From Bacteroidales bacterium (GTDB lineage: Bacteria > Bacteroidota > Bacteroidia > Bacteroidales > UBA7960): a stretch of 64,000 bases of DNA. Location: positions 1,403 through 65,402 of the forward strand of contig PXAA01000046.1 of NCBI GenBank assembly GCA_003567205.1. The letters run 5' to 3'. The notes beneath the pieces are model-generated. The model was not told where the DNA came from. It made no database searches and saw nothing but the letters and a program-made list of their open reading frames with translations. Made by a program: the position numbers and the translations under genes. Of the stretch, positions 1 to 64,000 are shown piece after piece. The number at the start of each line of letters is the position of its first letter. The first letter of the stretch is position 1.

Positions 1-338
1 AAAAGGTGTTTTCCGGTGTGTTGAGGCGTTATGCCGATTTCCCCGAAATGGTGGAAATGGGTGACCGTTGGAAAAAGGGGGTGATGATTCTCAAACCAGG
101 CTCCGCACAATTGCAGTCGAAAGAAATTCCCATCGATAACTTTTTTAAAAAGATCATACTGGTGCGCGACCGTCTGCGTGTGCTTGAACAGCGCATCAAC
201 AGCAACGAGAAGCTGGAGGAGAAAGAAAAAGTAAACTTGCAGCAATACATCACCCGGATTTACGGTTCCCTGACAACATTCAACATCTTGTTCAAGCACA
301 AGGAGCAACAATTTGTCGGGGAGCGTGGCAGCGAGTAA
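1..338 (+). CDS. 3' end of an unidentified protein-coding gene (truncated by window edge)
   Basis: Frame is open from the window edge to TAA at 336-338 (110 codons in the ORF track). Composition is coding-like. No family motif recognised. Confidence 0.35.
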   Translation, partial: KVFSGVLRRYADFPEMVEMGDRWKKGVMILKPGSAQLQSKEIPIDNFFKKIILVRDRLRVLEQRINSNEKLEEKEKVNLQQYITRIYGSLTTFNILFKHKEQQFVGERGSE

Positions 339-356
339 TAACCAATCGCCCGCAAT

Positions 357-1703
357 TTACTTGGTATCGCTGTATTTGACCACCACCTTTCGCTTCCACC
401 GCCCGGTGCGGTAATAGATGTATGCGGCCACAAAACCAAAGGCCCAGGCCACGGGAATGCCCCACCAGATGCCTTCCGCACCATATCGCAGGGAAAGCAG
501 ATGGGATGCGGGTATGCGTAGCAGCCACAGGGCGATCAGGGTGATGAACATGGGTACCAGGGTGTCGCCGGCACCGCGCATCACCGATTGGGTGACAAAC
601 ATCGAAGAGAAGATCACATAAAATGAGCTTACGATCACCAGGTAGGTATAGCCGATATCTATGACCTCCTGGTTGGTGGTGAATATACCCATCATTTGCC
701 GTCCGAACAGCCAGGCCACCAGGGTAAAGGTTAGCGAGGTGGCCATGGTCATCATCAGGGTGGCCTTAAGGCCCTGGTGTACGCGCTCTGGGCGGTTGGC
801 CCCCAGGTTTTGTCCTACAAAGGTGGTCAGCGCCAGCCCGAAGTTCATGGCGGGCATGGCGGCAAAGGAGTCGATGCGCCAGGCAACGGTATAGGCGGCA
901 ATGGTATTGGTCCCAAAACGGTTTACAATGCTGATCAGGGCCAGCATGCCCAGGGAAACGAAGGTATGCTGCATGCCTGTGGGAATCCCGATGCGCAGGC
1001 TCTTGCGGAATATATTCCAGTCAAATACCAGTCCACGCAAAGTAAAGCGGATCAGCTGGTGAGTCCGGTTCAGATAGATCACCGACAAGCCAAAGGCAAT
1101 GAACTGCGCCAGCACCGTGGCAAAGGCCACCCCGCCGATGCCCCATCCGAATACGAGGACAAACAAGAGGTCGAAGGCGATGTTCAGGATGGTGGCGATG
1201 ATCAGAAAGTAAAGTGGGGTACGGGAGTCGCCCAGGCCGCGCAATACGGCACTGGTGGCGTTGTAGCCAAACATCATGATAAGTCCGCCGACATATACGC
1301 TGAAGTACAGGGTCGCATCGGGGATAAGGTGCGGGGGAAGCCCTATCAGGCGCCATATATCCTCAATGAAGACCAGTCCGAGGACCGTCAGCAGGATAGA
1401 GGCAAAGAAGAGGAATACGAAGGCGGTATCGATGGCGCGCTTGACCGCTTCAAAATCCTTTGCACCATAATATTGGGAGATGATGATGGTGGTGCCGGTG
1501 GTGATGCCGATCACCAGGCTTATCAGCACGAAGATCACGGGAAAGGAAGCGCCTGCAGCAGCCAGGGCATCGGTACCGATGTATTGCCCGATGATAATGG
1601 TATCCACGATGTTGTACATCTGCTGAAATACATTGCCCAGCAGCATTGGTAAGGCGAAAATGATGATCTGCCGGGTAACCGGCCCCTGGCTCAGGTCACG
1701 CAT
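357..1703 (-). CDS. MATE family efflux transporter
   Basis: 448-aa polytopic membrane ORF. N-terminus QIIIFALPMLLGNVFQQMYNIVDTIIIGQYIG and about 12 hydrophobic segments are typical of MATE/NorM exporters. Confidence 0.88.
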   Translation of the reverse strand: MRDLSQGPVTRQIIIFALPMLLGNVFQQMYNIVDTIIIGQYIGTDALAAAGASFPVIFVLISLVIGITTGTTIIISQYYGAKDFEAVKRAIDTAFVFLFFASILLTVLGLVFIEDIWRLIGLPPHLIPDATLYFSVYVGGLIMMFGYNATSAVLRGLGDSRTPLYFLIIATILNIAFDLLFVLVFGWGIGGVAFATVLAQFIAFGLSVIYLNRTHQLIRFTLRGLVFDWNIFRKSLRIGIPTGMQHTFVSLGMLALISIVNRFGTNTIAAYTVAWRIDSFAAMPAMNFGLALTTFVGQNLGANRPERVHQGLKATLMMTMATSLTFTLVAWLFGRQMMGIFTTNQEVIDIGYTYLVIVSSFYVIFSSMFVTQSVMRGAGDTLVPMFITLIALWLLRIPASHLLSLRYGAEGIWWGIPVAWAFGFVAAYIYYRTGRWKRKVVVKYSDTK

Positions 1704-1841
1704 TAATAGTTTTTTTCAAAAATAATGGTTTTACTCCACTCGGCCATAACACATTCATCAACCAGGCAGCCCGGCAATATGTTTAAAAAATCTTACATTT
1801 GCTTTGTAAAGCGACAAAGCTTTCTTCAAACTGTAAGTAGT

Positions 1842-2789
1842 ATGGACATCTCCATAGTAATTCCCCTGTTCAACGAAGAGGAGTCGCTCCCGGAGCTTTT
1901 TGGCTGGATTGCGCGGGTAATGCAATCCAATGGCTTTTCTTATGAAGTGTTTTTTGTGGATGACGGCAGCCGCGATGGCTCATGGGCATGCATCAGGGAG
2001 TTGGCGGCCGCCAACCCGCAGGTGCATGGCATCCGTTTTCGACGCAATTACGGCAAGGCTGCGGCTCTGAATGAAGGCTTCCGGCATTGCCGCGGCGAGG
2101 TGGTGATTACCGTGGACGCCGATTTGCAGGACAGCCCTGATGAGATTCCCGCCTTGTATCGTATGGTCAGGGATAAAGGCTATGATATGGTGAGCGGTTG
2201 GAAGAAAAACCGCAAGGACCCCTTGTCTAAAACCATCCCCACTCGCTGGTTTAACTGGGCCACCAGGGTTTTGTCGGGCATTCGCCTGCACGATTTCAAT
2301 TGCGGGCTTAAAGCCTACAACCGCCAGGTGGTGCAATCCGTTGAGGTATATGGCGAAATGCATCGCTACATCCCGGTGCTTGTAAAAAGGGCCGGATTTG
2401 ACCGGATCGGTGAAAAGACCGTCGAACACCAGGCGCGCAAGTATGGCAAAACAAAATACGGGCTCGATCGCTTTTTCAAAGGTTTTCTCGATCTTTTGTC
2501 GATCAGTTTTATGACGCGCTTTGGCCGGCGGCCCATGCACCTGTTCGGCCTGCTGGGCACCCTGCTCTTTGCCGCAGGTGTTGTGATTGCAGTCTACCTG
2601 GCCTACAGCAAATTTTTTATGATGGGGTATCGCATGACCGAAAGGCCCTTGTTTTATTTCGGTCTGCTGGCCATGATCCTTGGTACACAACTCTTTATTG
2701 CCGGTTTTTTGGGCGAGCTGATATCAAGGAATGCACCAGATAGGAACAACTACCAGATTCAGGAAAAGACCGGGAAAGGGAAGAAGTAA
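1842..2789 (+). CDS. Family 2 glycosyltransferase (polyprenol-phosphate sugar transferase-like)
   Basis: ATG at 1842 gives MDISIVIPLFNEEESL...FVDDGSRDGS...VDADLQD (GT-A fold with DxD) plus two C-terminal TM helices. The 39 upstream codons of the tracked ORF have no family-like sequence. Confidence 0.85.
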   Translation: MDISIVIPLFNEEESLPELFGWIARVMQSNGFSYEVFFVDDGSRDGSWACIRELAAANPQVHGIRFRRNYGKAAALNEGFRHCRGEVVITVDADLQDSPDEIPALYRMVRDKGYDMVSGWKKNRKDPLSKTIPTRWFNWATRVLSGIRLHDFNCGLKAYNRQVVQSVEVYGEMHRYIPVLVKRAGFDRIGEKTVEHQARKYGKTKYGLDRFFKGFLDLLSISFMTRFGRRPMHLFGLLGTLLFAAGVVIAVYLAYSKFFMMGYRMTERPLFYFGLLAMILGTQLFIAGFLGELISRNAPDRNNYQIQEKTGKGKK

Positions 2790-2838
2790 TTAGTAGTTAG
2801 TAATTAGTAATTAGTATTTAGTATTTAGTAATTAGTAG
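2790..2838. repeat. Seven tandem heptamers TTAGTAR starting immediately after the GT2 stop codon
   Basis: Read directly: TTAGTAG TTAGTAA TTAGTAA TTAGTAT TTAGTAT TTAGTAA TTAGTAG. The same heptamer array recurs at 21165-21192 on the other strand. Confidence 0.9.
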
Positions 2839-2856
2839 TAATTACATTATAATTGG

Positions 2857-4020
2857 TTGGAAGTGGGGGGTGTTGTAATACTTGGATCAGCGTATCCGTT
2901 GCGGGGTGGGGGGCTGGCTACTTTCAATGAAAGGCTGGCCAGGGCTTTTATTGACCTGGGGCACCGGGTAAGCATCTATACCTTTTCGTTGCAATATCCG
3001 GGTTTGTTATTTCCCGGAAAAACCCAGTATTCTGACGGGCCGCCGCCCGAAGGCCTGGATATTAAAGTAAAGGTCAACAGCATTAATCCACTGAACTGGC
3101 TACGGGTGGGCCGTGAACTCAGGGACACGAAGCCCGACCTGCTGGTGATCAGGTATTGGCTGCCTTTTATGGCGCCCAGCTTGGGAAGGATTGCTTCCAT
3201 TGTTAAAAAGAACAGGCATACCCGTGTGGTGGCCATCACCGACAATATTGTCCCACACGAAAAGCGCCCCGGCGACAAATGCCTGACCAGGTACTTTCTC
3301 AATAAGGTACATGGTTTTGTATGCATGTCCGATAGCGTGGTACAGGACCTGCTGGCCTTTAAGGTTGACAAAAGGCGCATCCGCCTGTGCCCGCACCCTT
3401 TGTATGATAACTTTGGCGAGGCCGTTGACAGGGAAGAGGCACGCCGCTTTCTGAACATTTCCGGGGCAGGCAAACTGGTGCTCTTTTTTGGCTTTATCCG
3501 CGATTACAAAGGCCTGGATCTTCTGCTGAAAGCTTTTGCCTTCGATGGCATTAAAAAATTGCCTGTCCGCCTTGTGGTGGCCGGTGAATTCTATACAAAA
3601 CCGGCGCCTTACCATCGGCTGGCACAATCACTTGGCATTGATGAGCGCATCATCTGGCGGACGGATTTCATTCCCGACGATCAGGTGCGATATTATTTCT
3701 CTGCTTCCGACCTGGTGGTCCAACCTTATAAAAGAGCCACCCAAAGCGGGGTGACCCAGGTGGCCTACCACTTCGAAAAACCCATGCTGGTGACCAATGT
3801 GGGTGGATTGCCCGAGATGGTACCCCACGGCAAAGCCGGATATGTGGTACCACCCCGCCCGGAAGCCATTGCTGCTGCCATGGCGGATTTTTTCGTCAAT
3901 GAGCGGGAGAAAACCATGGCAGGCACATTAAATAAAGAAAAGAAACGTTTTTCATGGGACAGGCTGGTGAACAGCTTGCTCGATGTGGCAGAAAAAACAA
4001 TAGAACATGGAAATTCGTAA
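2857..4020 (+). CDS. Family 4 (GT-B, GT1-type) glycosyltransferase
   Basis: 387-aa ORF with N-terminal GGGLATFNERLA and a C-terminal E-x7-E-like region (SDLVVQPYKRATQSGVTQVAYHFEKPMLVTNVGGLPEMV). Start is TTG/GTG and uncertain. Confidence 0.8.
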   Translation: MEVGGVVILGSAYPLRGGGLATFNERLARAFIDLGHRVSIYTFSLQYPGLLFPGKTQYSDGPPPEGLDIKVKVNSINPLNWLRVGRELRDTKPDLLVIRYWLPFMAPSLGRIASIVKKNRHTRVVAITDNIVPHEKRPGDKCLTRYFLNKVHGFVCMSDSVVQDLLAFKVDKRRIRLCPHPLYDNFGEAVDREEARRFLNISGAGKLVLFFGFIRDYKGLDLLLKAFAFDGIKKLPVRLVVAGEFYTKPAPYHRLAQSLGIDERIIWRTDFIPDDQVRYYFSASDLVVQPYKRATQSGVTQVAYHFEKPMLVTNVGGLPEMVPHGKAGYVVPPRPEAIAAAMADFFVNEREKTMAGTLNKEKKRFSWDRLVNSLLDVAEKTIEHGNS

Positions 4021-4582
4021 GCAGATCATAGAATCCATTGATTTGAAAAACAAAGTGTTGGAAGACGAAGGCCTCCTCGGAGACCTGGGCAATTGTGTTA
4101 ACCTCATTGTGGATGCCTACCGCACCGGCGGCAAAGTATTGTTTTGCGGCAACGGTGGAAGTGCAGCCGATGCGCAACACCTGGCAGCGGAGCTGAGCGG
4201 GCGTTTTTATCTCGACCGTCCGCCACTGAATGCCGAAGCCCTGCATGTAAACTCTTCCTTTGTTACAGCCACTGCCAATGATCTTTCGTTCGACAATATA
4301 TTTGAACGCATGCTGCGTGCCCTTGGAAAGAAAGGGGATGTGCTCCTGGCATTTTCCACTTCGGGCAATTCTCCAAACATCGTCCTTGCGCTGCAAGCGG
4401 CAAAAACAATGGGTATTAAAACCATTGGGTTTACCGGCGCGGACGGTGGAAAGATGAAGCGGTATTGTGATATGCTGTTTAAGGTACCTTCGGCAGATAC
4501 CCCCAGGATACAGGAATTGCATATGCTGTTGGGGCATATTATCTGCGAGAATGTTGAATCGATCTTATTTTCCGAGAAATGA
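4007..4582 (+). CDS. gmhA: D-sedoheptulose-7-phosphate isomerase (SIS domain)
   Basis: GGKVLFCGNGGSAADAQHLAAEL...DVLLAFSTSGNSPNI...RIQELHMLLGHI is collinear with GmhA. Overlaps the GT4 gene by 14 nt. Confidence 0.9.
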   Translation: MEIRKQIIESIDLKNKVLEDEGLLGDLGNCVNLIVDAYRTGGKVLFCGNGGSAADAQHLAAELSGRFYLDRPPLNAEALHVNSSFVTATANDLSFDNIFERMLRALGKKGDVLLAFSTSGNSPNIVLALQAAKTMGIKTIGFTGADGGKMKRYCDMLFKVPSADTPRIQELHMLLGHIICENVESILFSEK

Positions 4583-5148
4583 CGCTGGGTGCAGGAAAAA
4601 AATACAAGGAGCATACGCTATTTCTGGACCGTGACGGGGTGTTGAACAAGCGACCTGGTTCCGGTTATGTGTGCCGGCCCGGTGATTTTCACTGGATCCC
4701 GGGAAGCCTGGAGGCTGTGGTGCTGCTGTCCGGGATTTTCCGCTATGTTTTTGTGGTGACCAACCAGCAGGGCATTGGCAAGGGCCTGATGACGTATGAT
4801 GACCTGCAGGAGGTCCACCGCAGGATGTTGCAGGATGTAAATGAGGCAGGGGGGCGGATAGATCAGGTGTATGCTGCCACCGGAATAAGGCACACAGACA
4901 GTTTTAACAGGAAACCTGCTGAAGGGATGGCGCTTGAAGCCATGGACGATTTTCCGGGTATTTCTTTGGAAAAAGCCTGGATGGTGGGTGACACCACCAG
5001 GGACATGCTTTTCGGTTACCGCCTGGGCATGTCTACCGTGTTGATATCGCACCAGCAAATTGATTCAGCAAATTATCCTCATTTGGTGGATTACCGCTTT
5101 TCCAGCCTGGGAAGTTTTGCTAAGTTTATTAACAGAAAGTTATTATAG
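4579..5148 (+). CDS. gmhB: HAD-IIIA hydrolase, D,D-heptose 1,7-bisphosphate phosphatase-like
   Basis: LFLDRDGVLN (DxDGxxN HAD motif I), VVTNQQGIG, RKP and GDTTRD motifs. ATGA overlap with gmhA. The Zn-binding Cys pattern of enterobacterial GmhB is absent, so substrate is less certain. Confidence 0.7.
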   Translation: MTLGAGKKYKEHTLFLDRDGVLNKRPGSGYVCRPGDFHWIPGSLEAVVLLSGIFRYVFVVTNQQGIGKGLMTYDDLQEVHRRMLQDVNEAGGRIDQVYAATGIRHTDSFNRKPAEGMALEAMDDFPGISLEKAWMVGDTTRDMLFGYRLGMSTVLISHQQIDSANYPHLVDYRFSSLGSFAKFINRKLL

Positions 5149-5161
5149 ATTGCATTGCGTT

Positions 5162-6262
5162 ATGGGTAAAGGAAGGGTATTAATGGCCATGAGTGGTGGA
5201 CTGGACAGCAGTGTTGCTGCCATGATGTTGCTGGAAGAGGGTTACGGGCTGGTGGGTATTACCATGAAGACCTGGGAATATGCCGCCACCGGCACTTTGG
5301 GAAAGGAAACGGGCTGTTGCAGCCTCGACTCCATTCACGATGCGCGCCATTTAGCGGTCAGCCTGGGTTTTCCGCACTATGTACTCGATATCCGTGATGA
5401 ATTCAACCATTACATTGTAAAGGACTTTGTGGATCAGTACCTGAAAGGCCGTACACCCAATCCCTGTGTTTTATGCAATACCCATATTAAATGGGCCGCC
5501 CTGCTCAAAAGGGCCGTTCAGCTTGGTTGTGAGTATATTGCCACCGGTCATTATGCCCGGATCAGGAAGGAAAAGGGCCGCATGATACTGTATAAAGGCG
5601 CTGACCAGGAAAAAGACCAGAGTTATGTGCTTTGGGGGCTTTCGCAGGATTTTTTGCGCAAGACCATGTTTCCCTTGGGTGGCTTTACCAAGTCTGAGAT
5701 CCGGGAAATGGCCAAAGTGGCTGGTTTTGATGATATAGCTGATAAAAGGGAAAGCTACGAGATCTGTTTTATTCCCGACAACGACTATCGCCGCTTCCTC
5801 AAACAACAAGTACCCGGTCTGGAAGATAAGACCAGGGATGGGGATTTTGTCGATACCAAAGGCAATTTCCTTGGGAAGCACCAGGGTTATCCCTTTTATA
5901 CCATCGGGCAGCGGAAAGGGCTGAATGTGGCCGTAGGGGAGCCCCTTTACGTGAATAAGATCATTCCCCAAACCAATACCATTGTGCTGGGCACCAAACA
6001 GGGAACCTTTAAAAAACACTTCACGGTAAGCGGTTTTAACCTGATCAGCCTTGAAAAGCTACCAAAGGAGTTGCAGGTGATCGCAAAAGTCAGGTATAAG
6101 GACCCGGGGCATTATGCCACCATACGTCTCGACGAACAGGACGACCGCCTGCAGGTAAAATTGCACGAGGCAGTGTCTGCTGTTACCCCGGGCCAGTCTG
6201 CCGTTTTTTATCAAGGGGACGATGTAGTCGGAGGTGGCTTTATTGAAGATGCCTCTTTTTAA
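5162..6262 (+). CDS. mnmA: tRNA 2-thiouridine(34) synthase
   Basis: ATG at 5162 gives MGKGRVLMAMSGGLDSSVAA (PP-loop SGGxDS), then CCSLDS, NPCVLCN and DQSYVLW. The tracked ORF start at 5060 adds a non-homologous extension. Confidence 0.93.
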   Translation: MGKGRVLMAMSGGLDSSVAAMMLLEEGYGLVGITMKTWEYAATGTLGKETGCCSLDSIHDARHLAVSLGFPHYVLDIRDEFNHYIVKDFVDQYLKGRTPNPCVLCNTHIKWAALLKRAVQLGCEYIATGHYARIRKEKGRMILYKGADQEKDQSYVLWGLSQDFLRKTMFPLGGFTKSEIREMAKVAGFDDIADKRESYEICFIPDNDYRRFLKQQVPGLEDKTRDGDFVDTKGNFLGKHQGYPFYTIGQRKGLNVAVGEPLYVNKIIPQTNTIVLGTKQGTFKKHFTVSGFNLISLEKLPKELQVIAKVRYKDPGHYATIRLDEQDDRLQVKLHEAVSAVTPGQSAVFYQGDDVVGGGFIEDASF

Positions 6263-6807
6263 GTCTCCCGGATTCTTCTCCACGATAACTTTCCCGTAAA
6301 CAATTTTTTTATGTAATTCTCACCGTTTTAATAAAACAGGGGAGAAGTTGACTGAAAATAAACTTTGTTCAACAATCCACTCAGGTTACAAAAGTAAACA
6401 ACGCATAAATTCACAAACAAAACACAACATTAAACAAAACATTATAAAATACTCTATAACAATATGTTATATAACCAATTTACAAAAATAAAATATTCAC
6501 ATTGTTAACAATAATACAAATAAAACATATATGTTTTTATGTAACACTTTTATAAAACTAATATTCAGTAATATATAGTGTTTATGTACACTTTTTATTT
6601 AAATAAACGCATTTTTGTATGCATGCGAATTCTTTTAAAAATTGTGTCGGTGTATAATATTAATAAACAATTAATTATAAGATATGACTAAAGCGTTAAT
6701 TTAATAAAATTTAGTGTATACAAATGTAAACTGCTAATTATTTACATTTCCAAACTGGTTCTCCGGGATTTTTTTATATATTTACACAAATGTAAAAACT
6801 GCATAAA
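6263..6807. other. 545-bp ORF-free region of much lower apparent GC, with direct and inverted repeats
   Basis: No ORF of 60 aa or more in any frame. By eye the GC content is far below the flanks. Direct repeat TTTATGTA(A)CACTTTT(T)AT at 6537-6554 and 6581-6598. Poly-A/ACA tracts at 6400-6450. Confidence 0.8.
6720..6802 (+). promoter_or_regulatory. Operator/promoter-like repeat cluster upstream of the XRE gene
   Basis: ACAAATGTAAA(AA)CTGC occurs at 6720-6734 and 6786-6802. Inverted repeat AAATGTAAA-N10-TTTACATTT at 6722-6749. Palindrome TTTACAcaaaTGTAAA at 6781-6796, ending 12 nt before the ATG at 6808. TATATTTA at 6776-6783 is one mismatch from TAnnTTTG. Confidence 0.45.
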
Positions 6808-7266
6808 ATGATAGAAAGAATAAGGAATATCATCTCGGCAAAGCAGATGAGTTCTTCTGGTTTTGCAGATGCCATCGGAGTGCCTCGTTCTACCATTTCA
6901 CATATTTTGTCCGGAAGAAACAATCCGAGCCTTGAACTCGTGCAGAAAATTCTTGATGCCTTTCCGGATATACGGACTCAATGGCTTGTACGTGGAGATG
7001 GGAATATGAGCGATCGGATGCAGGATTTGTTTTCGCAGCAGGAAGGTGTGGATGATGTAAACGAACGGAAAGGACAAACGGATATAAAATCTGCAGGATT
7101 AGACCCTGATCGTATGGCCATTAAATCCTTTGGTAATGAAGAATCTGAACGAAAGGCCACTGCAAACAAGATAGCCTCCGGAGGCACCGGAAAGCGCCCG
7201 GTAAAGGTGCTGATCCTGCATGAAGACGGGACATTTGCAGCCTATCTGCCGGATGAGACCCCCTGA
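6808..7266 (+). CDS. XRE-family helix-turn-helix transcriptional regulator
   Basis: N-terminal SSSGFADAIGVPRSTISHILSGRNNPSLELVQKILDAFP is an HTH_3/XRE motif. The C-terminal half is low-complexity. Confidence 0.8.
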   Translation: MIERIRNIISAKQMSSSGFADAIGVPRSTISHILSGRNNPSLELVQKILDAFPDIRTQWLVRGDGNMSDRMQDLFSQQEGVDDVNERKGQTDIKSAGLDPDRMAIKSFGNEESERKATANKIASGGTGKRPVKVLILHEDGTFAAYLPDETP

Positions 7267-7281
7267 TTGCAAGCATAAGCT

Positions 7282-7701
7282 TCAGAATCTTTCCATTTCT
7301 GAGAAGAAAAAGTTTGCCTCTTTGATGGCATTCTCGTCAGAGTCTGACCCATGTACGGCATTCATTTCAATGCTGGCGCCAAAAAGCTTACGCAGTGTGC
7401 CTTCCTCTGCCCTGTGGGGATCTGTGGCCCCGATGAGTTTTCGGTAACTGGCCACGGCATCTTCTTTTTCGAGCAATAACACCACAATCGGGCCTGTAAT
7501 CATGAAATTGACGAGTTTTTCAAAATATTTCTGGCCGTTGTGGATTGCATAAAACTTTTTTGCCTGCCCCAGTGACAGCTGTACGTACTTCATGGCGGAT
7601 ATCCTGAATCCTGCCTCATTGATTTTTGCCAGTATTTGTCCGGCATAGCCGTTCTTTACCGCATAGGGCTTGATCAAACTAATGGTTATTTTTCCTTTCA
7701 T
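7282..7701 (-). CDS. ndk: Nucleoside-diphosphate kinase
   Basis: 139 aa with TISLIKPYAV...GPIVVLLLE...GATDP...LRKLFGASIEMNAVHGSDS (active-site His in NAVHGSD). Confidence 0.95.
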   Translation of the reverse strand: MKGKITISLIKPYAVKNGYAGQILAKINEAGFRISAMKYVQLSLGQAKKFYAIHNGQKYFEKLVNFMITGPIVVLLLEKEDAVASYRKLIGATDPHRAEEGTLRKLFGASIEMNAVHGSDSDENAIKEANFFFSEMERF

Positions 7702-7822
7702 TTTTGTGGGTTTATTCCAGCTATCCTAATAATTTTCAATATTAACAATTAATTTATTTGGCTCAGACAAAGAGCGGGCATTTTTTTTACCTTTGTACAA
7801 TTAATCAGGATAAGCGGATATT

Positions 7823-8830
7823 TTGAATAAAGAGCAGATCGAAAAACTTGGCAGGCTCTTGCTGGATAAAACCCAGGCAATAGCTATTGTAGTGCATGCC
7901 AATCCTGATGGTGATGCCATAGGATCTGCCCTGGGGTTATATGGTTTTTTGCGCAATGAAGGGTTTGCCCATGTAGAAGTGGTTTCGCCCAATGCCTACC
8001 CGTCTTTCCTGCACTGGATGCCCGGGAACGCCAGTGTGATCATCGCTGAAAAGGCCGGTGATAAGGCCTTATCCATCATTTCCAATGCAGATCTGTTGTT
8101 TTGCCTTGACTTTAACGGATTTGGCCGTACAGATCAGCTGGAGCAGGCGCTGGAAAAGAGTAAGGCGGACAAAGTGATGATAGACCATCATCCGCAGCCG
8201 GAAGATGGCTTTGATGTGGTGTTTTCCGATACCATTGCCAGCAGCACGGCCGAACTGGTGTATGAGTGCATAGCAGCCCTGAAAGGCGGGGATGCGGTAA
8301 CCCTCGAAATGGCTCAGTGCCTTTACGCTGGCATTGTGACCGATACCGGTTCCTTCAGCTATGGGTGCAATAATCCGCGCACTTATGAAATCGTGGCCCG
8401 GCTGATTGAAAAAGGGGTGGACGGCGCTTACCTGCACCGGTTGATTTACAGTACATACAGTGTTGATCGCATGCGCCTGCTGGGTTATTGTTTGAGTAAA
8501 AAGCTCGAGGTGATCGAAGCGCACCAGGCCGCTTACATCAGTCTGACCAAAAAGGACCTGGAACGATTTAACCACCATGAGGGCGATACCGAAGGAGTGG
8601 TTAATTATGCCTTGGATATCAGGGGAATAAACCTGGCAGCTTTGTTTATGGAAAAAGACGATCACGTAAAGGTTTCTTTCCGTTCGGCGGGCGATCTGGA
8701 TGTGAACCGCCTGGCCAGGAGATATTATCATGGGGGCGGGCATAAAAATGCGGCGGGCGGCAAAAGCCTGGAAAATATGGAAAATACTCTGGCAGCCTTC
8801 GATGCCCTGATAAAAAAAGGCTTTTTCTGA
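7823..8830 (+). CDS. nrnA: DHH-family phosphoesterase (NrnA-type oligoribonuclease/pAp phosphatase)
   Basis: HANPDGDAIGSALG, MIDHHP (DHH motif), DTGSFSY, and C-terminal DHHA1 GGGHKNAAGG. TTG start at 7823. Confidence 0.85.
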   Translation: MNKEQIEKLGRLLLDKTQAIAIVVHANPDGDAIGSALGLYGFLRNEGFAHVEVVSPNAYPSFLHWMPGNASVIIAEKAGDKALSIISNADLLFCLDFNGFGRTDQLEQALEKSKADKVMIDHHPQPEDGFDVVFSDTIASSTAELVYECIAALKGGDAVTLEMAQCLYAGIVTDTGSFSYGCNNPRTYEIVARLIEKGVDGAYLHRLIYSTYSVDRMRLLGYCLSKKLEVIEAHQAAYISLTKKDLERFNHHEGDTEGVVNYALDIRGINLAALFMEKDDHVKVSFRSAGDLDVNRLARRYYHGGGHKNAAGGKSLENMENTLAAFDALIKKGFF

Positions 8831-8831
8831 C

Positions 8832-9371
8832 ATGAACAAACAACGCATCATATGGTTGCTTCAAATGGTTATTTTTTCCCTGGCGGTGCTTTTTACGGCC
8901 TGCCGGCAGGAATCAGAGCAACCAATACTGCCGGATCCGGAGGAATTGGAGGAAGCCTTCGCCTTAAGCAATATTTATATGCTGGAGCTTGAAGAAGAAG
9001 CCATTGACGATTTTTTGCAACGATATGCCTGGGATATGCAGGCCAGCGGCTCCGGATTGCGTTATATGGTCCTTAATGAGGGGCACGGCCAGAAGGCCTC
9101 CTATGGCCAGCGGGTCACCCTCGATTATACCGCTTACCTGATCACTGGCGATCCGGTGTATTCGTCAGCAAGTGATGGCCCCCTGAGCTTTACCGTTGGC
9201 CGGGGTGGCGTCGAAAGGGGGCTTGAAGAGGGCATTCTGATGCTGGCACAGGGTGGCAGGGCCCGTTTCATTCTGCCCCACCACCTGGCCCATGGGGTAC
9301 CCGGTGACGGGCAAAAAATTCCCCGGAGGGCCACCATTATATACGAAGTAGAAGTATTGGAAATTCAATAA
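8832..9371 (+). CDS. FKBP-type peptidyl-prolyl isomerase lipoprotein
   Basis: Signal peptide with lipobox LFTAC. C-terminal FKBP domain (VTLDYTAYL...FTVGRGGVERGLEEGILMLAQGGRARFILP...IYEVEVLEI). Confidence 0.88.
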   Translation: MNKQRIIWLLQMVIFSLAVLFTACRQESEQPILPDPEELEEAFALSNIYMLELEEEAIDDFLQRYAWDMQASGSGLRYMVLNEGHGQKASYGQRVTLDYTAYLITGDPVYSSASDGPLSFTVGRGGVERGLEEGILMLAQGGRARFILPHHLAHGVPGDGQKIPRRATIIYEVEVLEIQ

Positions 9372-9396
9372 ATTGTTTATAAAAACTTATATTTGT

Positions 9397-10281
9397 ATGA
9401 AAACATTACATTATTTGATCATTGGCCTGATGGCCGTTTTGTCCGCATGTGGCCCTGCAGAAAAGATAGATTATCAAGAGACCGAAAGTGGACTTAGATA
9501 CGCATTATTGGTAGAAACCGGTATGGAGAAACCCGAAACGGGCGATATCCTGAGCCTGGACATGGTGTACAGTGTCCGCGACAGTATACTGTTTGACAGC
9601 CGCGACATGGGCATGCCCATGTTCCTGCAGATGATGGAACAGGAATATCCAGGCGATATTTATGAAGGCCTTGCCATGATGGCAGCGGGCGATAGTGCCA
9701 GTTTTGTCATTGATGCAGAGATTTTCTTTTTCTATACAGTTGGCATGATGGAGTTGCCTCCCTTTGTACAGGAAGGCGATGATGTGGTTTTCCATGTCGC
9801 TTTGAGAAAGATCATGGATGAAGAAGGTTTTGCCCAGGAACAGGAGCGGTTGATGGAGCAACAGATGCAGGAAGACATACTGAGGTCAGAACAGGAGGAA
9901 GGCCTGATGCTGGATTATCTGGCGGAAGAAGATATTACTGTTCAGCCCACACAGAGCGGCTTGTATTATGTGGAACGCGAACAGGGTGAGGGAGTCCAGG
10001 TGCAGTCGGGCGATATGGTGGCTGTTCATTACGAAGGGCGCCTGCTCGATGGTACCGTATTTGATTCTTCCTACGAAAGGGGGGAGCCCATAGAATTTTT
10101 GGTGGGCCGCGGACAAGTGATCCCCGGTTGGGACGAAGGCATCGGACTGATGCGGGTGGGCGGAAAGGCCACCCTGGTAATCCCTTCATTTTTGGCCTAT
10201 GGCGACCGGGGTGCCGGGCAAATGATCCCCCCCTTCAGTACCCTGGTATTTGATGTGGAATTGGTAGATGTTATAGAATAA
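9397..10281 (+). CDS. FKBP-type peptidyl-prolyl isomerase lipoprotein (two FKBP-like domains)
   Basis: ATG at 9397 gives MKTLHYLIIGLMAVLSAC (lipobox). C-terminal canonical FKBP domain VAVHYEGRLLDGTVFDSSYERGEPIEFLVGRGQVIPGWDEG...LVFDVELVDV. The N-terminal domain is degenerate. Confidence 0.88.
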   Translation: MKTLHYLIIGLMAVLSACGPAEKIDYQETESGLRYALLVETGMEKPETGDILSLDMVYSVRDSILFDSRDMGMPMFLQMMEQEYPGDIYEGLAMMAAGDSASFVIDAEIFFFYTVGMMELPPFVQEGDDVVFHVALRKIMDEEGFAQEQERLMEQQMQEDILRSEQEEGLMLDYLAEEDITVQPTQSGLYYVEREQGEGVQVQSGDMVAVHYEGRLLDGTVFDSSYERGEPIEFLVGRGQVIPGWDEGIGLMRVGGKATLVIPSFLAYGDRGAGQMIPPFSTLVFDVELVDVIE

Positions 10282-10299
10282 AACCAACAAGTGTAAGAC

Positions 10300-11523
10300 A
10301 TGGAGCCAATGCATAGCTTTCAAACCGTATATGGCCGGCAAGGATTCAGGTATCTTTGGATTCTGGTTGCTGTGGTACTATTGACCGGGTTTACCGGATG
10401 CCGCCTGTTGCGCATGCCCGAAGCCGAACCTGAGCAGCAGATCACAGATACCGGCCTGGCTTATACCATCATTCGTGAGGGCGATGGCCCCGCACCCCAG
10501 GAAGGTGATATGGTGAGTGTGCATTACACCGGGCGGCTTTCCGATGGCCGTGTATTTGACTCTTCGCGCGAACGCGGAGAGCCGGTACAGTTCCGTATGG
10601 GCAGCGAACAGTTGCTTCCGGGATGGGAAGAGGGCATCAGTTTACTTAGAGAAGGTGCCAGGGCCACTTTCGTCATCCCTCCCCAACTGGCTTATGGCGA
10701 TATGGGTTTTGGCCCTGTACCGGAGAACGAAACCCTGACCTTTGAGGTCGAATTGTTGAGCATATATACCCCGGTCAGGTTGCCTGAAACGGAAATTGTA
10801 CCCCATAAGGAAACTCATTCAGGCGTTCAATACAGCATCCTGGAGGCGGGCGATGGCCCGCGGCTGGAAGAAGACATGCTGGTAAGCGTCAATTATACCG
10901 GATACCTCGATGATGCAGGGCAAACGGTTTTCGACAGCTCTTACGAACGGGACGAAGCCCTGACATTTGTTCTGGGTCACCGGATGGTTATTCCGGCCTG
11001 GGAGGAGGCTTTGCCCTTACTTCGGGTGGGTGACAAAGTCCGGCTGTGGGTACCCAATGAACTGGCCTACGGGGCGAAGGGCAGGGAACCCATACCTCCC
11101 AACACAGACCTGGTGTTTGATATCAGCATACTGGATGCGGAAATTCCGGACACCCCGGTTCCCTTTCACACCGAGGGGAAAGATACCCTGGAAACGGATT
11201 CGGGCCTTCGCTACATCATCGTAGGGGAAGGAGAAGGCCCCCCCCCATTGATCGGTAATGTGTTACATGTTCATTACAGCGGATACCTGTCGGATGGTAC
11301 CCTGTTTGACTCCTCTGTTCAGCGTGGTGAGCCCGTTCGTTTTGTGCTGGGCACAGGGCAGGTTTTACGCGGCTGGGACGAAGCCTTTACATTGTTTCCA
11401 AAGGGTACGCGTGCCCGTTTGATCCTTTCACCGCGCCTGGCCTATGGCGACAGGGCCATCGGGCCCATTCCGCCCGGTGAAACCCTGATCTTTGACGTGG
11501 TATTAATCGATATTGGCCGGTAA
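10300..11523 (+). CDS. Triple-domain FKBP-type peptidyl-prolyl isomerase lipoprotein
   Basis: Lipobox LTGFTGC. Three consecutive FKBP units, each with VHYTG-L-DG-VFDSS-ERGEP...GW-E...LAYG...L-F-V-L. Confidence 0.88.
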   Translation: MEPMHSFQTVYGRQGFRYLWILVAVVLLTGFTGCRLLRMPEAEPEQQITDTGLAYTIIREGDGPAPQEGDMVSVHYTGRLSDGRVFDSSRERGEPVQFRMGSEQLLPGWEEGISLLREGARATFVIPPQLAYGDMGFGPVPENETLTFEVELLSIYTPVRLPETEIVPHKETHSGVQYSILEAGDGPRLEEDMLVSVNYTGYLDDAGQTVFDSSYERDEALTFVLGHRMVIPAWEEALPLLRVGDKVRLWVPNELAYGAKGREPIPPNTDLVFDISILDAEIPDTPVPFHTEGKDTLETDSGLRYIIVGEGEGPPPLIGNVLHVHYSGYLSDGTLFDSSVQRGEPVRFVLGTGQVLRGWDEAFTLFPKGTRARLILSPRLAYGDRAIGPIPPGETLIFDVVLIDIGR

Positions 11524-11590
11524 AATAACGGCGGCTCACCATGTGCTGTCAGACAAAAAGATCAATCATTAAAAAATAAATACATTTCCA

Positions 11591-12406
11591 ATGGGTATAC
11601 TGCAGATTACCTGGGATGCAAGTCCTGAAATATTCCGCATCGGGAGCCTGGCCGTCAGATGGTACGGACTCTTCTGGGCATTGTCGTTTTATCTTGGATA
11701 TGAGATCATACTGCGCATTTTCAAAAAAGAAGGGATCCCCCTCAAACAGGTTGACAGCTTGCTGATCTATATGGCTGTGGGTACCATATTAGGGGCCCGC
11801 CTGGGGCACTGCTTCTTTTATGATTTTGATTATTATTCCAAAAATCTCATTGAAGTATTATACATCTGGCAGGGTGGCCTGGCAAGTCATGGCGGAGCCA
11901 TTGGCATTTTGATTTCCCTGTATTATTACCAGAAAAAGATCAGCAACCAAAGCTTTGTCTGGCTGCTCGACCGGCTGGTGATCCCGGTGGCATTGGGGGC
12001 CTTTTTTATCCGGATGGGAAACCTGATGAATTCGGAAATCTATGGCATTGAAACCTCGCTGCCCTGGGGCTTTATTTTTGAAGGGCGCGGAGAAATCGTA
12101 CCCAAGCACCCGACACAGATCTATGAGGGGCTGACCTACCTGATCCTGTTTATTTTGCTGGGATGGATGTATGTGAAAAAACATAAATCCCTGGCCCCTG
12201 GATTTCTTACAGGTTTTTTTGGCCTCTTTATGTTCATCGCGCGTTTTTTGGTGGAGTTCATCAAGGAACCGCAGTCTGCTTTTGAAGAAAACATGGTGCT
12301 GAATATGGGACAGATACTGAGTATTCCCATCATCATTACCGGCATTGTGGTGATGTTTTATGCCTACCGGTATAAACGAAGGCAGGACGCAGCAAAAAAC
12401 ACCTGA
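11591..12406 (+). CDS. lgt: Prolipoprotein diacylglyceryl transferase
   Basis: 271-aa membrane protein with VRWYGLFWALSF, GGLASHGGAIG, and PWGF...HPTQIYE typical of Lgt. Confidence 0.92.
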   Translation: MGILQITWDASPEIFRIGSLAVRWYGLFWALSFYLGYEIILRIFKKEGIPLKQVDSLLIYMAVGTILGARLGHCFFYDFDYYSKNLIEVLYIWQGGLASHGGAIGILISLYYYQKKISNQSFVWLLDRLVIPVALGAFFIRMGNLMNSEIYGIETSLPWGFIFEGRGEIVPKHPTQIYEGLTYLILFILLGWMYVKKHKSLAPGFLTGFFGLFMFIARFLVEFIKEPQSAFEENMVLNMGQILSIPIIITGIVVMFYAYRYKRRQDAAKNT

Positions 12407-12509
12407 AACAAGAGCGCATAAAGCCCCCTGGAAGCTCATAATGGCTCCCATGGCCCATAACCTCTTCAAGCCCATTAAGGCCCCACAGGCCTTATAAAGC
12501 CCTTTGAAA

Positions 12510-13277
12510 CTATATCTGGTTTAAGAGCAGGAAAATGGCCGGGCGTTTGTGAAGCTCAGGCAGGCCTTGTTTGCGCCACTGGGCCACGGTTCGTGTTTTG
12601 ATGTATTCTGTTTCCATGGCCAGGTCGGCTGCAATGCAAAGGTGTGTATCCGGCCTGCATTGTTTTATTAAATCACCTGCCAGAGCGTTGTTCCTGAAGG
12701 GTGTTTCCATAAAGACCTGGGTGGCGCCGCTGTGCCGGCTTTCTTCTTCGATTTTCCCTATTTTTTTGTACCTGCCATGTTTTTGGATGGGCAGATAGCC
12801 GTGAAAACAAAATTGTTGTCCGTTCAGGCCTGAGGCCATCAGGGCCAACAGAATGGAACTGGGCCCGGTCAATGGCTTTACCTGGATGCCCAGTTCATGG
12901 GCACGGGCCACGATATGTTGGCCGGGATCGGCAATGCACGGACAACCGGCTTCCGACAAGAGCCCTATGGAGCGACCGTCAAGCGCTAACTGCAGACATC
13001 CTGTGTATTCATTTTCAGGGCGATGCTTGTCGAGCAGGTGAAAACATACCCGGTCAAAATCTATCCGGTAGCCGGCGCGCTTTAAAAAGCGCCGGGCAGT
13101 GCGTATGTTCTCTACGATAAAGGTGTCCAGCCGGTTGACCAGGTTATGGTGCCCTTCAGGCCATACCGTATGCAGTTCTTTTTCTCCAAGTGATGAAGGG
13201 ATCAGGTAAAGGGTTCCGGTCCCTGACTTGGTCCCGGATTCGTTTGTGCTTAAGTTGTTGGATTGGCGCTTATCCAT
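12510..13277 (-). CDS. SAM-dependent methyltransferase, tetrapyrrole-methylase (RsmI-like) fold
   Basis: LYLIPSSLGE..., LLSEAGCPCIADPG, GPSSILLALMASGL are motifs of the TP_methylase superfamily. Confidence 0.7.
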   Translation of the reverse strand: MDKRQSNNLSTNESGTKSGTGTLYLIPSSLGEKELHTVWPEGHHNLVNRLDTFIVENIRTARRFLKRAGYRIDFDRVCFHLLDKHRPENEYTGCLQLALDGRSIGLLSEAGCPCIADPGQHIVARAHELGIQVKPLTGPSSILLALMASGLNGQQFCFHGYLPIQKHGRYKKIGKIEEESRHSGATQVFMETPFRNNALAGDLIKQCRPDTHLCIAADLAMETEYIKTRTVAQWRKQGLPELHKRPAIFLLLNQI

Positions 13278-13288
13278 GACATTACATT

Positions 13289-14353
13289 TTAGTGCACACC
13301 GGGATGTTGTTCCAGCCAGGGCAGGCGAAACAGATCTGCATTGCCGCCTGAGAGAATGACCCCTGTACGCTTCCCGGCAAAAACCTCCTGATGTTCGAGT
13401 ATTGCGGCAAGTGGCACCGCAGCACTGGGCTCCACCACCACCTTCATGTGTTCCCAGATCAGCAGCATAGCCCCGGTAATGCCTTCTTCGGTGGTGGTCA
13501 GTATATCGGTGGCCCCGTCCCTGATGATCGGGAAGGTAAGGCTGCCCAGAGAGGTGCGCAGGCCGTCGGCGATAGTTTGTGGCTTGTCGGCGGGGATCAG
13601 CCGTTTCTGGCGGAAAGACTGCCAGGCATCATTGGCTTTTTCCGGTTCGGCGCCGTAAACCCTGGTACGGGGCGAAAAATGTCGTACACCCAGTATGCTG
13701 CCGCTGAGCAGCCCCCCGCCACCTACAGGGGCCACGATGCAGTCAAGCCCTTTGATCTCTTCAACGAGCTCTGCCGAAGCCGTGGCCTGTCCTGCAATGA
13801 TCCGGTAATCATTGTATGGATGGATCTCCACGGCCCCGCATTCATTGATAACCTTTTGAAGAGTGGCTTCGCGATCGGCCAGTGTCGGATTGCAGAAACG
13901 GATGATGCCACCGTATGACTCCACGGCATCTATCTTGTTTTTGGGTGCATTTTCCGGCATCACGATGCGGGCTTCAATACCCCGCATCCTGGCAGCCAAT
14001 GCCAGGGCCTGTGCATGGTTTCCGGAAGAGTGGGTGGCAACGCCCCGACTGGCAATGGTTTCGGGCAGCGTCATGACGGCATGACTTGCCCCGCGAAATT
14101 TAAAAGCACCCCCTTTCTGAAAATTCTCACATTTAAAAAACAAATGACTTCCACTGAGTGTGTCAAGCGTAATGCAGGTGAGTACAGGGGTGTGGTGGGC
14201 GTATGGTTGGATAATGCGCCTGACCTCCAGGATCTTTTCTTTACCAGGTATCTTTTGGTTAGATATTGTCACGCTTGTTCTGTTCAATGGTGATCTTGTG
14301 CGTTTTGCCGGGCTGATCCAGATAATTGCCTCAGTTTTTTGGTTTTTGCGCAA
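13289..14353 (-). CDS. PLP-dependent serine/threonine dehydratase family protein
   Basis: TPVL...FFKCENFQKGGAFKFRGA (PLP-Lys motif), SSGNHAQALA, APVGGGGLLSG. The tracked start overlaps the upstream gene by 23 nt, and the true start is uncertain. Confidence 0.82.
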   Translation of the reverse strand: MRKNQKTEAIIWISPAKRTRSPLNRTSVTISNQKIPGKEKILEVRRIIQPYAHHTPVLTCITLDTLSGSHLFFKCENFQKGGAFKFRGASHAVMTLPETIASRGVATHSSGNHAQALALAARMRGIEARIVMPENAPKNKIDAVESYGGIIRFCNPTLADREATLQKVINECGAVEIHPYNDYRIIAGQATASAELVEEIKGLDCIVAPVGGGGLLSGSILGVRHFSPRTRVYGAEPEKANDAWQSFRQKRLIPADKPQTIADGLRTSLGSLTFPIIRDGATDILTTTEEGITGAMLLIWEHMKVVVEPSAAVPLAAILEHQEVFAGKRTGVILSGGNADLFRLPWLEQHPGVH

Positions 14354-14804
14354 GCATCTCTTTTACGATTATCTCACAGCTGTCTTCCAACATTTTGAAA
14401 ACATGCTCAAAACCGTCGTGTCCGTCATAATAAGGATCGGGTACCGTTCGGTTCTCGCCCGGATGTATGATATTCAGGATGAGGTCAACCTTCTGTTCTT
14501 CTTCGGGTGTACTGGCAAGGGCTATGACGTCTTCATAATTATGTATGTCCATCACATAAATCCTGTCAAAGGCAGCAAAGTCTTCTTTCGTGAAACGGCG
14601 GGAGCGTTGCTGTGAGATGTCGATGCCGTGTTTGCGCCCCACTTGCTGTGAGCGCCGGTCGGGGCGTTCGCCTTCATGATAGGCGGAGGTGCCGGCCGAA
14701 TCCACTTTGACCTTCAATCCGTGTTCCTTTGCTTTTTCCCTGAATATGCCTTCTGCCAGGGGTGAACGGCAAATATTGCCCAGGCAAACCATTAAAACCT
14801 TCAT
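14331..14804 (-). CDS. Low-molecular-weight protein-tyrosine phosphatase
   Basis: MKVLMVCLGNICRSPLAEG (CX5R P-loop) and DPYY-type C-terminal Asp loop. Confidence 0.92.
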   Translation of the reverse strand: MKVLMVCLGNICRSPLAEGIFREKAKEHGLKVKVDSAGTSAYHEGERPDRRSQQVGRKHGIDISQQRSRRFTKEDFAAFDRIYVMDIHNYEDVIALASTPEEEQKVDLILNIIHPGENRTVPDPYYDGHDGFEHVFKMLEDSCEIIVKEMLAQKPKN

Positions 14805-14834
14805 ACCAAATCAAAATTAAATGCTGTCGTCTTC

Positions 14835-16289
14835 TTAGCTGATCTTGATGATGTTTTCCAGCTCATCCACATACTTTTTGAAGTTTTTGTCGGTATCCAG
14901 CAGGTTCCTGACCGTTTTGCATGCATGCAAAACCGTGGCGTGGTCTTTATTGCCGCACTTGTTCCCGATCACCGCGAGCGAGGATTTTGTGTAAAGTTTG
15001 CTAAAATACATAGCCAGCTGCCGTACCTGAACCGTTTCACGTTTGCGGCTCTTCGACTTGAGCTTTTCCAGGGGGATGTCGAAGTATTTGCATACGGTTT
15101 GCTGGATATAGTCGATGGTGATCTCTTTGGGTGTGTTTTTGACAAATTTTTCGATCACGTTGGCTGCCAGATCCGGGGTGATCTCTTTTTTATTCATGGA
15201 CGACTGGGCCAGGATGGAAATCAGCGCCCCTTCCATTTCCCGGATGTTGGTGTCAATTTTGCAACTGATCAGTTCCAGTACCTCCTGTGGCATTTCAACC
15301 CCGTCGTTGTGTATCTTTTTTTGCAGGATGGCCATTTTTGTTTCAAAGTCAGGCACCTGCAAATCGGCCGACAACCCCCACTTGAAGCGCGACAGCAGCC
15401 TGGGTTCGATCCCACTCATCTCCACGGGCGGCATATCGCTCGTGATTACAATCTGTTTCCCGTTCTGGTGCAGCTGGTTGAAGATGTGAAAGAACACGTC
15501 CTGGGTCTTGGGTCTGCCGGCCAGGCAGTGTATGTCATCCACAATCAATACATCTATCATCTGGTAGAAATGGACAAAATCGTTCTGGTTGTTGTTTCGG
15601 ATGCTGTCGATAAACTGATTGGTAAACTGCTCCGCTGTGACATAAAGTACGGTTTTTTCAGGGTAGTGGTTTTTAACCTCGATGCCAATGGCATGCACCA
15701 GGTGTGTTTTGCCCAGGCCATTGCCGCTGTAAATCAGCAACGGGTTGAAAGAGGTTTTGCCCGGGTTCTGGCCCACGGCAAGCCCTGCACTGCGCGCCAG
15801 GCGGTTACAATCGCCCTGGATAAAGTTCTCGAAATTGTAGGAGTCGATCAGCTGGGGATGGATGTTCAGCTTCTTTAAACCGGGGATCACAAACGGATTG
15901 GGCATCCCCTTTCCATGGCCCATATCTTTGTTCAGGTCAATGGGGATGGTGATGGGCGGATTCTTTAAGGCTTTTTTGTTCAGTGTCGGGGCGTGAACGG
16001 TAAACGGCCCGGGCTGGTTTGCATGGTGCGTACTGTCCATGACAATGCTGTACTCCAGGCGCCCGTCTGAGCCCAGTTCTTTCTTGATGGTTTTTTTTAG
16101 CAGATCAATATAATGCTCTTCGAGCCACTCGTAAAAGAACTGGCTGGGAACCTGTAAAGTAAGAACATTGTTTTTTAAACGAACGGGTTTAATTGGGTCA
16201 AACCAGGTATTGTAGGCATTGGGACTGATATTGTCCTTAATGACCCTCAAACAACCCGACCAAACCTTTTCGTATCCTTGTTCCATCAA
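14835..16289 (-). CDS. dnaA: Chromosomal replication initiator protein
   Basis: 484 aa with NPLLIYSGNGLGKTHL (Walker A), LIVDDIH (Walker B), and C-terminal DNA-binding helix SSLAVIGNKCGNKDHATVLHACK. Confidence 0.97.
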   Translation of the reverse strand: MMEQGYEKVWSGCLRVIKDNISPNAYNTWFDPIKPVRLKNNVLTLQVPSQFFYEWLEEHYIDLLKKTIKKELGSDGRLEYSIVMDSTHHANQPGPFTVHAPTLNKKALKNPPITIPIDLNKDMGHGKGMPNPFVIPGLKKLNIHPQLIDSYNFENFIQGDCNRLARSAGLAVGQNPGKTSFNPLLIYSGNGLGKTHLVHAIGIEVKNHYPEKTVLYVTAEQFTNQFIDSIRNNNQNDFVHFYQMIDVLIVDDIHCLAGRPKTQDVFFHIFNQLHQNGKQIVITSDMPPVEMSGIEPRLLSRFKWGLSADLQVPDFETKMAILQKKIHNDGVEMPQEVLELISCKIDTNIREMEGALISILAQSSMNKKEITPDLAANVIEKFVKNTPKEITIDYIQQTVCKYFDIPLEKLKSKSRKRETVQVRQLAMYFSKLYTKSSLAVIGNKCGNKDHATVLHACKTVRNLLDTDKNFKKYVDELENIIKIS

Positions 16290-16435
16290 GTGCTATTGGT
16301 TAATTATTTTATAGTGAGAAAACTGCTTGAATTTTGATTATCAATGATTAGGCAAATGGGTGCCCTGACATATTAGTTGTTAACAAATTTTGGTTAAAAA
16401 AAGTGAAAAAAAAAATCTTTTTGCTCTTGTATTTC

Positions 16436-17356
16436 TTAAATTTTTGTTGTATAGGAATCGACAAAACTTTTTTCATTCTGCCTGTCAAAAAACACGCGCA
16501 TGGTACCGATATATGTACCTCCATATCCTGCCTGGCCAATACAGACCTGTTTTCCCGCCTGGTTTTTGACCATTGCCGGGGGGTCGAGCCTGACATGGGT
16601 GTGACCGCCGATGATGACATCGGTATAGCGGGTGTGTCCGGCCACCATGGTATCACTGACCTTGTTGTCATCGTAGTCGAATCCGAGGTGCGACAAACAG
16701 ATGATCAGGTCACAATTTTTTCTCCGCAACAAGTTTTCCATCTCCCTGGCCTTTTCGATGGGGTCCAGGTATTTTGTATCTCCGTATAAATTCCGGCTTA
16801 CCAGTCCGGCCGGATCAATACCCAGCCCGTAAACCCCAATGTTTCTTTCACCCCTGGCCAGCACCATATAATCTTTGACTTTGCCTGCCAGGATGGTTTG
16901 GCTGAAATCGTAATTGGCGGCCAGGAAAGGGAACCCGGCATAGGGGAAGACTTCTTTAAAGCCGTCCAGGCCGTTATCGAATTCATGATTTCCGAATGCC
17001 ACGGCATCATAGTCCATTTTGCTCATGAGTTTCAGTTCGGGCTTTCCTCCATACATGTTAAAATAGGGGGTACCCTGGAAAACATCGCCGGCGTCGAGCA
17101 AAACCAGGTTCGGGTCATTTTTCCTGTGCTGGCTTATAAAGGTTGCTCGCCTGGCATATCCTCCCATCCCCGGGAAACCCGGGTCATTTGACGGATAGGG
17201 ATCGAGGCGGCTGTGGGTGTCGTTGGTGTGCAAGATGGTGAACTGGCTGATCCCGGCATCGCGGAAAGCAATAGCAGAAATGCCTGCCAGGCTTGCTGCC
17301 CCCACAATGCCCAAAGTCTTTAAAAAACTGCGCCTGTCCATATGCCGTATCATCAT
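16436..17356 (-). CDS. Metallophosphoesterase, 5'-nucleotidase N-terminal module, with Tat-type signal
   Basis: MDRRSFLKTLGIVGAASLAG twin-arginine leader, then HTNDTHS, DAGD, GNHEFD and GGHTH calcineurin-like motifs. Confidence 0.85.
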   Translation of the reverse strand: MMIRHMDRRSFLKTLGIVGAASLAGISAIAFRDAGISQFTILHTNDTHSRLDPYPSNDPGFPGMGGYARRATFISQHRKNDPNLVLLDAGDVFQGTPYFNMYGGKPELKLMSKMDYDAVAFGNHEFDNGLDGFKEVFPYAGFPFLAANYDFSQTILAGKVKDYMVLARGERNIGVYGLGIDPAGLVSRNLYGDTKYLDPIEKAREMENLLRRKNCDLIICLSHLGFDYDDNKVSDTMVAGHTRYTDVIIGGHTHVRLDPPAMVKNQAGKQVCIGQAGYGGTYIGTMRVFFDRQNEKSFVDSYTTKI

Positions 17357-18126
17357 TCGGTTTGTATCCGTCCGTCCAGTTTGCTTTCAATGTGCCGGCC
17401 CTGACTGTTTTGCGCCACCAGGTGATCTATAATGGCGTCCCGTATGCGCTTTTCCAGCAATTCCTCATCAACGGGATCCAGGAAAAACACCATATTGTCG
17501 CCGCCCCCGGCCAGGTAATCGGAGGTGAGGACTTTGTAGTTGCGCGATGCATCAAATGGTGCGCCCTGGATCAACACTTCTTGCACCTCATTGTTTACCG
17601 CCCGCAGGCGAATGCCAGAAACAGGCATGCCCCTCTGTGATGTTGCCAGGTATTCAAAGGCCTTAAAGGTATTTTCGGGTGTCAGGGTAATGACCACCAT
17701 TTCATTTTCAAAGGGCATCAGTTCAAAGATCCTGGCACGGGTAACCGGGCCTTCGGGAATGCTTGTACGTAAGCCCCCATAGTTCAGCAAGGTAAAATCG
17801 ATGGGCCTGGCATCATCGGGTGTATAACGACCCTGGCCTGTTTCCATGACCAGGTCGGCCACAAAATTGTTCAGTAAACCCTCGGGGCTGCCCCGCTGCA
17901 TAACGTGCGCCGAATGGGCGAGCACCTGGTTCATTTCTTCATCCAAGGCGGTCCTGTAAATGGCAATCACAGAATCAATGGAAGCGTCTTTTTCCGGTAT
18001 ATTCAGGCTGTCCACTGCCACCAGCCGGCCATTAACTTCAACAGGGGTATGTGACGTACCGCAAGCCCACAAAATAAAGAGTAAAAAAAACACATTACCG
18101 ATTATGGGATTTCGGTACTTGAACAT
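17353..18126 (-). CDS. 5'-nucleotidase C-terminal domain lipoprotein
   Basis: Lipobox ILWACG. NYGGLR, FPFEN-like (LMPFENEMV), and C-terminal substrate-binding domain pattern. 4-nt overlap with the metallophosphoesterase gene indicates a split bifunctional enzyme. Confidence 0.8.
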   Translation of the reverse strand: MFKYRNPIIGNVFFLLFILWACGTSHTPVEVNGRLVAVDSLNIPEKDASIDSVIAIYRTALDEEMNQVLAHSAHVMQRGSPEGLLNNFVADLVMETGQGRYTPDDARPIDFTLLNYGGLRTSIPEGPVTRARIFELMPFENEMVVITLTPENTFKAFEYLATSQRGMPVSGIRLRAVNNEVQEVLIQGAPFDASRNYKVLTSDYLAGGGDNMVFFLDPVDEELLEKRIRDAIIDHLVAQNSQGRHIESKLDGRIQTE

Positions 18127-18230
18127 GGTAATTGTACGTTAGATGGAAACAATGAAAGGCAATATTAAGCTTTATTCGGAAAAAAAACAACCCTTATTGA
18201 AGAATAATGAAAAATAAATTTTTTGGTTGA

Positions 18231-18872
18231 TCAAACCGTGTGCAAATACGTTATGTGAACATCCGGAATTGCTTCCAGCCGCTCAATGACAGCATGGCTT
18301 TGGCTTGTTCGGACGCTGAAATCGAGGGAGCAGCGAAGGCCGAAATCCTGCCTTTCCTGTGGCAGGTCAAATGCTTTCATTACACGCATGATATCATTCA
18401 TGGCAGGATAATCAAAAAACAGCCTGTAGTGCTTGCGGATGGTCCTGGTGATGATGTGGTTGTTTTCGATGGCTTCTTGTGCGGCCTGGCGGTAAGCATT
18501 GATCAGTCCCCTGACACCCAGTTTGGTGCCGCCGAAATATCGAACCACTACAATCAGGATATTGCACAGGTCATGGGAAAGGATCTGTCCGTAGATTGGC
18601 TGGCCGGCGGTACCGGAGGGTTCGCCGTCGTCGTTTGTGCGGTATAAGGCCTTGTCGTGCCCCAAAACCCAGACGTAACAATGGTGGCGGGCATCGTGAT
18701 ACTCTTTTTTCAGCCCGGCCAGCAAGTCCTTGATTTCTTCTTCATTTGTTACAGGATAAGCCAGTGCAATAAACTTGCTCCCTTTGTCCTTGTATAGGCC
18801 TTTTGAATGCCGCTGAATGGTCTTATAAGTATCTTCCGGGTTTTCTTTCATCCCAATCGTCTCATTAACCAA
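18231..18872 (-). CDS. yigZ: YigZ/IMPACT family protein
   Basis: KGSKFIALAYPV...HHCYVWVLG...DDGEPSGTAGQPI...VVVRYFGGTKLG signature of UPF0029/IMPACT N-domain plus a DUF1949-like C-terminus. Confidence 0.85.
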   Translation of the reverse strand: MVNETIGMKENPEDTYKTIQRHSKGLYKDKGSKFIALAYPVTNEEEIKDLLAGLKKEYHDARHHCYVWVLGHDKALYRTNDDGEPSGTAGQPIYGQILSHDLCNILIVVVRYFGGTKLGVRGLINAYRQAAQEAIENNHIITRTIRKHYRLFFDYPAMNDIMRVMKAFDLPQERQDFGLRCSLDFSVRTSQSHAVIERLEAIPDVHITYLHTV

Positions 18873-18885
18873 TCACTCCATTACC

Positions 18886-19932
18886 TTATGCGTTCCTGAA
18901 ACAATAAAAAACCTCCTGGCCAATAATAATTTGAGATACAGGCTTTTGGGCAGGAATATTTGGTGCAGCAACGCCCCGGCCGAAAAACCCCGTACCCGTA
19001 AACACCCTGGCTTCATCCCAGAGGTTTTGATCGATAAAGCTTTGGAGCAACTGCCGGCCACCTTCCACAAAAAGCGATTGTAAGCCTTCTTCGTAGAGCC
19101 TGCCGGTAAGTGCATGCAAAAGCATGTCATTGAAAGGAAGTTTCATATAGCGGGTTTTGCCGCCGGTTTTTTCAATTTTTTCATTTACCACGATGGTGAC
19201 CTGGCTATTGTCCAGCAAATGTATGCTGGCCGGGAGTTTTAATTCTCTGTCCAGTACAATGCGGGTGGGAGAGGGGCCGTGCCAGTCGCGGATATTCAAT
19301 TTCGGATTGTCTTTCAGTGCGGTCCGGGTGCCCACCATGATGGCCTGTTCTTCGCTGCGCCATTTATGTACAAGTATCCGGAGTTTTTCACTGGTGATCC
19401 AGTTGGGTTGCTTCTCTGCACCGGGCTCCCTTTCTGCGTCAATGAAGCTGTCGGCGGTTTGTGCCCATTTGAGAATAATATAGGGCCGCTTTTTCTCATG
19501 GAAGGTAAAAAAGCGTTTGTTGAGCTGTCGGCATGCATCTTTCATCACGCCCACCTTTACATTGCATCCGTGGCCCCTGAGGCGGGCAATGCCTTTTCCG
19601 GCCACTTCGTCGTAAGGGTCGGCCGTGCCAATTACGATTGCCGGGATGCCTTTTTCGATGATCAGGTCGGTGCAGGGGGGTGTCTTTCCGTGATGACAGC
19701 ATGGTTCCAGGCTGACAAAGAGTGTCGATTTTTTAAGTAACTGTTCGTTCGTCACCGACATAATGGCCCGCACCTCTGCGTGGTGGTCGCCACAGTGCCT
19801 GTGGTAGCCTTCGCCAATGATCCGGCCATTGTGTACCACCACCGCACCCACCATCGGATTGGGGGCTGTGCTGCCCAGGCCCAGCCTGGCCAGGTCGATG
19901 CAGCGTTGCATATATAATTCGTCGTGCGACAT
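18886..19932 (-). CDS. ribD: Bifunctional riboflavin-biosynthesis deaminase/reductase
   Basis: ATG at 19932 gives MSHDELYMQRCIDLA...PNPMVGAVV...HAEV...LEPCCHHGKTPPC (CDA zinc motif) plus the C-terminal RibD reductase domain. Lies 8 nt downstream of the PP2C gene. Confidence 0.93.
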   Translation of the reverse strand: MSHDELYMQRCIDLARLGLGSTAPNPMVGAVVVHNGRIIGEGYHRHCGDHHAEVRAIMSVTNEQLLKKSTLFVSLEPCCHHGKTPPCTDLIIEKGIPAIVIGTADPYDEVAGKGIARLRGHGCNVKVGVMKDACRQLNKRFFTFHEKKRPYIILKWAQTADSFIDAEREPGAEKQPNWITSEKLRILVHKWRSEEQAIMVGTRTALKDNPKLNIRDWHGPSPTRIVLDRELKLPASIHLLDNSQVTIVVNEKIEKTGGKTRYMKLPFNDMLLHALTGRLYEEGLQSLFVEGGRQLLQSFIDQNLWDEARVFTGTGFFGRGVAAPNIPAQKPVSQIIIGQEVFYCFRNA

Positions 19933-19940
19933 GGATGGGG

Positions 19941-21125
19941 TCAAATATACCGCAAACTCACCTCTTTCAAAAATTTCTCCTCAAGGATGCGGGCAATTTT
20001 TTTCATTACCGATCGGCGGATTTCAAGTTCCACCGGCAGGTTGGGATCCTGGTGGGCTACATTTATGGCTGTTCCTGCCAGCAAATGGATCTCATCGCTT
20101 TCCAGTACCTGTCTGACAATGCGGTCTGCCGGGCCTTTTCCCAGTTCTGTCCGGGGGCTGTATTTATCAAGGATCTCTGCCGTTTTGCTCAGGGACAAAA
20201 TACCTTCGGTGACCAGATCAATGCCTTTCATGAAAGAAATGGGTGGCAAATCAGGGTCGTCAAACTCCAGGGTGTCTTCTATTGTGATGTTCAGCTCCCT
20301 GGAAATAATCTCTGCTGTGGTGCCGCCCGACAGGATCTTTTTCCCGTTAAAGTTTTGCACCAACTTTGCCAGTTCCCTGTCTTTTTTCTTTTCGTAAGGC
20401 GGGCCTGAACAGATCAGCAAACGGCGGGGTTCGCGAAAGTAGATCACTGCGGCGCTTGTATCGTCTTTTGCCTGGTATCCGTCATTGGCATGGGCCTTGT
20501 TCACGATTAGGGAGGCCAGTTTGGATGCCGATATACCGGGTTTTTCATTTACCAGGTGAAAAAAGTGTTTCTCTACCTCTTCGGCACCCCATCCCAACAA
20601 AAACTGATCATGCCCCAGACCCGATTGGGTGATGCCGTCGGTCATCAAAAGGATGCGGTCTTCTTTCAGGGCATTGAAACTACAGGCCTTGATCTCTTTC
20701 TGAGACCGGTCGGCTGTTTCAATAGTGATATGTTGCCAGTCGGGGTGATATGCTTCTTTTTCGCGCATGACAATGGCATCGGGATTGTCATAGTTCAGGA
20801 TCGTACATTGCCCGCCCCGTTCAATATCCACTATGGTAAAGGTGGCATAACTGATCTTGCGTTCGCTGCATACGGGCAGTGTGTTCATGATGATCTCGGC
20901 GATCTTGTGGGCGTCCTTATGTTCCTTGGTGAAGTTCAGTGCCATGGTGGCTGTAAGGGTTGCCAGCAGGTTGGCCTTAACCCCGTGCCCCATGCCGTCC
21001 GACAGTACCACCACTGTCCGGCCTTCCTCCCTGACCCTTTCGGAGAGAAAGATATCGCCGCAAATGCGCTCACCGGCATGATTCCGCAAGGCCGACCCAA
21101 CCTCTATGTAAAATCCCTCACCCAT
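19941..21125 (-). CDS. PP2C/SpoIIE-type Ser/Thr protein phosphatase with about 190-aa C-terminal domain of unknown function (HfsC-like)
   Basis: GERICGDIFL...VVVLSDGMGHGVKANLLATL...LLMTDGI is a PPM/SpoIIE catalytic core. The C-terminal half (ICSGPPYEKK...KILSGGTTAEII...) has no motif I can name. Located directly after the HydS-type gene. Confidence 0.8.
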   Translation of the reverse strand: MGEGFYIEVGSALRNHAGERICGDIFLSERVREEGRTVVVLSDGMGHGVKANLLATLTATMALNFTKEHKDAHKIAEIIMNTLPVCSERKISYATFTIVDIERGGQCTILNYDNPDAIVMREKEAYHPDWQHITIETADRSQKEIKACSFNALKEDRILLMTDGITQSGLGHDQFLLGWGAEEVEKHFFHLVNEKPGISASKLASLIVNKAHANDGYQAKDDTSAAVIYFREPRRLLICSGPPYEKKKDRELAKLVQNFNGKKILSGGTTAEIISRELNITIEDTLEFDDPDLPPISFMKGIDLVTEGILSLSKTAEILDKYSPRTELGKGPADRIVRQVLESDEIHLLAGTAINVAHQDPNLPVELEIRRSVMKKIARILEEKFLKEVSLRYI

Positions 21126-21164
21126 GTTATTTTCACAAAATTTCCACTAACGCAACAATTTAAA

Positions 21165-21192
21165 CCACTAATTACTAACTACTAACTACTAA
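21165..21192. repeat. Four tandem heptamers TTAGTAR (read on the minus strand) starting at the stop codon of the HydS-PAS gene
   Basis: Reverse complement reads GAAGAAG TAA TTAGTAG TTAGTAG TTAGTAA TTAGTGG. The first 23 nt (GAAGAAGTAATTAGTAGTTAGTA) are identical to 2783-2805. Confidence 0.9.
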
Positions 21193-23043
21193 TTACTTCT
21201 TCTTTCTTTGGTAAGTTTCAATAATGGAGTTCAGCATCTTCTCCGTCGTACTTGCCCCTTCGCCCAAAGAAAATGCAATCTGCTGTACCATCTTCAGATT
21301 TTCGTCAATTACCTCATTCACCCTGTTGATAATCTCCTCCTGGCGCACTTCGGCTACGTACATGTCGCGGAATACTCCGCCAACTATTTTGTTGGGCTTC
21401 AGCGAATAAATGCTGACATTGAGCAGACGGTCGTCATATTCCACATCCTTGCCCACGATGTTTTTGTCATTCTCCAGCACATAGGTAAACAGGTTATAAA
21501 GATTATAGGGGAGCAGGGTTTTTAAGTCAGCGCCTGCAAGTCCGGGAATCACCTCGTTAATCATGACCGCATCTTCGCCCAGTACTTTGATGAAACTGTC
21601 GTTGGATTCTATGACCTTAAGTTTGTCGTCAACAATCACGGCCGCCGAAGGCAGGTTTTTAAGCAGGGCGGAAGTGGTGTCGGATTGCTGTTTGAGTTTC
21701 TGGTTTTCTTCCAGCAGTGATTTTTCCTTTTCCAGTAAGCCTTCTTGTTGCTTTTTCAGTTTCTCGTTGTTGTTTTTAAGGGTCTTGATGTAATCCTGTT
21801 TGTTTTTTATGGAATAGTTCAGGCACATCTCCGGTCTGGAAAGCCCCTGGGCAATGGAAGCGGCAAAATCGTGACAGCTTCTGAAACCGCAAGCAGTGCA
21901 CGAGGCACTGTGTTCCGGCTTTTTCCCCAGGCTCTTTAAAATTTCTTCTACTTGCTCATTGCCTGGCTGGGGCAGGCGCTGGTCGTCTTTAACTAAGGTG
22001 CGGGCCAGGTTGAGTTCAAGGTATTCTTTCATGTCTTTTTCCCATTGCTCCTGGTCAAAATCCTTAAGACGTTTGTGCACATAGTCCACTACCATGGTGC
22101 GCCGCAGAAATTTATTCGACTGATCGGTAGTTCCCGGCCCCACAATACAACCACCATGATAGAATACGTTGAAATGTTTTTTCAGGAATTCGGCCTGTTT
22201 GTTGAACTCCTCCACCAGGTCGAGCATATTGTTTTTTCCTTCTACAGTGATCACCTTCCCGTCAAACAGCGAATCATCCAGTTTGGCTGCATATACAATG
22301 CCTTTGCTGATGGGGAAGAGTGAGCCAAGGTAGCCGATGGGCTTGTCGAAATCAGAATATTCCACCTTGGCTTCTTTGATCTTAAAACGGGTAAACAAGG
22401 AACGCAGTTCCTTAAAAGTCAGCACTGCATCCACACGTCCCGTGCCCTTGTGCAGTTTGGCTTCGTGCTTTGCCGAAAGGCAGGGGCCGATGAAAACCAC
22501 TTTCAGTTCTTTTCCGAAGGCCTTGCGGACCACTTTGGCACTGGCCGTCATCGGGGTGATGATGGGGGACAGGTTTTCGGTGAGTTCCGGAAAGAATTTT
22601 TCTACATAGGATACCATGCTCGGGCAATTGGACATCAGATAATATTTGCCCTTGAAATTAGAAAGCAGGTCATTGTATTTTTTTGCCACCAGATCTACAC
22701 CGAACGATACTTCATTTACGAAATCGAAGCCCAGTGTACGGATCATCTCCACGAACTTCCGGTAATCGGTAATGTCGGGAAATTCTCCGCTGATGGTGGG
22801 GTCTACAATGGCGGCCACCTTATGCTTTGATTCAAGAAGTGCTATCGTATTTTCCATGTCACTGAAATGAGATACTGCACTGGTAGCACACACCGTTAAG
22901 CAACTGCCGCAACCAATGCAGCGTGCATGGTTAACTTCCGGCATGCCGTTTTTACCACTTGCGGTAATGGATTTTACCGGACAAGCCCTGATGCATGCAT
23001 AGGACCTGTTGCAGCGGTCATGGTCTATTTGGATGATTTTCAT
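21193..23043 (-). CDS. hydS: Sensor-type [FeFe]-hydrogenase paralogue with C-terminal PAS domain (HydS-like, phosphatase-linked class)
   Basis: Two ferredoxin motifs (CNRSYACIRACP, CIGCGSCLTVC). H-domain with altered motifs: L1 MSNCPS, L2 GPCLSAKHE, L3 YHGGCIVGPG. Then CTACGFRSC-x16-C, a K/E/Q coiled coil, and a PAS-like region (SAAVIVDDKLKVIESNDSFIKVLG...). ATG at 23043 is preferred, and a TTG at 23073 is also possible. Confidence 0.85.
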   Translation of the reverse strand: MKIIQIDHDRCNRSYACIRACPVKSITASGKNGMPEVNHARCIGCGSCLTVCATSAVSHFSDMENTIALLESKHKVAAIVDPTISGEFPDITDYRKFVEMIRTLGFDFVNEVSFGVDLVAKKYNDLLSNFKGKYYLMSNCPSMVSYVEKFFPELTENLSPIITPMTASAKVVRKAFGKELKVVFIGPCLSAKHEAKLHKGTGRVDAVLTFKELRSLFTRFKIKEAKVEYSDFDKPIGYLGSLFPISKGIVYAAKLDDSLFDGKVITVEGKNNMLDLVEEFNKQAEFLKKHFNVFYHGGCIVGPGTTDQSNKFLRRTMVVDYVHKRLKDFDQEQWEKDMKEYLELNLARTLVKDDQRLPQPGNEQVEEILKSLGKKPEHSASCTACGFRSCHDFAASIAQGLSRPEMCLNYSIKNKQDYIKTLKNNNEKLKKQQEGLLEKEKSLLEENQKLKQQSDTTSALLKNLPSAAVIVDDKLKVIESNDSFIKVLGEDAVMINEVIPGLAGADLKTLLPYNLYNLFTYVLENDKNIVGKDVEYDDRLLNVSIYSLKPNKIVGGVFRDMYVAEVRQEEIINRVNEVIDENLKMVQQIAFSLGEGASTTEKMLNSIIETYQRKKK

Positions 23044-23069
23044 GCCCTGGTTTTGATTGGTTTGGCGGT

Positions 23070-23327
23070 TCAATGATTGGCGAAATGATTGTCCAGCAGT
23101 TCAGTGATGTTGTCAGATTGAACCTTTGTATACCTGATGCCATCAATAATCAATACGGGCCCGAGCTCGCAATCCCCGAAGCAATGCGCCCCCCTGAACC
23201 GGAAGGTGTCTTCAAGCCCCCTTTCTTTCAGGTAATTTTTTATAAGTTCAAGGCTGTGCTTGTTCCCCCTCGAAAAGCAACTGCTGCCCATGCATATGAC
23301 GATTTCACCGGTAAGTGTCTGGCTCAT
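23070..23327 (-). CDS. Thioredoxin-like [2Fe-2S] ferredoxin (NuoE/HfsA-like small protein)
   Basis: 85 aa with C-x4-C (CMGSSC) and C-x3-C (CFGDC) spaced as in NuoE-type [2Fe-2S] domains. First gene of the minus-strand operon. Confidence 0.8.
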   Translation of the reverse strand: MSQTLTGEIVICMGSSCFSRGNKHSLELIKNYLKERGLEDTFRFRGAHCFGDCELGPVLIIDGIRYTKVQSDNITELLDNHFANH

Positions 23328-23372
23328 ACCTTGCCCATTGATTTATTTTTGAAAGAATTTCTTCAATGATAA

Positions 23373-23380
23373 CAAAATTA
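23373..23380 (-). promoter_or_regulatory. Candidate Bacteroidota -7 promoter element for the fdx-hydS-PP2C operon
   Basis: Minus strand reads TAATTTTG, a perfect TAnnTTTG, 46 nt upstream of the ATG at 23327. The 18-bp imperfect palindrome TTGAAAGAATTTCTTCAA (23349-23366) lies between it and the start codon. Confidence 0.4.
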
Positions 23381-23464
23381 CAGAAAGCTTTTCAGAAAAC
23401 CAGTTAATTCCTTCACATCTTTAGCTTATTGTGCTTTTTAAGATTTAATCTAAATAACATTAAG

Positions 23465-23513
23465 AAGGGACCAGGCGCTTTTTTGCAGCGCTTAGAGTGG
23501 CTTCCCTTTTTTT
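23465..23513 (+). other. Nested hairpin followed by a T-run inside the divergent control region
   Basis: AAGGGA-ccag-GCGCT-tttttgc-AGCGC-ttagagtggct-TCCCTT-TTTTT. Both stems are complementary as read. It lies between the two candidate divergent promoters. Confidence 0.4.
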
Positions 23514-23516
23514 ATT

Positions 23517-23524
23517 TATCTTTG
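23517..23524 (+). promoter_or_regulatory. Candidate Bacteroidota -7 promoter element for hydCBA
   Basis: TATCTTTG is a perfect TAnnTTTG, 108 nt upstream of the hydC ATG. The predicted leader contains TTGTGAA (Rex half-site) and the inverted repeat AATTGA-N10-TCAATT at 23600-23621. Confidence 0.4.
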
Positions 23525-23631
23525 TTGCATTGATTTTTAATAACTTAAATGATTGATTACAATCTTGTTATTGTTTATTCAATTATTTCTTTTATATTGT
23601 GAATTGAATATCAACACTCAATTATGCGGAC

Positions 23632-24099
23632 ATGGATGTAGGGCACATATTGAAAAAATTTCCCAACCGCCGGCGGGAGGATCTGATTCCCCTGCTGCAA
23701 CGCATTCAGGATGAAAACGGTTTTTTGTCGGAGGAGATCATCCACACCGTGGGGGACTACCTGAATATCAGTATAAACAAGATTTATGGGGTGGCTACTT
23801 TTTACGACAATTTCCGGTTCGGCCCACTGGGAAAATACCATTTCCGCCTTTGCCACGGAACGGCCTGCCATGTGGCAGGATCAACCACTCTGCTGAAGGA
23901 ACTGGAAAAATTGCTGCAGATCACCAGTGGCGAAACGGACAAAAGTGGCCTGTTCAGCCTTGAGGTGGTCAGCTGTATAGGTGCCTGCGGGCTAGCCCCC
24001 CTGATCGAGGTCAATGAGATGTATTATACGAATCTAACCCCGGACGCTTTGAAAGACCTTGTGCGGTTGTTCCGGGAAAAAGAAAATGCTGTCATATGA
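23632..24099 (+). CDS. hydC: [FeFe]-hydrogenase NuoE-like [2Fe-2S] subunit
   Basis: 155 aa with CHGTACHVAG...VSCIGACGLAP, the NuoE/HydC cysteine pattern. ATGA overlap with hydB. Confidence 0.92.
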   Translation: MDVGHILKKFPNRRREDLIPLLQRIQDENGFLSEEIIHTVGDYLNISINKIYGVATFYDNFRFGPLGKYHFRLCHGTACHVAGSTTLLKELEKLLQITSGETDKSGLFSLEVVSCIGACGLAPLIEVNEMYYTNLTPDALKDLVRLFREKENAVI

Positions 24100-26045
24100 G
24101 CTCCGATACTGTTAAAGATATCCGGCAATTTCTGACCGCCCAGGTATTGCTCGACCCCAAAAGGGAAGCCCGGACAGACCTGAAAAAAACCTTGTCGTAT
24201 ATAGGTGGGGACCGGGTACACAAGCCGCTGATTTATGTAGGAATGGCCACTTGTGGACGCATTGCCGGTGCGGATAAAACACATGCGGCCATCCGGGAGT
24301 ATTTGCAGGACAACGGCATTGATGCCGACCTGATGGAAGGGGGTTGCGTTGGGTTTTGTAAGGAAGAGCCCCTGGTGGATGTGCAGTTGCCCGGCAAGGC
24401 ACGTTTATCTTTTACGCGTGTTACAGACAATAAGGTGCAGTCTTTGCTGGATGATATTCTTAACGATAATCTGCCTGATTTGCCCGTTTTGGGACAATAT
24501 AAAAACACCATTCTGCAATCATGGGACCATGTGCCCCCCCTGGAATCGCATCCTTTTTTTGCGGGTCAGCACAGGATGTTGCTGGAACACTGCGGTATGA
24601 TTGACCCCGTTTCGGCTGCACAATACATCGCCAGGGGCGGTTACTGGGCTTTTACCGATACCATTGCCCGCCATACACCTGCCGAGGTATGCCGGATTGT
24701 TGAAGAAAGCGGTTTGGCCGGCCGGGGTGGTGGTGGATTTCCGGCCGGGAAAAAATGGACCGCAGCACTGAATACAGTGAGCGACCAGAAATACTTCGTG
24801 TGCAATGCCGTGGAGAGTGATCCGGGCAGCTATATGAACCGTGCCATAATAGAGAGTAACCCGCATCGCCTGATAGAGGCTTTGCTGATCGGTGCTTACG
24901 CCATCGGCGCAAACAAGGCCTATGTTTTTATCCGCGAGGAGTTTCGCCTGGCCGTCAGCCGCCTTGAAGCAGCCATTGAGCAGGCCAGGGAATACGGTTT
25001 AACCGGGCACCATATATTTGATTCAGGAGTGAATATTGATGTGGTGGTCAGGGAGGGTGCCCGGGCTTTTGTTTGTGGTGAGGAAACCGCCCTGAACAAC
25101 AGCATAGAGGGCAAGCGGGCCATGCCCGCTTCCAAACCGCCTTTCCCGGCTGAGAAAGGGTTGTGGAATAAGCCCACCGTGGTCAACAATGTGGAGACAT
25201 TGTTTAATGTTCCACTGATTATAAAAAATGGTCCTGAGTGGTTTCGCACCATGGGTACCGAAAGCAGCAAGGGAACAAAGTTGTTTACACTTTCCGGTCG
25301 TATCAGCAACTATGGGACGGCCGAAGTGCTCATGGGGACTACTTTCAGGGAAATTGTCGATGGAATAGGCGGTGGCCTGGCCGGGGATTATCCATTCAAG
25401 GCCATCGTGCTGGGAATCAATAGCGGCAGTTATATAACTGAGCAAACCCTCGACACCCGGGTGGATTTTGATGCGCTGGGGCGCATTGGGGCTGCCCTCG
25501 GAAGCGGTGCCTTTGTAGTGCTGGATCAGGGTACCTGCATGGTGGATCTGGCCCGCTTTTTCACGGCATTTTTCAAAAAAGAAAGCTGCGGCAAATGCAT
25601 CCCCTGCAGGGAGGGGACGGCACGCATGCTTGAGGTGATGGAAAATGTTACCCGCAGGCCTTCCGACAACAATTCCTTTCAGACACTGGAACGTTTCAAA
25701 GGGGTGATGCAGTTGAAAAGCCTGGCCTCCGTCATCAGCGATACCTCGTTATGTTCGCTGGGCAAGTCAGCACCCAATCCCATACTGAATACCCTCAAAC
25801 ATTTTAAGCATGAGTTCGATGCCCATATTTTTGAAAGAAAATGTGAGGCAGGTGTCTGCACCGACCTCAGGGTCTATGTAATTAACGTGGATGCATGCAC
25901 GGGCTGTACAGCCTGTTTCAAAAAATGTCCGGTGAATGCCATTATTGGATCGCCCCGTTACCCGCACTTTATTGTCCAGGAAAAATGTATCGGTTGCGGC
26001 ATCTGTTTTGACGTATGCAAATTCAACGCGGTTATCATTAAATAA
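24096..26045 (+). CDS. hydB: [FeFe]-hydrogenase NuoF-like NADH/FMN/Fe-S subunit
   Basis: N-terminal thioredoxin-like [2Fe-2S] domain, GRGGGGFPAGKKW (FMN/NADH site), ESCGKCIPCREG ([4Fe-4S]), and a C-terminal 2x CxxCxxCxxxCP ferredoxin domain. Confidence 0.93.
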   Translation: MSSDTVKDIRQFLTAQVLLDPKREARTDLKKTLSYIGGDRVHKPLIYVGMATCGRIAGADKTHAAIREYLQDNGIDADLMEGGCVGFCKEEPLVDVQLPGKARLSFTRVTDNKVQSLLDDILNDNLPDLPVLGQYKNTILQSWDHVPPLESHPFFAGQHRMLLEHCGMIDPVSAAQYIARGGYWAFTDTIARHTPAEVCRIVEESGLAGRGGGGFPAGKKWTAALNTVSDQKYFVCNAVESDPGSYMNRAIIESNPHRLIEALLIGAYAIGANKAYVFIREEFRLAVSRLEAAIEQAREYGLTGHHIFDSGVNIDVVVREGARAFVCGEETALNNSIEGKRAMPASKPPFPAEKGLWNKPTVVNNVETLFNVPLIIKNGPEWFRTMGTESSKGTKLFTLSGRISNYGTAEVLMGTTFREIVDGIGGGLAGDYPFKAIVLGINSGSYITEQTLDTRVDFDALGRIGAALGSGAFVVLDQGTCMVDLARFFTAFFKKESCGKCIPCREGTARMLEVMENVTRRPSDNNSFQTLERFKGVMQLKSLASVISDTSLCSLGKSAPNPILNTLKHFKHEFDAHIFERKCEAGVCTDLRVYVINVDACTGCTACFKKCPVNAIIGSPRYPHFIVQEKCIGCGICFDVCKFNAVIIK

Positions 26046-26062
26046 CGCCAGCTTTTGTTGTT

Positions 26063-27796
26063 ATGGAATTCCAGATTAAAATAAACAATAAACAAATCCG
26101 GGTACAGGAGGGGGAGACCTTGTTGTCTGCACTGCGCAGAAATGCATTCCGGATCCCCACCTTATGTCATATGAACCGTTTTTCGCCATCGGGTGCTTGT
26201 CGTTTGTGTGTGGTGGAGGTAGAGGGGAAGCGTGATCTGATTACATCATGTTCCCATCCCGTGGAACAGGGCATGCGAGTCAGGACCAATTCGCAGCGCG
26301 TGATACGGGCCCGCAAATCACTGGTGGAACTTTTGTTGTCGAATCATCCGGACGACTGCCTTTATTGCCAACGCAACGGCCACTGCGAGCTCCAGTGGCT
26401 GGCCGAAGAAATGAATGTGAAGGAACGCAGGTTTTTTGGGAAAAAGAATACCTGGTATCCTGATTATTCAAGTACCAGTGTGGCCCGGGACCCGGCAAAA
26501 TGCGTGCTTTGCAGCCGTTGTGTCCGCATATGTGAAGAGGTGCAGCTGGTTACAGCCATTGACTTTATTTCGCGCGGCAACCAGACCCGGGTGAACAGTG
26601 CCTTCAACAAAGGCCTGAACGAATCGAGCTGTATTCATTGTGGGCAGTGCATCCAGGTTTGCCCTACGGCCGCCCTTCTGGATATTTCGCATGTGGAAAA
26701 AGTGCAGGCGGCCCTGGGCAAAGAAAGCCAGCAGGTAATCTTTTCAATCAGCCCTTCTGTGGTGGCTTCGGTAACAGATAAACTGGGGTTTAAATCCAAA
26801 GCAAAAGCCATGGATCGCATTGCTGCAGCTCTGAACAGATGTGGGGCATCGAAGGTTTTTGACCTGGGTATAGCCTATGACGTCAATGTACTTGAGGATG
26901 CCCGCATACTGGCCGACAGGCTGGCAGGTAACGGTAACGGTAACGGTAACGGTGCCCTTCCCCTGATGTCGTCCTGTTGCCCTTCCTGGGTAAAATATGT
27001 GCAATCATTCCGGCCAGGCAGCCTTGCGCATTTGTCGGGGGCTAAGTCGCCGCAACAAATCTTCGGTACTTTGGTCAAAACAGTGTATGCCGAACAAGAA
27101 GGCATTGCACGGGATTCGATCTTTTCGGTGACGGTCATGCCCTGTGTGGCCGAAAAATACGAAGCCTCTTTGGAAGAAAATACCCACAAAGGGGTTTCAG
27201 AAGTGGATGCTGTTTTGACGGTGCGGGAATTTTTTCAGCTCCTGAGGGGTTCCGGACTGGATATTGCCCAAATGGAAGAAGAAGCGCCCGACGGACCCTA
27301 TAATACAAGTTCAGCTGCTGCCTGGAAGGCCGGATATTCCGGGGGCAAGGCCGAGGCGGTTGCCCGTGAATTGTTCCGGATGTTGGCCGATCCGAAAAAA
27401 GAGCGTTTTAAATTCAATTTGCCCAAGAATATATCGGGGCGCCGTGAAATAAAGGTGCCCATTGGGGGACGGGAAATCGGCTTTGCCTGGGTGAGCAGTA
27501 TTGTCGAAGCAGAAGACTATATCATGCACCTGGAAGAAGAAAAAAGGGATGACATACACTATATTGAGGTAATGGCCTGTTTGGGTGGTTGTGTCGGTGG
27601 TGGCGGACAACCCGTCAACCGTGGTTTTGAGAATGTAAAATCGCGCAAACGAATATGTGTGGAAATGGAAAAAAACGCACTGTTTAAACTCCCTGTAGAC
27701 AATCCTGGTATTAAACCCTTATACAAGGGGAAACGCCTGCTGCCTGATAACCCCACAGCCCTTGAATGGCTGGGCAACCGGTTCATGGAAAAATAA
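26063..27796 (+). CDS. hydA: Electron-bifurcating-type [FeFe]-hydrogenase catalytic subunit
   Basis: N-terminal plant-type [2Fe-2S] (CRLCVVEV), His-ligated and 2x[4Fe-4S] domains. H-cluster motifs: L1 SSCCPSW, L2 MPCVAEKYE, L3 EVMACLGGCVGGGGQP. Confidence 0.93.
   Translation: MEFQIKINNKQIRVQEGETLLSALRRNAFRIPTLCHMNRFSPSGACRLCVVEVEGKRDLITSCSHPVEQGMRVRTNSQRVIRARKSLVELLLSNHPDDCLYCQRNGHCELQWLAEEMNVKERRFFGKKNTWYPDYSSTSVARDPAKCVLCSRCVRICEEVQLVTAIDFISRGNQTRVNSAFNKGLNESSCIHCGQCIQVCPTAALLDISHVEKVQAALGKESQQVIFSISPSVVASVTDKLGFKSKAKAMDRIAAALNRCGASKVFDLGIAYDVNVLEDARILADRLAGNGNGNGNGALPLMSSCCPSWVKYVQSFRPGSLAHLSGAKSPQQIFGTLVKTVYAEQEGIARDSIFSVTVMPCVAEKYEASLEENTHKGVSEVDAVLTVREFFQLLRGSGLDIAQMEEEAPDGPYNTSSAAAWKAGYSGGKAEAVARELFRMLADPKKERFKFNLPKNISGRREIKVPIGGREIGFAWVSSIVEAEDYIMHLEEEKRDDIHYIEVMACLGGCVGGGGQPVNRGFENVKSRKRICVEMEKNALFKLPVDNPGIKPLYKGKRLLPDNPTALEWLGNRFMEK
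26927..26953 (+). repeat. Perfect (GGTAAC)4-GGT microsatellite inside hydA, encoding GNGNGNGNG
   Basis: Read directly. In frame, and ends 7 codons before the L1 motif (ALPLMSSCCPSW). Confidence 0.95.
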
Positions 27797-27805
27797 ATTT
27801 TGAAT

Positions 27806-29854
27806 ATGTCTGAGAAGAATAAGGAAATCATATATACCGTAAAGGATCGCTGCAAGGTTTGCTATACATGTGTTCGCGAATGCCCTGCCAGGGCCATCCG
27901 TATAATGAACGGCCAGGCTGAGATCATTCCAGACAGGTGCATTGCCTGTGGTAATTGCATCCGGGTGTGCAGCCGCGATGCAAAAATGTTTGCTTTCTCT
28001 ATTGATAAAGTAAAGACCCTGCTCAACGGTCAACAGAAAGTGGCCGCTATTGTAGCACCAAGCATTGCGGGCGAGTTTACTGATATCAAAGATTACCGGC
28101 ATTTTGTGGGCATGATCAAGGCGCTGGGTTTTGATTATGTCAATGAGGTGGCCTTCGGAGCTGAACTTATTGCAAACAAATACAAGGAGTTGCTGGAATC
28201 CGGGCCCAAACGCCCGTTGATTTCCACATCCTGTCCGGCTATTGTAAGCTATGTAGAGAAGCATCACCCACAGATCATCGATTCGTTGATGCCGGTGGTT
28301 TCGCCCATGATCGCTACGGCCAGGGTATTGAAGGAAAAACACGGCGATGGGCTTAAAATTGTGTTTATCGGGCCCTGTATTGCCAAAAAGGTGGAGGCGG
28401 CTGAGGACCAGTTCAGGGGATTGATTGACGAAGTGATCTCTTTTGTTGAACTGCGTCGCATGTTTGCCGAGAAGGGTCTGGATGAGAGCAAGGTACAGCC
28501 CCACGAGTTTGATCCGCCTGTGGCTGGTAAAGGCGCCATCTTTCCCATTAGCGGGGGTATGCTGCAAACCGTCGACCTGGAAGAAGATTTTGTAAAGGGG
28601 GATATTGTGGTGGCCGAGGGCAGGCACGACATCATTGAGGTGCTGCGTGAATTTGAGGAGGGCTACCTGGAAGCCAAAATGTTTGACCTGCTATGCTGCA
28701 ATGGCTGTATCAACGGGCCAGGTATGAGTAATAAGCATAAATTTTTCTATAAACGAAAGAACATTTCCAACTTTGCCAAAAGGCGTTACGATCTGATAGA
28801 TCTGGAGCAATGGCAGAACGATCTGAACATTTACCTGCAATTGAAGCTCGACCGCAGTTTTGAGGCCGATGACCAGCGTTTCCCCAGCCTGCCAAATGAT
28901 GAGGAGATCCGTGAGGTCCTGAGAAGGTTTGGCAAAAAGGAGGCAGAAGACGAGCTCAACTGCGGGGCTTGCGGCTACGACACCTGTTATGAGCATGCCA
29001 TGGCCATTTTGCAGGGCTTGGCCGAATCGGAAATGTGCCTGCCCTACACCATAGATAAACTGCATGAATACATCGCGGAACTGGATGTATCAAACAAGAA
29101 GCTGGCTTCTACGCAGGCCGCACTGAAGCAAAGTGAAAAACTGGCCTCCATGGGACAGCTGGCGGCCGGCATAGCCCATGAGGTGAATAATCCGCTGGGG
29201 GTTGTTATCATGTATAGCCATATTTTGCTGGATGAAATGGATCCATCCCTGCCCCTGTACCGCGACCTGAAAATAATTGTGGAACAGGCCGACCGGTGCA
29301 AAAAGATTGTTGGTGGCCTGTTGAACTTCGCCCGGAAAAGCAAGCTGACCATTGATATGATTAGCGTTAAAAAATTGATTAATAATGGGTTAAAGGCAAT
29401 AGTGTTGCCGGGGAATGTGGACCTGGACATCCGGATCAATACCCAGAACCCCATGTTTGAATGCGACCATGACCAGATGGTGCAGGTATTCGCCAATTTG
29501 TTTAAAAATGCCGTAGATGCGATGCCGGAAGGAGGAAAGCTTGTAGTTGCAGTGGATGAAAAAAAGGGGGGAGATACCCTGGAATTCCGTATTGCAGATA
29601 CCGGGACAGGCATTTCGAAAGAAAATATAGACCGTATGTTTGAGCCTTTCTTTACAACAAAGGAAACAGGGCAGGGGACCGGGCTCGGACTGCCGATTAT
29701 TTATGGCATCATCAAGATGCACCGCGGCAATATCAGGGTAGACTCCAACAATGATGCGGCCAAAGGCCCTACCGGATCCACTTTTTTTGTGAGCCTGCCG
29801 CGAAAATCTGATGAAAAACAAAAAACAAAACCGGATGAGGCGCTTATCCGCTAA
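27806..29854 (+). CDS. Sensor-type [FeFe]-hydrogenase domain fused to a HisKA/HATPase histidine kinase
   Basis: 2x CxxCxxCxxxC ferredoxin motifs. H-domain: L1 STSCPA, L2 GPCIAKKVE, L3 LLCCNGCINGPG. Then CGACGYDTC-x16-C, a coiled coil, H-box AAGIAHEVNNPLG, N-box NLFKNAVDAM, G1 DTGTGI and G2 GQGTGLGL. Starts 9 nt after the hydA stop. Confidence 0.88.
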   Translation: MSEKNKEIIYTVKDRCKVCYTCVRECPARAIRIMNGQAEIIPDRCIACGNCIRVCSRDAKMFAFSIDKVKTLLNGQQKVAAIVAPSIAGEFTDIKDYRHFVGMIKALGFDYVNEVAFGAELIANKYKELLESGPKRPLISTSCPAIVSYVEKHHPQIIDSLMPVVSPMIATARVLKEKHGDGLKIVFIGPCIAKKVEAAEDQFRGLIDEVISFVELRRMFAEKGLDESKVQPHEFDPPVAGKGAIFPISGGMLQTVDLEEDFVKGDIVVAEGRHDIIEVLREFEEGYLEAKMFDLLCCNGCINGPGMSNKHKFFYKRKNISNFAKRRYDLIDLEQWQNDLNIYLQLKLDRSFEADDQRFPSLPNDEEIREVLRRFGKKEAEDELNCGACGYDTCYEHAMAILQGLAESEMCLPYTIDKLHEYIAELDVSNKKLASTQAALKQSEKLASMGQLAAGIAHEVNNPLGVVIMYSHILLDEMDPSLPLYRDLKIIVEQADRCKKIVGGLLNFARKSKLTIDMISVKKLINNGLKAIVLPGNVDLDIRINTQNPMFECDHDQMVQVFANLFKNAVDAMPEGGKLVVAVDEKKGGDTLEFRIADTGTGISKENIDRMFEPFFTTKETGQGTGLGLPIIYGIIKMHRGNIRVDSNNDAAKGPTGSTFFVSLPRKSDEKQKTKPDEALIR

Positions 29855-29865
29855 AAAATACAGAT

Positions 29866-30264
29866 ATGCTTAAAAAAGAAAAAAAGACCATTCTGATTGT
29901 TGACGACGATGCCGATTACCTGTTTCAGCTCAGGCACGGAGTAAAGGATATGGGCTTTGAGGTGATGTCGGCGGGTACACAAAAAGAGGCCGAAGACATT
30001 ATCCGGCGCATGCGGCCCGATTTGGCCATCCTGGATCTGATGATGGAAAACCAGGACACGGGCTTTATCCTTTGCCACAAGATCAAGAGCAGGTATCCTG
30101 ATTTGCCCATCATTATAGTATCTGCCGTAACAGCCGAAACGGGCATGCTCTTTGATGTCACCACAGAGGAAGAACAGGACTGGATTAAGGCAGACCTGTT
30201 CCTGGACAAGGGCATCCGGATGGATCAGCTGAATAAGGAGATCAATAAATTGCTAAAACTCTGA
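29866..30264 (+). CDS. Stand-alone response-regulator receiver (CheY-like)
   Basis: 132 aa with ILIVDDD...PDLAILDLMM...IIIVSA...K, giving the acidic pocket, phospho-acceptor Asp, Ser/Thr and Lys positions of REC. No output domain. Confidence 0.9.
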   Translation: MLKKEKKTILIVDDDADYLFQLRHGVKDMGFEVMSAGTQKEAEDIIRRMRPDLAILDLMMENQDTGFILCHKIKSRYPDLPIIIVSAVTAETGMLFDVTTEEEQDWIKADLFLDKGIRMDQLNKEINKLLKL

Positions 30265-30268
30265 TGCA

Positions 30269-31393
30269 ATGGAAACTTTAAACCTCCTGGTGGTTGACGA
30301 CGAACCAGGCATCCGTAGCGGTGTTTGCCGGATTCTGGAGAATTACGCCGTGAGCTATCCATTCATGGACGAGGATATCGGGTTCTGCATAGAGACCGCC
30401 GAAACCGGTGAGGAAGCCCTTGAAATCCTTAAGAAAAAGCCCATGGATATCGTGTTGCTCGACAACAAACTTCCGGGAATACAGGGGATAGATGTGCTGG
30501 AATACATCAACCAGCAGAACATGGACCTGGTGGTGGTTATGATCACCTCCTACGCTTCCCTTGAACTGGCCGTTAAAGCCACTCGTCAGGGGGCCTACGA
30601 TTTTGTTCCCAAACCCTTCACGCCCAAGGAGCTGCGCGCATCCGTCGAGACCATAACCAAACAACGTTTCCTGCAGCGCATGACACAGAAAATGAATGTA
30701 GAAGGGCGCCAGGTTCGTTTTCAGTTTCTTTCGGTCCTGTCGCACGAGCTCAAAGCGCCGATCAATGCCGTGGAAGGATACCTGGATATGATGCAGAATA
30801 AAAAGTTTGGCGATCAAATGGATGCCTACAGGGAGATTATTGACCGGTCTTTGCACCGGATACAGGGAATGCGCAACCTGATCATGGATATGCTCGACTT
30901 TACGCGCATCGAAAGCGGAAAGAAAAAACGCAAACTGGAAATGATCAACCTGTGCGAGATTGCACAGCAATGCATAGACTCCTTTCAGCCACTGGCCATC
31001 CAGAAAGATGTGGATGTATATTTGAATTGCAGCGAAAAGATCGCCCTGCAGGCCGACAGCCAGGAAATGGAGATCATTCTGAATAACCTGGTATCCAACG
31101 CCATCAAATACAACAAGCAGGGTGGAAGGGTCGATGTAAATATCAGAAAGGAAAACGGACGGCTGATGCTGAGTGTCGAAGATACCGGCATTGGGATGAA
31201 ATTGGAGGATACCAAAAAACTTTTTGATGATTTTGTCCGGATTAAAAGTGAACATACCAAACATATCAGCGGCAGCGGGCTGGGCTTGTCGATCGTTAAA
31301 AAGCTGCTAGACCTTTATGACGCAAGCATAGAGGTGGACAGTGTGCCTGACCAGGGAAGCTGCTTTACCATCATGTTTAAACGTAATGATTGA
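30269..31393 (+). CDS. Hybrid receiver-histidine kinase (REC-HisKA-HATPase)
   Basis: N-terminal REC (LLVVDDEP...DIVLLDNKLPG...KP). H-box LSVLSHELKAPIN, N-box NLVSNAIKYN, G1 DTGIGM and G2 GSGLGLSI. Confidence 0.9.
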   Translation: METLNLLVVDDEPGIRSGVCRILENYAVSYPFMDEDIGFCIETAETGEEALEILKKKPMDIVLLDNKLPGIQGIDVLEYINQQNMDLVVVMITSYASLELAVKATRQGAYDFVPKPFTPKELRASVETITKQRFLQRMTQKMNVEGRQVRFQFLSVLSHELKAPINAVEGYLDMMQNKKFGDQMDAYREIIDRSLHRIQGMRNLIMDMLDFTRIESGKKKRKLEMINLCEIAQQCIDSFQPLAIQKDVDVYLNCSEKIALQADSQEMEIILNNLVSNAIKYNKQGGRVDVNIRKENGRLMLSVEDTGIGMKLEDTKKLFDDFVRIKSEHTKHISGSGLGLSIVKKLLDLYDASIEVDSVPDQGSCFTIMFKRND

Positions 31394-31416
31394 CCCATTT
31401 TATACATTATAATCCC

Positions 31417-32046
31417 ATGGCAAAAAACACCTATCTTGAGTTACCAGGTAAAACGGTTGAACGCCTGAGCCAATACAGGCGGATTTTATACAACAGCATC
31501 AATGAAGGCAAAACGAACATTTACTCCCATGAACTGGCAAAAATGATGAACCTGACACCTGTACAGGTTCGCAGGGACCTGATGCTCATCGGCTATTCAG
31601 GAAGCCAGAGCAAGGGTTATGTGATCAAGGACTTGGTGGCGCTGATTGGCAAGATTATTGACAGTGACGAGGGCCAGGACATCATTCTGGTGGGGATGGG
31701 CAACCTGGGCCGGGCCATTACCAGTTATTTTACGGGCAAAAGAGACAAATTGTCCATTGCAGCCGTCTTTGACAATGATCTGCAAAAGACAGACCGCATC
31801 ATAGCCGGCATCCCGTGTCACCACATCAGCCACATCAAGGAATTTGTTGCAAAAGAAAATATTCAAATTGCTGTATTAACGGTTTCTCCCGAAGCCACCT
31901 ATGAAGTGGCAAAAATGCTGCTGGATGCAGGGATTAAGGGAATATTGAATTATACATCGGTGCCGCTTACCGTGCCTGAAGGCATTCACCTGGAAGAATA
32001 CGATATTGTGACATCACTTGAAAAACTGGCTTATCTTGTCAAATGA
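31417..32046 (+). CDS. rex: Redox-sensing (NADH/NAD+) transcriptional repressor
   Basis: ATG at 31417. Winged-helix N-terminus (GKTVERLSQYRRIL...SHELAKMMNLTPVQVRRDL) plus a Rossmann GxGxxG (ILVGMGNLGRAI), collinear with Rex. Confidence 0.9.
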   Translation: MAKNTYLELPGKTVERLSQYRRILYNSINEGKTNIYSHELAKMMNLTPVQVRRDLMLIGYSGSQSKGYVIKDLVALIGKIIDSDEGQDIILVGMGNLGRAITSYFTGKRDKLSIAAVFDNDLQKTDRIIAGIPCHHISHIKEFVAKENIQIAVLTVSPEATYEVAKMLLDAGIKGILNYTSVPLTVPEGIHLEEYDIVTSLEKLAYLVK

Positions 32047-32963
32047 GGGTATATTATCATACAGCCGAAGCGGCAGGAAAAATCAACAGGGCGGTGGTCA
32101 CCACCGGAAGCTTTGATGGGGTCCACATAGGGCATAAGTTGATTATTAACAGGTTAAACGAAATTGCCAGGGAAATAGGGGGGGAGTCTGCGCTCATCAC
32201 CTTTTATCCCCATCCACGCAAGGTTTTGTATCCCGACCAGGAGAATCTGAAAATGATCAACTCCCAGGAAGAAAAGATTGAACTGCTGCGCAAGGCCGGG
32301 CTGGAAAACCTGATCATTATCCCCTTTTCGCTGGAGTTTTCAAAAACCACATCCCGCGATTTTGCCGTCAATATGCTGATCGGACACCTGGGCGCCAGGG
32401 TAGTGGTTGTGGGCCATAACCATCATTTCGGATATGCCAGGAAGGGCGATTATTCTTACCTGCATCGCCTGAGCCGCGATATGGGATTTGGTGTGGAAGA
32501 GATTCCCCTGCAGATGATAGAGAATGAAACGGTTAGCTCCACCAAGATCAGGAAAGCCTTGTCGGAAGGCAACATTCAACGGGCCAATGCATACCTGGAT
32601 CATCAGTATATCATTAAGGGCAGTTTGTATAAAGGCACCCTGGCAGAAGGCCCGGTTTCCGGACAGGTAGCGGGTAGCACCATTGATACCGGGGAAAAAC
32701 TCGTGCCGCCCCCGGGCATTTACGCTACCAACCTGGTGTCAGGGGGTGTTTGGATGAAATCCATGACCCTTATTACCCAATGTGCCGAAAACCTGCCGCA
32801 GGTCGAAAGTATATTGCTGTACGACAAATTAGAGCCGGAGGCCTTGCAGGGGACATTGTATTTTTATAAACGTGTCTGGGACGGCGATCCCGTCAATAAT
32901 GGCCAGACCGACAGGGGAGCCCTGGATGAAGCCAGGGACCTGGTTGAAGAATTGATCTATTAA
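32043..32963 (+). CDS. ribF: FAD synthetase (FMN adenylyltransferase) with divergent riboflavin-kinase-like C-terminal half
   Basis: N-terminal GSFDGVHIGH and SSTKIR nucleotidyltransferase motifs are intact. The C-terminal half aligns in length to the RFK module but lacks the G-x-P-T-A-N motif. ATGA overlap with rex. Confidence 0.8.
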   Translation: MRVYYHTAEAAGKINRAVVTTGSFDGVHIGHKLIINRLNEIAREIGGESALITFYPHPRKVLYPDQENLKMINSQEEKIELLRKAGLENLIIIPFSLEFSKTTSRDFAVNMLIGHLGARVVVVGHNHHFGYARKGDYSYLHRLSRDMGFGVEEIPLQMIENETVSSTKIRKALSEGNIQRANAYLDHQYIIKGSLYKGTLAEGPVSGQVAGSTIDTGEKLVPPPGIYATNLVSGGVWMKSMTLITQCAENLPQVESILLYDKLEPEALQGTLYFYKRVWDGDPVNNGQTDRGALDEARDLVEELIY

Positions 32964-32990
32964 TCTTTTTTTATCGGACATTCCAAACAT

Positions 32991-33770
32991 ATGCCTTATC
33001 ATAAACCAATGACCATCACTTTTCTCGGAACCGGCACTTCTACGGGTGTGCCCGTGGTCGCTTGTGACTGCCGGGTCTGCACCAGTGATGATCCGCGCGA
33101 CCGCAGGCTGAGGACTTCCGTTATGGTGGAGGTGGACGGGAACCATTATGTGATCGATTGTGGCCCTGATTTTCGCTACCAGATGATCAGGGAAAAGGTA
33201 GAGGATATCGCTGCCATCCTTTTTACCCACGGACACCGCGACCATATTGCAGGTCTGGATGATGTACGTGCCTTTAATTATGTTTTGAACAAAACAGTAG
33301 ACATTTATGCCAGCGACACGGTTGTAGACAGCATCAACAAGGAGTTCCCCTACATTTTAAAGGAGAAACGTTTTTTCGGTGCCCCGCAACTGCATTTTCA
33401 CATTATTGACAACAAGCCTTTTACCATCAATGGCGTGTTGTTCACCCCCATTGAATTAGTGCACCATAAGATGCCGGTGTTTGGCTTCCGGGTGGGCGAT
33501 TTCACTTATATTACCGATGCCAGCCATATTCCAGAAGAAGAAAAAGGGAAAATCAAAGGCAGTAGCGTCTTGGTAATCAATGCGCTCAGAAAGTCAAAGC
33601 ATATCTCCCACTTTTCGCTCGATGAAGCATTGCAGGTGATCGGAGAGGTCAATCCGAAGCAGGCCTATATTACCCACCTGAGCCATTTTATGGGTATTCA
33701 TGAGGAGGTAAGCCGGGATCTGCCTGATAATGTTTTTCTGGCCCATGACGGTTTGGAAATACGCATATGA
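32991..33770 (+). CDS. MBL-fold metallo-hydrolase (PhnP/beta-CASP-less type)
   Basis: ITFLGTGTSTGVP and FTHGHRDHIAG (HxHxDH). 259 aa. Confidence 0.8.
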   Translation: MPYHKPMTITFLGTGTSTGVPVVACDCRVCTSDDPRDRRLRTSVMVEVDGNHYVIDCGPDFRYQMIREKVEDIAAILFTHGHRDHIAGLDDVRAFNYVLNKTVDIYASDTVVDSINKEFPYILKEKRFFGAPQLHFHIIDNKPFTINGVLFTPIELVHHKMPVFGFRVGDFTYITDASHIPEEEKGKIKGSSVLVINALRKSKHISHFSLDEALQVIGEVNPKQAYITHLSHFMGIHEEVSRDLPDNVFLAHDGLEIRI

Positions 33771-33820
33771 TTCTTTCCGGTATTTTAGCATTTAAATTAC
33801 TTTTTTGTTTAAATATTGTC

Positions 33821-33828
33821 TATTTTTG
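33821..33828 (+). promoter_or_regulatory. Candidate -7 promoter element for hydG
   Basis: TATTTTTG is a perfect TAnnTTTG, 27 nt upstream of the hydG ATG, in the only sizeable gap (84 nt) of this gene string. Confidence 0.4.
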
Positions 33829-33854
33829 TATTGGCTATCGCAAATGATTAAATA

Positions 33855-35282
33855 ATGATTTACCACCCTGAGAAATATCGAATTGCGGACAAGCGCATGA
33901 CGCCTTTCATTGATGCCGCTGAGATCTGGGATTTTATCAATAATACACGGGCAGACAAACAGCGGGTGCGTGAGGTGATCCGGGCTTCGCTCGACAAAAA
34001 ACGCCTTTCTCTTGAGGAAACCGCAGTGTTGATCAATGCCACAGACCCTGAATTGATTGAAGAGATCAAGGAAGGGGCCCGGTTGCTTAAAGAGAAAGTG
34101 TATGGTGAGCGTATTGTGCTGTTTGCACCCCTGTATGTGGGCGATTTGTGCACGAACAATTGTCAGTATTGCGGTTTTCGCACTTCCAACAAAGGGGTCA
34201 AACGCATTACCCTGAGCGGGGAAGAATTGATCGCCGAAACCATAGCACTGATTGATCAGGGCCATAAACGGCTGATCCTGGTTTATGGTGAACATCCCAA
34301 ATACTCGGCCGAATTCATCGCCGGGACCGTAAAGATTGTGTATGGCGTTAAACATAAAAACGGTGAAATCAGGCGGGTAAACATCAATGCCGCGCCCTTT
34401 GACATACCGGGTTTTCGTACCATCAAGGATGCCGGTATCGGGACCTTCCAGGTATTTCAGGAAACATATCATGAACCCACCTATAAGAAGGCCCATCTGG
34501 GTGGTATCAAAAGAAATTACGAATGGCGTTTGACCTCGCTCGACAGGGCGCAGGAAGCCGGTATTGACGATGTGGGTATCGGCGCTTTGTTCGGGCTTTA
34601 CGATTGGCGTTTTGAAGTGATGGGGCTGGTTCGTCACGCAAACCACTTTGAAGCGGTCTACAATGTGGGTCCGCATACAATCTCTTTCCCCAGGATCCAG
34701 AATGCCATGTCGCTCGACGTTGATAAAAGCCAACTGGTCAATGACGATGAATTTGTGCGCCTGGTATCTATTCTTCGGCTGGCTGTGCCTTATACCGGCA
34801 TGATACTCACCGCCCGCGAGCCCGCCCATGTCCGCGACCAGATCCTGCGTTTGGGGGTGTCGCAGATTGATGGTGGCACCAATCTTGAGTTGGGCGGTTA
34901 TTCCAAAGGAAAGCATGATGAACAGGATTTAAGCAAGGGGCAGTTCCAGATCAACGACAACAGGTCGCTGGGCGAAATCATGGATGAACTGATCAGGTCG
35001 GGATACATCCCGTCTTTCTGTACGGCATGTTATCGCTTGGGGCGCACCGGTGAGCATTTCATGGAGTTTTCCGTACCGGGTTTTATCAAAAGGTATTGTA
35101 CGCCCAACGCTTTGCTTACACTGGCCGAATACCTGGAGGACTATGCCGGTAAAGAGAGCAGAAAAGCTGGCTATAAGCTCATTGACGACAAGGTCAGGGA
35201 ACTGGAGCGGGAACAAAAGGTGGCCAAACTCAGGGAAAAGATCGGAGAGATCAAATCCGGAAACAGGGACTTGTATTTTTAA
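33855..35282 (+). CDS. hydG: [FeFe]-hydrogenase H-cluster radical-SAM maturase
   Basis: CTNNCQYCGF (CX3CX2C radical-SAM site) and C-terminal CTAC-x22-C auxiliary-cluster motif. ThiH-like length of 475 aa. Confidence 0.92.
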   Translation: MIYHPEKYRIADKRMTPFIDAAEIWDFINNTRADKQRVREVIRASLDKKRLSLEETAVLINATDPELIEEIKEGARLLKEKVYGERIVLFAPLYVGDLCTNNCQYCGFRTSNKGVKRITLSGEELIAETIALIDQGHKRLILVYGEHPKYSAEFIAGTVKIVYGVKHKNGEIRRVNINAAPFDIPGFRTIKDAGIGTFQVFQETYHEPTYKKAHLGGIKRNYEWRLTSLDRAQEAGIDDVGIGALFGLYDWRFEVMGLVRHANHFEAVYNVGPHTISFPRIQNAMSLDVDKSQLVNDDEFVRLVSILRLAVPYTGMILTAREPAHVRDQILRLGVSQIDGGTNLELGGYSKGKHDEQDLSKGQFQINDNRSLGEIMDELIRSGYIPSFCTACYRLGRTGEHFMEFSVPGFIKRYCTPNALLTLAEYLEDYAGKESRKAGYKLIDDKVRELEREQKVAKLREKIGEIKSGNRDLYF

Positions 35283-35294
35283 AAACGATAGATT

Positions 35295-35561
35295 ATGCAA
35301 CAGACCATGATTCTTGGCATTTTGGTATTCGACCGGATCAAGGAAGCCGGCCGCACACAAGAGGTGCTTACCAAACATGCAGACGTGATCAGAACCCGCC
35401 TGGGTTTTCATGAACTTTCAGACAATGTTTGCAGCCGGGTGGGGACCATTTTGCTGGTCCTTCAGGGCAATCCCGACCAGTGGGAAGAACTTCAGGAAGA
35501 CCTGGCGCAAATTGGCGGGGTGGAGATCAAAAAAATGAAGTTTGATTATATGTTTAAGTAA
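35295..35561 (+). CDS. TM1266-family ACT-like putative iron-only-hydrogenase system regulator (copy 1)
   Basis: 88 aa (ILGILV...VLTKHADVIRTRLGFH...GTILLVLQG...GVEIKKM) matches the small TM1266/NikR-C-like family normally found beside hydE/F/G. Confidence 0.7.
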   Translation: MQQTMILGILVFDRIKEAGRTQEVLTKHADVIRTRLGFHELSDNVCSRVGTILLVLQGNPDQWEELQEDLAQIGGVEIKKMKFDYMFK

Positions 35562-35572
35562 ATTTACCTGAA

Positions 35573-35824
35573 ATGGCTGAAATCAGAGTATTAGGTGTTT
35601 TAGTAGAAACCAGGACACAGGCGGCCCAAAAGCTACAGGAAATCCTTACCAAATATGGGTGTTCCATCAGGACACGCCTGGGATTGCATACCCTGGATTT
35701 GCCCGATTGCGCCAGTTGCGGGCTCATCATTCTGGAGCTTACGGGCAACCAGGATGAATGCATTCGCCTCGAAAATGAATTATGGGCGCTGGATGGGGTG
35801 AAAGTACAGAAAATGGTTTTTTAA
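35573..35824 (+). CDS. TM1266-family ACT-like putative iron-only-hydrogenase system regulator (copy 2)
   Basis: 83 aa, collinear with and clearly similar to copy 1 by eye (VLGVLV...ILTKYGCSIRTRLGLH...GLIILELTG...GVKVQKM). Confidence 0.7.
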   Translation: MAEIRVLGVLVETRTQAAQKLQEILTKYGCSIRTRLGLHTLDLPDCASCGLIILELTGNQDECIRLENELWALDGVKVQKMVF

Positions 35825-35840
35825 CCTCAAATTAAAATGT

Positions 35841-36248
35841 ATGGCAAAACTGGTTCATTTTTCAGAGGCCGCATCCCTGGCATTGCATGCCATGGTGTTG
35901 ATTGCCAAAACAAAGAATCACGTAAATGTGAATAGCATCGCACAAGAAATGGGTGCTTCAAGAAACCACTTGGCCAAAGTGCTTCAGCAACTGGTCAAAT
36001 ACAATTTCCTGAAGTCCGTAAGGGGCCCCAACGGAGGCTTTGTCCTTAGCAAGCCGGCTGATCAGATCACCATTCTGGAAATCTATGAGGCCATTGAGGG
36101 CAAGATTGACCTGCCCGAATGCCCCCTCGATCGCAAAATCTGTCCTTTCAACAAATGCCTCGTGGATGGCTTGGTGCGGGACGTAACCGCACAATTTAAG
36201 AAATATTTTCAGGAACAAAGTCTGGAAGATTTTGTTACACGTTCTTAA
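35841..36248 (+). CDS. Rrf2-family transcriptional regulator with three-Cys cluster motif
   Basis: N-terminal winged helix (ALHAMVLIAK...SIAQEMGASRNHLAKVLQQL...RGPNGGF) and CPLDRKICPFNKC, a C-x6-C-x4-C pattern as in Fe-S-binding Rrf2 proteins. Confidence 0.85.
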   Translation: MAKLVHFSEAASLALHAMVLIAKTKNHVNVNSIAQEMGASRNHLAKVLQQLVKYNFLKSVRGPNGGFVLSKPADQITILEIYEAIEGKIDLPECPLDRKICPFNKCLVDGLVRDVTAQFKKYFQEQSLEDFVTRS

Positions 36249-36257
36249 AGCTGTCTT

Positions 36258-37082
36258 ATGTCAGAATCCATTATCAGCACACAGCAGGTATTGATCGCGT
36301 TTGGCCTTACGCTTTTTGCCGGGCTTTCTACCGGTATTGGCAGTGCCATTGCTTTTTTTGCCAAACGCACCAATACCAAGTTTTTGTCCATTGCCCTGGG
36401 TTTTTCCGCCGGGGTAATGATATACTTGTCATTTGTAGAGATTTTTCCCAAGGCAAAAGAAATCCTTGGGCAGGAACTGGGGGTGCAAACAGGTTATTTG
36501 ATAACAGTAATTGCCTTTTTTTCCGGCATTATCCTGATTGCCGTCATTGATAGACTGGTCCCTGCATTTGAGAACCCCCACGAACTTAAAAGAGTGGAGC
36601 GCATCCATGACCAGGAGGCGGAAAAAAATAAAAAGCTGTACCGCATGGGCATGATGTCCGCCATTGCCATTGCCATTCACAATTTTCCAGAGGGCCTGGC
36701 AACCTTTCTGGCGGCATTGCATGATCTGAAGCTTGGCCTGCCCATTGCCATTGCCATTGCCATTCACAATATTCCCGAAGGCATCGCCATATCGGTACCC
36801 ATCCATCATGCCACCGGAAGCCGCCGGAAAGCTTTTTGTTACAGCTTCCTCTCCGGCCTGGCCGAACCCCTTGGTGCACTGGTGGGTTTCTTTATCCTGA
36901 TGCCCTTTATGAACGATGCCGTTTTTGGTTTCCTGTTTGCCTTTGTGGCCGGCATTATGGTTTTTATCTCCATTGACAACCTGCTGCCGGCCGCCAGGGA
37001 GTACGGAGAGCCACACCTGTCACTCTATGGACTGACGGCCGGAATGGCCATCATGGCCCTCAGCCTGGTTTTCTTCCTCTGA
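36258..37082 (+). CDS. zupT: ZIP-family divalent metal (Zn/Fe) transporter
   Basis: 274-aa membrane protein with the duplicated AIAIAIHNFPEGLA / AIAIAIHNIPEGIA motifs characteristic of ZupT. Confidence 0.9.
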   Translation: MSESIISTQQVLIAFGLTLFAGLSTGIGSAIAFFAKRTNTKFLSIALGFSAGVMIYLSFVEIFPKAKEILGQELGVQTGYLITVIAFFSGIILIAVIDRLVPAFENPHELKRVERIHDQEAEKNKKLYRMGMMSAIAIAIHNFPEGLATFLAALHDLKLGLPIAIAIAIHNIPEGIAISVPIHHATGSRRKAFCYSFLSGLAEPLGALVGFFILMPFMNDAVFGFLFAFVAGIMVFISIDNLLPAAREYGEPHLSLYGLTAGMAIMALSLVFFL

Positions 37083-37799
37083 AAAGCTTTCTTCTTCCTC
37101 TGCCAGGGATTCTTCTTCCAGTTCCCAGGAGTATAGCGGCCGCTGCGGACCATGTTTTTTGAAAAACAGGGCCAGCAAAATGCCCGACAACATACCCATC
37201 AGGTGTGATTCCCACGAAATGTGTTCCCTGATGGGAAAAATACCCCATACAATTCCACCGTAAAGGAATGTCACCAGCAATGACAAGGCCATCAGCCGCG
37301 GATGGCGGCGGATGATACCGCTGACAAACAAAAAAGCAGCCAGGCTGTACAAAAGGCCTGAAGCACCGATATGAAATGAAGGTCTTGCAACGATCCATAC
37401 CCACAGGCCGGTGATCAGCCAGCCGTAAAGGCTTACCTTCAGGGCAATTTCGCGGTAAAAGTAAAACAAGGCCGTACCCAGCACAAGCAATGGCAGGGAA
37501 TTGGATACCAGGTGCGAGAAACTACCGTGAATAAATGGTGATAGAGCAATGCCCCATAAGCCTGAAGCCGTTTGCGGAAAAATGCCATACGTGGAAAAAC
37601 CCAGATCGAACAACACCTCTGTCAACTTAACGATCCAAAGTACAACCACAAAAGCAACAGGATATATGAGACTGATCAGAAAACGTCCCTTTTCCTGCTT
37701 TTTCGTACCTTTGTATAAAATATCCTGCTCCAGTTCTGTAATATTGACTGAGGCCTGGATTTTGGCCTTATTTTTGTAAATAAAAACAAAAGTACGCAT
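37020..37799 (-). CDS. Rhomboid-family intramembrane serine protease
   Basis: HGSFSHLVSNSL (HxxxN) and GASGLLYSL (GxSG) motifs in a 6-TM protein, with an acidic C-terminal tail. ATG at 37799 is preferred over 37844. Confidence 0.85.
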   Translation of the reverse strand: MRTFVFIYKNKAKIQASVNITELEQDILYKGTKKQEKGRFLISLIYPVAFVVVLWIVKLTEVLFDLGFSTYGIFPQTASGLWGIALSPFIHGSFSHLVSNSLPLLVLGTALFYFYREIALKVSLYGWLITGLWVWIVARPSFHIGASGLLYSLAAFLFVSGIIRRHPRLMALSLLVTFLYGGIVWGIFPIREHISWESHLMGMLSGILLALFFKKHGPQRPLYSWELEEESLAEEEESFSEEENQAEGHDGHSGRQSIE

Positions 37800-37835
37800 A
37801 GTTTTATTAAATATTCTGTAAGAACAAAACACAAA

Positions 37836-39443
37836 ATGAAACATTTTAGCATATATCGTACGGTTATACTGACAGCGGTTTTCTTTTTATTTTCCACTCT
37901 GCCGGCCTTATCGCAGGTCAGTCAGGCGCAGATGGAGAAGTTGCAACGGGCATTGCAGTTCATTGAGTTTGCCTATATAGAAAAATTAGAAGATGAAAAA
38001 CTGGTGGAGGATGCCATCAGGGGCATACTAAACGAACTGGACCCCCATAGCGTCTATTTATCGGCCGATGAACTGCGCCGTGCCAATGAATCCCTGGAGG
38101 GAAGTTTTGAGGGCATTGGCATACAGTTTAACCTGATCAATGACACCATTGTGGTTGTCAGCCCCATTCCGGGCGGCCCCTCCGAAAAAGTAGGGTTGAG
38201 GCCCGGCGACAAGATCATCAGGATAGATGGTGAAACGGCGCATGGTTCCAGGGTCAACAATCAATACGTGCAGGACAGGTTGCGTGGTGAGCGCGGTTCA
38301 CAGGTTGATGTGGCAATTTTCCGTGTGGGTTTCAGCGAGTTGCTGGATTTTACCATTACACGCGACCGCATCCCGATCAATTCGGTGGATGCGGCTTTCA
38401 TGGCAACGCCTGAAATCGGCTATATTAAACTAAACCGTTTTGCCCGTACAACCATGCGCGAATACCGTGAGGCCAGCCAAATACTAACAGACCAGGGCAT
38501 GAAACACATGATTCTGGATCTGAACTACAATTCCGGCGGTTACCTGGATGTAGCCATTGATTTGACAGACCAGTTCCTGGATCGTGACCAGATGATCGTA
38601 TACACCGAGGGGCACGCTGCCCCGAGGCAGGAGTTTAAAAGCACCTTCAGGGGCAATTTCAAAAATGGCAAGGTGGTAGTGCTGATCAATGAAGGAAGCG
38701 CTTCTGCCAGTGAGATCCTTGCCGGGGCTATCCAGGATTGGGACAGGGGATTTCTTATAGGGCGCCGTTCTTTTGGCAAAGGCCTGGTTCAGCGCCCCTT
38801 TGAGCTGCCTGACGGATCGGCCATCCGGCTGACCACGGCACAGTACCATACGCCAACGGGCAGGAGTATTCAGAAGCCTTACGATGAAGGGGCGGAAGAA
38901 TACTATAAAGATCTGTCAGAACGTCTGTCGTCCGGCGAATTGATTAGTCCGGAAAACATCATTTTTCCGGACTCCCTGAAGCACTTTACCAAACACAATA
39001 AACGTGTGGTATATGGCGGTGGCGGCATCATGCCCGATTTTTTCATCCCCCTCGATACCAACAGGGTATCCGATTTTTATTCCAGGCTTTTGCGTCGCGG
39101 CACATTGAACAATTTTGGTATCGAATATACCAACAGGAACCGCACTGCCTTGTCAGGAAACTACCCCGATATGCAGGCTTATCTGGAAAATTTCCAGGTA
39201 GATGAGGCCCTGATGGACGAAATGTATGCCTATGCAAAGGAACAGGGGCTGACACCTGGCGACGAAGAACAAAAAGAGGATGCCGTTTTATACATGAAAA
39301 ATCAGCTCAAAGGGCTGATTGCCCGCAACCTCTTTGACTTTGCTGCATATATCCAGGTGGTCATGCAGTTCGATGAGGCCTATCAGAAAGCCATGCGGAT
39401 CATAGAAGATGATACCTTTAATGAGTTCAACATCCGCTATTGA
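37836..39443 (+). CDS. ctp: S41-family carboxy-terminal processing peptidase
   Basis: Signal peptide, PDZ region (GGPSEKVGLRPGDKIIRIDG), catalytic GSASASEILAGA and ...GKGLVQ motifs. Confidence 0.9.
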   Translation: MKHFSIYRTVILTAVFFLFSTLPALSQVSQAQMEKLQRALQFIEFAYIEKLEDEKLVEDAIRGILNELDPHSVYLSADELRRANESLEGSFEGIGIQFNLINDTIVVVSPIPGGPSEKVGLRPGDKIIRIDGETAHGSRVNNQYVQDRLRGERGSQVDVAIFRVGFSELLDFTITRDRIPINSVDAAFMATPEIGYIKLNRFARTTMREYREASQILTDQGMKHMILDLNYNSGGYLDVAIDLTDQFLDRDQMIVYTEGHAAPRQEFKSTFRGNFKNGKVVVLINEGSASASEILAGAIQDWDRGFLIGRRSFGKGLVQRPFELPDGSAIRLTTAQYHTPTGRSIQKPYDEGAEEYYKDLSERLSSGELISPENIIFPDSLKHFTKHNKRVVYGGGGIMPDFFIPLDTNRVSDFYSRLLRRGTLNNFGIEYTNRNRTALSGNYPDMQAYLENFQVDEALMDEMYAYAKEQGLTPGDEEQKEDAVLYMKNQLKGLIARNLFDFAAYIQVVMQFDEAYQKAMRIIEDDTFNEFNIRY

Positions 39444-39461
39444 TAACAATGTGTTCGGCAT

Positions 39462-40154
39462 ATGAAGATCATATTGTTTGTTTTGTTATTGGCAATTGCC
39501 CCGGCGCTTGTTTCCCAGCCCGTCAGCCGCCAGGCCAGGCAGGCCAGGGAAGCCTTTAGTGAAGGTGTCCGCAAAGGTATAGATCAGGACTTTGAAGAAG
39601 CCCTGAAATGGTTTAACAGGGCCATTGGCCTGGACTCACTGCATGCTGAGGCGTATTATTACAGAGGGCTGGCGTATTATGAACTGCAGGAATATTCAAG
39701 AGCCCTGGACGACTTCAGGACCGCCATCAGGCTGGATCCGGACAAGGCAGGGCAGGCTGCGTATTTTATGGAATTGAGCAATGCAGCCCTGCGTGAGGTC
39801 ATTGAAGTCCGTGAGGCCTTGGAAGCACAGGAAACCCATGATAGAGAGCCTGTGCAACCTGATCTCAGGGATTTGGCCGAAGGTTTTTACGACGCTTCGT
39901 TGCAGGAGGTAGAACCTTCCGGGATCGGTGTTCAGATTGCCATTTTAGCCAATCCCGACCAGGTAGAAGAGATCAGTTACAGCATTTCCGAAAAATTTGG
40001 CTTTCCCCTCTTTATACAGGTAGTCCATGAAGATGACGGGATTTTGTATAAAATTTCTGTGGGGAATTTCAGGCAAAGGGAGCAGGCCGTTCAACTCCGC
40101 AGTGTTATGCGGGATGAGGGCTTTCTGGATAGTTTTATTATCAGCTATCCCTGA
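39462..40154 (+). CDS. TPR-repeat and SPOR-domain protein
   Basis: Signal peptide, TPR-like AEAYYYRGLAYYELQEYSRALDDF, and a C-terminal SPOR-like GVQIAILAN...YKISVGNFRQREQAVQLRSVMRDEGF. Confidence 0.7.
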   Translation: MKIILFVLLLAIAPALVSQPVSRQARQAREAFSEGVRKGIDQDFEEALKWFNRAIGLDSLHAEAYYYRGLAYYELQEYSRALDDFRTAIRLDPDKAGQAAYFMELSNAALREVIEVREALEAQETHDREPVQPDLRDLAEGFYDASLQEVEPSGIGVQIAILANPDQVEEISYSISEKFGFPLFIQVVHEDDGILYKISVGNFRQREQAVQLRSVMRDEGFLDSFIISYP

Positions 40155-40165
40155 GCAGGGGGAGA

Positions 40166-40612
40166 TCAGATATTGCTTCTGTCGATTTCGCGCTGTATGT
40201 CTTTTTGCTTCAGAGTATCCCGTTTATCGTGCATTTTCTTTCCACGGGCCAGGGCTATGTCCACTTTGGCCAGTCCTTTTTCGTTGATATAGAGCAATAT
40301 GGGAACAAGGGTGAATCCGCGCTCTTCGATGCGGGTTTTCAATTTGCGGAGTTCCCGCGCAGTGAGCAGGAGCTTTCGCTCCCGTTTGGGTTCGTGATTA
40401 TTGTAGGTGCCATGGGAGTATGGGGCAATATGCATATTTCTTATAAACAGTTCGTGACCACTGAAAGCACAATATGCCTCATTCAGGCTGGCTTTGCCCG
40501 CCCGGATGGATTTAATTTCCGTACCCGTAAGCACAATACCGGCTGAAAATTCTTCCAGCAAATAATACTCAAAAGCCGCTTTTTTGTTTTTTATCTTAAT
40601 ATTCGCTCCCAT
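40166..40612 (-). CDS. smpB: SsrA-binding protein
   Basis: KNKKAAFEYYLLEEFSAGIVLTGTEIKSIR...RKLLL...KG collinear with SmpB. Confidence 0.95.
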   Translation of the reverse strand: MGANIKIKNKKAAFEYYLLEEFSAGIVLTGTEIKSIRAGKASLNEAYCAFSGHELFIRNMHIAPYSHGTYNNHEPKRERKLLLTARELRKLKTRIEERGFTLVPILLYINEKGLAKVDIALARGKKMHDKRDTLKQKDIQREIDRSNI

Positions 40613-40721
40613 TAGGCTACTTTAATATGCGAAGTTAATAAGAAATTACAGGCTTACAGAAAAATTGGTAAAGCATAAACCAAATCTAAAAAATAATTGT
40701 TGCCTAAATGATAAAAAAATA

Positions 40722-40729
40722 TACTTTTG
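40722..40729 (+). promoter_or_regulatory. Candidate -7 promoter element
   Basis: TACTTTTG is a perfect TAnnTTTG, 25 nt upstream of the ATG at 40754. This argues against the tracked TTG start at 40727. Confidence 0.4.
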
Positions 40730-40753
40730 CAAAAAAAACCAACCCATTACGAT

Positions 40754-40975
40754 ATGTATTGGACATTAGAGCTGGCATCCAAACTGGAAGATGCGCCCTG
40801 GCCTGCCACCAAGGAAGAATTGATTGATTATGCCTTACGTTCGGGGGCACCCATGGAAGTAATTGAGAATCTTCAGGAAATTGAGGATGAAGGTGATGTA
40901 TATGAAAGCATTGAGGATATCTGGCCCGATTATCCCACCAAAGATGACTTCTTTTTTCATGAAGACGAATATTAG
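40754..40975 (+). CDS. DUF2795-like small acidic protein
   Basis: 73 aa (LEDAPWPATKEELIDYALRSGAPMEVIENLQEIEDE) matches the DUF2795 pattern (FPAtKeeLi..A...GA...v...l). Confidence 0.6.
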   Translation: MYWTLELASKLEDAPWPATKEELIDYALRSGAPMEVIENLQEIEDEGDVYESIEDIWPDYPTKDDFFFHEDEY

Positions 40976-41007
40976 GCTTCCCATATCTTATTTCAAACAT
41001 AAAAATG

Positions 41008-41028
41008 CCGGCCTTGTGCCGGTTTTTT
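41008..41028 (+). terminator. Rho-independent terminator (bidirectional shape)
   Basis: CCGGC-cttgt-GCCGG followed by TTTTTT and preceded by AAAAAT. Lies 33 nt after the stop codon at 40973-40975. Confidence 0.6.
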
Positions 41029-41065
41029 ATTGAAAATCCGGCTGTTAAATCTGGCCAGATTTGAT

Positions 41066-41073
41066 TAACTTTG
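41066..41073 (+). promoter_or_regulatory. Candidate -7 promoter element for secA
   Basis: TAACTTTG is a perfect TAnnTTTG, 23 nt upstream of the secA ATG. Confidence 0.4.
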
Positions 41074-41095
41074 CTTTTCCAAAAATTAAGCCCTT

Positions 41096-44000
41096 ATGCT
41101 CAATTTAATAAAGAAAGTATTTGGCAGTAAGGCCGAACGGGACTTCAGGGAAATCAAGGGACTGCTTGATAAGACCCTGCAGGCGTATGAAGAGATAAAA
41201 CTGCTCGACAATGACCAGTTGCGGGCCAAAACCCTGGAATTTAGGGAGCGTATCGCCAAACATATTGCTGAGGAACAGCGGCAGATTGATACCTTGCAGG
41301 AATACCTGGAGACCAATTACGACATCGATGTGGAGGAGAAAGAGCATATATATGAGCAGATTGACCAGCTCGACAACCGGCAGAATGAGAAATCGGAAGA
41401 ACTCCTCGAAACACTTATACCTGAGGCATTTTCTGTGGTAAAGGAAACGGCCCGCCGTTTTAAAGAAAACGAAGAAATGCTGGTTACTGCCAATGATTAT
41501 GACAGGGAGCTGGCTGCCTTACGCCCGAACATTGAGATCAAGGGTGATAAAGCCTCTTACAGGAACCAATGGATGGCCGGTGGTAATATGATTACCTGGG
41601 ATATGGTGCATTACGATGTACAGCTGATCGGGGGCATTCATCTGCATAAGGGTAAAATCGCCGAAATGGCCACGGGTGAAGGCAAGACCCTGGTGGCTAC
41701 CTTGCCGGTATACTTGAATGCCTTATCCGGAAAAGGGGTGCATATTGTTACCGTGAATGATTACCTGGCCAAAAGGGATTCGGAATGGATGGGTATGCTG
41801 TTTGAATTTCACGGATTGAAAGTTGATTGCATTGATAAGCATACCCCGCATTCGCCAGAACGACGGGCAGCTTACCAGGCCGATGTGACCTACGGGACCA
41901 ATAATGAATTTGGCTTTGATTACCTGCGCGACAATATGTCTCGTAATCCGGAAGAGCTGGTACAGCGAAAGCTGAATTATGCTATCGTGGACGAGGTAGA
42001 CTCGGTGCTGATCGACGATGCACGTACACCGCTGATCATTTCCGGTCCGACCCCGCAAGGCGAAAAGCATGAGTTCCACGAGATGAAACCAAAAGTGGAG
42101 AAGCTTTACAGTGTACAGCGCATGCTGGTAACCAATGTGTTGGCAGAAGCCAGAAAGCTTCTTACACCCAAAGAAGGGGAGCCCGATGAGAAAAAAGGAG
42201 GAGAACTCCTGCTCCGTGCGCACCGGGGCCTTCCAAAAAACAAGGCCCTGATTAAATTCCTCTCGGAACCGGGCATGAAAACCATCCTGCAAAAGACAGA
42301 GAATTTTTATATGCAGGAGCAGAGCAAACACATGCATATCATCGATGACGAACTCTATTTTGTCATTGAGGAAAAAAATAACTCCATTGAGCTTACCGAA
42401 AAAGGGATTGACCTGATCACAAGCCAGACAGACGACCCGGGATTTTTTATCCTGCCTGATATCGGCTCTGAGATGGCAGAACTTGAAAAGTCCAGTTTGC
42501 CGGCCGAAGAAAAACTGGAAAAGAAAAACCAGGTGCTGGGAGATTTTCAGGTGAAAAGCGAAAGGGTACATACTATCAATCAGTTGCTCAAGGCCTATAC
42601 CCTTTTTGAGAAGGATACCGAATACGTCATCATGGACAACAAAGTCAAGATTGTAGATGAACAAACGGGCCGGATCATGGAAGGGCGGCGTTATTCCGAT
42701 GGCCTGCACCAGGCCATAGAAGCCAAGGAAAACGTCAGGATTGAGGCAGCTACCCAGACTTATGCCACCATTACACTGCAGAATTATTTCCGTATGTACC
42801 GGAAACTGGCCGGGATGACGGGAACGGCCGAAACAGAAGCAGGTGAATTCTGGAACATCTACAAGCTGGATGTGGTTGTTGTACCCACGCATCGCCCGGT
42901 GATCAGGGAAGACAGAGAGGATCTGATATATAAGACCAAGCGTGAAAAATACAATGCCATCATTGATGAGGTCAGCCAGTTGGTGAATGCAGGCCGCCCT
43001 ATACTGGTCGGTACAACATCCGTGGAAACCTCCGAGTTGCTCAGCCGCATGCTTAAACTACGGAATATCCGGCATAACATATTGAATGCCAAGCAGCATC
43101 AAAAGGAGGCCCAGGTGGTGAAGGAGGCCGGCCAGGCAGGTACTGTGACCATTGCCACCAACATGGCAGGACGTGGTACGGATATCAAGCTGGGGCCTGG
43201 TGTGCGTGAGGCTGGTGGTTTATCTATATTAGGTACGGAACGGCATGAATCAAGAAGGGTAGACCGGCAATTACGCGGCCGGGCCGGCCGCCAGGGCGAC
43301 CCGGGATCATCCCAGTTCTTTGTGTCTCTTGAAGATGATTTGATGCGTGTATTCGGCTCCGGAAGGATTTCTTCACTGATGGACAAGATGGGTCTGAAAG
43401 AAGGGGAAGTGATTCAGCATTCGATGATCACCAAGTCGATAGAACGTGCCCAGAAAAAAGTGGAGGAAAACAACTTCGGTATCCGCAAACGCCTCCTGGA
43501 ATATGATGATGTGATGAATGCACAGCGCGAGGTGATCTATAAAAAGCGCCGCAATGCTTTGTTTGGCGATCGCCTGGCTGTTGACATCGCCAATATGATG
43601 TATGATACCTGTGAACAAATGATCATAGAGTATCAGGAAATGGGGGATTACGACGGCTTTACCTTTGAACTCCTGCGCACATTTGGCGTTGAAACCCCTT
43701 TCAGCAAACAGGAGTTTCTGGAAGGAAAAGTGGAGAAACTCAATGATATTTTATATGCAAAAGCGATTGAGTCTTACAAGCGAAAGAATGAGCAGATAGC
43801 TGAAACGGCTTTTCCTGTTATCAAGGAGGTGTATGAAAAGGCCGCACAGAAATACCAGAACATAGCCATTCCGATCACCGACGGCATGAAGACCCTGAAT
43901 ATGATTGCAAACCTTAAAAAGGCCTATGAAACCAATGGCCGTGAGGTGTCTCTGTCCGTGGAAAAGGGAATTACCCTGGGAATTATTGACGATTCCTGGA

Positions 44001-44380
44001 AAGAACATTTACGTGAAATGGACGATTTGAAACAATCGGTCCAGGGGGCTGCGTACGAGCAAAAAGACCCGCTTCTGATATACAAGTTTGAGTCATTTGA
44101 ATTGTTTAAACGGATGATCCAAAAGGTCAATAAAGACATTATTGCATTCCTTGGCAAGGCACGCCTGCCGGTAAGGGACCCTGCACAGATACAACGGGGC
44201 ACGGAGCAGGAACGTACCGATATGAGCAAGCTGCAAACCGGGCGTAGTGACCTGCCCGGTGGCCGCAGCAGCGGAGAGAAGGCGCAACCGGTCAGGGTGG
44301 AGAAAAAAGTGGGTCGCAATGAGCCGTGTCCGTGCGGCAGCGGTAAAAAGTACAAACAATGTCACGGCAAGTCAGGATGA
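41096..44380 (+). CDS. secA: Preprotein translocase ATPase
   Basis: 1094 aa with [14 protein letters not shown] (Walker A), [29 protein letters not shown], and C-terminal zinc motif [14 protein letters not shown]. Confidence 0.97.
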
Positions 44381-44403
44381 TAGGTACGGCGCGGTGCGCC
44401 TCG

Positions 44404-44431
44404 TGGTTTGGAGTTTGGAGTTTGGGGTTTT
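44404..44431. repeat. Four tandem heptamers (TGGTTTG GAGTTTG GAGTTTG GGGTTTT) downstream of secA
   Basis: Read directly. Preceded by a short GC hairpin, GGCGC-ggt-GCGCC, at 44388-44400. Confidence 0.8.
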
Positions 44432-44523
44432 CATCCTGAACGTAAGTAATGGACTGAGCATTTTACGAATTCACCGAAGGTAATCCCGTGACTTGAAGTA
44501 ACTATTCAACAAAACCGAATACT

Positions 44524-44934
44524 ATGTTTTCTTCTACGACCCAATTACGGGTCCGCTATGCAGAAACGGACCAGATGGGATTTGCCTATTATGGCAATTA
44601 CCCCCAGTATTATGAAGTGGGCAGGGCCGATGCCATGCGCCAACTGGGAATGTCTTACAAGGATATGGAAGAGAAGGGGGTAGTTATGCCCATTGTTGAT
44701 ATGAAAATCAAATATATCCGCCCGGCACGCTATGATGATCTGCTGACGATCAAAACAATCGTTCCTGAGCTGCCAACTTCGCGCATGCATTTCGATTACG
44801 AAATTTACAACGATGATGGTGTTATACTGAACAAGGGCTATACGGTGCTTGCCTTTCTGAAGAAGGAAAACGGCCGCCCATGCGCCGCACCGTCGTGGTT
44901 TTTAGACAAGTTGCAGGAAAAAAATAAACTCTGA
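44524..44934 (+). CDS. Acyl-CoA thioesterase, YbgC/4HBT hotdog family
   Basis: RVRYAETDQMGFAYYGNYPQYYEVGR with the catalytic Asp context of YbgC-type thioesterases. Confidence 0.85.
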   Translation: MFSSTTQLRVRYAETDQMGFAYYGNYPQYYEVGRADAMRQLGMSYKDMEEKGVVMPIVDMKIKYIRPARYDDLLTIKTIVPELPTSRMHFDYEIYNDDGVILNKGYTVLAFLKKENGRPCAAPSWFLDKLQEKNKL

Positions 44935-44937
44935 CAA

Positions 44938-45294
44938 ATGAAGACAATGGTAATAGGGGCCAGTCCGAATCCTTTAAGGTATTCGAACAAAGCAGTAAAA
45001 CGCCTTCGTGCATATGACAAGGAAGTTATTGCGATTGGCAAACGGGAAACCATCATTGAGGGCGTGGAGGTGCTCACAGGCAATCCACCGCTTGAAGATA
45101 TACACACGGTAAGCCTGTATGTAGGCCCCGCCAATCAGGAAAAATACCTTGACTATATTATTTCTCTTCGTCCGAAGCGCATAATTTTTAATCCGGGGAC
45201 CTATAACCGGGTTCTGGAGGAAAAAGCTATGCATGCTGGTATAGAATGCATCGAAGACTGTACCCTGGTGATGCTCGATATGGAAACCTTCTGA
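44938..45294 (+). CDS. CoA-binding domain protein
   Basis: 118 aa (VIGASPNPLRYSNKAVKRL...) Rossmann-like CoA_binding_2 pattern. Confidence 0.75.
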   Translation: MKTMVIGASPNPLRYSNKAVKRLRAYDKEVIAIGKRETIIEGVEVLTGNPPLEDIHTVSLYVGPANQEKYLDYIISLRPKRIIFNPGTYNRVLEEKAMHAGIECIEDCTLVMLDMETF

Positions 45295-45327
45295 AAATGC
45301 AGTTTAATAATTTTAAAACATAATTTT

Positions 45328-46509
45328 ATGGATACCAAAAACCTGGGCTTTGACTCGAAGCTTATACACGCCGGAATGTTTGATGATCAGTTTGGGAGTG
45401 CCACTGTACCCATTTACCAGACGAGTACTTTTAAATTTAAGAGTGCCGACCATGGGGCTGCCTGTTTTGCGGGCGAATCGGACGGTTATATTTACACCCG
45501 CCTGAATAACCCGACCATTGACTCTCTGGAGAAACTGGTTGCAGAGCTCGAGAACGGATACCGGGGCATTGCCACCAGTTCGGGGATGGGGGCCGTAAAT
45601 ACCATTTACAGTGCATTTTTAAAACAGGGCGACCATATGATCAGCACAGCAGCAGTATATGGTCCTTCGCGGGTGGTCATGGAAAAACATTACAGCAAAT
45701 TCGGGATAGAGTCTACTTATATTGATACCAGTGACCCGGAGAACATTCGCAAGGCCATCAGACCCAATACGCGGATGCTGTATATTGAAACCCCTGCCAA
45801 TCCTACCATGGACATTACCGACCTTGAAGAAGTGGTTAAAATTGCCAAAGAACATAAGCTGATCACCGTGGCAGACAACACCTTCTGCAGCCCCTACCTC
45901 CAGAAACCCATTGATTACGGTTTTGATGTGGTGTTTCATTCCATTACAAAGTTTCTTAACGGGCATGCTGACATTGTGGGCGGCATCATTGTCAGCAAGG
46001 ATAAATCCATGGATGAGCAGTTGCGTCCGGTGATGATCAATCTGGGATGCAATATGGATCCACATCAGGCATATATGGTAATCAGGGGTTTAAAGACTTT
46101 GTCTGTCCGGATTGACAGGTCGCAGGAAAATGCCATGCATATTGCTCAGTTTCTGGAAGGGCATCCCAAGGTGAAATGGGTCAAATATCCCGGTCTTGTT
46201 TCCCATCCACAATATGAAATGGCACGCAAACAAATGGCCGGTCCGGGCGCCATAATCAGCTTTGAGATGAAAGACGGGTTGCGGGCAGGTAAGACATTGA
46301 TGGATAATGTGAAGCTTTGTATCCTTGCAGTGTCGCTGGGGGGCGTTGAAACCCTCATACAGCATCCTGCTTCCATGACCCATTCAAAAATGGACAAGGC
46401 ATCCCGTGAGCGATCGGGCATCACTGATGGTCTGGTAAGGTTTTCGGTGGGTATTGAGAATGTGGAGGATATTATCAGCGACCTTGCGCAGGCCATGGAC
46501 AGGATATAA
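45328..46509 (+). CDS. PLP-dependent Cys/Met-metabolism enzyme (methionine gamma-lyase / O-acylhomoserine sulfhydrylase family)
   Basis: YTRLNNPT, and DNTFCSPYLQKP...HSITKFLNGHAD (PLP-Lys). 393 aa. Confidence 0.85.
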   Translation: MDTKNLGFDSKLIHAGMFDDQFGSATVPIYQTSTFKFKSADHGAACFAGESDGYIYTRLNNPTIDSLEKLVAELENGYRGIATSSGMGAVNTIYSAFLKQGDHMISTAAVYGPSRVVMEKHYSKFGIESTYIDTSDPENIRKAIRPNTRMLYIETPANPTMDITDLEEVVKIAKEHKLITVADNTFCSPYLQKPIDYGFDVVFHSITKFLNGHADIVGGIIVSKDKSMDEQLRPVMINLGCNMDPHQAYMVIRGLKTLSVRIDRSQENAMHIAQFLEGHPKVKWVKYPGLVSHPQYEMARKQMAGPGAIISFEMKDGLRAGKTLMDNVKLCILAVSLGGVETLIQHPASMTHSKMDKASRERSGITDGLVRFSVGIENVEDIISDLAQAMDRI

Positions 46510-46565
46510 TACCTGGTTTTATGGGAAATAGCCTGAAAATGATATGGTACCCTTAAAATTATTTC

Positions 46566-46573
46566 TATTTTTG
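46566..46573 (+). promoter_or_regulatory. Candidate -7 promoter element upstream of the DUF349 gene
   Basis: TATTTTTG is a perfect TAnnTTTG, 127 nt upstream of the ATG at 46700. The leader contains two perfect palindromes, at 46594-46605 and 46630-46645. Confidence 0.35.
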
Positions 46574-46699
46574 TAAAGAATAATTGCATCAGATGTTTGC
46601 AAACACATGCCCGGTTATATTGGGCGTTCACACTATGAATAGTGTTTATATAGCGAAGACATGCTTCTTGACTTTAATTAGTAACTGAAATTTTTTTTA

Positions 46700-48718
46700 A
46701 TGGAAAACAAGGAACAACTGGACCCCAAAGCCAAGGAAAATCAGGCAGCTGTTGGGGAGGAGCGTCTGGCCGATGATAAGGCCCTGGAACAAGATAAAAA
46801 AATCGAATCAAGCCCTCCGGAAGAAAAATCAGAAGAAACCCCTGCCGAACAACAGCCCGAACCCGCTGTGGCCATTGAAGAACCTTCGGAAGCAAGCCCT
46901 GCGGAGACACCTGCGGAGGAACCACCTGCGGAACAACAGCCCGAACCCGCCGCGGCACCGGAAAATACTCCGGACCCGGCTCTGGAAGACAGCGATACGC
47001 TTACGGAAAATTATGGTGCCATGGGGCGGGAAGAACTGGTGAGCACCATTGAGGCGCTTGTTATGAGCGAGGATGTAAGCCATATAAGAAGGCATATTGG
47101 TTTCATCAAGCTTGCCTATCGCAAATTGCTCCGGGACGAAAATATGGCCTCTTATGAGCAAAAATTAGGTAAAGGCACCGCAGAAGAAGGCGAAGAGACG
47201 GCTGCAGATCCCCTGACTGAGCGGTTTGATGCGGCATTTTCAGTTTATAAGGAGAAAAAAGCTGCATTCGATAAGGCGCTGGAGGCCGAGATGCAGAATA
47301 ACCTGAAAGTTAAGGAGGATATTCTCGAAGCATTGCGCCAATTGATTGACTCAGAAGAAGAACTGAAGAAGACCTATGACCAGTTTAACGAACTGCAGGA
47401 CCGTTGGCGCGCTGTAGGGCCCGTTCCAAGAGGGGCAAAGGGGACATTATGGAATAATTATCATTTCCTGGTAGAGAAGTTCTTTGATAAGGTAAATATC
47501 AACAAAGAGCTTAAAGACCTGGATCTGAAAAAGAACCTGGAAGCCAAGACTGCCTTATGCGAAAAGGCAGAAGAACTATTGCTGGAATCATCTGTTACCA
47601 GGTCTTTTCAGCAACTTCAGAAGCTCCACGAGGCCTGGAAGGAAACTGGCCCGGTGACCCAGGATAAAAAGGATGAGATCTGGGAGCGATTCAAGGCGGC
47701 TACTGACAAACTGAATAAAAGACGCCAGGATCATTATGAGAGCCTGCGCGAGGAACAAAATAAGAATTATGCGGCCAAACTGGTCTTGTGTGAAAAAGCC
47801 GAAGAGATCATAGCCATTGATCCCAATACGCCCCGCCAGTGGCAGGAGCAAACAGATGCAATCAATGAACTTTTTAAGATTTGGAAGACCATTGGGTTTG
47901 CACCCAAAAAAGTAAATAATGAAGTGTGGAACAGGTTCCGTACTTCGCTGGATACTTTCTTTTCCAATAAAAAAGAGTTTTTCAGGAAATATAAGGACCA
48001 GCAAAAAGATAATTATAACCAGAAACTGAATCTCTGTTTGCAGGCCGAGGCGTTAAAAGACAGTGAGGACTGGCGTGCAACTACAGAGGGCCTCATACAC
48101 CTTCAGCAGGAATGGAAGAAGATAGGGCCTGTGCCGGCCAAATTTTCTGACAAGGTCTGGAAACGCTTCCGGCAGGCTTGCGATGCCTTTTTCAACAGGA
48201 AATCAGAGCATTTTGCCAATATTGGCGAAAAACAGGACGAAAACCTTAATAAGAAAATGGTTCTCATTGAGGAGATCAAAACGTATAAATACACAGACGA
48301 CAACAAGAAGAACCTGGATATCCTGAAAGATTTTCAGCGTCGATGGATGGAAATCGGTCATGTGCCCATTAAACAGAAAGACAAAGTGCAGCTTGAGTTC
48401 AGAAAGGCCATTGACCAACAGTTTGAAGTGCTGAACATCAGCAAAAAAATCAAAAGCACCTTATCATTCCAGTCTAAGATTGAAAACCTGAAGAATATAC
48501 CCAATGCCGGGAATATCATCCAGAAAGAGCGTAATATTCTGAACAACAAGATCAAAGGCCTGGAAGCGGATATCAAGGTCCTGGAGAACAATATCGGCTT
48601 CTTCGCTTCGAGCAAAAAGGCAGATATCCTGAAGGCAGAATTTGAGAAAAAGATCGAGCGGGCCCACAACGAGATTGCCGTTTTGAAAGAAAAGGTGAAA
48701 ATCCTTAGAGAGGCCTGA
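46700..48718 (+). CDS. DUF349 repeat protein with Pro/Glu-rich N-terminus
   Basis: 672 aa. Multiple about 75-aa helical repeats with W..IG.VP......W.RF (WRAVGPVPRGAKGTLWNNY, WKETGPVTQDKKDEIWERF, WKTIGFAPKKVNNEVWNRF, WKKIGPVPAKFSDKVWKRF, WMEIGHVPIKQKDKV), typical of DUF349. The N-terminus carries a duplicated PAEQQPEPA. Confidence 0.85.
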   Translation: MENKEQLDPKAKENQAAVGEERLADDKALEQDKKIESSPPEEKSEETPAEQQPEPAVAIEEPSEASPAETPAEEPPAEQQPEPAAAPENTPDPALEDSDTLTENYGAMGREELVSTIEALVMSEDVSHIRRHIGFIKLAYRKLLRDENMASYEQKLGKGTAEEGEETAADPLTERFDAAFSVYKEKKAAFDKALEAEMQNNLKVKEDILEALRQLIDSEEELKKTYDQFNELQDRWRAVGPVPRGAKGTLWNNYHFLVEKFFDKVNINKELKDLDLKKNLEAKTALCEKAEELLLESSVTRSFQQLQKLHEAWKETGPVTQDKKDEIWERFKAATDKLNKRRQDHYESLREEQNKNYAAKLVLCEKAEEIIAIDPNTPRQWQEQTDAINELFKIWKTIGFAPKKVNNEVWNRFRTSLDTFFSNKKEFFRKYKDQQKDNYNQKLNLCLQAEALKDSEDWRATTEGLIHLQQEWKKIGPVPAKFSDKVWKRFRQACDAFFNRKSEHFANIGEKQDENLNKKMVLIEEIKTYKYTDDNKKNLDILKDFQRRWMEIGHVPIKQKDKVQLEFRKAIDQQFEVLNISKKIKSTLSFQSKIENLKNIPNAGNIIQKERNILNNKIKGLEADIKVLENNIGFFASSKKADILKAEFEKKIERAHNEIAVLKEKVKILREA

Positions 48719-48752
48719 TTATTTCTGGTTTTAAACTGCAAAAAAATGTGCT

Positions 48753-49409
48753 ATGAAAAAAATTATTTGGATGACCATCGCGGCGGTTTGTATACTTGCC
48801 GTCACCCAATCGTATGCCTCGGGCATTGGAATTGGAATTGGAATTCGCGGGGGGTTAAATTTTTCGTCGGTGCCTTCGGCGGATGATTTCTCTTTTATTG
48901 GTACAAAAACGGATGGCGGTCTTGTAAATCTGGAATTATTGCCAGATTCCTATACCGGCTTTCATTTTGGCGTATTCGGACGGCTGATGCTGGGCAATAT
49001 ATTTTTTCAACCTGAATTGTTGTATACCGAAACCGGCCAGAAAATGGCCGTTAATGAACCTAGCGGAACAGGAGGTACATCGGAGTTTACCCAGGAATTC
49101 AGTCACCTGAAGATCCCCTTGCATGCAGGCATTCAATTTGGACCTATTCATGTGGGCATTGGCCCGGTGGCGTCCATTTTACTGGATAATACCCGGGAAC
49201 ACATTGAAAACCTGTCCATAAATTATAATACTGCCACCATAGGTTACCAGGCAATAGCCGGCCTGAAGTTTGGCAATCTGATGCTGGATTTCCGGTTCGA
49301 AGACAATCTGAGTAAATTTGGCGATAGCGTTGTGATCGGTAACGAGCAGTTTGAGTTTGACTCCAGGCAGCGCTCGTATATTATTTCCCTTGGGATTTTG
49401 GTTTTCTGA
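48753..49409 (+). CDS. Outer-membrane beta-barrel (porin-family) protein
   Basis: Signal peptide, alternating amphipathic strands, and a C-terminal aromatic residue (ISLGILVF). Confidence 0.7.
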   Translation: MKKIIWMTIAAVCILAVTQSYASGIGIGIGIRGGLNFSSVPSADDFSFIGTKTDGGLVNLELLPDSYTGFHFGVFGRLMLGNIFFQPELLYTETGQKMAVNEPSGTGGTSEFTQEFSHLKIPLHAGIQFGPIHVGIGPVASILLDNTREHIENLSINYNTATIGYQAIAGLKFGNLMLDFRFEDNLSKFGDSVVIGNEQFEFDSRQRSYIISLGILVF

Positions 49410-49424
49410 TCCGGTTGTTGAAAC

Positions 49425-50645
49425 CTATCTGAAGATGATCGCCCGCACCGGTGAAATCTTTGTGATAATGTATGAAGGGACTATCAGCATGGCCATGGAC
49501 AAGATAAAAGTCCCGGCATTGAGCAATACGATATGGCTCCATTGCAGATTTACCGGTACTTCTGATACATAATACGATTCAGGCGATAAGGTGACCAGCC
49601 CCCAATGGCCCTGAACAATGCATACCAGGATTCCAATCAGATTTCCCCACAAAAGCCCTTTGGATATCAGCATGCCCGCATGATACAGAAACACCTTTCG
49701 TATCATTGTATTATCGGCGCCCACGGCCTTCAAAATGCCGATGGCATTTGTTTTGTCCATAACGGAAATCAGCAGGGTGGTAACCATGTTGATGCCGGCA
49801 ACCAATATCATCAGCACAATGATCACATATACATTCATGTCGAGTAGTGAGAGCCAGTCAAAGATCTGCGGGTAGAGTTGCCGGATGCTTTTGGCATCAA
49901 GATGATAGGGCAGGAGGTCAATAATTGCGGCAGACACCCCGGGAATGGCATCATAACCCGACACCAGGATCTCAAAACCACCGATCTGATCGGGCTCCCA
50001 GTCATTTAACCGTTGAACATGCCTGATATCACCCAGCACAAACAATCTGTCCAGTTCCTCCAGACCTGTGTCGTAAATCCCGGCAATGCTAAGCCTTCTG
50101 ATTCGCGGGGGATCCTGAATAAAGTATATGAAAAGGTCATCTTCGGTATTCAGTTGCAGTCGCCTGGAAACCAGGCGGGATATTAAGGCTTCTTCTGACC
50201 GGAGTGTATCGTCCATGGTCAGGATTGTCCCATCGACCAGACGGTCTGAAAAAAACGACCAGTCAAAATCCGGCCCGACTCCTTTGAAAATAATCCCGTG
50301 GATGTCATCATCAGTTTTTATGATGCCGGGTTTGGTGGCAAAGACCTGGATATGCCTTACCCCGTCCAGTTCCTGAACATCATCAAGAAAGTCTTGCTGG
50401 CTGCTGATGGGTTGTGGCTCAAAAGAAACATTGTAGTCAAAGTTGGTGATCTGAACGTGGGCCCCGAAGCCAATCACCTTATCGCGGATTTCGTTCTGAA
50501 AACCGGTTACCACTGCCATGGAAATAATCATCACGGCCAGCCCGAGCGAAATGCTGATAATGGCTATCTTTTTAATCAGCGAGGCAAAGCCCTTGCCTTT
50601 GCCGGCACCACCCATTCGCCTGGCTATAAAGAGAGAAGTATTCAA
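49425..50645 (-). CDS. FtsX-like ABC transporter permease (LolC/E-type)
   Basis: 406 aa with an N-terminal TM, a large periplasmic MacB-like domain, and a C-terminal FtsX 3-TM bundle (ILKAVGADNTMIRKVF). Confidence 0.85.
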   Translation of the reverse strand: MNTSLFIARRMGGAGKGKGFASLIKKIAIISISLGLAVMIISMAVVTGFQNEIRDKVIGFGAHVQITNFDYNVSFEPQPISSQQDFLDDVQELDGVRHIQVFATKPGIIKTDDDIHGIIFKGVGPDFDWSFFSDRLVDGTILTMDDTLRSEEALISRLVSRRLQLNTEDDLFIYFIQDPPRIRRLSIAGIYDTGLEELDRLFVLGDIRHVQRLNDWEPDQIGGFEILVSGYDAIPGVSAAIIDLLPYHLDAKSIRQLYPQIFDWLSLLDMNVYVIIVLMILVAGINMVTTLLISVMDKTNAIGILKAVGADNTMIRKVFLYHAGMLISKGLLWGNLIGILVCIVQGHWGLVTLSPESYYVSEVPVNLQWSHIVLLNAGTFILSMAMLIVPSYIITKISPVRAIIFR

Positions 50646-50676
50646 GACGTCAGCTTTTTGTCAAAAGTAGCAATTT

Positions 50677-53271
50677 TTAGCTGATTGTAAACGTCAGGGC
50701 ATCGCCCTCCCTGTCCACCACAACGGAATCCTTGGGTTTTAGCTCGTCAGCCAGTATTTCCATAGACAATTTGTTCAACAGGCTTCGTTGGATGACCCTT
50801 TTCAGGGGCCGGGCGCCAAATTGTGGATCAAAACCGGCATCAGCAATCCAATCAAGGGCTTTCTGGGTAACTTCTATGCTGATTTCGTGTTCTTGAAGCA
50901 TCTCTTTTACAAACCGGAGTTGCAATTCAACAATCCCTTTGATCTCTTCCCTGGTGAGCGGTTTAAACATGATGGTTTCATCAATACGGTTGAGGAACTC
51001 CGGCCGTATAGTGCGCTTCAACAGGGCAAAAACCTCTTCGCGGCACTGATCTATGGTGGCTTCCCTGTTTTTTTCCGTCATGGCTTCCATGCGCTCCTGT
51101 ATAAGCCCCGATCCCACATTGGACGTCATAATGATGATGGTGTTCTTGAAATCGGCAGTGCGACCCTTATTATCGGTAAGACGGCCATCTTCCAGGACCT
51201 GTAGCAGGATGTTAAACACATCCGGGTGCGCTTTTTCAATTTCATCGAGCAATACTACCGAATAAGGTTTCCTTCTGACGGCTTCAGTCAGTTGCCCGCT
51301 TTCCTCATAACCCACGTACCCCGGCGGTGCTCCGATAAGCCGGCTTACTGCATGCCTTTCCTGGTATTCCGACATGTCGAGGCGTACCATGGCATTTTCG
51401 TCGTTGAATAAAAAGGCTGCCAGGGCCTTTGCCAATTCAGTTTTTCCCACACCGGTAGTACCCAAAAAGATGAAAGACCCAACGGGACGTTTTGGGTCCT
51501 GCAAACCGGCCCGGCTTCGGCGAATGGCATCAGATACGGCATTAATGGCCTCGTCTTGTCCTACAACGCGTTTGTGCAGCTCATGCTCCAGTTGAAGCAA
51601 TTTTTTCCGCTCACTCTGTAGCATGCGGCTCACTGGAATACCAGTCCAGCGCGACACTACGTCGGCTATGTCTTCGGCACTGACCTCCTCTTTGATCAGT
51701 GCGCTGTCTGCCTGCATTTCCTGCAGCTGTTTGTGTAAATCCTGAAGCTTACCTTCCGCTTCTTTTATCCGGCCGTATCGCAGCTCAGCCACTTTCCCGA
51801 AATCGCCGCTGCGTTCGGCCTGTTCGGCTGCAAAACGGTATTGTTCGATGGACGCTTTGTGCTTTTGGATCTCATCCACAACGGCTTTTTCGTTTTGCCA
51901 CCTGGCCTTCAGTTTATTTTTTTCTTCATGAAGGTTGGCCAGCACAGTGCTTAACCGCTTAAGCTTGGCTTCGTCCTTTTCGCGTTTAATGGCTTCGCGC
52001 TCAATCTCCAGCTGCCTGATCTTTCGTTCGGCCTCATCCAGTTCCTCGGGCACAGAGTTCATTTCCAGCCTGAGTTTCGAGGCAGCTTCATCCACTAGGT
52101 CAATAGCTTTGTCTGGCAGAAAACGATCAGAAATATAACGGTGAGAGAGGTCTACAGCGGCAATGATGGCTTCGTCCTTGATCCTCACCTGGTGGTGGGT
52201 CTCATACCTTTCCTTAAGGCCTCTGAGTATGCTGATGGCATCCGGCTTGGATGGTTCGTCCACGATCACGGTTTGGAAACGCCGTTCCAGGGCTTTGTCT
52301 TTTTCGAAATACCGCTGGTATTCTTTGAGGGTGGTTGCGCCAATGGCCCTCAATTCACCCCTGGCCAGTGCAGGTTTCAGGATGTTGGCGGCGTCCATGG
52401 CCCCTTCTCCGGCGGCACCGGCACCCACCAGGGTGTGGATCTCGTCAATGAACAATATGTATTCCCCTTCTGATGACACCACTTCTTTTACAACGGCTTT
52501 GATGCGCTCCTCAAATTCGCCCTTGTATTTTGCGCCGGCAATGAGTGCGCCCATATCGAGTGAAAAGATCTTTTTCGATTTCAGATTCTCCGGCACATCA
52601 CCGTTGATAATGCGGTGGGCAAGGCCTTCTGCAATGGCCGTTTTGCCGACACCGGGTTCGCCGATCAGGATGGGATTATTCTTGGTGCGCCGTGAAAGTA
52701 TCTGCAAAATTCGGCGAATCTCTTCATCGCGGCCAATTACCGGGTCAAGTTTGCCTGACAAGGCCATGTCGTTCAGATTATTGGCGTATTTATTCAGTGC
52801 GTTGAATTGTTCCTCGGCCGACTGGCTGTCTACCTTTGAACCCTGGCGCAACTCATTGATAGCGTTCTTCAGGCCCTTCATGGTCAAACCACTGTCTTTT
52901 AACAGCTGGGATGTGTTATCGGAACCCGACAAAATACCCAGCAAAAGATGTTCGACAGAGATAAATTCATCGCCAAACTTCTTGAGATTAGACATGGCCG
53001 ATTGCAGGGTCTTTTTGGCCGATTCTGCCAGGTAGGGCTCCCCGCCGTCAACTTTGGGATAGCTGCCGATGATACGTTCCAGCGCCTGCTGCAGCCTGTT
53101 TATGGGGATGTTGTTTTTCTTTAGCAAATAAGGCGTTACATGGTCATCAACAGCCAGGATACCTTTGAGCAAATGTCCATTCTCAATGGCCTGATGCTGA
53201 TAGCCCATGGCAATTTCCTGGGCTTGCTGAATGGCTTCCTGCGATTTTATGGTCAAACGGTCGAAATGCAT
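50677..53271 (-). CDS. clpB: ATP-dependent disaggregase chaperone
   Basis: 864 aa with two AAA+ modules ([22 protein letters not shown]), a long middle coiled coil, and a Clp N-domain. Confidence 0.97.
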
Positions 53272-53481
53272 ATGTCTTTATAACTTTATGATGAACGCTA
53301 TGATTTGATTTCATTATCGATGGCAACAAATTGCACACCATTTGGATTGCGACCCGGCCTTTCGGACAAAATGGCATGGATCACTATCCATCAATGACAG
53401 TCTTGCATTAGCATAATTTCATTTGTTTTTGTAATATTGCCCGTCCATTTTATCAATAAATAAATAATATCCCGTGTGTCC

Positions 53482-54696
53482 ATGAAAAAAATCAAACTCC
53501 ACTGGCAAATACTCATAGCTCTTGTTCTAAGTGTTTTATTTGGCTATTTTTTTACGGATCATGTGGTGTATGTGACCTGGATGGGCGATCTGTTTCTCAG
53601 GGCCCTGCAAATGATCATTGCCCCATTGATTTTTTCTTCCATTGTGGCTGGTGTACTTGGCCTGGGTAGCGCCCAGAACCTGGGCAGGATGAGCGCCAAA
53701 ACTTTTGGGTATTATGCCGCTACCAGCCTGGTGGCTTCCGTGGTCGGCTTGTTTGTTGTAAATATCATGCGGCCTGGTGTAGGCGCTGATCTTGGACTTA
53801 CCGAAGAAGGGGTGGTACTGGAAGCGGGTGCTTCGAATTTTGCAGACACCCTGATGAATATCATTCCCACCAATATATTTCAGGCACTGGCTGAAACAGA
53901 TATGCTGTCCATAATCTTTTTCGCCATTTTATTCGGCTTTTTTGCTACCCAGGTGGGTCCGCGCTACAAGGACCCCCTTGAAAAGGGATTTAATGCGGTG
54001 TTTGAAGTAATGATGCGTATTACCATGTTTGTAATCCGCTTTGCTCCCCTGGGTATATTCGGAATTGTTTCGGGCATTGTAGCCGACCAGGCACACGACC
54101 TGATCAATATTTTCAGTCGCATGGGCCTTTATATGCTCACAGTAATCATTGCTTTATCCATTCATGCTTTTTTGGTCCTGCCCCTGATCGTCAGGTTTAT
54201 TGGCAAGGCGAACCCCCGCAAGCATTTCAAAGCCATGACCGTACCTCTGCTGACGGCCTTTACCACCTCCAGCAGCAGCGCCACACTACCCCTTGCCATG
54301 GAGGCCGTGGAGCAGAACAGCGGGGTGTCAAAAAAAGTAACCAGTTTTGTATTGCCTATTGGCGCAACAGTCAATATGTGCGGCACTGCCTTGTATGAGT
54401 GTGTATCGGTATTGTTTATTGCACAGGCCTATGGCATTGAATTGACCCTTTTGCAGCAGGTCATCGTGGTGTTTACTGCATTGCTGGCATCCATAGGTGC
54501 TGCCGGGGTACCCATGGCGGGTCTTGTGGTAATTACCATCATTCTGTCTGTGTTGGGAATGCCCCTTGAAGGAATCGGACTCATCCTGGCCGTGGAGCGT
54601 ATCCTGGATATGTTCAGGACTTCCGTGAATATCTGGAGTGATACATGCGGGGCCGTAACCATTGCCAAAACGGAAGGGGAGACTTTAAAGGTTTAA
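53482..54696 (+). CDS. Dicarboxylate/amino acid:cation symporter (DAACS/GltP family)
   Basis: Polytopic protein with TSSSSATLP and AGVPMAGLV reentrant-loop motifs. Confidence 0.88.
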   Translation: MKKIKLHWQILIALVLSVLFGYFFTDHVVYVTWMGDLFLRALQMIIAPLIFSSIVAGVLGLGSAQNLGRMSAKTFGYYAATSLVASVVGLFVVNIMRPGVGADLGLTEEGVVLEAGASNFADTLMNIIPTNIFQALAETDMLSIIFFAILFGFFATQVGPRYKDPLEKGFNAVFEVMMRITMFVIRFAPLGIFGIVSGIVADQAHDLINIFSRMGLYMLTVIIALSIHAFLVLPLIVRFIGKANPRKHFKAMTVPLLTAFTTSSSSATLPLAMEAVEQNSGVSKKVTSFVLPIGATVNMCGTALYECVSVLFIAQAYGIELTLLQQVIVVFTALLASIGAAGVPMAGLVVITIILSVLGMPLEGIGLILAVERILDMFRTSVNIWSDTCGAVTIAKTEGETLKV

Positions 54697-54715
54697 GGGG
54701 CATGGTTTTATGGGG

Positions 54716-55243
54716 TCAGGTATAGAGGTCTAACAGTCCATCCGGGGGGTTCAGGTCAATACGCCGTTCTTTGTGTAGGATCTTCAGAATAAAGGCATCG
54801 TTGACCGGGATCATGATTTCCTGTTGTCCTTTATGGATAAGGAAAACCGGGTTTCCGGGATAATCCAGGATCTCTACTATATTGCCCAGGTAGTTTCCCT
54901 GTTTGTCGCATGCTTTATAACCCTTCAGATCATGATAATGAAATGCATCACGACTGGGTTCAGGCAGCTGGTCCAGGCTCAGATACATATCGTGGTCGCA
55001 TAAATGACGGGCTTTCTCTATGCTATCGATGTCTTCAAAGCGGATGAGGACTTCGTTTTTTTGGGACCGGAAATGAAGGTCTTCTATAAAAAAAGGAACC
55101 AGTTTTCCTTCTATTTGAATGAAAACTGATTCCAGGTCTTTGTAGTTTCGTATGTCATCCACCTCAAAAGAGGCGATCAGGGCCCCTTCAACCCCCGCGG
55201 TCTTAACAATATACCCCAGATAATAACAATCTTCTGTTCTCAT
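54716..55243 (-). CDS. rimM: 16S rRNA processing / ribosome maturation factor
   Basis: 175 aa with an N-terminal RimM beta-barrel (GYIVKTAGVEGAL) and a C-terminal PRC barrel. Sits immediately downstream of rpsP, as is usual. Confidence 0.88.
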   Translation of the reverse strand: MRTEDCYYLGYIVKTAGVEGALIASFEVDDIRNYKDLESVFIQIEGKLVPFFIEDLHFRSQKNEVLIRFEDIDSIEKARHLCDHDMYLSLDQLPEPSRDAFHYHDLKGYKACDKQGNYLGNIVEILDYPGNPVFLIHKGQQEIMIPVNDAFILKILHKERRIDLNPPDGLLDLYT

Positions 55244-55266
55244 CCTGTTGGGTGGGTTCGAAGGTA

Positions 55267-56061
55267 TTATTCGCCCTTGGGTTCTTTCTTCTTAGTTTCT
55301 TTCGCCTTCTTGGGTTCTTTCGCCTTCTTGGGTTCTTTCGCCTTCTTGGGTTCTTCCTCCTTCTTGGGTTCTTCCTCTTTCTTGGGTTCCTCCTCTTTCT
55401 TGGGTTCTTCCTCTTTCTTGGGCTCTTCCTCTTTCTTATGTTCTTCCTCCTTCTTGGGTTCTTCCTCCTTCTTAGGTTCTTTTTCCTTTACAGGAGCCAC
55501 TTCGGCTTTTTCTTCTGCCTTGGGCTTTTCTTCTTTAACCTCTTCTGTTGCTTCCGCCTCATCTTTTGGGGCTTCAGCATCCTTAGCTACCTTAAGACTC
55601 TCCTGTGCTCGTTTTTTGGATAGTTCTGCGGCCCTGGTCTCGTTGATTTTTCTTTCGGTTTCAAGCTGTTGTTTGGTCTTGTCTTTATCGGTCAGCTCGG
55701 CATCTTTGCGCATTTTTTCCAGTTTTTCCTGTTTTTCTTTCAGCCATTCCTGGAATTTCTCTTCTGCCTGTTCTTCTGTCAGAGCGTCTTTTTTTACGCC
55801 TTTCAACAAGTGGTGCTTAAGCATAACGCCTTTGCTCGATAATATGCTGCGTGCAGTGTCTGTGGGTTGTGCCCCGACTTGTACCCAGTACAGCGACCTT
55901 TCAAAATTAATCTCAATGGTAGCCGGGTGGGTCAGGGGGTTGTAAGTGCCAAGTCTCTCAATGAATTTTCCGTCTCGGGGTGCACGACCATCCGCAACTA
56001 CCAGGTGGTAAAAGGGTTGTCCTTTTTTACCTTTTCTCTGTAGTCTGATCTTTGTTGGCAT
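55267..56061 (-). CDS. rpsP: 30S ribosomal protein S16 with about 180-aa Lys/Glu-rich repeat tail
   Basis: ATG at 56061 gives [42 protein letters not shown] (S16 core). The tail ends in (KKEEEP)n and (KKAKEP)3. Confidence 0.93.
55276..55482. repeat. 18-bp in-frame tandem repeats in the 3' part of rpsP
   Basis: CTTCTTGGGTTCTTTCGC x3 followed by about 7 copies of CTTCTTGGGTTCTTCCTC variants, encoding KAKEPK and KKEEEP units. Confidence 0.9.
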
Positions 56062-56210
56062 TGAAATAAGTTTTAATGATAAATAAATCAGGTATTTTAA
56101 CAAGGGTGCAAATATCGGCTTTTTTTTTCGAATAAAAAAATGATTCTGACGAAAAAAACACCACAATTCCCCCCGATTTTGTATAATTTTAAAGTTCAAA
56201 ACCAAAGCGG

Positions 56211-59200
56211 ATGCCGGAAATAGAATTCACTCATTTACACGTACATACACAATATTCCATCCTGGATGGGGCAGCTGCCATAGATCTTTTGTTAAAAAAA
56301 GCGGCCAAAGATGGCATGAAAGCCATGGCAATTACAGACCATGGCAATATGTACGGGGTATTGGTATTTACTGAAAAAGCCCGCAAGCTTGGCATCAAAC
56401 CCATCATCGGTTGCGAGATTTATGTTGCAGAGGGCAGCCGGCACGAAAAAAGAGGCAAGGAAGACCGGAGTGGACATCACCTGATAGTGCTTGCCAAAAA
56501 CATGCAGGGTTATAAAAACTTATCCAGGCTATGTTCCCTTGGGTACCTGGAGGGCTTTTATTATACTGCACGCATCGATAAGGAGTTGCTGTTTCGTTAC
56601 CACGAGGGCCTGATTGCCACCTCTGCCTGCATTGGCGGAGAAATTCCGCAAACCATTCTCAATAAAGGGGAGGAAGTTGCAGAAAAGGTATTGCTTGAGT
56701 ACCTGGGTATTTTTGGGGACGACTTTTACCTGGAATTGCAAAGGCATGGCCTGGAAGAACAGGAAATAGTCAACAAGGTATTGCGGCAATTTTCCGAGAA
56801 ACATAAAGTGCCACTGATCGCCACCAACGACTGTCACTTTATCAATGAAACGGATGCCAGGGCCCACGATATCCTTGTGTGCCTGCAAACAGGCCGCGAC
56901 CTGGATGATGATACACGCATGAAGTATACCGGACAGGAATACCTGAAAAGCCGTCATGAAATGGGTGAATTGTTTTCTGACGTGCCGGAGGCCCTGGCTG
57001 GAACCATGGAGATTGCCGATAAGGTGGAAGACTACAAAATTACCACCAGGCAGATCATGCTGCCCGGATTTCCAATGCCAGAGGGCTATGATAATGAAGA
57101 TGCGTATCTGCGCCATCTGGCATACGAAGGGGCAAATAAATTGTATCCTGAGATTACCGATACTTTAAGGGAGCGTCTAGATTATGAACTGCAGGTGATT
57201 CAGGAGATGGGTTATGCCGGCTATTTTCTGATAGTTCAGGATTTCATAAACAAAGCCAGGGAAATGGACGTGGCTGTGGGCCCGGGCCGGGGGAGCGCTG
57301 CGGGTTCTGCTGTTGCCTACTGTACGGGGATCACGGCCATTGACCCGATAAGGTATAACCTGCTGTTTGAGCGCTTTCTAAATCCCGAAAGGGTATCAAT
57401 GCCTGACATTGATATTGATTTTGACGATGAGGGCCGGGAAAAAGTTTTACAATATGTAATCGACAAATATGGCCGCGAAAAGGTGGCACAAATTGTTACA
57501 TTCGGCACCATGGCTGCCCGCTCTTCAATCCGGGATGTGGCACGTGTGCTCAAACTGCCGCTTCAGGAGGCCGATCGCCTGGCAAAACTGGTTCCCGAAA
57601 GGCAGGGTGCGACTTTAAAAAATGCATACAAAGAAGTGCCGGAACTGGCCCAGGCACTAAAGGAAGCGCCTCCGCTGGTGCAGGAAACCCTTCAGTATGC
57701 GCAAAGCCTTGAAGGTTCCATTCGCCAGACAGGAGTGCATGCCTGTGGGGTGATCATTGGTCCATCCGACCTGGTGGATTGCCTCCCTTTGAGCACACAG
57801 AAGGATACCGACCTGCCCGTAACCCAGTATGAAGGCAAGCTGGTTGAGTCGGTGGGCATGCTCAAAATGGACTTTCTGGGGCTTAAAACCCTGTCCATTA
57901 TCAAAGAAGCCATAAAAAACATTAAAAAACGCTATGGCAGCAGGATAGACATTGAGAATATCCCGCTGGATGATGAAGAAACCTATAAATTGTATCAGCG
58001 TGGCGATACCATTGGTACTTTTCAGTTCGAATCGCAGGGCATGCGCGAATACCTTAAGGAACTAAAACCTTCCAATATTGAAGACCTGATTGCCATGAAC
58101 GCATTGTACCGGCCTGGCCCGATGGATTTTATTCCATTGTATATAAAACGTAAGCATGGACGGCAAAAGGTGGAGTATCCGCATCCGTGGCTGGAAGACA
58201 TTCTGAAACCTACATTTGGCATCATGGTCTACCAGGAGCAGATCATGCAATCGGCACAGATCATGGCAGGGTATTCCCTGGCCAATGCGGATATTTTGCG
58301 CAGGGCAATGGGAAAGAAGAAAAAAGACGAGATGGAGCGCCAGAAAGCTTTTTTCATTGAAGGAGCACTGAAAAAAGGCATAGAAAGGGGTAATGCCGAG
58401 AAGATCTTCGAGATCATGTCCCGTTTTGCCGAATATGGCTTTAACCGCTCCCACTCTGCGGCATATTCCGTTGTAGCCTATCGTACGGCTTATTTAAAAG
58501 CTAATTATACGGCCGAATATATGGCGGCTGTACTTACCCACAATTTCAGTGAGATCAAGAAGATCACCTTCGTCATGGAAGAGTGCCAGCGGCAACAGAT
58601 TCCTGTCCTTGGCCCGAATGTCAACGAAAGTACTTTCAACTTCGTGGTAAATGACAAAGGGGAAATCCGTTTTGGTCTTGGAGCAATCAAAGGGGTTGGC
58701 GAAGGGGCGGTGGAGAATATTGTCATTGAACGTGAGAACAACGGGCCATACAAGAATGTATTCGACTTTGCCAAACGTGTGAATCTGCGAAATGTGAACA
58801 AACGCGTATTTGAAGCCTTGGCCAGGGCAGGTGCTTTCGACTGTTTTGAAGGATCGCACAGGGCCCGGTTTTTCTTTTCAGAAGATAATGGGGCCAGTAT
58901 CTTTATCGATAAAATCATCCGGCACGCAAACAATATTCAGATGCGTGAGAATACTTCCCAGATGAATCTGTTCGAGGAAACCAATGAGGTCTATTTCCCA
59001 GATCCCGAGCTTCCTGTTTGCGAACCCTGGAATAAACTTGAAATACTCAGGCAGGAAAAAGAGGTTACAGGAATGTATATTTCAGGCCATCCGCTCGACA
59101 ATTTCAAAATCCATATAAAAAGTTATTGTAACCATAGCGTGGGAGACCTGAAAAACCCGCACAGCCTGAAAAACAAGGAAATCATTTTTGCCGGGATCAT

Positions 59201-59675
59201 TACGGATGTGGCACATAAACACACCCGGACAGGCAACCCTTATGGGACCATTCAAATTGAGGATTATTCCGATTCCTATCTGCTGTACGTGTTTGCAGAG
59301 GATTATCTTAAGGTAAAACATTTTATGGAGGTACAAAACACGGTATTGGTTAAAGCCAGGATGCAGGTCAACAGGAAAGAGCCGTCGCAGCTCGACATCA
59401 GGGTGAAAACTATGCATTTGCTCAGCGACCTGGTTGAACATGATGAATCTGACCTGGTATTGCAATTACCGGTGGCCGATGTCGATAAGTACCTGGTGGA
59501 ACGTATGAAGTCTATCGCCGGAAAACATCGTGGCAACTCGCGCCTGAAGGTTTTGCTCATGGATCCTGTCGAAAACTATTCCATCGAAATGATCTCGCGC
59601 ACAGTTAAAGTGGAACCGGTTGGATTTTTAATGGAACTGCTAAAACATTATGAGATCAGCTACCGTTTAAATTAG
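56211..59675 (+). CDS. dnaE: DNA polymerase III alpha subunit
   Basis: 1154 aa with an N-terminal PHP domain ([15 protein letters not shown]), palm motif (MPDIDIDF), and HhH/OB regions. Confidence 0.97.
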
Positions 59676-59710
59676 TGACATTTTAACACGTAGATTTGCT
59701 GCATAAAGAA

Positions 59711-59718
59711 TATATTTG
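59711..59718 (+). promoter_or_regulatory. Candidate -7 promoter element for trxA
   Basis: TATATTTG is a perfect TAnnTTTG, 28 nt upstream of the ATG. TTTG at 59695-59698 may serve as the upstream element. Confidence 0.4.
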
Positions 59719-59745
59719 TATCATTGACAAAACACATTTTACATT

Positions 59746-60063
59746 ATGACACATGAATTCACTGATTCTAATTTTGAAGAGCTTGTAGAAAAGGCAGATA
59801 AGCCCGTATTGGTAGATTTTTGGGCAGAATGGTGCGGACCTTGCCGGATGGTTGGTCCCATTGTTTCTGAACTTGCAGAAGAGTATAAAGACAAGGTGAT
59901 TGTCGGCAAACTTGATGTGGACAGCAACCCGGATATATCTATGAAGTATGGAATCCGGAATATTCCGACCGTTTTGTTTTTTAAAGATGGGGAGGTGGCC
60001 GACAAACAGGTGGGTGCTGTGCCGAAATCTGTGCTTGCCGGCAAACTGGAAAGCCTCTTGTAA
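59746..60063 (+). CDS. trxA: Thioredoxin
   Basis: 105 aa with VLVDFWAEWCGPCR. Confidence 0.96.
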   Translation: MTHEFTDSNFEELVEKADKPVLVDFWAEWCGPCRMVGPIVSELAEEYKDKVIVGKLDVDSNPDISMKYGIRNIPTVLFFKDGEVADKQVGAVPKSVLAGKLESLL

Positions 60064-60078
60064 ATAATAGAAATCACT

Positions 60079-60099
60079 GGCCCCGATAAAGCCGGGGCC
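60079..60099 (+). terminator. GC-rich hairpin after trxA (possible terminator)
   Basis: GGCCCCG-ataaagc-CGGGGCC, 16 nt after the stop codon. The T-run (TTTTTT at 60114-60119) is not adjacent to the stem. Confidence 0.4.
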
Positions 60100-60117
60100 A
60101 TATAAATCTTCGGTTTT

Positions 60118-61050
60118 TTGATAAAAAAAATTGATCCGGAGGTCCCGGGACGGTTTGGTACGCTTGATTTTTTGGCCCGCCAGGTGGTAGAGGGTTTTAT
60201 TACCGGTATGCACAAAAGCCCTTTTCACGGGTTTTCGGTTGAGTTTGCCGAGCACAGGATATATAATCCAGGCGAAAGTACCCGACATATTGACTGGAAG
60301 TTATACGGACGTACCGACAAGTTGTTTGTCAAGCGCTTTGAAGAGGAAACCAACCTGAGATGCCAGATCGTTATCGACAATTCCTCGTCCATGTATTTCA
60401 CAGGCCGTGACCGTACAGGCCGGCAATCATCCAAACTGGGATTTTCAGTTGAATGTGCTGCAGCGCTTATTTACCTGTTAAGGAAACAAAGGGATGCGGT
60501 CGGGCTCAGCGTAGTTTCTGACAAAATGGATTTGCATACTACTGCCCGGTCAAACAGTGTGCATCATAAGATGTTGTATAGCCAGCTTGACCGCCTGTAC
60601 AGGCATCTGGAACAAGGCGTTCAGAAAACGACCAATACGGCGGAGATCCTGCACCTGCTTGCAGAGAAAATACACAAACGTTCGCTGGTGGTGATCTTTT
60701 CTGATATGATGGATAATGAAGCGGATCCGGAAAATTTGTTCTCAGCACTTCAGCACCTGAAGCACAATAAACACGAAGTAATCCTTTTTCATGTGTTTGA
60801 AAAGCAAAAAGAACTTACTTTTGATTACCAGGGCCGGCCGTTTCGTTTTATTGATATGGAAACGGGGGAAGATGTCAGGCTGAATCCGGCTGATCTGAAA
60901 GAAAGCTATGTGAAAAAAATGGACGCCTATTATCGAGACCTGCGCCTTAAATGCATGCAATATAAGATAGATTTTGTCCCATCCGACATCAATGAGGGTT
61001 TCGAAAATATACTACTGTCATTTTTACTGAAAAGATCAAAGCTTTATTAG
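60118..61050 (+). CDS. DUF58 (vWA-like) domain protein
   Basis: GMHKSPFHGFSVEFAEHRIYNPGESTRHIDWK is the DUF58 signature, with a vWA-like fold following. Start is TTG and uncertain. Confidence 0.8.
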   Translation: MIKKIDPEVPGRFGTLDFLARQVVEGFITGMHKSPFHGFSVEFAEHRIYNPGESTRHIDWKLYGRTDKLFVKRFEEETNLRCQIVIDNSSSMYFTGRDRTGRQSSKLGFSVECAAALIYLLRKQRDAVGLSVVSDKMDLHTTARSNSVHHKMLYSQLDRLYRHLEQGVQKTTNTAEILHLLAEKIHKRSLVVIFSDMMDNEADPENLFSALQHLKHNKHEVILFHVFEKQKELTFDYQGRPFRFIDMETGEDVRLNPADLKESYVKKMDAYYRDLRLKCMQYKIDFVPSDINEGFENILLSFLLKRSKLY

Positions 61051-61072
61051 TTACAGGTTTTTTAAAATCTGA

Positions 61073-62059
61073 ATGTTTTTGATAATGGGTTATATCATGA
61101 AAACATTGCAATTTTTGCCGGGCATGGTCACCATTGATTTGCTGGCGGCCCTGGTGGCACTATTATTTGTACTGTGGGCGGCCACCTTAATTATTTACCT
61201 GAAATCGCACAGACGATCAAAACGAAAGATCCATAAGTTGTTTGGACGTCTTGCCATTAAAAGTCATCAGACGGCCAAGGCGATGATGGAATATGAGAAT
61301 AAATTCTGCAGACTGGTTGAGCATATGAACGAGGGCCTTTTTCTTGTCAATACTGCCAATGAGATTGAATATGCCAATCAGTGTGCCTTTGATATTTTGC
61401 GACGGCCCCGCGACCAGGTCGTCGGGCGAAAATTATCGGATTTTGCGGTGGGGGCATCCGAAGCAAACTGCCTTGAGGGAATCCTGCGGAAAAAAAAACA
61501 GGGGGGTAAATGCCGCGAAGAATTGCATCTGATCAGGGGCGACAATGAAATGTTTTGGGCAAGCCTCAGCTTCAGTTACCCTCAAGAGCTCAAGGACATC
61601 AATGGTGGCGCTATTGTGGTGATGACTGATATATCTGATCACATCAGGCTGGAAAATAAGATGCATAAGTATACTGGCTCCCTGGTACAGAAAGTGAAAC
61701 AGCAAAACTGTATGTTTGCTATGCAGGATATGATCTCCAACTCAGGGTTACCTGCGGATGAGATTTTTCGCCGCGCCCTGAAAATCATTCCGGAGGGTCT
61801 TCGTTACGGGGGTGAAGTGGGTGTGGAGATTGTATTTCGCGATAAGCGTTTTGCATCGCCGGGCTTTCATTTGACCGATTGGAGCTATAAGGCCCCCATA
61901 AAGATCGCTAACAAAAGCATGGGCCATCTTGTGGTAAGTTATTCGGCCCACGGTCCGTCAGGTCTGATCAAGCCATTCCGGGTCGGGGAGAAGGTACTGA
62001 TAAAAAGCCTGGCGGACAAACTGGCGCATGCCCCTTCCGTTCAGCAGTCTGTATTATAA
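61073..62059 (+). CDS. Membrane-anchored PAS-domain sensor lacking a recognisable output domain
   Basis: One TM (DLLAALVALLFVLWAATLIIYL), a PAS-like region (FCRLVEHMNEGLFLVNTANEIEYANQCAFDILRRP), and a C-terminal small sensory module (VEIVFRDKRFASPGFHLTDWSYKAPIKIANKSMGHLVVSY). No kinase, GGDEF or HTH. Confidence 0.6.
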   Translation: MFLIMGYIMKTLQFLPGMVTIDLLAALVALLFVLWAATLIIYLKSHRRSKRKIHKLFGRLAIKSHQTAKAMMEYENKFCRLVEHMNEGLFLVNTANEIEYANQCAFDILRRPRDQVVGRKLSDFAVGASEANCLEGILRKKKQGGKCREELHLIRGDNEMFWASLSFSYPQELKDINGGAIVVMTDISDHIRLENKMHKYTGSLVQKVKQQNCMFAMQDMISNSGLPADEIFRRALKIIPEGLRYGGEVGVEIVFRDKRFASPGFHLTDWSYKAPIKIANKSMGHLVVSYSAHGPSGLIKPFRVGEKVLIKSLADKLAHAPSVQQSVL

Positions 62060-63298
62060 TACGTCTACAATCTTGCCTGTGGCATAGGCGCCTTTATCCA
62101 GTTTGTCCTTTACCTTTGAAAATGCATCAAGGGTATACTCAACGTCTTCAAGGGTGTGAACCGCAGTGGGGATCAGCCGCAGTATAATCATTCCCCTTGG
62201 GATAACCGGATATCCTACCACTGAACAGAAGATATTGAAGTTTTCCCGGAGGTCGTGGGTCAGGTTGGCGCCTTCCGAAGTGTCGCCACTGAGTACCACC
62301 GGAGTTACAGGCGATTGGGTATTGCCGATATTAAAACCTCTGTTTTTCAGACCGTTTTGCAGTGCCCGGGCAATTGTCCATACTTTCTCGCGCAGCTCGG
62401 GTTGTTTCCTGATCAGTTCCAGGCGTTTGAGCCCGCCGGCAACCAGTGGCATAGGCAATGACTTGGCGTAAATCTGGGAGCGCATATTGTACATTAGGTA
62501 AGTAATCACTTCTTTAGGTCCGGCAACAAAGGCGCCAATGGATGCAAAAGCTTTTGCAAAGGTGCCAAAGAAAACATCCACCTTGTCCTGAACACCGAAG
62601 TGTTCGCCCGTACCGGCCCCTGTTTCTCCCATGGTACCCACTCCATGGGCATCGTCAACCAGTAGCCGGAAGTTGAAGTCTTCTTTCATGACGGCAATCT
62701 CATCGAGTTTGCCCAGATCGCCCGACATGCCAAAAACCCCTTCGGTGATAACCAGGATACCACCACCAGTTTTACGGGCCAGTTTGGTGGCGCGCTCCAG
62801 TTGCACCCTCAGGTTTTCCATGTCGTTGTGCGGGTATACAAAGCGCTTGCCAAGGTGCATGCGCAACCCGTCAATGATGCAGGCATGCGATTCTGAGTCA
62901 TATACGACCACATCCTGCCTGTCGAGAAGGGCATCAATAATTGACACCATGCCCTGGTATCCGTAATTAAGCAAGTAAGCGGATTCTTTGCCTACAAAAG
63001 CGGCCAATTCATTTTCAAGTTGCTCATGCAGCCTGGTTTGTCCTGACATCATCCTGGCACCCATTGGCAATGCCAAACCATATTCCCTGGCTGCTTCGGC
63101 ATCTGCCTTGCGGACTTCCGGATGGTTTGCAAGGCCCAGGTAATTATTCAGGCTCCAGACAAGTTTTTCTTTGCCCTGGAAGTACATGCGATTGGATATT
63201 TCGCCTTCCAGCGTTGGAAAAGTAAAATAGCCGTGTACCCGGCTTGCATATTGTCCTATAGGCCCCAATTTGGCCGTGGCTTTTGTAAAAATATCCAT
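62054..63298 (-). CDS. Alpha-oxoamine synthase family PLP enzyme (8-amino-7-oxononanoate synthase / serine palmitoyltransferase-like)
   Basis: WSLNNYLGLANHPEV, DDAHG, and FGTFAKAFASIGAF (PLP-Lys region). ATG at 63298 is preferred because a perfect TAnnTTTG lies upstream of it. Confidence 0.8.
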   Translation of the reverse strand: MDIFTKATAKLGPIGQYASRVHGYFTFPTLEGEISNRMYFQGKEKLVWSLNNYLGLANHPEVRKADAEAAREYGLALPMGARMMSGQTRLHEQLENELAAFVGKESAYLLNYGYQGMVSIIDALLDRQDVVVYDSESHACIIDGLRMHLGKRFVYPHNDMENLRVQLERATKLARKTGGGILVITEGVFGMSGDLGKLDEIAVMKEDFNFRLLVDDAHGVGTMGETGAGTGEHFGVQDKVDVFFGTFAKAFASIGAFVAGPKEVITYLMYNMRSQIYAKSLPMPLVAGGLKRLELIRKQPELREKVWTIARALQNGLKNRGFNIGNTQSPVTPVVLSGDTSEGANLTHDLRENFNIFCSVVGYPVIPRGMIILRLIPTAVHTLEDVEYTLDAFSKVKDKLDKGAYATGKIVDVL

Positions 63299-63337
63299 AT
63301 TTGATAGAATAGATTTGTGAATACAGGATTTATCTGG

Positions 63338-63345
63338 CAAAATTA
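63338..63345 (-). promoter_or_regulatory. Candidate -7 promoter element for the alpha-oxoamine synthase gene
   Basis: Minus strand reads TAATTTTG, a perfect TAnnTTTG, 40 nt upstream of the ATG at 63298. Confidence 0.35.
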
Positions 63346-63387
63346 AACTATTATCCTTTTTATGCAAAAAATCCAGACAATACTTTG

Positions 63388-63966
63388 TCAGGTTTGGGAG
63401 AACAGTTTACGAAAAAATACGGCCGGGTCAGGACAAATGTCTTGATAGGCTTGTTTTTTCCCAGGAAAGGCCACACCAGGAAAATCCCCTTTTTTACCTT
63501 TCATATCTGTGATGATCTGAAAATGCAGATGTGGTGGCCAGTCACCATTTTCAGGGGCATCGCCTGTATGACATAGCAGCTTGCCTGCCTTAACAGGCAT
63601 TTGCTCTTCGATTCCATCCAATGATCCGGACGACAGGTGTCCGTAAAGGGTAAAGAAAGATATTTTCTGCAGACGGTGCTCAATGATGATGGTGGGTCCG
63701 TAATCGCCATACTGCGCATTGTTCTGAAAACTGTGTATATGACCGTCGAGTGGCAGATATACTGGTGTTCCGGCAGCTGCCCATACGTCTGTTCCCAGGT
63801 GAATGCTGCGTGCATCCCCCCCGGGGGCGCCAAAAAGGGAACTCCGGCGATAAACCGCACGGTCTTCCATATAGCCGCCATATGCATAAATGGCCTTTTG
63901 GGCTTTCATACGGTCAAAAATATATTGTCCAAGCATCTTTGAATCTTTAATGGCCAGGTTTTCCAT
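63388..63966 (-). CDS. M23-family metallopeptidase
   Basis: HLGTDVWAAAGTPVYLPLDGHI (HxxxD...G) and PPHLHF (HxH) motifs. Confidence 0.8.
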   Translation of the reverse strand: MENLAIKDSKMLGQYIFDRMKAQKAIYAYGGYMEDRAVYRRSSLFGAPGGDARSIHLGTDVWAAAGTPVYLPLDGHIHSFQNNAQYGDYGPTIIIEHRLQKISFFTLYGHLSSGSLDGIEEQMPVKAGKLLCHTGDAPENGDWPPHLHFQIITDMKGKKGDFPGVAFPGKKQAYQDICPDPAVFFRKLFSQT

Positions 63967-64000
63967 ATCGGTGTTGTTGCTTGTGAGGTCAAGCAGCAGG

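Follow-up and report, generated by a model that had tools for sequence, protein, structure and literature searches.

A conserved hydrogenase locus of Bacteroidota that probably joins a Rex-gated HydABC to two HydS-type sensor branches

Rex represses operons of the hydABC type (PMC5317091, PMC6391272). In Caldithrix abyssi the cluster Cabys_3675-3679 consists of rex, hydCBA and a fifth gene (PMC5317091). Like the locus described here, C. abyssi and the sub-type V BfuABC clusters have a His-kinase-fused HydS after hydCBA and a Rex operator upstream (PMC5317091, PMC11406978). They have no divergent PAS/PP2C module, however, and rex is their first gene whereas here it is the seventh. A group C protein fused to a HATPase, with Rex nearby, is described from Elusimicrobia (10.1101/765248).

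HydS/HfsB-type proteins with PAS and PP2C act as regulators in Ruminococcus albus and Thermoanaerobacterium (PMC6776011, PMC5707799). The hfsABCD locus of Thermoanaerobacterium and the HydS locus of R. albus share with ours, in this order, a small subunit, a PAS-containing HydS-type protein and a PP2C-type serine phosphatase, and genetics and transcriptomics suggest for them a regulatory role linked to H2 and redox (PMC5707799, PMC11837493, PMC6776011). Unlike ours, these loci are from Firmicutes, lack a kinase-fused paralogue, have a small subunit that is described differently, and adjoin a monomeric ferredoxin-dependent hydrogenase (HfsD/HydA2) and adhE instead of HydABC.

Two putative sensors have been studied spectroscopically, TmHydS (group C, M2f) and TamHydS (group D, M2e) (PMC10055695, PMC8163306, PMC13104023). 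The original prediction, which named the Thermotoga maritima protein as the only one studied, thus overlooked TamHydS, characterised since 2020 (PMC8163306, PMC13104023). Both resemble the HydS-type proteins of our locus in having N-terminal 2x[4Fe-4S], an H-domain that lacks the proton-relay Cys, replaced Met353 and Met497, and a Cx2Cx4Cx16C cluster at the C-terminal side. TmHydS also has a PAS domain, and both genes lie near HydABC. Neither is fused to a kinase, and each has four cysteine ligands as far as reported. In its working only, the locus also recalls HoxBC-HoxJ-HoxA of Ralstonia/Cupriavidus as outlined in PMC5707799, where a low-activity hydrogenase controls a histidine kinase and through it hydrogenase expression. 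That system is a [NiFe] enzyme with an unrelated metal site and family, its kinase is a separate subunit, and its DNA-binding regulator HoxA is known.

Two sensory-type (bfuT) genes, one on each side of a single hydCBA, were already reported in 2024 for three cultured Bacteroidota, Perlabentimonas gracilis, Tenuifilum thalassicum and Williamwhitmania taraxaci (PMC11406978). Our locus has the same placement upstream of hydC and downstream of hydA and, matched via that description, is almost certainly of the same type. That paper goes no further than mentioning the two genes and describing their implications as unclear. The words 'Rex' and 'phosphatase' do not occur in its text, so the PP2C, REC and REC-HK genes, the Rex operators and the cysteine substitution treated below are not discussed there. 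The claim that no characterised example of the combined circuit exists therefore needs qualifying: the dual genes are in print and partial precedents exist (PMC5317091, 10.1101/765248), but the circuit has received no functional characterisation.

The window, a stretch of 64,000 nucleotides from a Bacteroidales bacterium (contig PXAA01000046.1), contains two divergent gene strings around a shared intergenic region. ORF and domain calls agreed with the predicted genes and domains, and the 304-bp length of the control region was exact. Read outwards from this region, the minus string is the [2Fe-2S] gene, PAS-type HydS, PP2C, ribD and yigZ, and the plus string is hydC, hydB, hydA, HydS-HK, REC, REC-HisKA-HATPase, rex and ribF.

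18231..18872, minus: yigZ/IMPACT-family gene, context only, last in the minus string (PF01205, E=8.5e-37)
18886..19944, minus: ribD, riboflavin biosynthesis deaminase/reductase (PF00383 and PF01872)
19941..21125, minus: PP2C/SpoIIE-type Ser/Thr phosphatase, 394 aa (PF07228, 63.7 bits)
21193..23043, minus: HydS-type putative sensor paralogue with PAS output, 616 aa (domains, motifs, model)
23070..23327, minus: thioredoxin-like [2Fe-2S] ferredoxin, 85 aa, first gene of the minus operon (PF01257, E=2.5e-9)
23328..23631, no strand: divergent control region, 304 bp (ORF calls, sequence, 8-way alignment)
23632..24099, plus: hydC, NuoE-like [2Fe-2S] subunit (PF01257, E=2e-46)
24096..26045, plus: hydB, NuoF-like FMN/NADH subunit with C-terminal 2x[4Fe-4S] domain (domain calls, structure alignment)
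26063..27796, plus: hydA, catalytic [FeFe]-hydrogenase subunit (canonical L1, L2, L3)
27806..29854, plus: HydS-type putative sensor fused to a histidine kinase, 682 aa (domains, motifs)
29866..30264, plus: single-domain response regulator, REC only (PF00072)
30269..31393, plus: REC-HisKA-HATPase hybrid, N-terminal receiver controlling a second kinase (domain calls, motifs)
31390..32046, plus: rex, NADH/NAD+-sensing repressor (NF003995, 204 bits, cutoff 126; PF06971 and PF02629)
32043..32963, plus: ribF-like FAD synthetase, context (PF06574)
32991..33770, plus: MBL-fold metallo-hydrolase, conserved in the string (domain and locus comparison)
33855..35282, plus: hydG, H-cluster radical-SAM maturase (TIGR03955, 504.9 bits, cutoff 312)
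35295..35824, plus: two tandem TM1266/CPF_0552-like small genes, 35295-35561 and 35573-35824 (PF21699)

The plus string runs on past 32046: after ribF come the MBL-fold gene, hydG, the two TM1266-like genes, an Rrf2 gene and a ZIP gene, no gap exceeds 84 nt, and the string reaches 37082. Annotation of the TM1266/CPF_0552 family describes it as a putative regulator of the iron-only hydrogenase system; with NF052672 the first gene scores 82.8 bits (just under the 85-bit cutoff) and the second 97.4 bits. At the other end, the yigZ product reaches 142 bits with TIGR00257, under the model cutoff, and ribD overlaps PP2C by 4 nt at the PP2C stop. The ribF-like product matches the NCBIfam RibF models under their cutoffs; flavin is required by hydB.

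HydA has canonical motifs, as predicted (L1 SSCCPSW, L2 MPCVAEKYE, L3 EVMACLGGCVGGGGQP). HydB aligns over its full length, through residues 646-648, with the solved Bfu-type B subunits 9n5u, 7t2r, 8a6t, 7q4v and 7p5h. The product of hydCBA is a Bfu-type [FeFe]-hydrogenase coupled to NADH and ferredoxin, presumably electron-bifurcating and reversible.

Conservation was surveyed with the kinase-type HydS as seed. The matches came from at least 594 species genomes of several phyla, and the 80 nearest to the window were analysed. The core hydCBA-HydS(HK)-REC-REC/HK is present in nearly all of the 80 sampled loci that reach far enough. In this gene-neighbourhood survey, which the original prediction had called for, the full set of dual sensors, HydABC and Rex co-occurs in 26 of the 46 loci with both flanks assessable, almost all labelled Bacteroidota. 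It recurs in species-level loci whose protein identity falls to about 45-50%, and identical gene order is retained at 54% identity. A rex-first form of hydCBA-HydS(HK) was found in MAGs of Planctomycetota, Marinimicrobia, Fermentibacteria and Myxococcota. Might the juxtaposition be meaningless, with two independent regulatory modules and housekeeping flavin genes that simply lie beside a hydrogenase operon? Each part is dispensable, as the PAS/PP2C module is missing in 22/51 assessable loci and rex in 20/68, and ribD, yigZ and the MBL gene are not constant from locus to locus (ribD follows PP2C in the closest loci and is missing, for instance, in L003). The recurrence of the full set makes chance proximity very improbable, as do the divergent orientation and common promoter region retained among the aligned orthologous loci, and the PAS/PP2C module was never found without a downstream rex where the flank was assessable.

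The two HydS-type proteins were scored for the sensory-type features defined in PMC8163306. Compared with canonical HydA, the proton-relay Cys is replaced by Ser in the kinase type and by Asn in the PAS type, Met353 by Gly, and Met497 by Leu or Phe, and both paralogues carry the Cx2Cx4Cx16C [4Fe-4S] motif at the C-terminal side of the H-domain. These active-site features support a sensory-type and not a catalytic-type assignment for both, as had been proposed. Their further division into C1 and C3 sensor classes found no support: the paralogues are 40% identical over 442 aa, and HydDB puts the PAS type and the His-kinase type alike in group C3 (PMC11406978, 2024). The two are one common sensor module in which the outputs alone differ, HisKA-HATPase in one and PAS in the other.

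The kinase-type protein consists of 2x[4Fe-4S], the H-domain (L1 TSCP, L2 GPC, L3 LLCCNGC), Cx2Cx4Cx16C, HisKA and HATPase. Its ORF spans 27800-29854, and homologue lengths favour the ATG at 27806. The gene follows hydA after 3-9 nt, and terminator-like sites were found in none of the intergenic gaps of the locus. Going by gene spacing, which is our measure of co-transcription throughout the locus, the sensor kinase lies within the hydCBA operon, as originally suggested. Such tight spacing would also suit a different role, in which the HydS-like proteins are not sensors and instead belong to the hydrogenase complex as additional redox subunits, providing a second H2 site of low activity or a point of entry for electrons. 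The literature name is a T subunit ('BfuT', PMC11406978), and TmHydS and TamHydS keep low catalytic activity (PMC8163306). We find this quite improbable: the H-box, N, G1 and G2 motifs of the kinase are intact and kept in 71 orthologues, and in nearly all sampled loci REC and REC-HK genes follow the kinase gene. The other paralogue has PAS at its end and a PP2C with intact catalytic motifs as its partner, and neither paralogue has the proton-relay Cys or the Met residues required for fast turnover.

The single-domain REC comes directly after the kinase gene in all but one or two sampled loci. Its acidic pocket is present, as are Asp57 (in 'AILDLMM'), the Ser and the Lys. The REC-HisKA-HATPase hybrid is kept in nearly all. 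Domain calls gave no Hpt domain in the hybrid or elsewhere in the locus, which is therefore not a classical phosphorelay, and the locus encodes no DNA-binding response regulator; the predicted multi-step phosphorelay is thus not borne out. A STAS protein and a Ser/Thr kinase partner are also absent from the locus, and none of these three was present beside the module in 10 other sampled loci, so the end targets of both pathways lie elsewhere.

The PAS-type ORF extends over 21193-23073 from a TTG, and homologue lengths point to the ATG at 23043 as the true start. The protein contains 2x[4Fe-4S], the H-domain, Cx2Cx4Cx16C, a coiled coil, PAS and a long helix; Pfam finds 2x Fer4, Fe_hyd_lg_C and the PF04060 FeS motif. 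The predicted PAS domain is missed by Pfam at threshold (E about 0.05), but residues 455-626 adopt a PAS fold in the AlphaFold model, with 108 PDB matches at E<=1e-3, every one PAS/LOV. Its motifs are L1 SNCP, L2 GPC and L3 FYHGGC; His therefore stands in place of the first L3 cysteine, and one of the four H-cluster cysteines is lost. Among the 121 closest PAS-type homologues this position is H in 43, D in 41, N in 34, S in 2 and C in 1, and among species-level loci C in 19, D in 6, N in 5 and H in 3.

This spread looks like relaxed constraint, and Asn is not a usual Fe-S ligand. The PP2C-linked paralogue might thus no longer be an H2 sensor, its [2Fe] subcluster being absent or crippled. It might instead report cellular redox or Fe-S status by means of the clusters that remain and its [2Fe-2S] partner. 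In that case the kinase would be the one H2 sensor of the locus, accompanied by a redox sensor and by Rex. The dedicated small ferredoxin co-encoded with it (C12, C17, C49 and C53), found ahead of PAS-type HydS in 24 of the 29 loci with this module, would fit. We consider such a loss of H2 sensing unlikely, as conservation is >=90% for the remaining three ligand cysteines and for the L1 and L2 contexts, and sequence and length are strongly conserved over the whole protein. Moreover, the CrHydA1 variants C362D and C362S, at the equivalent position, still assemble the H-cluster; they turn over slowly and favour H2 oxidation (PMC5855289). A Cys-to-His swap of a [4Fe-4S]H ligand shifts the bias and raises the overpotential (PMC11376134 and the 2019 'His-ligation' paper, its reference 28). 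Low turnover and shifted bias would suit a sensor.

The PP2C protein has a phosphatase domain (residues 1-230) with near-invariant metal-binding motifs DGMGHG, DG and DD, after which comes a conserved alpha/beta domain at the C-terminus (residues 232-394). A length of 394 aa is shared by nearly all of the 120 PP2C homologues listed. The C-terminal domain is modelled as a confident fold (pLDDT 90) and gave no structural match in the PDB at E<1e-3.

The control region contains two candidate promoter boxes and two candidate Rex boxes. We take TAnnTTTG to be the Bacteroidetes -7 promoter consensus.

23373..23380, minus: candidate Bacteroidetes -7 promoter box of the minus operon, TAATTTTG (matches TAnnTTTG; conserved block, 8-way alignment)
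23401..23418, no strand: candidate Rex box 1, cAGTTAAttccTTCACAt (conserved block, alignment of 8 orthologous intergenic regions)
23517..23524, plus: candidate -7 promoter box of the hydC operon, TATCTTTG (read from the conserved 'TATC-TTTGTTG' block)
23597..23614, no strand: candidate Rex box 2, TTGTGAATTGAATATCAA (footprint across 8 orthologous regions)

Box 2 lies 17 nt upstream of the hydC ATG, with its first base at -35, and has 3 mismatches to TTGTGAAN4TTCACAA; across the 8 orthologous regions both half-sites are invariant and the spacer is variable. Box 1 is weaker, with 4 mismatches, and would overlap the -33 region of the predicted minus-strand promoter. A window-wide scan with the Rex consensus is not significant by itself. 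Across loci, Rex-like boxes occur upstream of hydC in 27/65, against 2.5 +/- 1.5 in dinucleotide-preserving shuffles, and they track rex: 25/37 loci with rex downstream have them, 9/10 with rex upstream and 0/14 without rex (p=1.1e-5). The Rex product carries the GxGxxG motif. The proposed link of Rex to HydABC is strengthened by these operators.

Because these operators are conserved and associated with the rex gene, we infer that Rex would gate hydCBA transcription and probably also that of the divergent operon. It would bind box 2 upstream of hydC and box 1 over the divergent promoter, and would release as NADH/NAD+ rises. Both HydS modules would report H2, or the redox state that H2 sets, via different output chemistries. 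The kinase-fused HydS, probably co-transcribed with the enzyme, may phosphorylate the single-domain REC and/or the REC of the second kinase in a kinase cascade without Hpt, and the PAS-type HydS, probably made with the [2Fe-2S] ferredoxin and PP2C, may control Ser/Thr dephosphorylation. In this scheme H2 binding and Rex binding are inferred, as are the partners in phosphotransfer and the substrate of the phosphatase.

The locus is real, conserved and widespread, and functionally uncharacterised. Added here to the published observation of two flanking genes are the spread of the core, the frequency of the full set, the rex-tracking candidate operators, the lost H-cluster cysteine and the C-terminal domain of PP2C. 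We think it probable that this is a conserved hydrogenase control locus of Bacteroidota, in which a Rex-gated HydABC is joined by two HydS sensor branches, one acting through a kinase and the other through a phosphatase.

Every gene named in the original prediction was recovered by ORF listing and profile searches. The locus is made up of two divergent gene strings on either side of a 304-bp gap.

Genes and intergenic features of the locus (positions within the window)
minus-strand string, after the PP2C gene: ribD and yigZ
19941-21125, minus strand: SpoIIE/PP2C phosphatase, 394 aa
21193-23073, minus strand: HydS-type protein with PAS output (PAS type), probably 616 aa with the ATG at 23043
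23070-23327, minus strand: thioredoxin-like [2Fe-2S] protein, 85 aa
23328-23631: divergent gap between the strands, 304 bp
plus strand, after the 304-bp gap: hydC, hydB and hydA
plus strand, ATG at 27806: second HydS-type H-domain with HisKA/HATPase (kinase type), 682 aa
plus strand, downstream of the kinase type: single-domain REC, then a REC-HisKA-HATPase hybrid protein (REC-HK)
plus strand, downstream of REC-HK: Rex, then a ribF-like gene
32991-37082, plus strand (extension of the string): MBL-fold hydrolase, hydG, two tandem TM1266/CPF_0552-like genes, Rrf2 regulator and ZIP transporter

The plus-strand string does not end with the ribF-like gene: same-strand genes run on through 32991-37082 with gaps of at most 84 nt in the extended string. 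Within this extension hydG scored 505 bits against a cutoff of 312 in the profile search, and the family annotation of the TM1266/CPF_0552-like pair is that of putative iron-only hydrogenase system regulators. Neither hydE nor hydF was seen beside these genes within the window. A terminator scan found no terminator-like structures in any intergenic gap of the locus, and an Rfam scan of the window gave no match, hence no FMN riboswitch near ribD or ribF. In relatives of the locus that lack rex, hydG is followed by ORFs of about 400 and 360 aa. Elsewhere in the window, the GC content is 0.395 at 6001-8000 compared with about 0.48-0.52 in the adjacent intervals.

HydA has canonical motifs (L1 SSCCPSW, L2 MPCVAEKYE, L3 EVMACLGGCVGGGGQP), HydB is NuoF-like and HydC is NuoE-like, which is the gene make-up of a Bfu-type (group A3) HydABC. 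HydB contains an FMN/NADH site and a C-terminal 2x[4Fe-4S] region, and its alignment against solved bifurcating B subunits reaches residue 646-648 of 649. On the NCBIfam A6 model HydA scored 557 bits, below the cutoff of 765. We predict that the hydCBA product is a Bfu-type (group A3) hydrogenase with bifurcation/confurcation activity. A low-complexity insert, GNGNGNGNG, is found at HydA residues about 290-298 (about 26930-26965, plus strand) and directly precedes the L1 motif (…RLAGNGNGNGNGALPLMSSCCPSW). Among the hydA genes upstream of a kinase-fused sensor in the surveyed loci L006-L085, roughly one quarter have a non-canonical L1, for example SACP or SCSP for SCCP, resembling the ‘non-canonical’ BfuA of PMC11406978. 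The relay position of these HydA orthologues is A in 12, D in 5 and S in 2 of 72.

The two HydS-type paralogues both match PF02906, Fer4 families and PF04060, and they share 40% identity over 442 aligned residues. The alignment spans the N-terminal 2x[4Fe-4S] ferredoxin domain, the H-domain, a C-terminal Cx2Cx4Cx16C motif present in both proteins (CGACGYDTCx16C and CTACGFRSCx16C) and the start of the coiled coil; the proteins part company only where PAS or HisKA starts. The sensory type (groups C/D; M2e/M2f) is defined, active-site substitutions included, in PMC8163306. In our paralogues the proton-relay Cys (CpI C299) is replaced by Ser in the kinase type and by Asn in the PAS type, and both have Gly for Met353 and Leu or Phe for Met497. 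The corresponding motifs are TSCP, GPC and LLCC in the kinase type and SNCP, GPC and VFYH in the PAS type, and the HydA of the same locus has retained SCCP, MPC and EVMAC. Among the kinase-fused sensors, the relay position in L1 (‘STSCP’ in the window) is Asp in 46 of 71 orthologues; Ser, the residue of the window clade, is found in 13 of 71. An Asp at the proton-relay position could still pass protons, and the residual turnover of kinase-fused sensors may differ between lineages.

No profile placed either paralogue in a catalytic group (A or B), the outcome named beforehand as one that would refute the prediction. Both had the NCBIfam group B1 model as their best match, with scores (190 and 209 bits) at less than half of the cutoff of 450; NCBIfam has no group C model, and these matches neither put the paralogues in group B nor classify them. 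The label ‘C1 plus C3’ attached to the pair is doubtful, as the HydDB best matches of both the PAS and the His-kinase architectures fall in C3 and the best-matching C1 reference is without a HATPase domain (PMC11406978). The 40% identity between the paralogues would fit a single HydDB subgroup. The locus probably holds one sensor class in two output forms. The C-terminal PAS domain that marks M2f is absent from the kinase type. A Pfam PAS search with the 616-aa paralogue gave only a subthreshold match (E about 0.05), though the PAS domain is supported by the predicted fold: modelled with AlphaFold, residues 455-626 adopt the 2-beta, 4-alpha, 3-beta PAS topology, and all 108 PDB chains found at E<=1e-3 are PAS/LOV. 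H2 binding and signal transduction have not been shown for any sensory-type [FeFe]-hydrogenase (PMC11376134).

The kinase type keeps the full set of four cysteines that ligate the [4Fe-4S] subcluster of the H-cluster, and the PAS type does not. In the window, His (‘FYHGGC’, residue about 306 of the 626-aa ORF) takes the place of the first L3 cysteine, a ligand of this subcluster that corresponds to CpI C499 / CrHydA1 C362; the other three H-cluster ligands of the PAS type are conserved. The 121 closest PAS-type homologues have H (43), D (41), N (34), S (2) or C (1) at this position, so that H, D or N is found in 118 of them. Across the species-level loci the counts are C 19, D 6, N 5 and H 3, with mostly Cys in the more distant orthologues, so that replacement of the first L3 cysteine occurred on more than one occasion. 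Among sensory-type proteins the PAS-type paralogue is thus atypical. Its natural substitution would be the counterpart of the engineered CrHydA1 C362 variants, of which C362D and C362S still assembled the H-cluster with <2.5% of the activity of the wild type, a cluster potential shifted to more positive values and a bias toward H2 oxidation, and of which C362A was dead (PMC5855289). A Cys-to-His ligand exchange shifted the bias and raised the overpotential, according to PMC11376134 and its reference 28. Given the engineered variants and the Cys-to-His exchange, the PAS-type substitution would suit a tuned sensor and, just as well, a protein that has ceased to handle H2.

On the output side, the H, N, G1 and G2 boxes of the kinase type are intact and conserved in 71 orthologues (GIAHEVNNPLG, N box, DTGTGI, GTGLGL), and both REC domains have a full acidic pocket with the DD, D, S/T and K residues present. 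A multi-step phosphorelay had been proposed for these proteins. Pfam gives only HisKA, HATPase and REC in the three of them, with the Hpt domain absent, and they therefore do not form a classical His-Asp-His-Asp relay. A more fitting description of the set is a kinase, a single-domain REC and a second kinase gated by a receiver. The window locus encodes no response regulator of the DNA-binding kind, and no DNA-binding regulator was found among 10 proteins neighbouring REC-HK in other phyla and in rex-less loci; these are HydG/HydE-like radical-SAM, TM1266-like or unrelated genes.

The PP2C matches PF07228 with 63.7 bits, and its metal-binding motifs (DGMGHG, DG and DD) are near-invariant. Of a PP2C partner-switching module (RsbU/SpoIIE type), the STAS substrate and the HATPase-type Ser kinase are both absent from the minus-strand string. 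The C-terminal 163 residues of the PP2C (232-394; 19944-20432, minus strand) were modelled as an alpha/beta domain (pLDDT 90), which is strongly conserved and contains the invariant stretch HQDPxLPVELEIRR. This domain matches no Pfam family, and Foldseek against the PDB gave a best E of 9e-3 and TM <=0.46, with methylglyoxal-synthase-like and UbiX-like flavodoxin folds as the closest. In the fold search the C-terminal domain did not prove STAS-like. As no regulator, STAS or Ser-kinase partner lies nearby, both branches would end in targets outside the locus.

Rex scored 204 bits on NF003995 (curated cutoff 126) and contains the PF06971 winged-helix and the PF02629 Rossmann NADH domain. A candidate site, Rex box 2, lies at 23597-23614 (TTGTGAATTGAATATCAA), 17 nt upstream of the hydC ATG, with 3 mismatches to the canonical consensus TTGTGAAN4TTCACAA. 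A scan of the whole window with this consensus gave 4 matches against 4.7 expected, which is not significant alone, and the case for a Rex operator therefore rests on conservation across loci. Rex-like sites (<=3 mismatches, <=250 bp upstream of hydC) were present in 27 of 65 loci, compared with 2.5 +/- 1.5 (maximum 6) in dinucleotide-preserving shuffles. They were found in 25 of the 37 loci with rex downstream and in none of the 14 that lack rex (Fisher p=1.1e-5); in 9 of the 10 rex-first loci, a site lies upstream of rex. When 8 orthologous intergenic regions were aligned, the half-sites of 23597-23614 were invariant and the spacer was free. The same alignment revealed a second conserved block at 23401-23418 (cAGTTAAttccTTCACAt) with 4 mismatches to the Rex consensus.

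We infer promoters for both operons from candidate -7 boxes, TAATTTTG at 23373-23380 for the minus-strand operon and TATCTTTG at 23517-23524 for hydC. Both calls follow TAnnTTTG, which we take to be the Bacteroidetes promoter consensus; a sigma-70 promoter scan was set aside as not applicable to Bacteroidota promoters. The block at 23401-23418 would overlap the -33 region of the candidate divergent-operon promoter, and the site at 23597-23614 is a predicted Rex operator at the hydC promoter. In other systems, hydABC-type operons are known to be repressed by Rex (PMC5317091, PMC6391272). A third conserved block at 23441-23470, kept in most of the 8 close orthologous regions, has a 5-1-5 palindrome (AGATT-T-AATCT) followed by AAATAACA; it is not Rex-like and may be the site of another regulator. 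In five of the sampled loci (L027, L054, L060, L079 and L084) tandem Rex-like boxes exactly 17 bp apart are found upstream of hydC.

The most likely mechanism, which we consider reasonably probable, is Rex-gated transcription combined with two H2/redox-responsive post-translational branches that have their targets elsewhere. A further step, and an improbable one in our judgement, is that the putative sensors are set to different H2/redox points by their ligation (Cys4 in the kinase type; Cys3 plus His/Asp/Asn in the PAS type) and act with Rex as a controller with three inputs (high H2, low H2 and NADH/NAD+). If true, both the making of a reversible bifurcating hydrogenase and its running direction would be set by this controller, and the PAS types would contain the first natural [FeFe] H-clusters bearing a non-cysteine ligand.

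The kinase-fused protein was used to scan one genome per GTDB species, and at least 594 species have a relative. Of these, the 80 closest were examined by tblastn with all 15 window proteins; being seeded with the kinase type, the survey is biased toward relatives of the window. The core hydC-hydB-hydA-HydS(HK)-REC-REC/HK is present in these 80 loci wherever the contig reaches, among them MAGs labelled Planctomycetota, Marinimicrobia, Fermentibacteria, Myxococcales and Nitrospiraceae. The divergent ferredoxin/HydS(PAS)/PP2C module was found in 29 of the 51 loci with enough upstream sequence. Among 68 loci, 39 have rex downstream, 9 have it upstream as their first gene and 20 lack it. The full set of core, divergent module and rex is present in 26 of the 46 loci that have both flanks; apart from one ‘Thiohalospira’ MAG (L015), all of the 26 carry a Bacteroidota label. 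Taken at its label, L015 would be a case of spread beyond Bacteroidota; mis-binning is more likely, because its proteins are 46-63% identical to those of the window and the gene order is the same. Lentimicrobiaceae, Tenuifilaceae and a Draconibacterium orientale MAG are among the carriers. The closest locus, from a soda-lake sediment Bacteroidales MAG, has 81-95% protein identity, and the gene order is unchanged at 54% kinase identity. Three loci from Bacteroidales and Lentimicrobiaceae (L038, L051 and L076) have, on the far side of the PP2C gene, one more pair of HydA-like and HydC-like genes (32-40% identity), which would be a second hydrogenase adjoining the sensor module.

Parts of this arrangement have been described before. 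‘Sub-type V’ of PMC11406978 (2024) is hydCBA followed by the His-kinase ‘BfuT’, as in Caldithrix abyssi, and Perlabentimonas gracilis, Tenuifilum thalassicum and Williamwhitmania taraxaci are noted there to have a further bfuT upstream of bfuC, the implications of which are called unclear. The words ‘Rex’ and ‘phosphatase’ are both absent from the text of PMC11406978. A rex-hydCBA cluster with a fifth gene and a Rex site is known from Caldithrix (PMC5317091), and in Elusimicrobia a fusion of a group C hydrogenase to HATPase has been noted, with Rex close by (10.1101/765248). The PAS/PP2C arrangement of the window follows the hfsABC / R. albus HydS pattern (PMC5707799, PMC6776011); those modules attach to a monomeric hydrogenase, whereas the window module attaches to HydABC. 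The claim that no such circuit had been characterised must thus be divided: the dual-sensor layout in Bacteroidota is in print, from cultured strains (PMC11406978), and no functional characterisation of any part of the circuit was found in the literature. The locus type is already noted in print yet functionally uncharacterised. TmHydS is also not the only sensor studied, since TamHydS has been studied since 2020 and two putative sensors are now characterised. The observation as a whole was confirmed, and in its interpretation the multi-input locus around a Bfu-type hydrogenase is real and conserved; the two sensor classes, the phosphorelay and the unreported layout were not upheld.

The route by which putative sensory [FeFe]-hydrogenases transmit a signal is an open question (PMC11376134, PMC13104023), and the two sensors studied so far are without measurable enzymatic output. 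A HydS fused to a canonical histidine kinase offers a simple read-out, namely autophosphorylation and transfer to the two adjacent receivers with and without H2, and the two-sensor cluster in cultured Bacteroidota (PMC11406978) makes genetics possible. The natural His, Asp and Asn replacements are a ready-made series on how ligation tunes a sensor. Both this series and the tractable assay are offered by the locus type, neither being specific to the window. Anaerobic Bacteroidales from sediments, digesters and soda lakes commonly have the locus, and in these habitats methanogens and sulfate reducers are fed through the control of H2 release.

What the first reader, a model, noticed from the sequence alone, without database searches (positions are those of the whole stretch)
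27806..29854. H-cluster domain fused directly to a classical histidine kinase, encoded 9 nt after hydA
The N-terminal 430 aa look like a complete cofactor-binding sensor H-domain.
- Two intact CxxCxxCxxxC motifs are present.
- All four H-cluster Cys positions are present (STSCPA, GPCIAKKVE, LLCCNGC).
- An extra CxxCx4Cx16C motif is present.
- The proton-relay Cys of TSCCP is Ser, and the L3 Glu and Met positions are changed (FDLL). These are the kinds of change associated with sensory rather than catalytic behaviour in T. maritima HydS.

A coiled coil (LHEYIAELDVSNKKLASTQAALKQSEKLASMGQLAAG) runs straight into the H-box AHEVNNPLG, followed by N, G1 and G2 boxes. There is no PAS or HAMP domain in between, so the redox or H2 state of the cofactor would have to be transmitted through the helix to the DHp domain. 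To my knowledge no kinase-linked [FeFe] sensor has been biochemically characterised.
Basis: partly seen in the sequence, partly recalled or inferred. Interest (0 to 1): 0.78.

Follow-up and report, generated by a model that had tools for sequence, protein, structure and literature searches.

The report
Hydrogenase-like H2 sensor fused to kinase
This gene fuses an apparently intact, hydrogenase-type H2-binding module directly to a histidine kinase through one rigid helix; genome surveys have already catalogued this protein class, but nobody has tested one, and it would be a very direct system for asking whether such proteins really sense hydrogen.

Summary
Window 27806-29854 (+) encodes a 682-aa protein that starts 9 nt after hydA. 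Its domains are 2x[4Fe-4S] Fer4, an [FeFe]-hydrogenase H-domain, a Cx2Cx4Cx16C cluster motif, HisKA and HATPase_c, with no PAS or HAMP.

All 16 cluster cysteines and the [2Fe]-pocket residues are invariant in orthologues. The proton relay is dismantled (C299->S, E279->K, S319->M, M353->G, M497->L). One correction: the third H-cluster ligand is C298, not C297.

New support for helix-mediated signalling:
- A confident AlphaFold model gives one unbroken helix from C411 through H458.
- The Cys-to-His spacing in diverse homologues falls on 47 +/- 7n residues in 25 of 28 cases.

The 12-gene locus is conserved in about 45 Bacteroidales genomes. It holds a degenerate PAS-type paralogue with a PP2C phosphatase, then hydCBA, this sensor kinase, REC, REC-HK and Rex.

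The class is not new. HydDB lists "histidine kinase-linked (putative)" group C enzymes, and a 2024 paper describes this two-sensor cluster in Bacteroidota. I found no biochemical characterisation. Verdict: a real and well-preserved new member of a known, untested kind.

The parts
27806..29854 (+). hydS-HK: 682-aa H-cluster sensor fused to a histidine kinase (whole gene)
   Evidence: ORF and translation; Pfam and NCBIfam domains; at least 118 full-length homologues
27833..27982 (+). N-terminal 2x[4Fe-4S] ferredoxin-like domain (residues 10-59; C16/19/22/26 and C45/48/51/55)
   Evidence: Pfam Fer4 families; all 8 Cys are 100% conserved in 119 sequences
28034..28720 (+). H-domain (residues 77-305). 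H-cluster ligands are C143, C191, C298 and C301; pocket residues are A84-P85-S86, S166-P167, K194 and E197. Sensory-type substitutions are S142 (CpI C299), G189 (M353) and L296 (M497).
   Evidence: PF02906 at E 2e-51; alignment to CpI, TmHydA and TkHydA; conservation; Foldseek match to [FeFe]-hydrogenases over 365-450 columns at rmsd 3.3-4.5 A
28955..29044 (+). C-terminal Cx2Cx4Cx16C [4Fe-4S] motif (residues 384-413; C386, C389, C394, C411), the hallmark of group C and D putative sensory hydrogenases
   Evidence: PF04060; invariant in 119 close sequences and about 140 diverse ones; motif described for groups C and D in PMC8163306
29039..29176 (+). Signalling helix (residues 412-457) that joins the last cluster ligand C411 to the phospho-acceptor H458; invariant heptad L412/L419/L426/L433/L440/A447/A454
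   Evidence: No indels in 119 sequences; Cys-to-His spacing is 47 +/- 7n in 25 of 28 diverse fusions; AF2 gives a single helix 412-477
29150..29338 (+). DHp / HisKA domain (residues 449-511) with H-box H458EVNNPL
   Evidence: PF00512; H458 invariant; helices 412-477 and 483-510
29465..29806 (+). Catalytic ATP-binding domain (residues 554-667) with N, G1, F and G2 boxes
   Evidence: PF02518; motif search; Foldseek match to the ZraS cytoplasmic domain, TM 0.80 and 31% identity
23632..27796 (+). hydC (23632-24099), hydB (24096-26045) and hydA (26063-27796): trimeric NADH/ferredoxin-type (group A3-like) [FeFe]-hydrogenase, directly upstream and probably co-transcribed
   Evidence: Pfam and NCBIfam; HydA matches the electron-bifurcating HydA1 of T. 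kivui at E 4e-126; gaps between genes are 17 nt or less
29866..30264 (+). Stand-alone receiver protein (132 aa; D13/D14, D57, S86, K115), the likely phospho-acceptor
   Evidence: PF00072; residues; conserved next to the sensor in essentially every locus that extends beyond it
30269..31393 (+). REC-HisKA-HATPase hybrid (374 aa; D65, H159), a second-tier kinase
   Evidence: Pfam; residues; conserved in most loci but absent in L011, L013 and L014
31390..32046 (+). rex: NADH/NAD+-sensing repressor in the same gene string
   Evidence: NF003995 at 204 bits against a cutoff of 126; conserved synteny
23597..23616 (+). Candidate operator TTGTGAA-N6-ATCAACA, 15 nt upstream of the hydC ATG (Rex/CRP-like imperfect palindrome)
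   Evidence: The half-sites and their position (mostly 14-17 nt, up to 25 nt, before hydC) are conserved in most close loci while the spacer varies. 13 of 35 loci score at least 11/14 against about 1% of shuffles. The site is unique in the window.
19941..23327 (-). Divergent second sensor operon: thioredoxin-like [2Fe-2S] protein (23070-23327), HydS2 (21193-23073; H-domain-like + Cx2Cx4Cx16C + coiled coil + PAS-like tail; H-cluster site degenerate) and a SpoIIE/PP2C phosphatase (19941-21125)
   Evidence: Pfam; translation; motif decay across 31 orthologues; synteny
33855..36248 (+). HydG maturase (33855-35282), two TM1266/CPF_0552-family small 'hydrogenase system regulator' proteins (35295-35561, 35573-35824) and an Rrf2 regulator (35841-36248)
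   Evidence: TIGR03955 at 505 bits against a cutoff of 312; NF052672; TIGR00738

Best explanation
HydS-HK is a soluble, cytoplasmic, H2-responsive histidine kinase of the putative sensory (group C-like) [FeFe]-hydrogenase lineage.

Shown by sequence, conservation and modelling:
- It keeps every residue needed to hold four [4Fe-4S] clusters and the [2Fe] subcluster.
- It has lost the fast proton-transfer pathway, so turnover should be slow, as expected for a sensor.
- The last ligand of the C-terminal cluster (C411) sits at the N-terminal end of a single long helix. That helix continues without a break into DHp helix alpha-1, which carries H458.
- The length of this helix is constrained to whole heptads.

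Inferred mechanism:
- The resulting conformational change passes through the C-terminal cluster domain, which acts as a rigid hub, into the dimeric coiled coil.
- The coiled coil shifts by rotation or piston motion, as in other signalling-helix kinases, and this resets the balance between autokinase and phosphatase activity at H458.
- Phosphoryl groups then flow to the adjacent stand-alone receiver and/or to the REC-HK hybrid, and onward to an output regulator that is not encoded in this window.

Together with Rex (NADH/NAD+) and the paralogous HydS2-PP2C module, this would tune expression or activity of the co-encoded NADH/ferredoxin-dependent HydABC hydrogenase to H2 partial pressure and redox state.
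For: - Domain architecture.
- Residue-level alignment to solved hydrogenases.
- 100% conservation of the 16 Cys and of the pocket residues A84-P85-S86, S166-P167, K194 and E197 in 42 syntenic orthologues. The paralogue HydS2 in the same loci has lost the third Cys (replaced by H, N or D), K358 (replaced by A) and A230 (replaced by D). This shows that selection specifically maintains the H-cluster site in HydS-HK.
- Sensory-type substitutions match those documented for TmHydS and TamHydS.
- No indels in the C411-H458 linker in 119 sequences, with an invariant heptad.
- Cys-to-His spacing of 33, 40, 47, 54 or 68 in 25 of 28 diverse direct fusions. Of the 13 lengths that are not 47, 10 equal 47 +/- 7n (binomial p about 6e-7).
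- AF2 model with mean pLDDT 86.9 and a continuous helix 412-477.
- Foldseek matches to [FeFe]-hydrogenases, to ZraS and to the coiled-coil-linked LOV kinase YF1.
- Intact kinase boxes and receiver residues.
- Tight operon-like packing and synteny of 12 genes across about 45 Bacteroidales genomes, and of HydA, REC, the sensor and REC-HK in a Phycisphaerales MAG.
- HydG sits nearby.
Against: - There are no experimental data for any kinase-fused member.
- In TamHydS the C-terminal [4Fe-4S] cluster is not reduced by 1 atm H2. A simple model in which the cluster's redox state drives the signal is therefore unlikely, and how the conformational change is coupled remains unknown.
- No DNA-binding response regulator is present in the window, so the regulated target is inferred only from gene adjacency.
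- The AF2 model is a monomer and pLDDT drops to 62-70 over residues 430-460. The dimeric coiled coil is inferred, not modelled.
- M497L in CpI was reported to impair [2Fe] incorporation, although TamHydS naturally carries Leu there and binds the cofactor.
Confidence: 0.6

Rival explanations
1. It is a redox or electron-flux sensor rather than an H2 sensor. The FeS chain equilibrates with reduced ferredoxin or with HydABC, possibly as an extra 'T' subunit docked on the complex. The kinase then reports the reduction state of the pool, and the H-cluster site is structural or vestigial.
For: The 9-nt spacing after hydA and the published 'BfuT subunit' naming suggest co-expression in fixed proportion with HydABC. 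The N-terminal ferredoxin-like clusters are intact. The C-terminal cluster of TamHydS does not respond to H2. Rex in the same operon shows that the locus is wired to redox state.
Against: The residues that contact only the [2Fe] subcluster (K194 = K358, the A-P-S and S-P motifs, C301 = bridging C503) are invariant in HydS-HK, yet they decay in the paralogue HydS2. That pattern is hard to explain if [2Fe] binding were dispensable. TmHydS and TamHydS both bind a functional H-cluster that reacts with H2.
Confidence: 0.2
2. It is a sensor of inhibitory gases or oxidants (O2, CO, NO) that uses the H-cluster or the FeS clusters as a sacrificial or ligand-binding site, in order to shut down expression of the oxygen-sensitive hydrogenase.
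For: H-clusters bind CO and react with O2. TamHydS shows unusual CO and O2 reactivity. An Rrf2-family FeS regulator lies nearby.
Against: Nothing in the sequence points specifically to this role. The conserved association is with H2-metabolising HydABC, and related group C genes in R. albus are regulated by H2 level.
Confidence: 0.08
3. It is a slow but genuine catalytic hydrogenase whose kinase module is regulated by something else, or the kinase is inactive.
For: TmHydS and TamHydS retain low H2 turnover. Ser at the C299 position could relay protons weakly (from my own knowledge).
Against: All kinase catalytic boxes and H458 are invariant. There is no other sensory domain that could control the kinase. 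The proton pathway is dismantled.
Confidence: 0.05

Closest known systems
HydDB [FeFe] group C, 'C1 histidine kinase-linked (putative)', and 'BfuT' with a His_kinase domain next to A3 BfuABC (Hydrogenedentota, Calditrichota, Bacteroidota; PMC5037454, PMC11406978)
   Same: Same architecture class and same genomic context, with the sensor directly downstream of the A subunit of a trimeric A3-type hydrogenase. The 2024 paper also reports a second, PAS-type bfuT upstream of bfuC in the Bacteroidota Perlabentimonas, Tenuifilum and Williamwhitmania, which is exactly the arrangement seen here.
   Different: There is no real difference; the window is another member. The subgroup label (C1 versus C3) could not be assigned here. 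The published work stops at annotation and predicted folds. It does not address linker periodicity, the decay of the upstream paralogue, or the REC/REC-HK/Rex partners.
Thermotoga maritima HydS (TmHydS; group C, M2f)
   Same: Two N-terminal [4Fe-4S] clusters, an H-domain and a C-terminal four-Cys cluster. The proton-relay Cys is replaced and M353 is Gly. It is encoded next to a bifurcating HydABC.
   Different: TmHydS has a PAS domain after the cluster domain and no kinase. It carries Ala, not Ser, at position 299 and Ser, not Leu, at position 497.
Thermoanaerobacter mathranii HydS (TamHydS; group D, M2e)
   Same: No PAS domain. M497 is Leu. It has the C-terminal Cx2Cx4Cx16C cluster, lies adjacent to a bifurcating hydrogenase, and a histidine-kinase-like ATPase is encoded next to it.
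   Different: In TamHydS the kinase-like protein is a separate polypeptide. M353 is Ser rather than Gly. Phylogenetic group D was not tested for the window protein.
[NiFe] regulatory hydrogenase with HoxJ/HupT histidine kinase (HydDB group 2b)
   Same: Same logic: a crippled hydrogenase reports H2 to a histidine kinase that controls hydrogenase expression (and cited).
   Different: The metal site and fold are unrelated. Sensor and kinase are separate proteins that form a complex, and the kinase carries a PAS domain. This is an analogy, not homology.
Signalling-helix kinases such as FixL and the engineered LOV kinase YF1 (PDB 4GCZ)
   Same: A cofactor-binding sensor is joined to the DHp by a continuous coiled coil. 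Foldseek retrieves YF1 and its relatives for the C-terminal half. Heptad-periodic dependence of signalling on linker length is known for YF1 (from my own knowledge).
   Different: The sensor here is a roughly 410-residue four-cluster metallodomain rather than a PAS or LOV domain.

Membership tests
[FeFe]-hydrogenase H-domain (H-cluster-binding) | Four Cys ligands of [4Fe-4S]H, including the bridging Cys (CpI C300, C355, C499, C503) | tested here: met
   C143, C191, C298 and C301 align to these positions. They are 100% conserved in 119 close homologues, and C298 and C301 are at least 98% conserved in 143 diverse homologues.
[FeFe]-hydrogenase H-domain (H-cluster-binding) | Second-sphere residues that hold the [2Fe] CN/CO ligands (CpI A230-P231-S232, P324, K358, E361) | tested here: met
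   A84-P85-S86, S166-P167, K194 and E197 are invariant in 42 orthologues.
[FeFe]-hydrogenase H-domain (H-cluster-binding) | Actual incorporation of the [2Fe] subcluster and reactivity with H2 | not testable with these tools
   This needs artificial maturation followed by FTIR and EPR.
Putative sensory [FeFe]-hydrogenases (groups C/D; M2f/M2e) | Proton-relay Cys299 and the group A proton-transfer pathway are not conserved | tested here: met
   C299->S142, E279->K, S319->M, and the R286 region is deleted. Position 142 is variable (P/T/A/S/N) across the clade.
Putative sensory [FeFe]-hydrogenases (groups C/D; M2f/M2e) | M353 replaced by a small residue (G, S or T) | tested here: met
   G189 is invariant; the criterion comes from PMC10055695.
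Putative sensory [FeFe]-hydrogenases (groups C/D; M2f/M2e) | N-terminal 2x[4Fe-4S] plus the C-terminal Cx2Cx4Cx16C cluster motif | tested here: met
   the criterion comes from PMC8163306.
Putative sensory [FeFe]-hydrogenases (groups C/D; M2f/M2e) | Encoded next to a group A (bifurcating) hydrogenase | tested here: met
   The gene lies 9 nt downstream of hydA of a hydCBA set, and this is conserved in about 45 loci.
M2f / TmHydS-type group C | PAS domain downstream of the C-terminal cluster | tested here: not met
   There is no PAS hit, and only 35 residues separate the FeS and HisKA domains. The model shows a single helix there.
HydDB subgroup C1 versus C3 (k-NN / phylogenetic assignment) | Clustering with HydDB reference sequences | not testable with these tools
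The literature assigns HK-bearing proteins to both C1 and C3.
Class I (HisKA-type) sensor histidine kinase | H-box His in a two-helix DHp, plus N, G1, F and G2 boxes in the CA domain | tested here: met
   H458EVNNPL, N564, D598xGxG, F612 and G624xGLGL. Pfam HisKA and HATPase_c are above their cutoffs. Foldseek match to ZraS at TM 0.80.
Class I (HisKA-type) sensor histidine kinase | Cognate receiver domain encoded nearby | tested here: met
   REC (D57) and REC-HK (D65) lie immediately downstream and are syntenic. The actual phosphotransfer partner was not tested.
Class I (HisKA-type) sensor histidine kinase | Homodimerisation and ATP-dependent autophosphorylation | not testable with these tools
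   Only a monomer prediction is possible here. Heptad conservation is indirect support.

The most novel reading that the evidence does not exclude
The kinase-fused clade may be the minimal, hard-wired H2-to-phosphorylation transducer. An intact H-cluster would be mechanically coupled, through the C-terminal [4Fe-4S] domain and a register-locked coiled coil, to the DHp. No PAS intermediary would be needed, and the C-terminal cluster would not have to change redox state. In Bacteroidales it would work as one arm of a two-sensor circuit: an intact HydS-HK phosphorelay plus a degenerate HydS2-PAS/PP2C module, gated by Rex. The circuit would set expression of the bifurcating hydrogenase according to both H2 pressure and NADH/NAD+. 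If so, the heptad rule predicts that linker edits should invert or abolish H2 signalling.
Probability: 0.35. Interest if true: 0.7.

Novelty: new member of a known kind. Interest (0 to 1): 0.45.

Why it matters
Whether group C and D [FeFe]-hydrogenases really sense H2, and how the signal leaves the protein, has been open since these proteins were recognised. [quoted passage not shown]

A direct kinase fusion supplies a built-in biochemical readout: autophosphorylation and phosphotransfer under H2 versus N2. This analysis adds three testable handles:
- The true third ligand is C298.
- The paralogue in the same locus has lost its H-cluster site and can serve as a natural negative control.
- The helical linker obeys a strict heptad rule, which predicts that signalling depends on helix register.

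H2 sensing that controls electron-bifurcating hydrogenases is relevant to fermentation balance and to syntrophy in sediments, guts and bioreactors.

Tried and rejected
- C297 as the CpI C499 equivalent (ungapped Cx3C reading): rejected. Position 297 is F, A or Y in most homologues while C298 is invariant.
- Canonical Rex box TTGTGAA-N6-TTCACAA: the count in the window is not above chance (3 found against 4.8 expected). The site upstream of hydC becomes credible only through its positional conservation in related loci. It cannot be assigned to Rex rather than to a CRP/FNR-type factor.
- The sigma-70 promoter and terminator scan was uninformative (counts at shuffle level), and Bacteroidota use a different promoter consensus.
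- The first AF2 run, with a shallow alignment of 33 close sequences, gave a poor model (pLDDT 67.8, broken linker helix). It was superseded by the deeper alignment.
- I scanned all larger ORFs of the window for a DNA-binding response regulator and found none.
- Greening et al. 2016 (ISME J) and Zheng et al. 2014 (J Bacteriol) are not in the held library. I used HydDB and later papers instead.
- I considered a pseudogene or a fusion artefact from assembly and rejected both, because more than 118 independent full-length homologues have the same length and architecture.
Full report
**Observation.** The ORF is real and intact. It runs from the ATG at 27806 to the stop at 29854, giving 682 aa. It begins exactly 9 nt (ATTTTGAAT) after the TAA of hydA.

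Pfam gives these domains:
- A ferredoxin-like dicluster domain, residues 10-59.
- Fe_hyd_lg_C, residues 77-305 (E 2e-51).
- The PF04060 FeS motif, residues 384-413.
- HisKA, residues 449-511.
- HATPase_c, residues 554-667.

NCBIfam agrees. The N-terminal half best matches [FeFe]-hydrogenase models, and the C-terminal half matches AtoS, ZraS and CckA-type kinases. Only 35 residues separate the FeS and HisKA domains, so there is no room for a PAS or HAMP domain.

**H-cluster site.** I aligned the protein by phmmer to solved structures (CpI, TmHydA, TkHydA) and by MAFFT to the window's own canonical HydA. The correspondences to CpI are:
- S142 = C299 and C143 = C300.
- G189 = M353, C191 = C355, K194 = K358 and E197 = E361.
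- C301 = C503.
- A84-P85-S86 = A230-P231-S232, and S166-P167 = S323-P324.

The proton pathway is dismantled: E279->K, S319->M, the R286 region is deleted, and C299->S.

In 119 full-length homologues, all eight Fer4 Cys, C143, C191, C298, C301 and the four C-terminal Cys are 100% conserved. C297 is only 97% conserved. In 143 more diverse sensor modules (clusters at 50% identity or less), C298 is invariant and position 297 is mostly F, A or Y. The third ligand is therefore C298, in a Cx2C motif one residue shorter than the group A Cx3C. In this register D294 corresponds to E495, a conservative change, and L296 to M497.

M353G is the TmHydS state and M497L is the TamHydS state. Position 142 varies across the clade (P, T, A, S, N), in line with published remarks that this site is not conserved in sensory enzymes.

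**Contrast with the paralogue.** The same locus encodes a second H-domain protein, HydS2 (21193-23073, minus strand). It has the C-terminal four-Cys motif, a coiled coil and a PAS-like tail, and a SpoIIE/PP2C phosphatase follows it. A small thioredoxin-like [2Fe-2S] protein precedes it.

In 31 HydS2 orthologues the C499 position is H, N or D, K358 is Ala, A230 is Asp and E495 is Asn. In 42 HydS-HK orthologues from the same genomes, all of these positions are invariant. Selection therefore maintains a complete H-cluster pocket in HydS-HK specifically. This is the strongest in-silico argument that HydS-HK binds the [2Fe] cofactor.

**Linker and kinase.**
- The kinase boxes (H458EVNNPL, N564, G1 598, F 612, G2 624) are intact.
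- Between C411 and H458 there are exactly 47 residues in all 119 close homologues, with no indels.
- An invariant heptad runs L412-L419-L426-L433-L440-A447-A454.
- In diverse direct fusions the Cys-to-His spacing is 47 (15 cases), 40 (4), 54 (3), 33 (2) or 68 (1). The values 38, 48 and 49 occur once each. So 25 of 28 equal 47 +/- 7n.
- Of the 13 lengths that are not 47, 10 differ from it by whole heptads (binomial p about 6e-7, ignoring relatedness).
- Longer spacings (141-396 residues) mark members with inserted domains.

A first AF2 model from a shallow alignment was poor (pLDDT 67.8). A 44-sequence alignment spanning 35-84% identity gave mean pLDDT 86.9 and pTM 0.67. That model has a single uninterrupted helix from 412 to 477, followed by DHp helix 483-510.

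No group C or D sensory hydrogenase structure exists in the PDB copy.

**Context.**
- Upstream on the same strand are hydC, hydB and hydA, a NuoE/NuoF-like pair plus an A3-type catalytic subunit. HydA matches the bifurcating T. kivui HydA1 at E 4e-126.
- Downstream, with gaps of 27 nt or less, are a stand-alone receiver, a REC-HisKA-HATPase hybrid, Rex, RibF and an MBL hydrolase.
- Further downstream are HydG, two TM1266/CPF_0552-family proteins and an Rrf2 regulator.
- The order is RibD, PP2C and HydS2 on the minus strand, then HydC, HydB, HydA, HydS-HK, REC, REC-HK, Rex, RibF and MBL on the plus strand. It is conserved in about 45 species-level Bacteroidales MAGs, many from soda-lake sediments, with sensor identity of 70-93%.
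- A Phycisphaerales MAG at 47% identity keeps HydA, REC, the sensor and REC-HK.
- A 20-nt imperfect palindrome, TTGTGAA-N6-ATCAACA, lies 15 nt before hydC. Most close loci keep it at a similar position, with a variable spacer. It is a plausible Rex-type or CRP-type operator but is unassigned.
- No DNA-binding response regulator is encoded in the window.

**How common, and how new.**
- The sensor module has 1,122 representatives (clusters at 50% identity) at E<=1e-30.
- Of the nearest 72, 35-37 carry HisKA/HATPase_c, 8 carry a sigma-54 activator AAA+/HTH_8 output, and about 8 carry PAS.
- At least 118 clusters at 90% identity share the exact architecture, and JGI already labels them 'iron only hydrogenase large subunit-like protein/... 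histidine kinase'.
- HydDB (2016) defines [FeFe] C1 as 'Histidine kinase-linked (putative)'.
- A 2024 mSystems paper describes 'BfuT' group C proteins with PAS or His-kinase domains beside A3 BfuABC. It notes that the Bacteroidota Perlabentimonas gracilis, Tenuifilum thalassicum and Williamwhitmania taraxaci carry one bfuT upstream of bfuC and another downstream of bfuA, 'implications unclear'. That is this locus type.
- Literature searches found biochemical work only on TmHydS and TamHydS. I found none on a kinase-fused member.

**Mechanism.** I judge the most likely function to be an H2-responsive cytoplasmic histidine kinase (confidence 0.6).
- Shown: preservation of the cofactor sites, loss of the proton pathway, a continuous helix with heptad-locked length, intact kinase and receiver residues, and conserved linkage to HydABC.
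- Inferred: H2-dependent changes at the H-cluster propagate through the C-terminal cluster domain into the coiled coil and reset DHp activity. The phosphorelay (REC and/or REC-HK) then reaches an unseen output that controls hydrogenase or fermentation genes, alongside Rex and HydS2-PP2C.
- TamHydS data argue that the C-terminal cluster need not change redox state, so I treat it as a structural hub.
- Rivals are a ferredoxin or redox-pool sensor, possibly docked on HydABC (0.2), a CO or O2 sensor (0.08), and a slow enzyme with an unrelated kinase (0.05).

**Verdict.** The protein is a new member of a catalogued but experimentally untouched class. It is not a new kind. The added value here is the heptad rule for the linker, the identification of C298 as the third ligand, the intact-versus-degenerate paralogue contrast, and the conserved regulatory neighbourhood. 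Together these make a long-standing question directly testable. Interest is moderate (0.45).

Noticed in passing
window 21193-23073 (-), with orthologues in L001-L047: The upstream paralogue HydS2 (H-domain-like + Cx2Cx4Cx16C + coiled coil + PAS-like tail) has a degenerate H-cluster site. The C499 position is H, N or D, K358 is Ala and A230 is Asp, consistently across 31 orthologues. It probably cannot bind a canonical H-cluster, yet it is strictly conserved together with a PP2C phosphatase (19941-21125) and a small [2Fe-2S] protein (23070-23327).
   Followed up: yes
window 26063-27796 (+), HydA residue in motif MPCVAEKYE: The catalytic HydA carries Glu at the CpI K358 position, the Lys that H-bonds the distal CN-. 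Among 44 orthologues the position is N (25), K (18) or E (1), while the adjacent K359 is invariant. This is unusual for a group A enzyme. The NCBIfam group A models also score below their cutoffs (557 against 765, and 341 against 406).
   Followed up: partly
window 23597-23616 (+): A conserved imperfect palindrome, TTGTGAA-N6-ATCAACA, lies 15 nt upstream of the hydC start. Most close loci keep it at a similar position with a variable spacer. It is a candidate Rex-type or CRP-type operator. A Bacteroidetes-style -7 box (TATCTTTG, 23517-23524) lies about 75 nt upstream of it; that reading rests on my own knowledge.
   Followed up: partly
representatives P0121-P0192; not in the window: The same sensor module (Fer4 + H-domain + four-Cys motif) is fused in 8 of the 72 nearest representatives to a sigma-54 activator AAA+ domain with an HTH_8 DNA-binding domain. 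These would be one-component putative H2-responsive enhancer-binding proteins.
   Followed up: partly
window 33855-36248 (+): HydG maturase, followed by two tandem TM1266/CPF_0552-family small proteins ('iron-only hydrogenase system putative regulator') and an Rrf2-family FeS regulator. I saw no HydE or HydF in the ORFs scanned.
   Followed up: partly
window 18886-19944 (-) and 32043-32963 (+): Flavin biosynthesis genes ribD and ribF flank the hydrogenase and sensor locus. Both are syntenic with it across the Bacteroidales loci, and ribF overlaps rex by 4 nt. This may link flavin supply to the flavin-dependent HydB.
   Followed up: no
loci L011, L013, L014: Three related loci lack the REC-HK hybrid: the stand-alone REC is followed directly by rex. 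In the Phycisphaerales locus L041 the REC precedes the sensor. The stand-alone REC is thus the more constant partner.
   Followed up: partly
window 14835-16289 (-): dnaA lies about 7 kb from the sensor locus, so the hydrogenase island sits close to the probable replication origin region.
   Followed up: no
window 61073-62059 (+): A 328-aa protein has a PAS domain (residues 76-189) and no recognised output domain in Pfam. It is unrelated to the locus studied.
   Followed up: no
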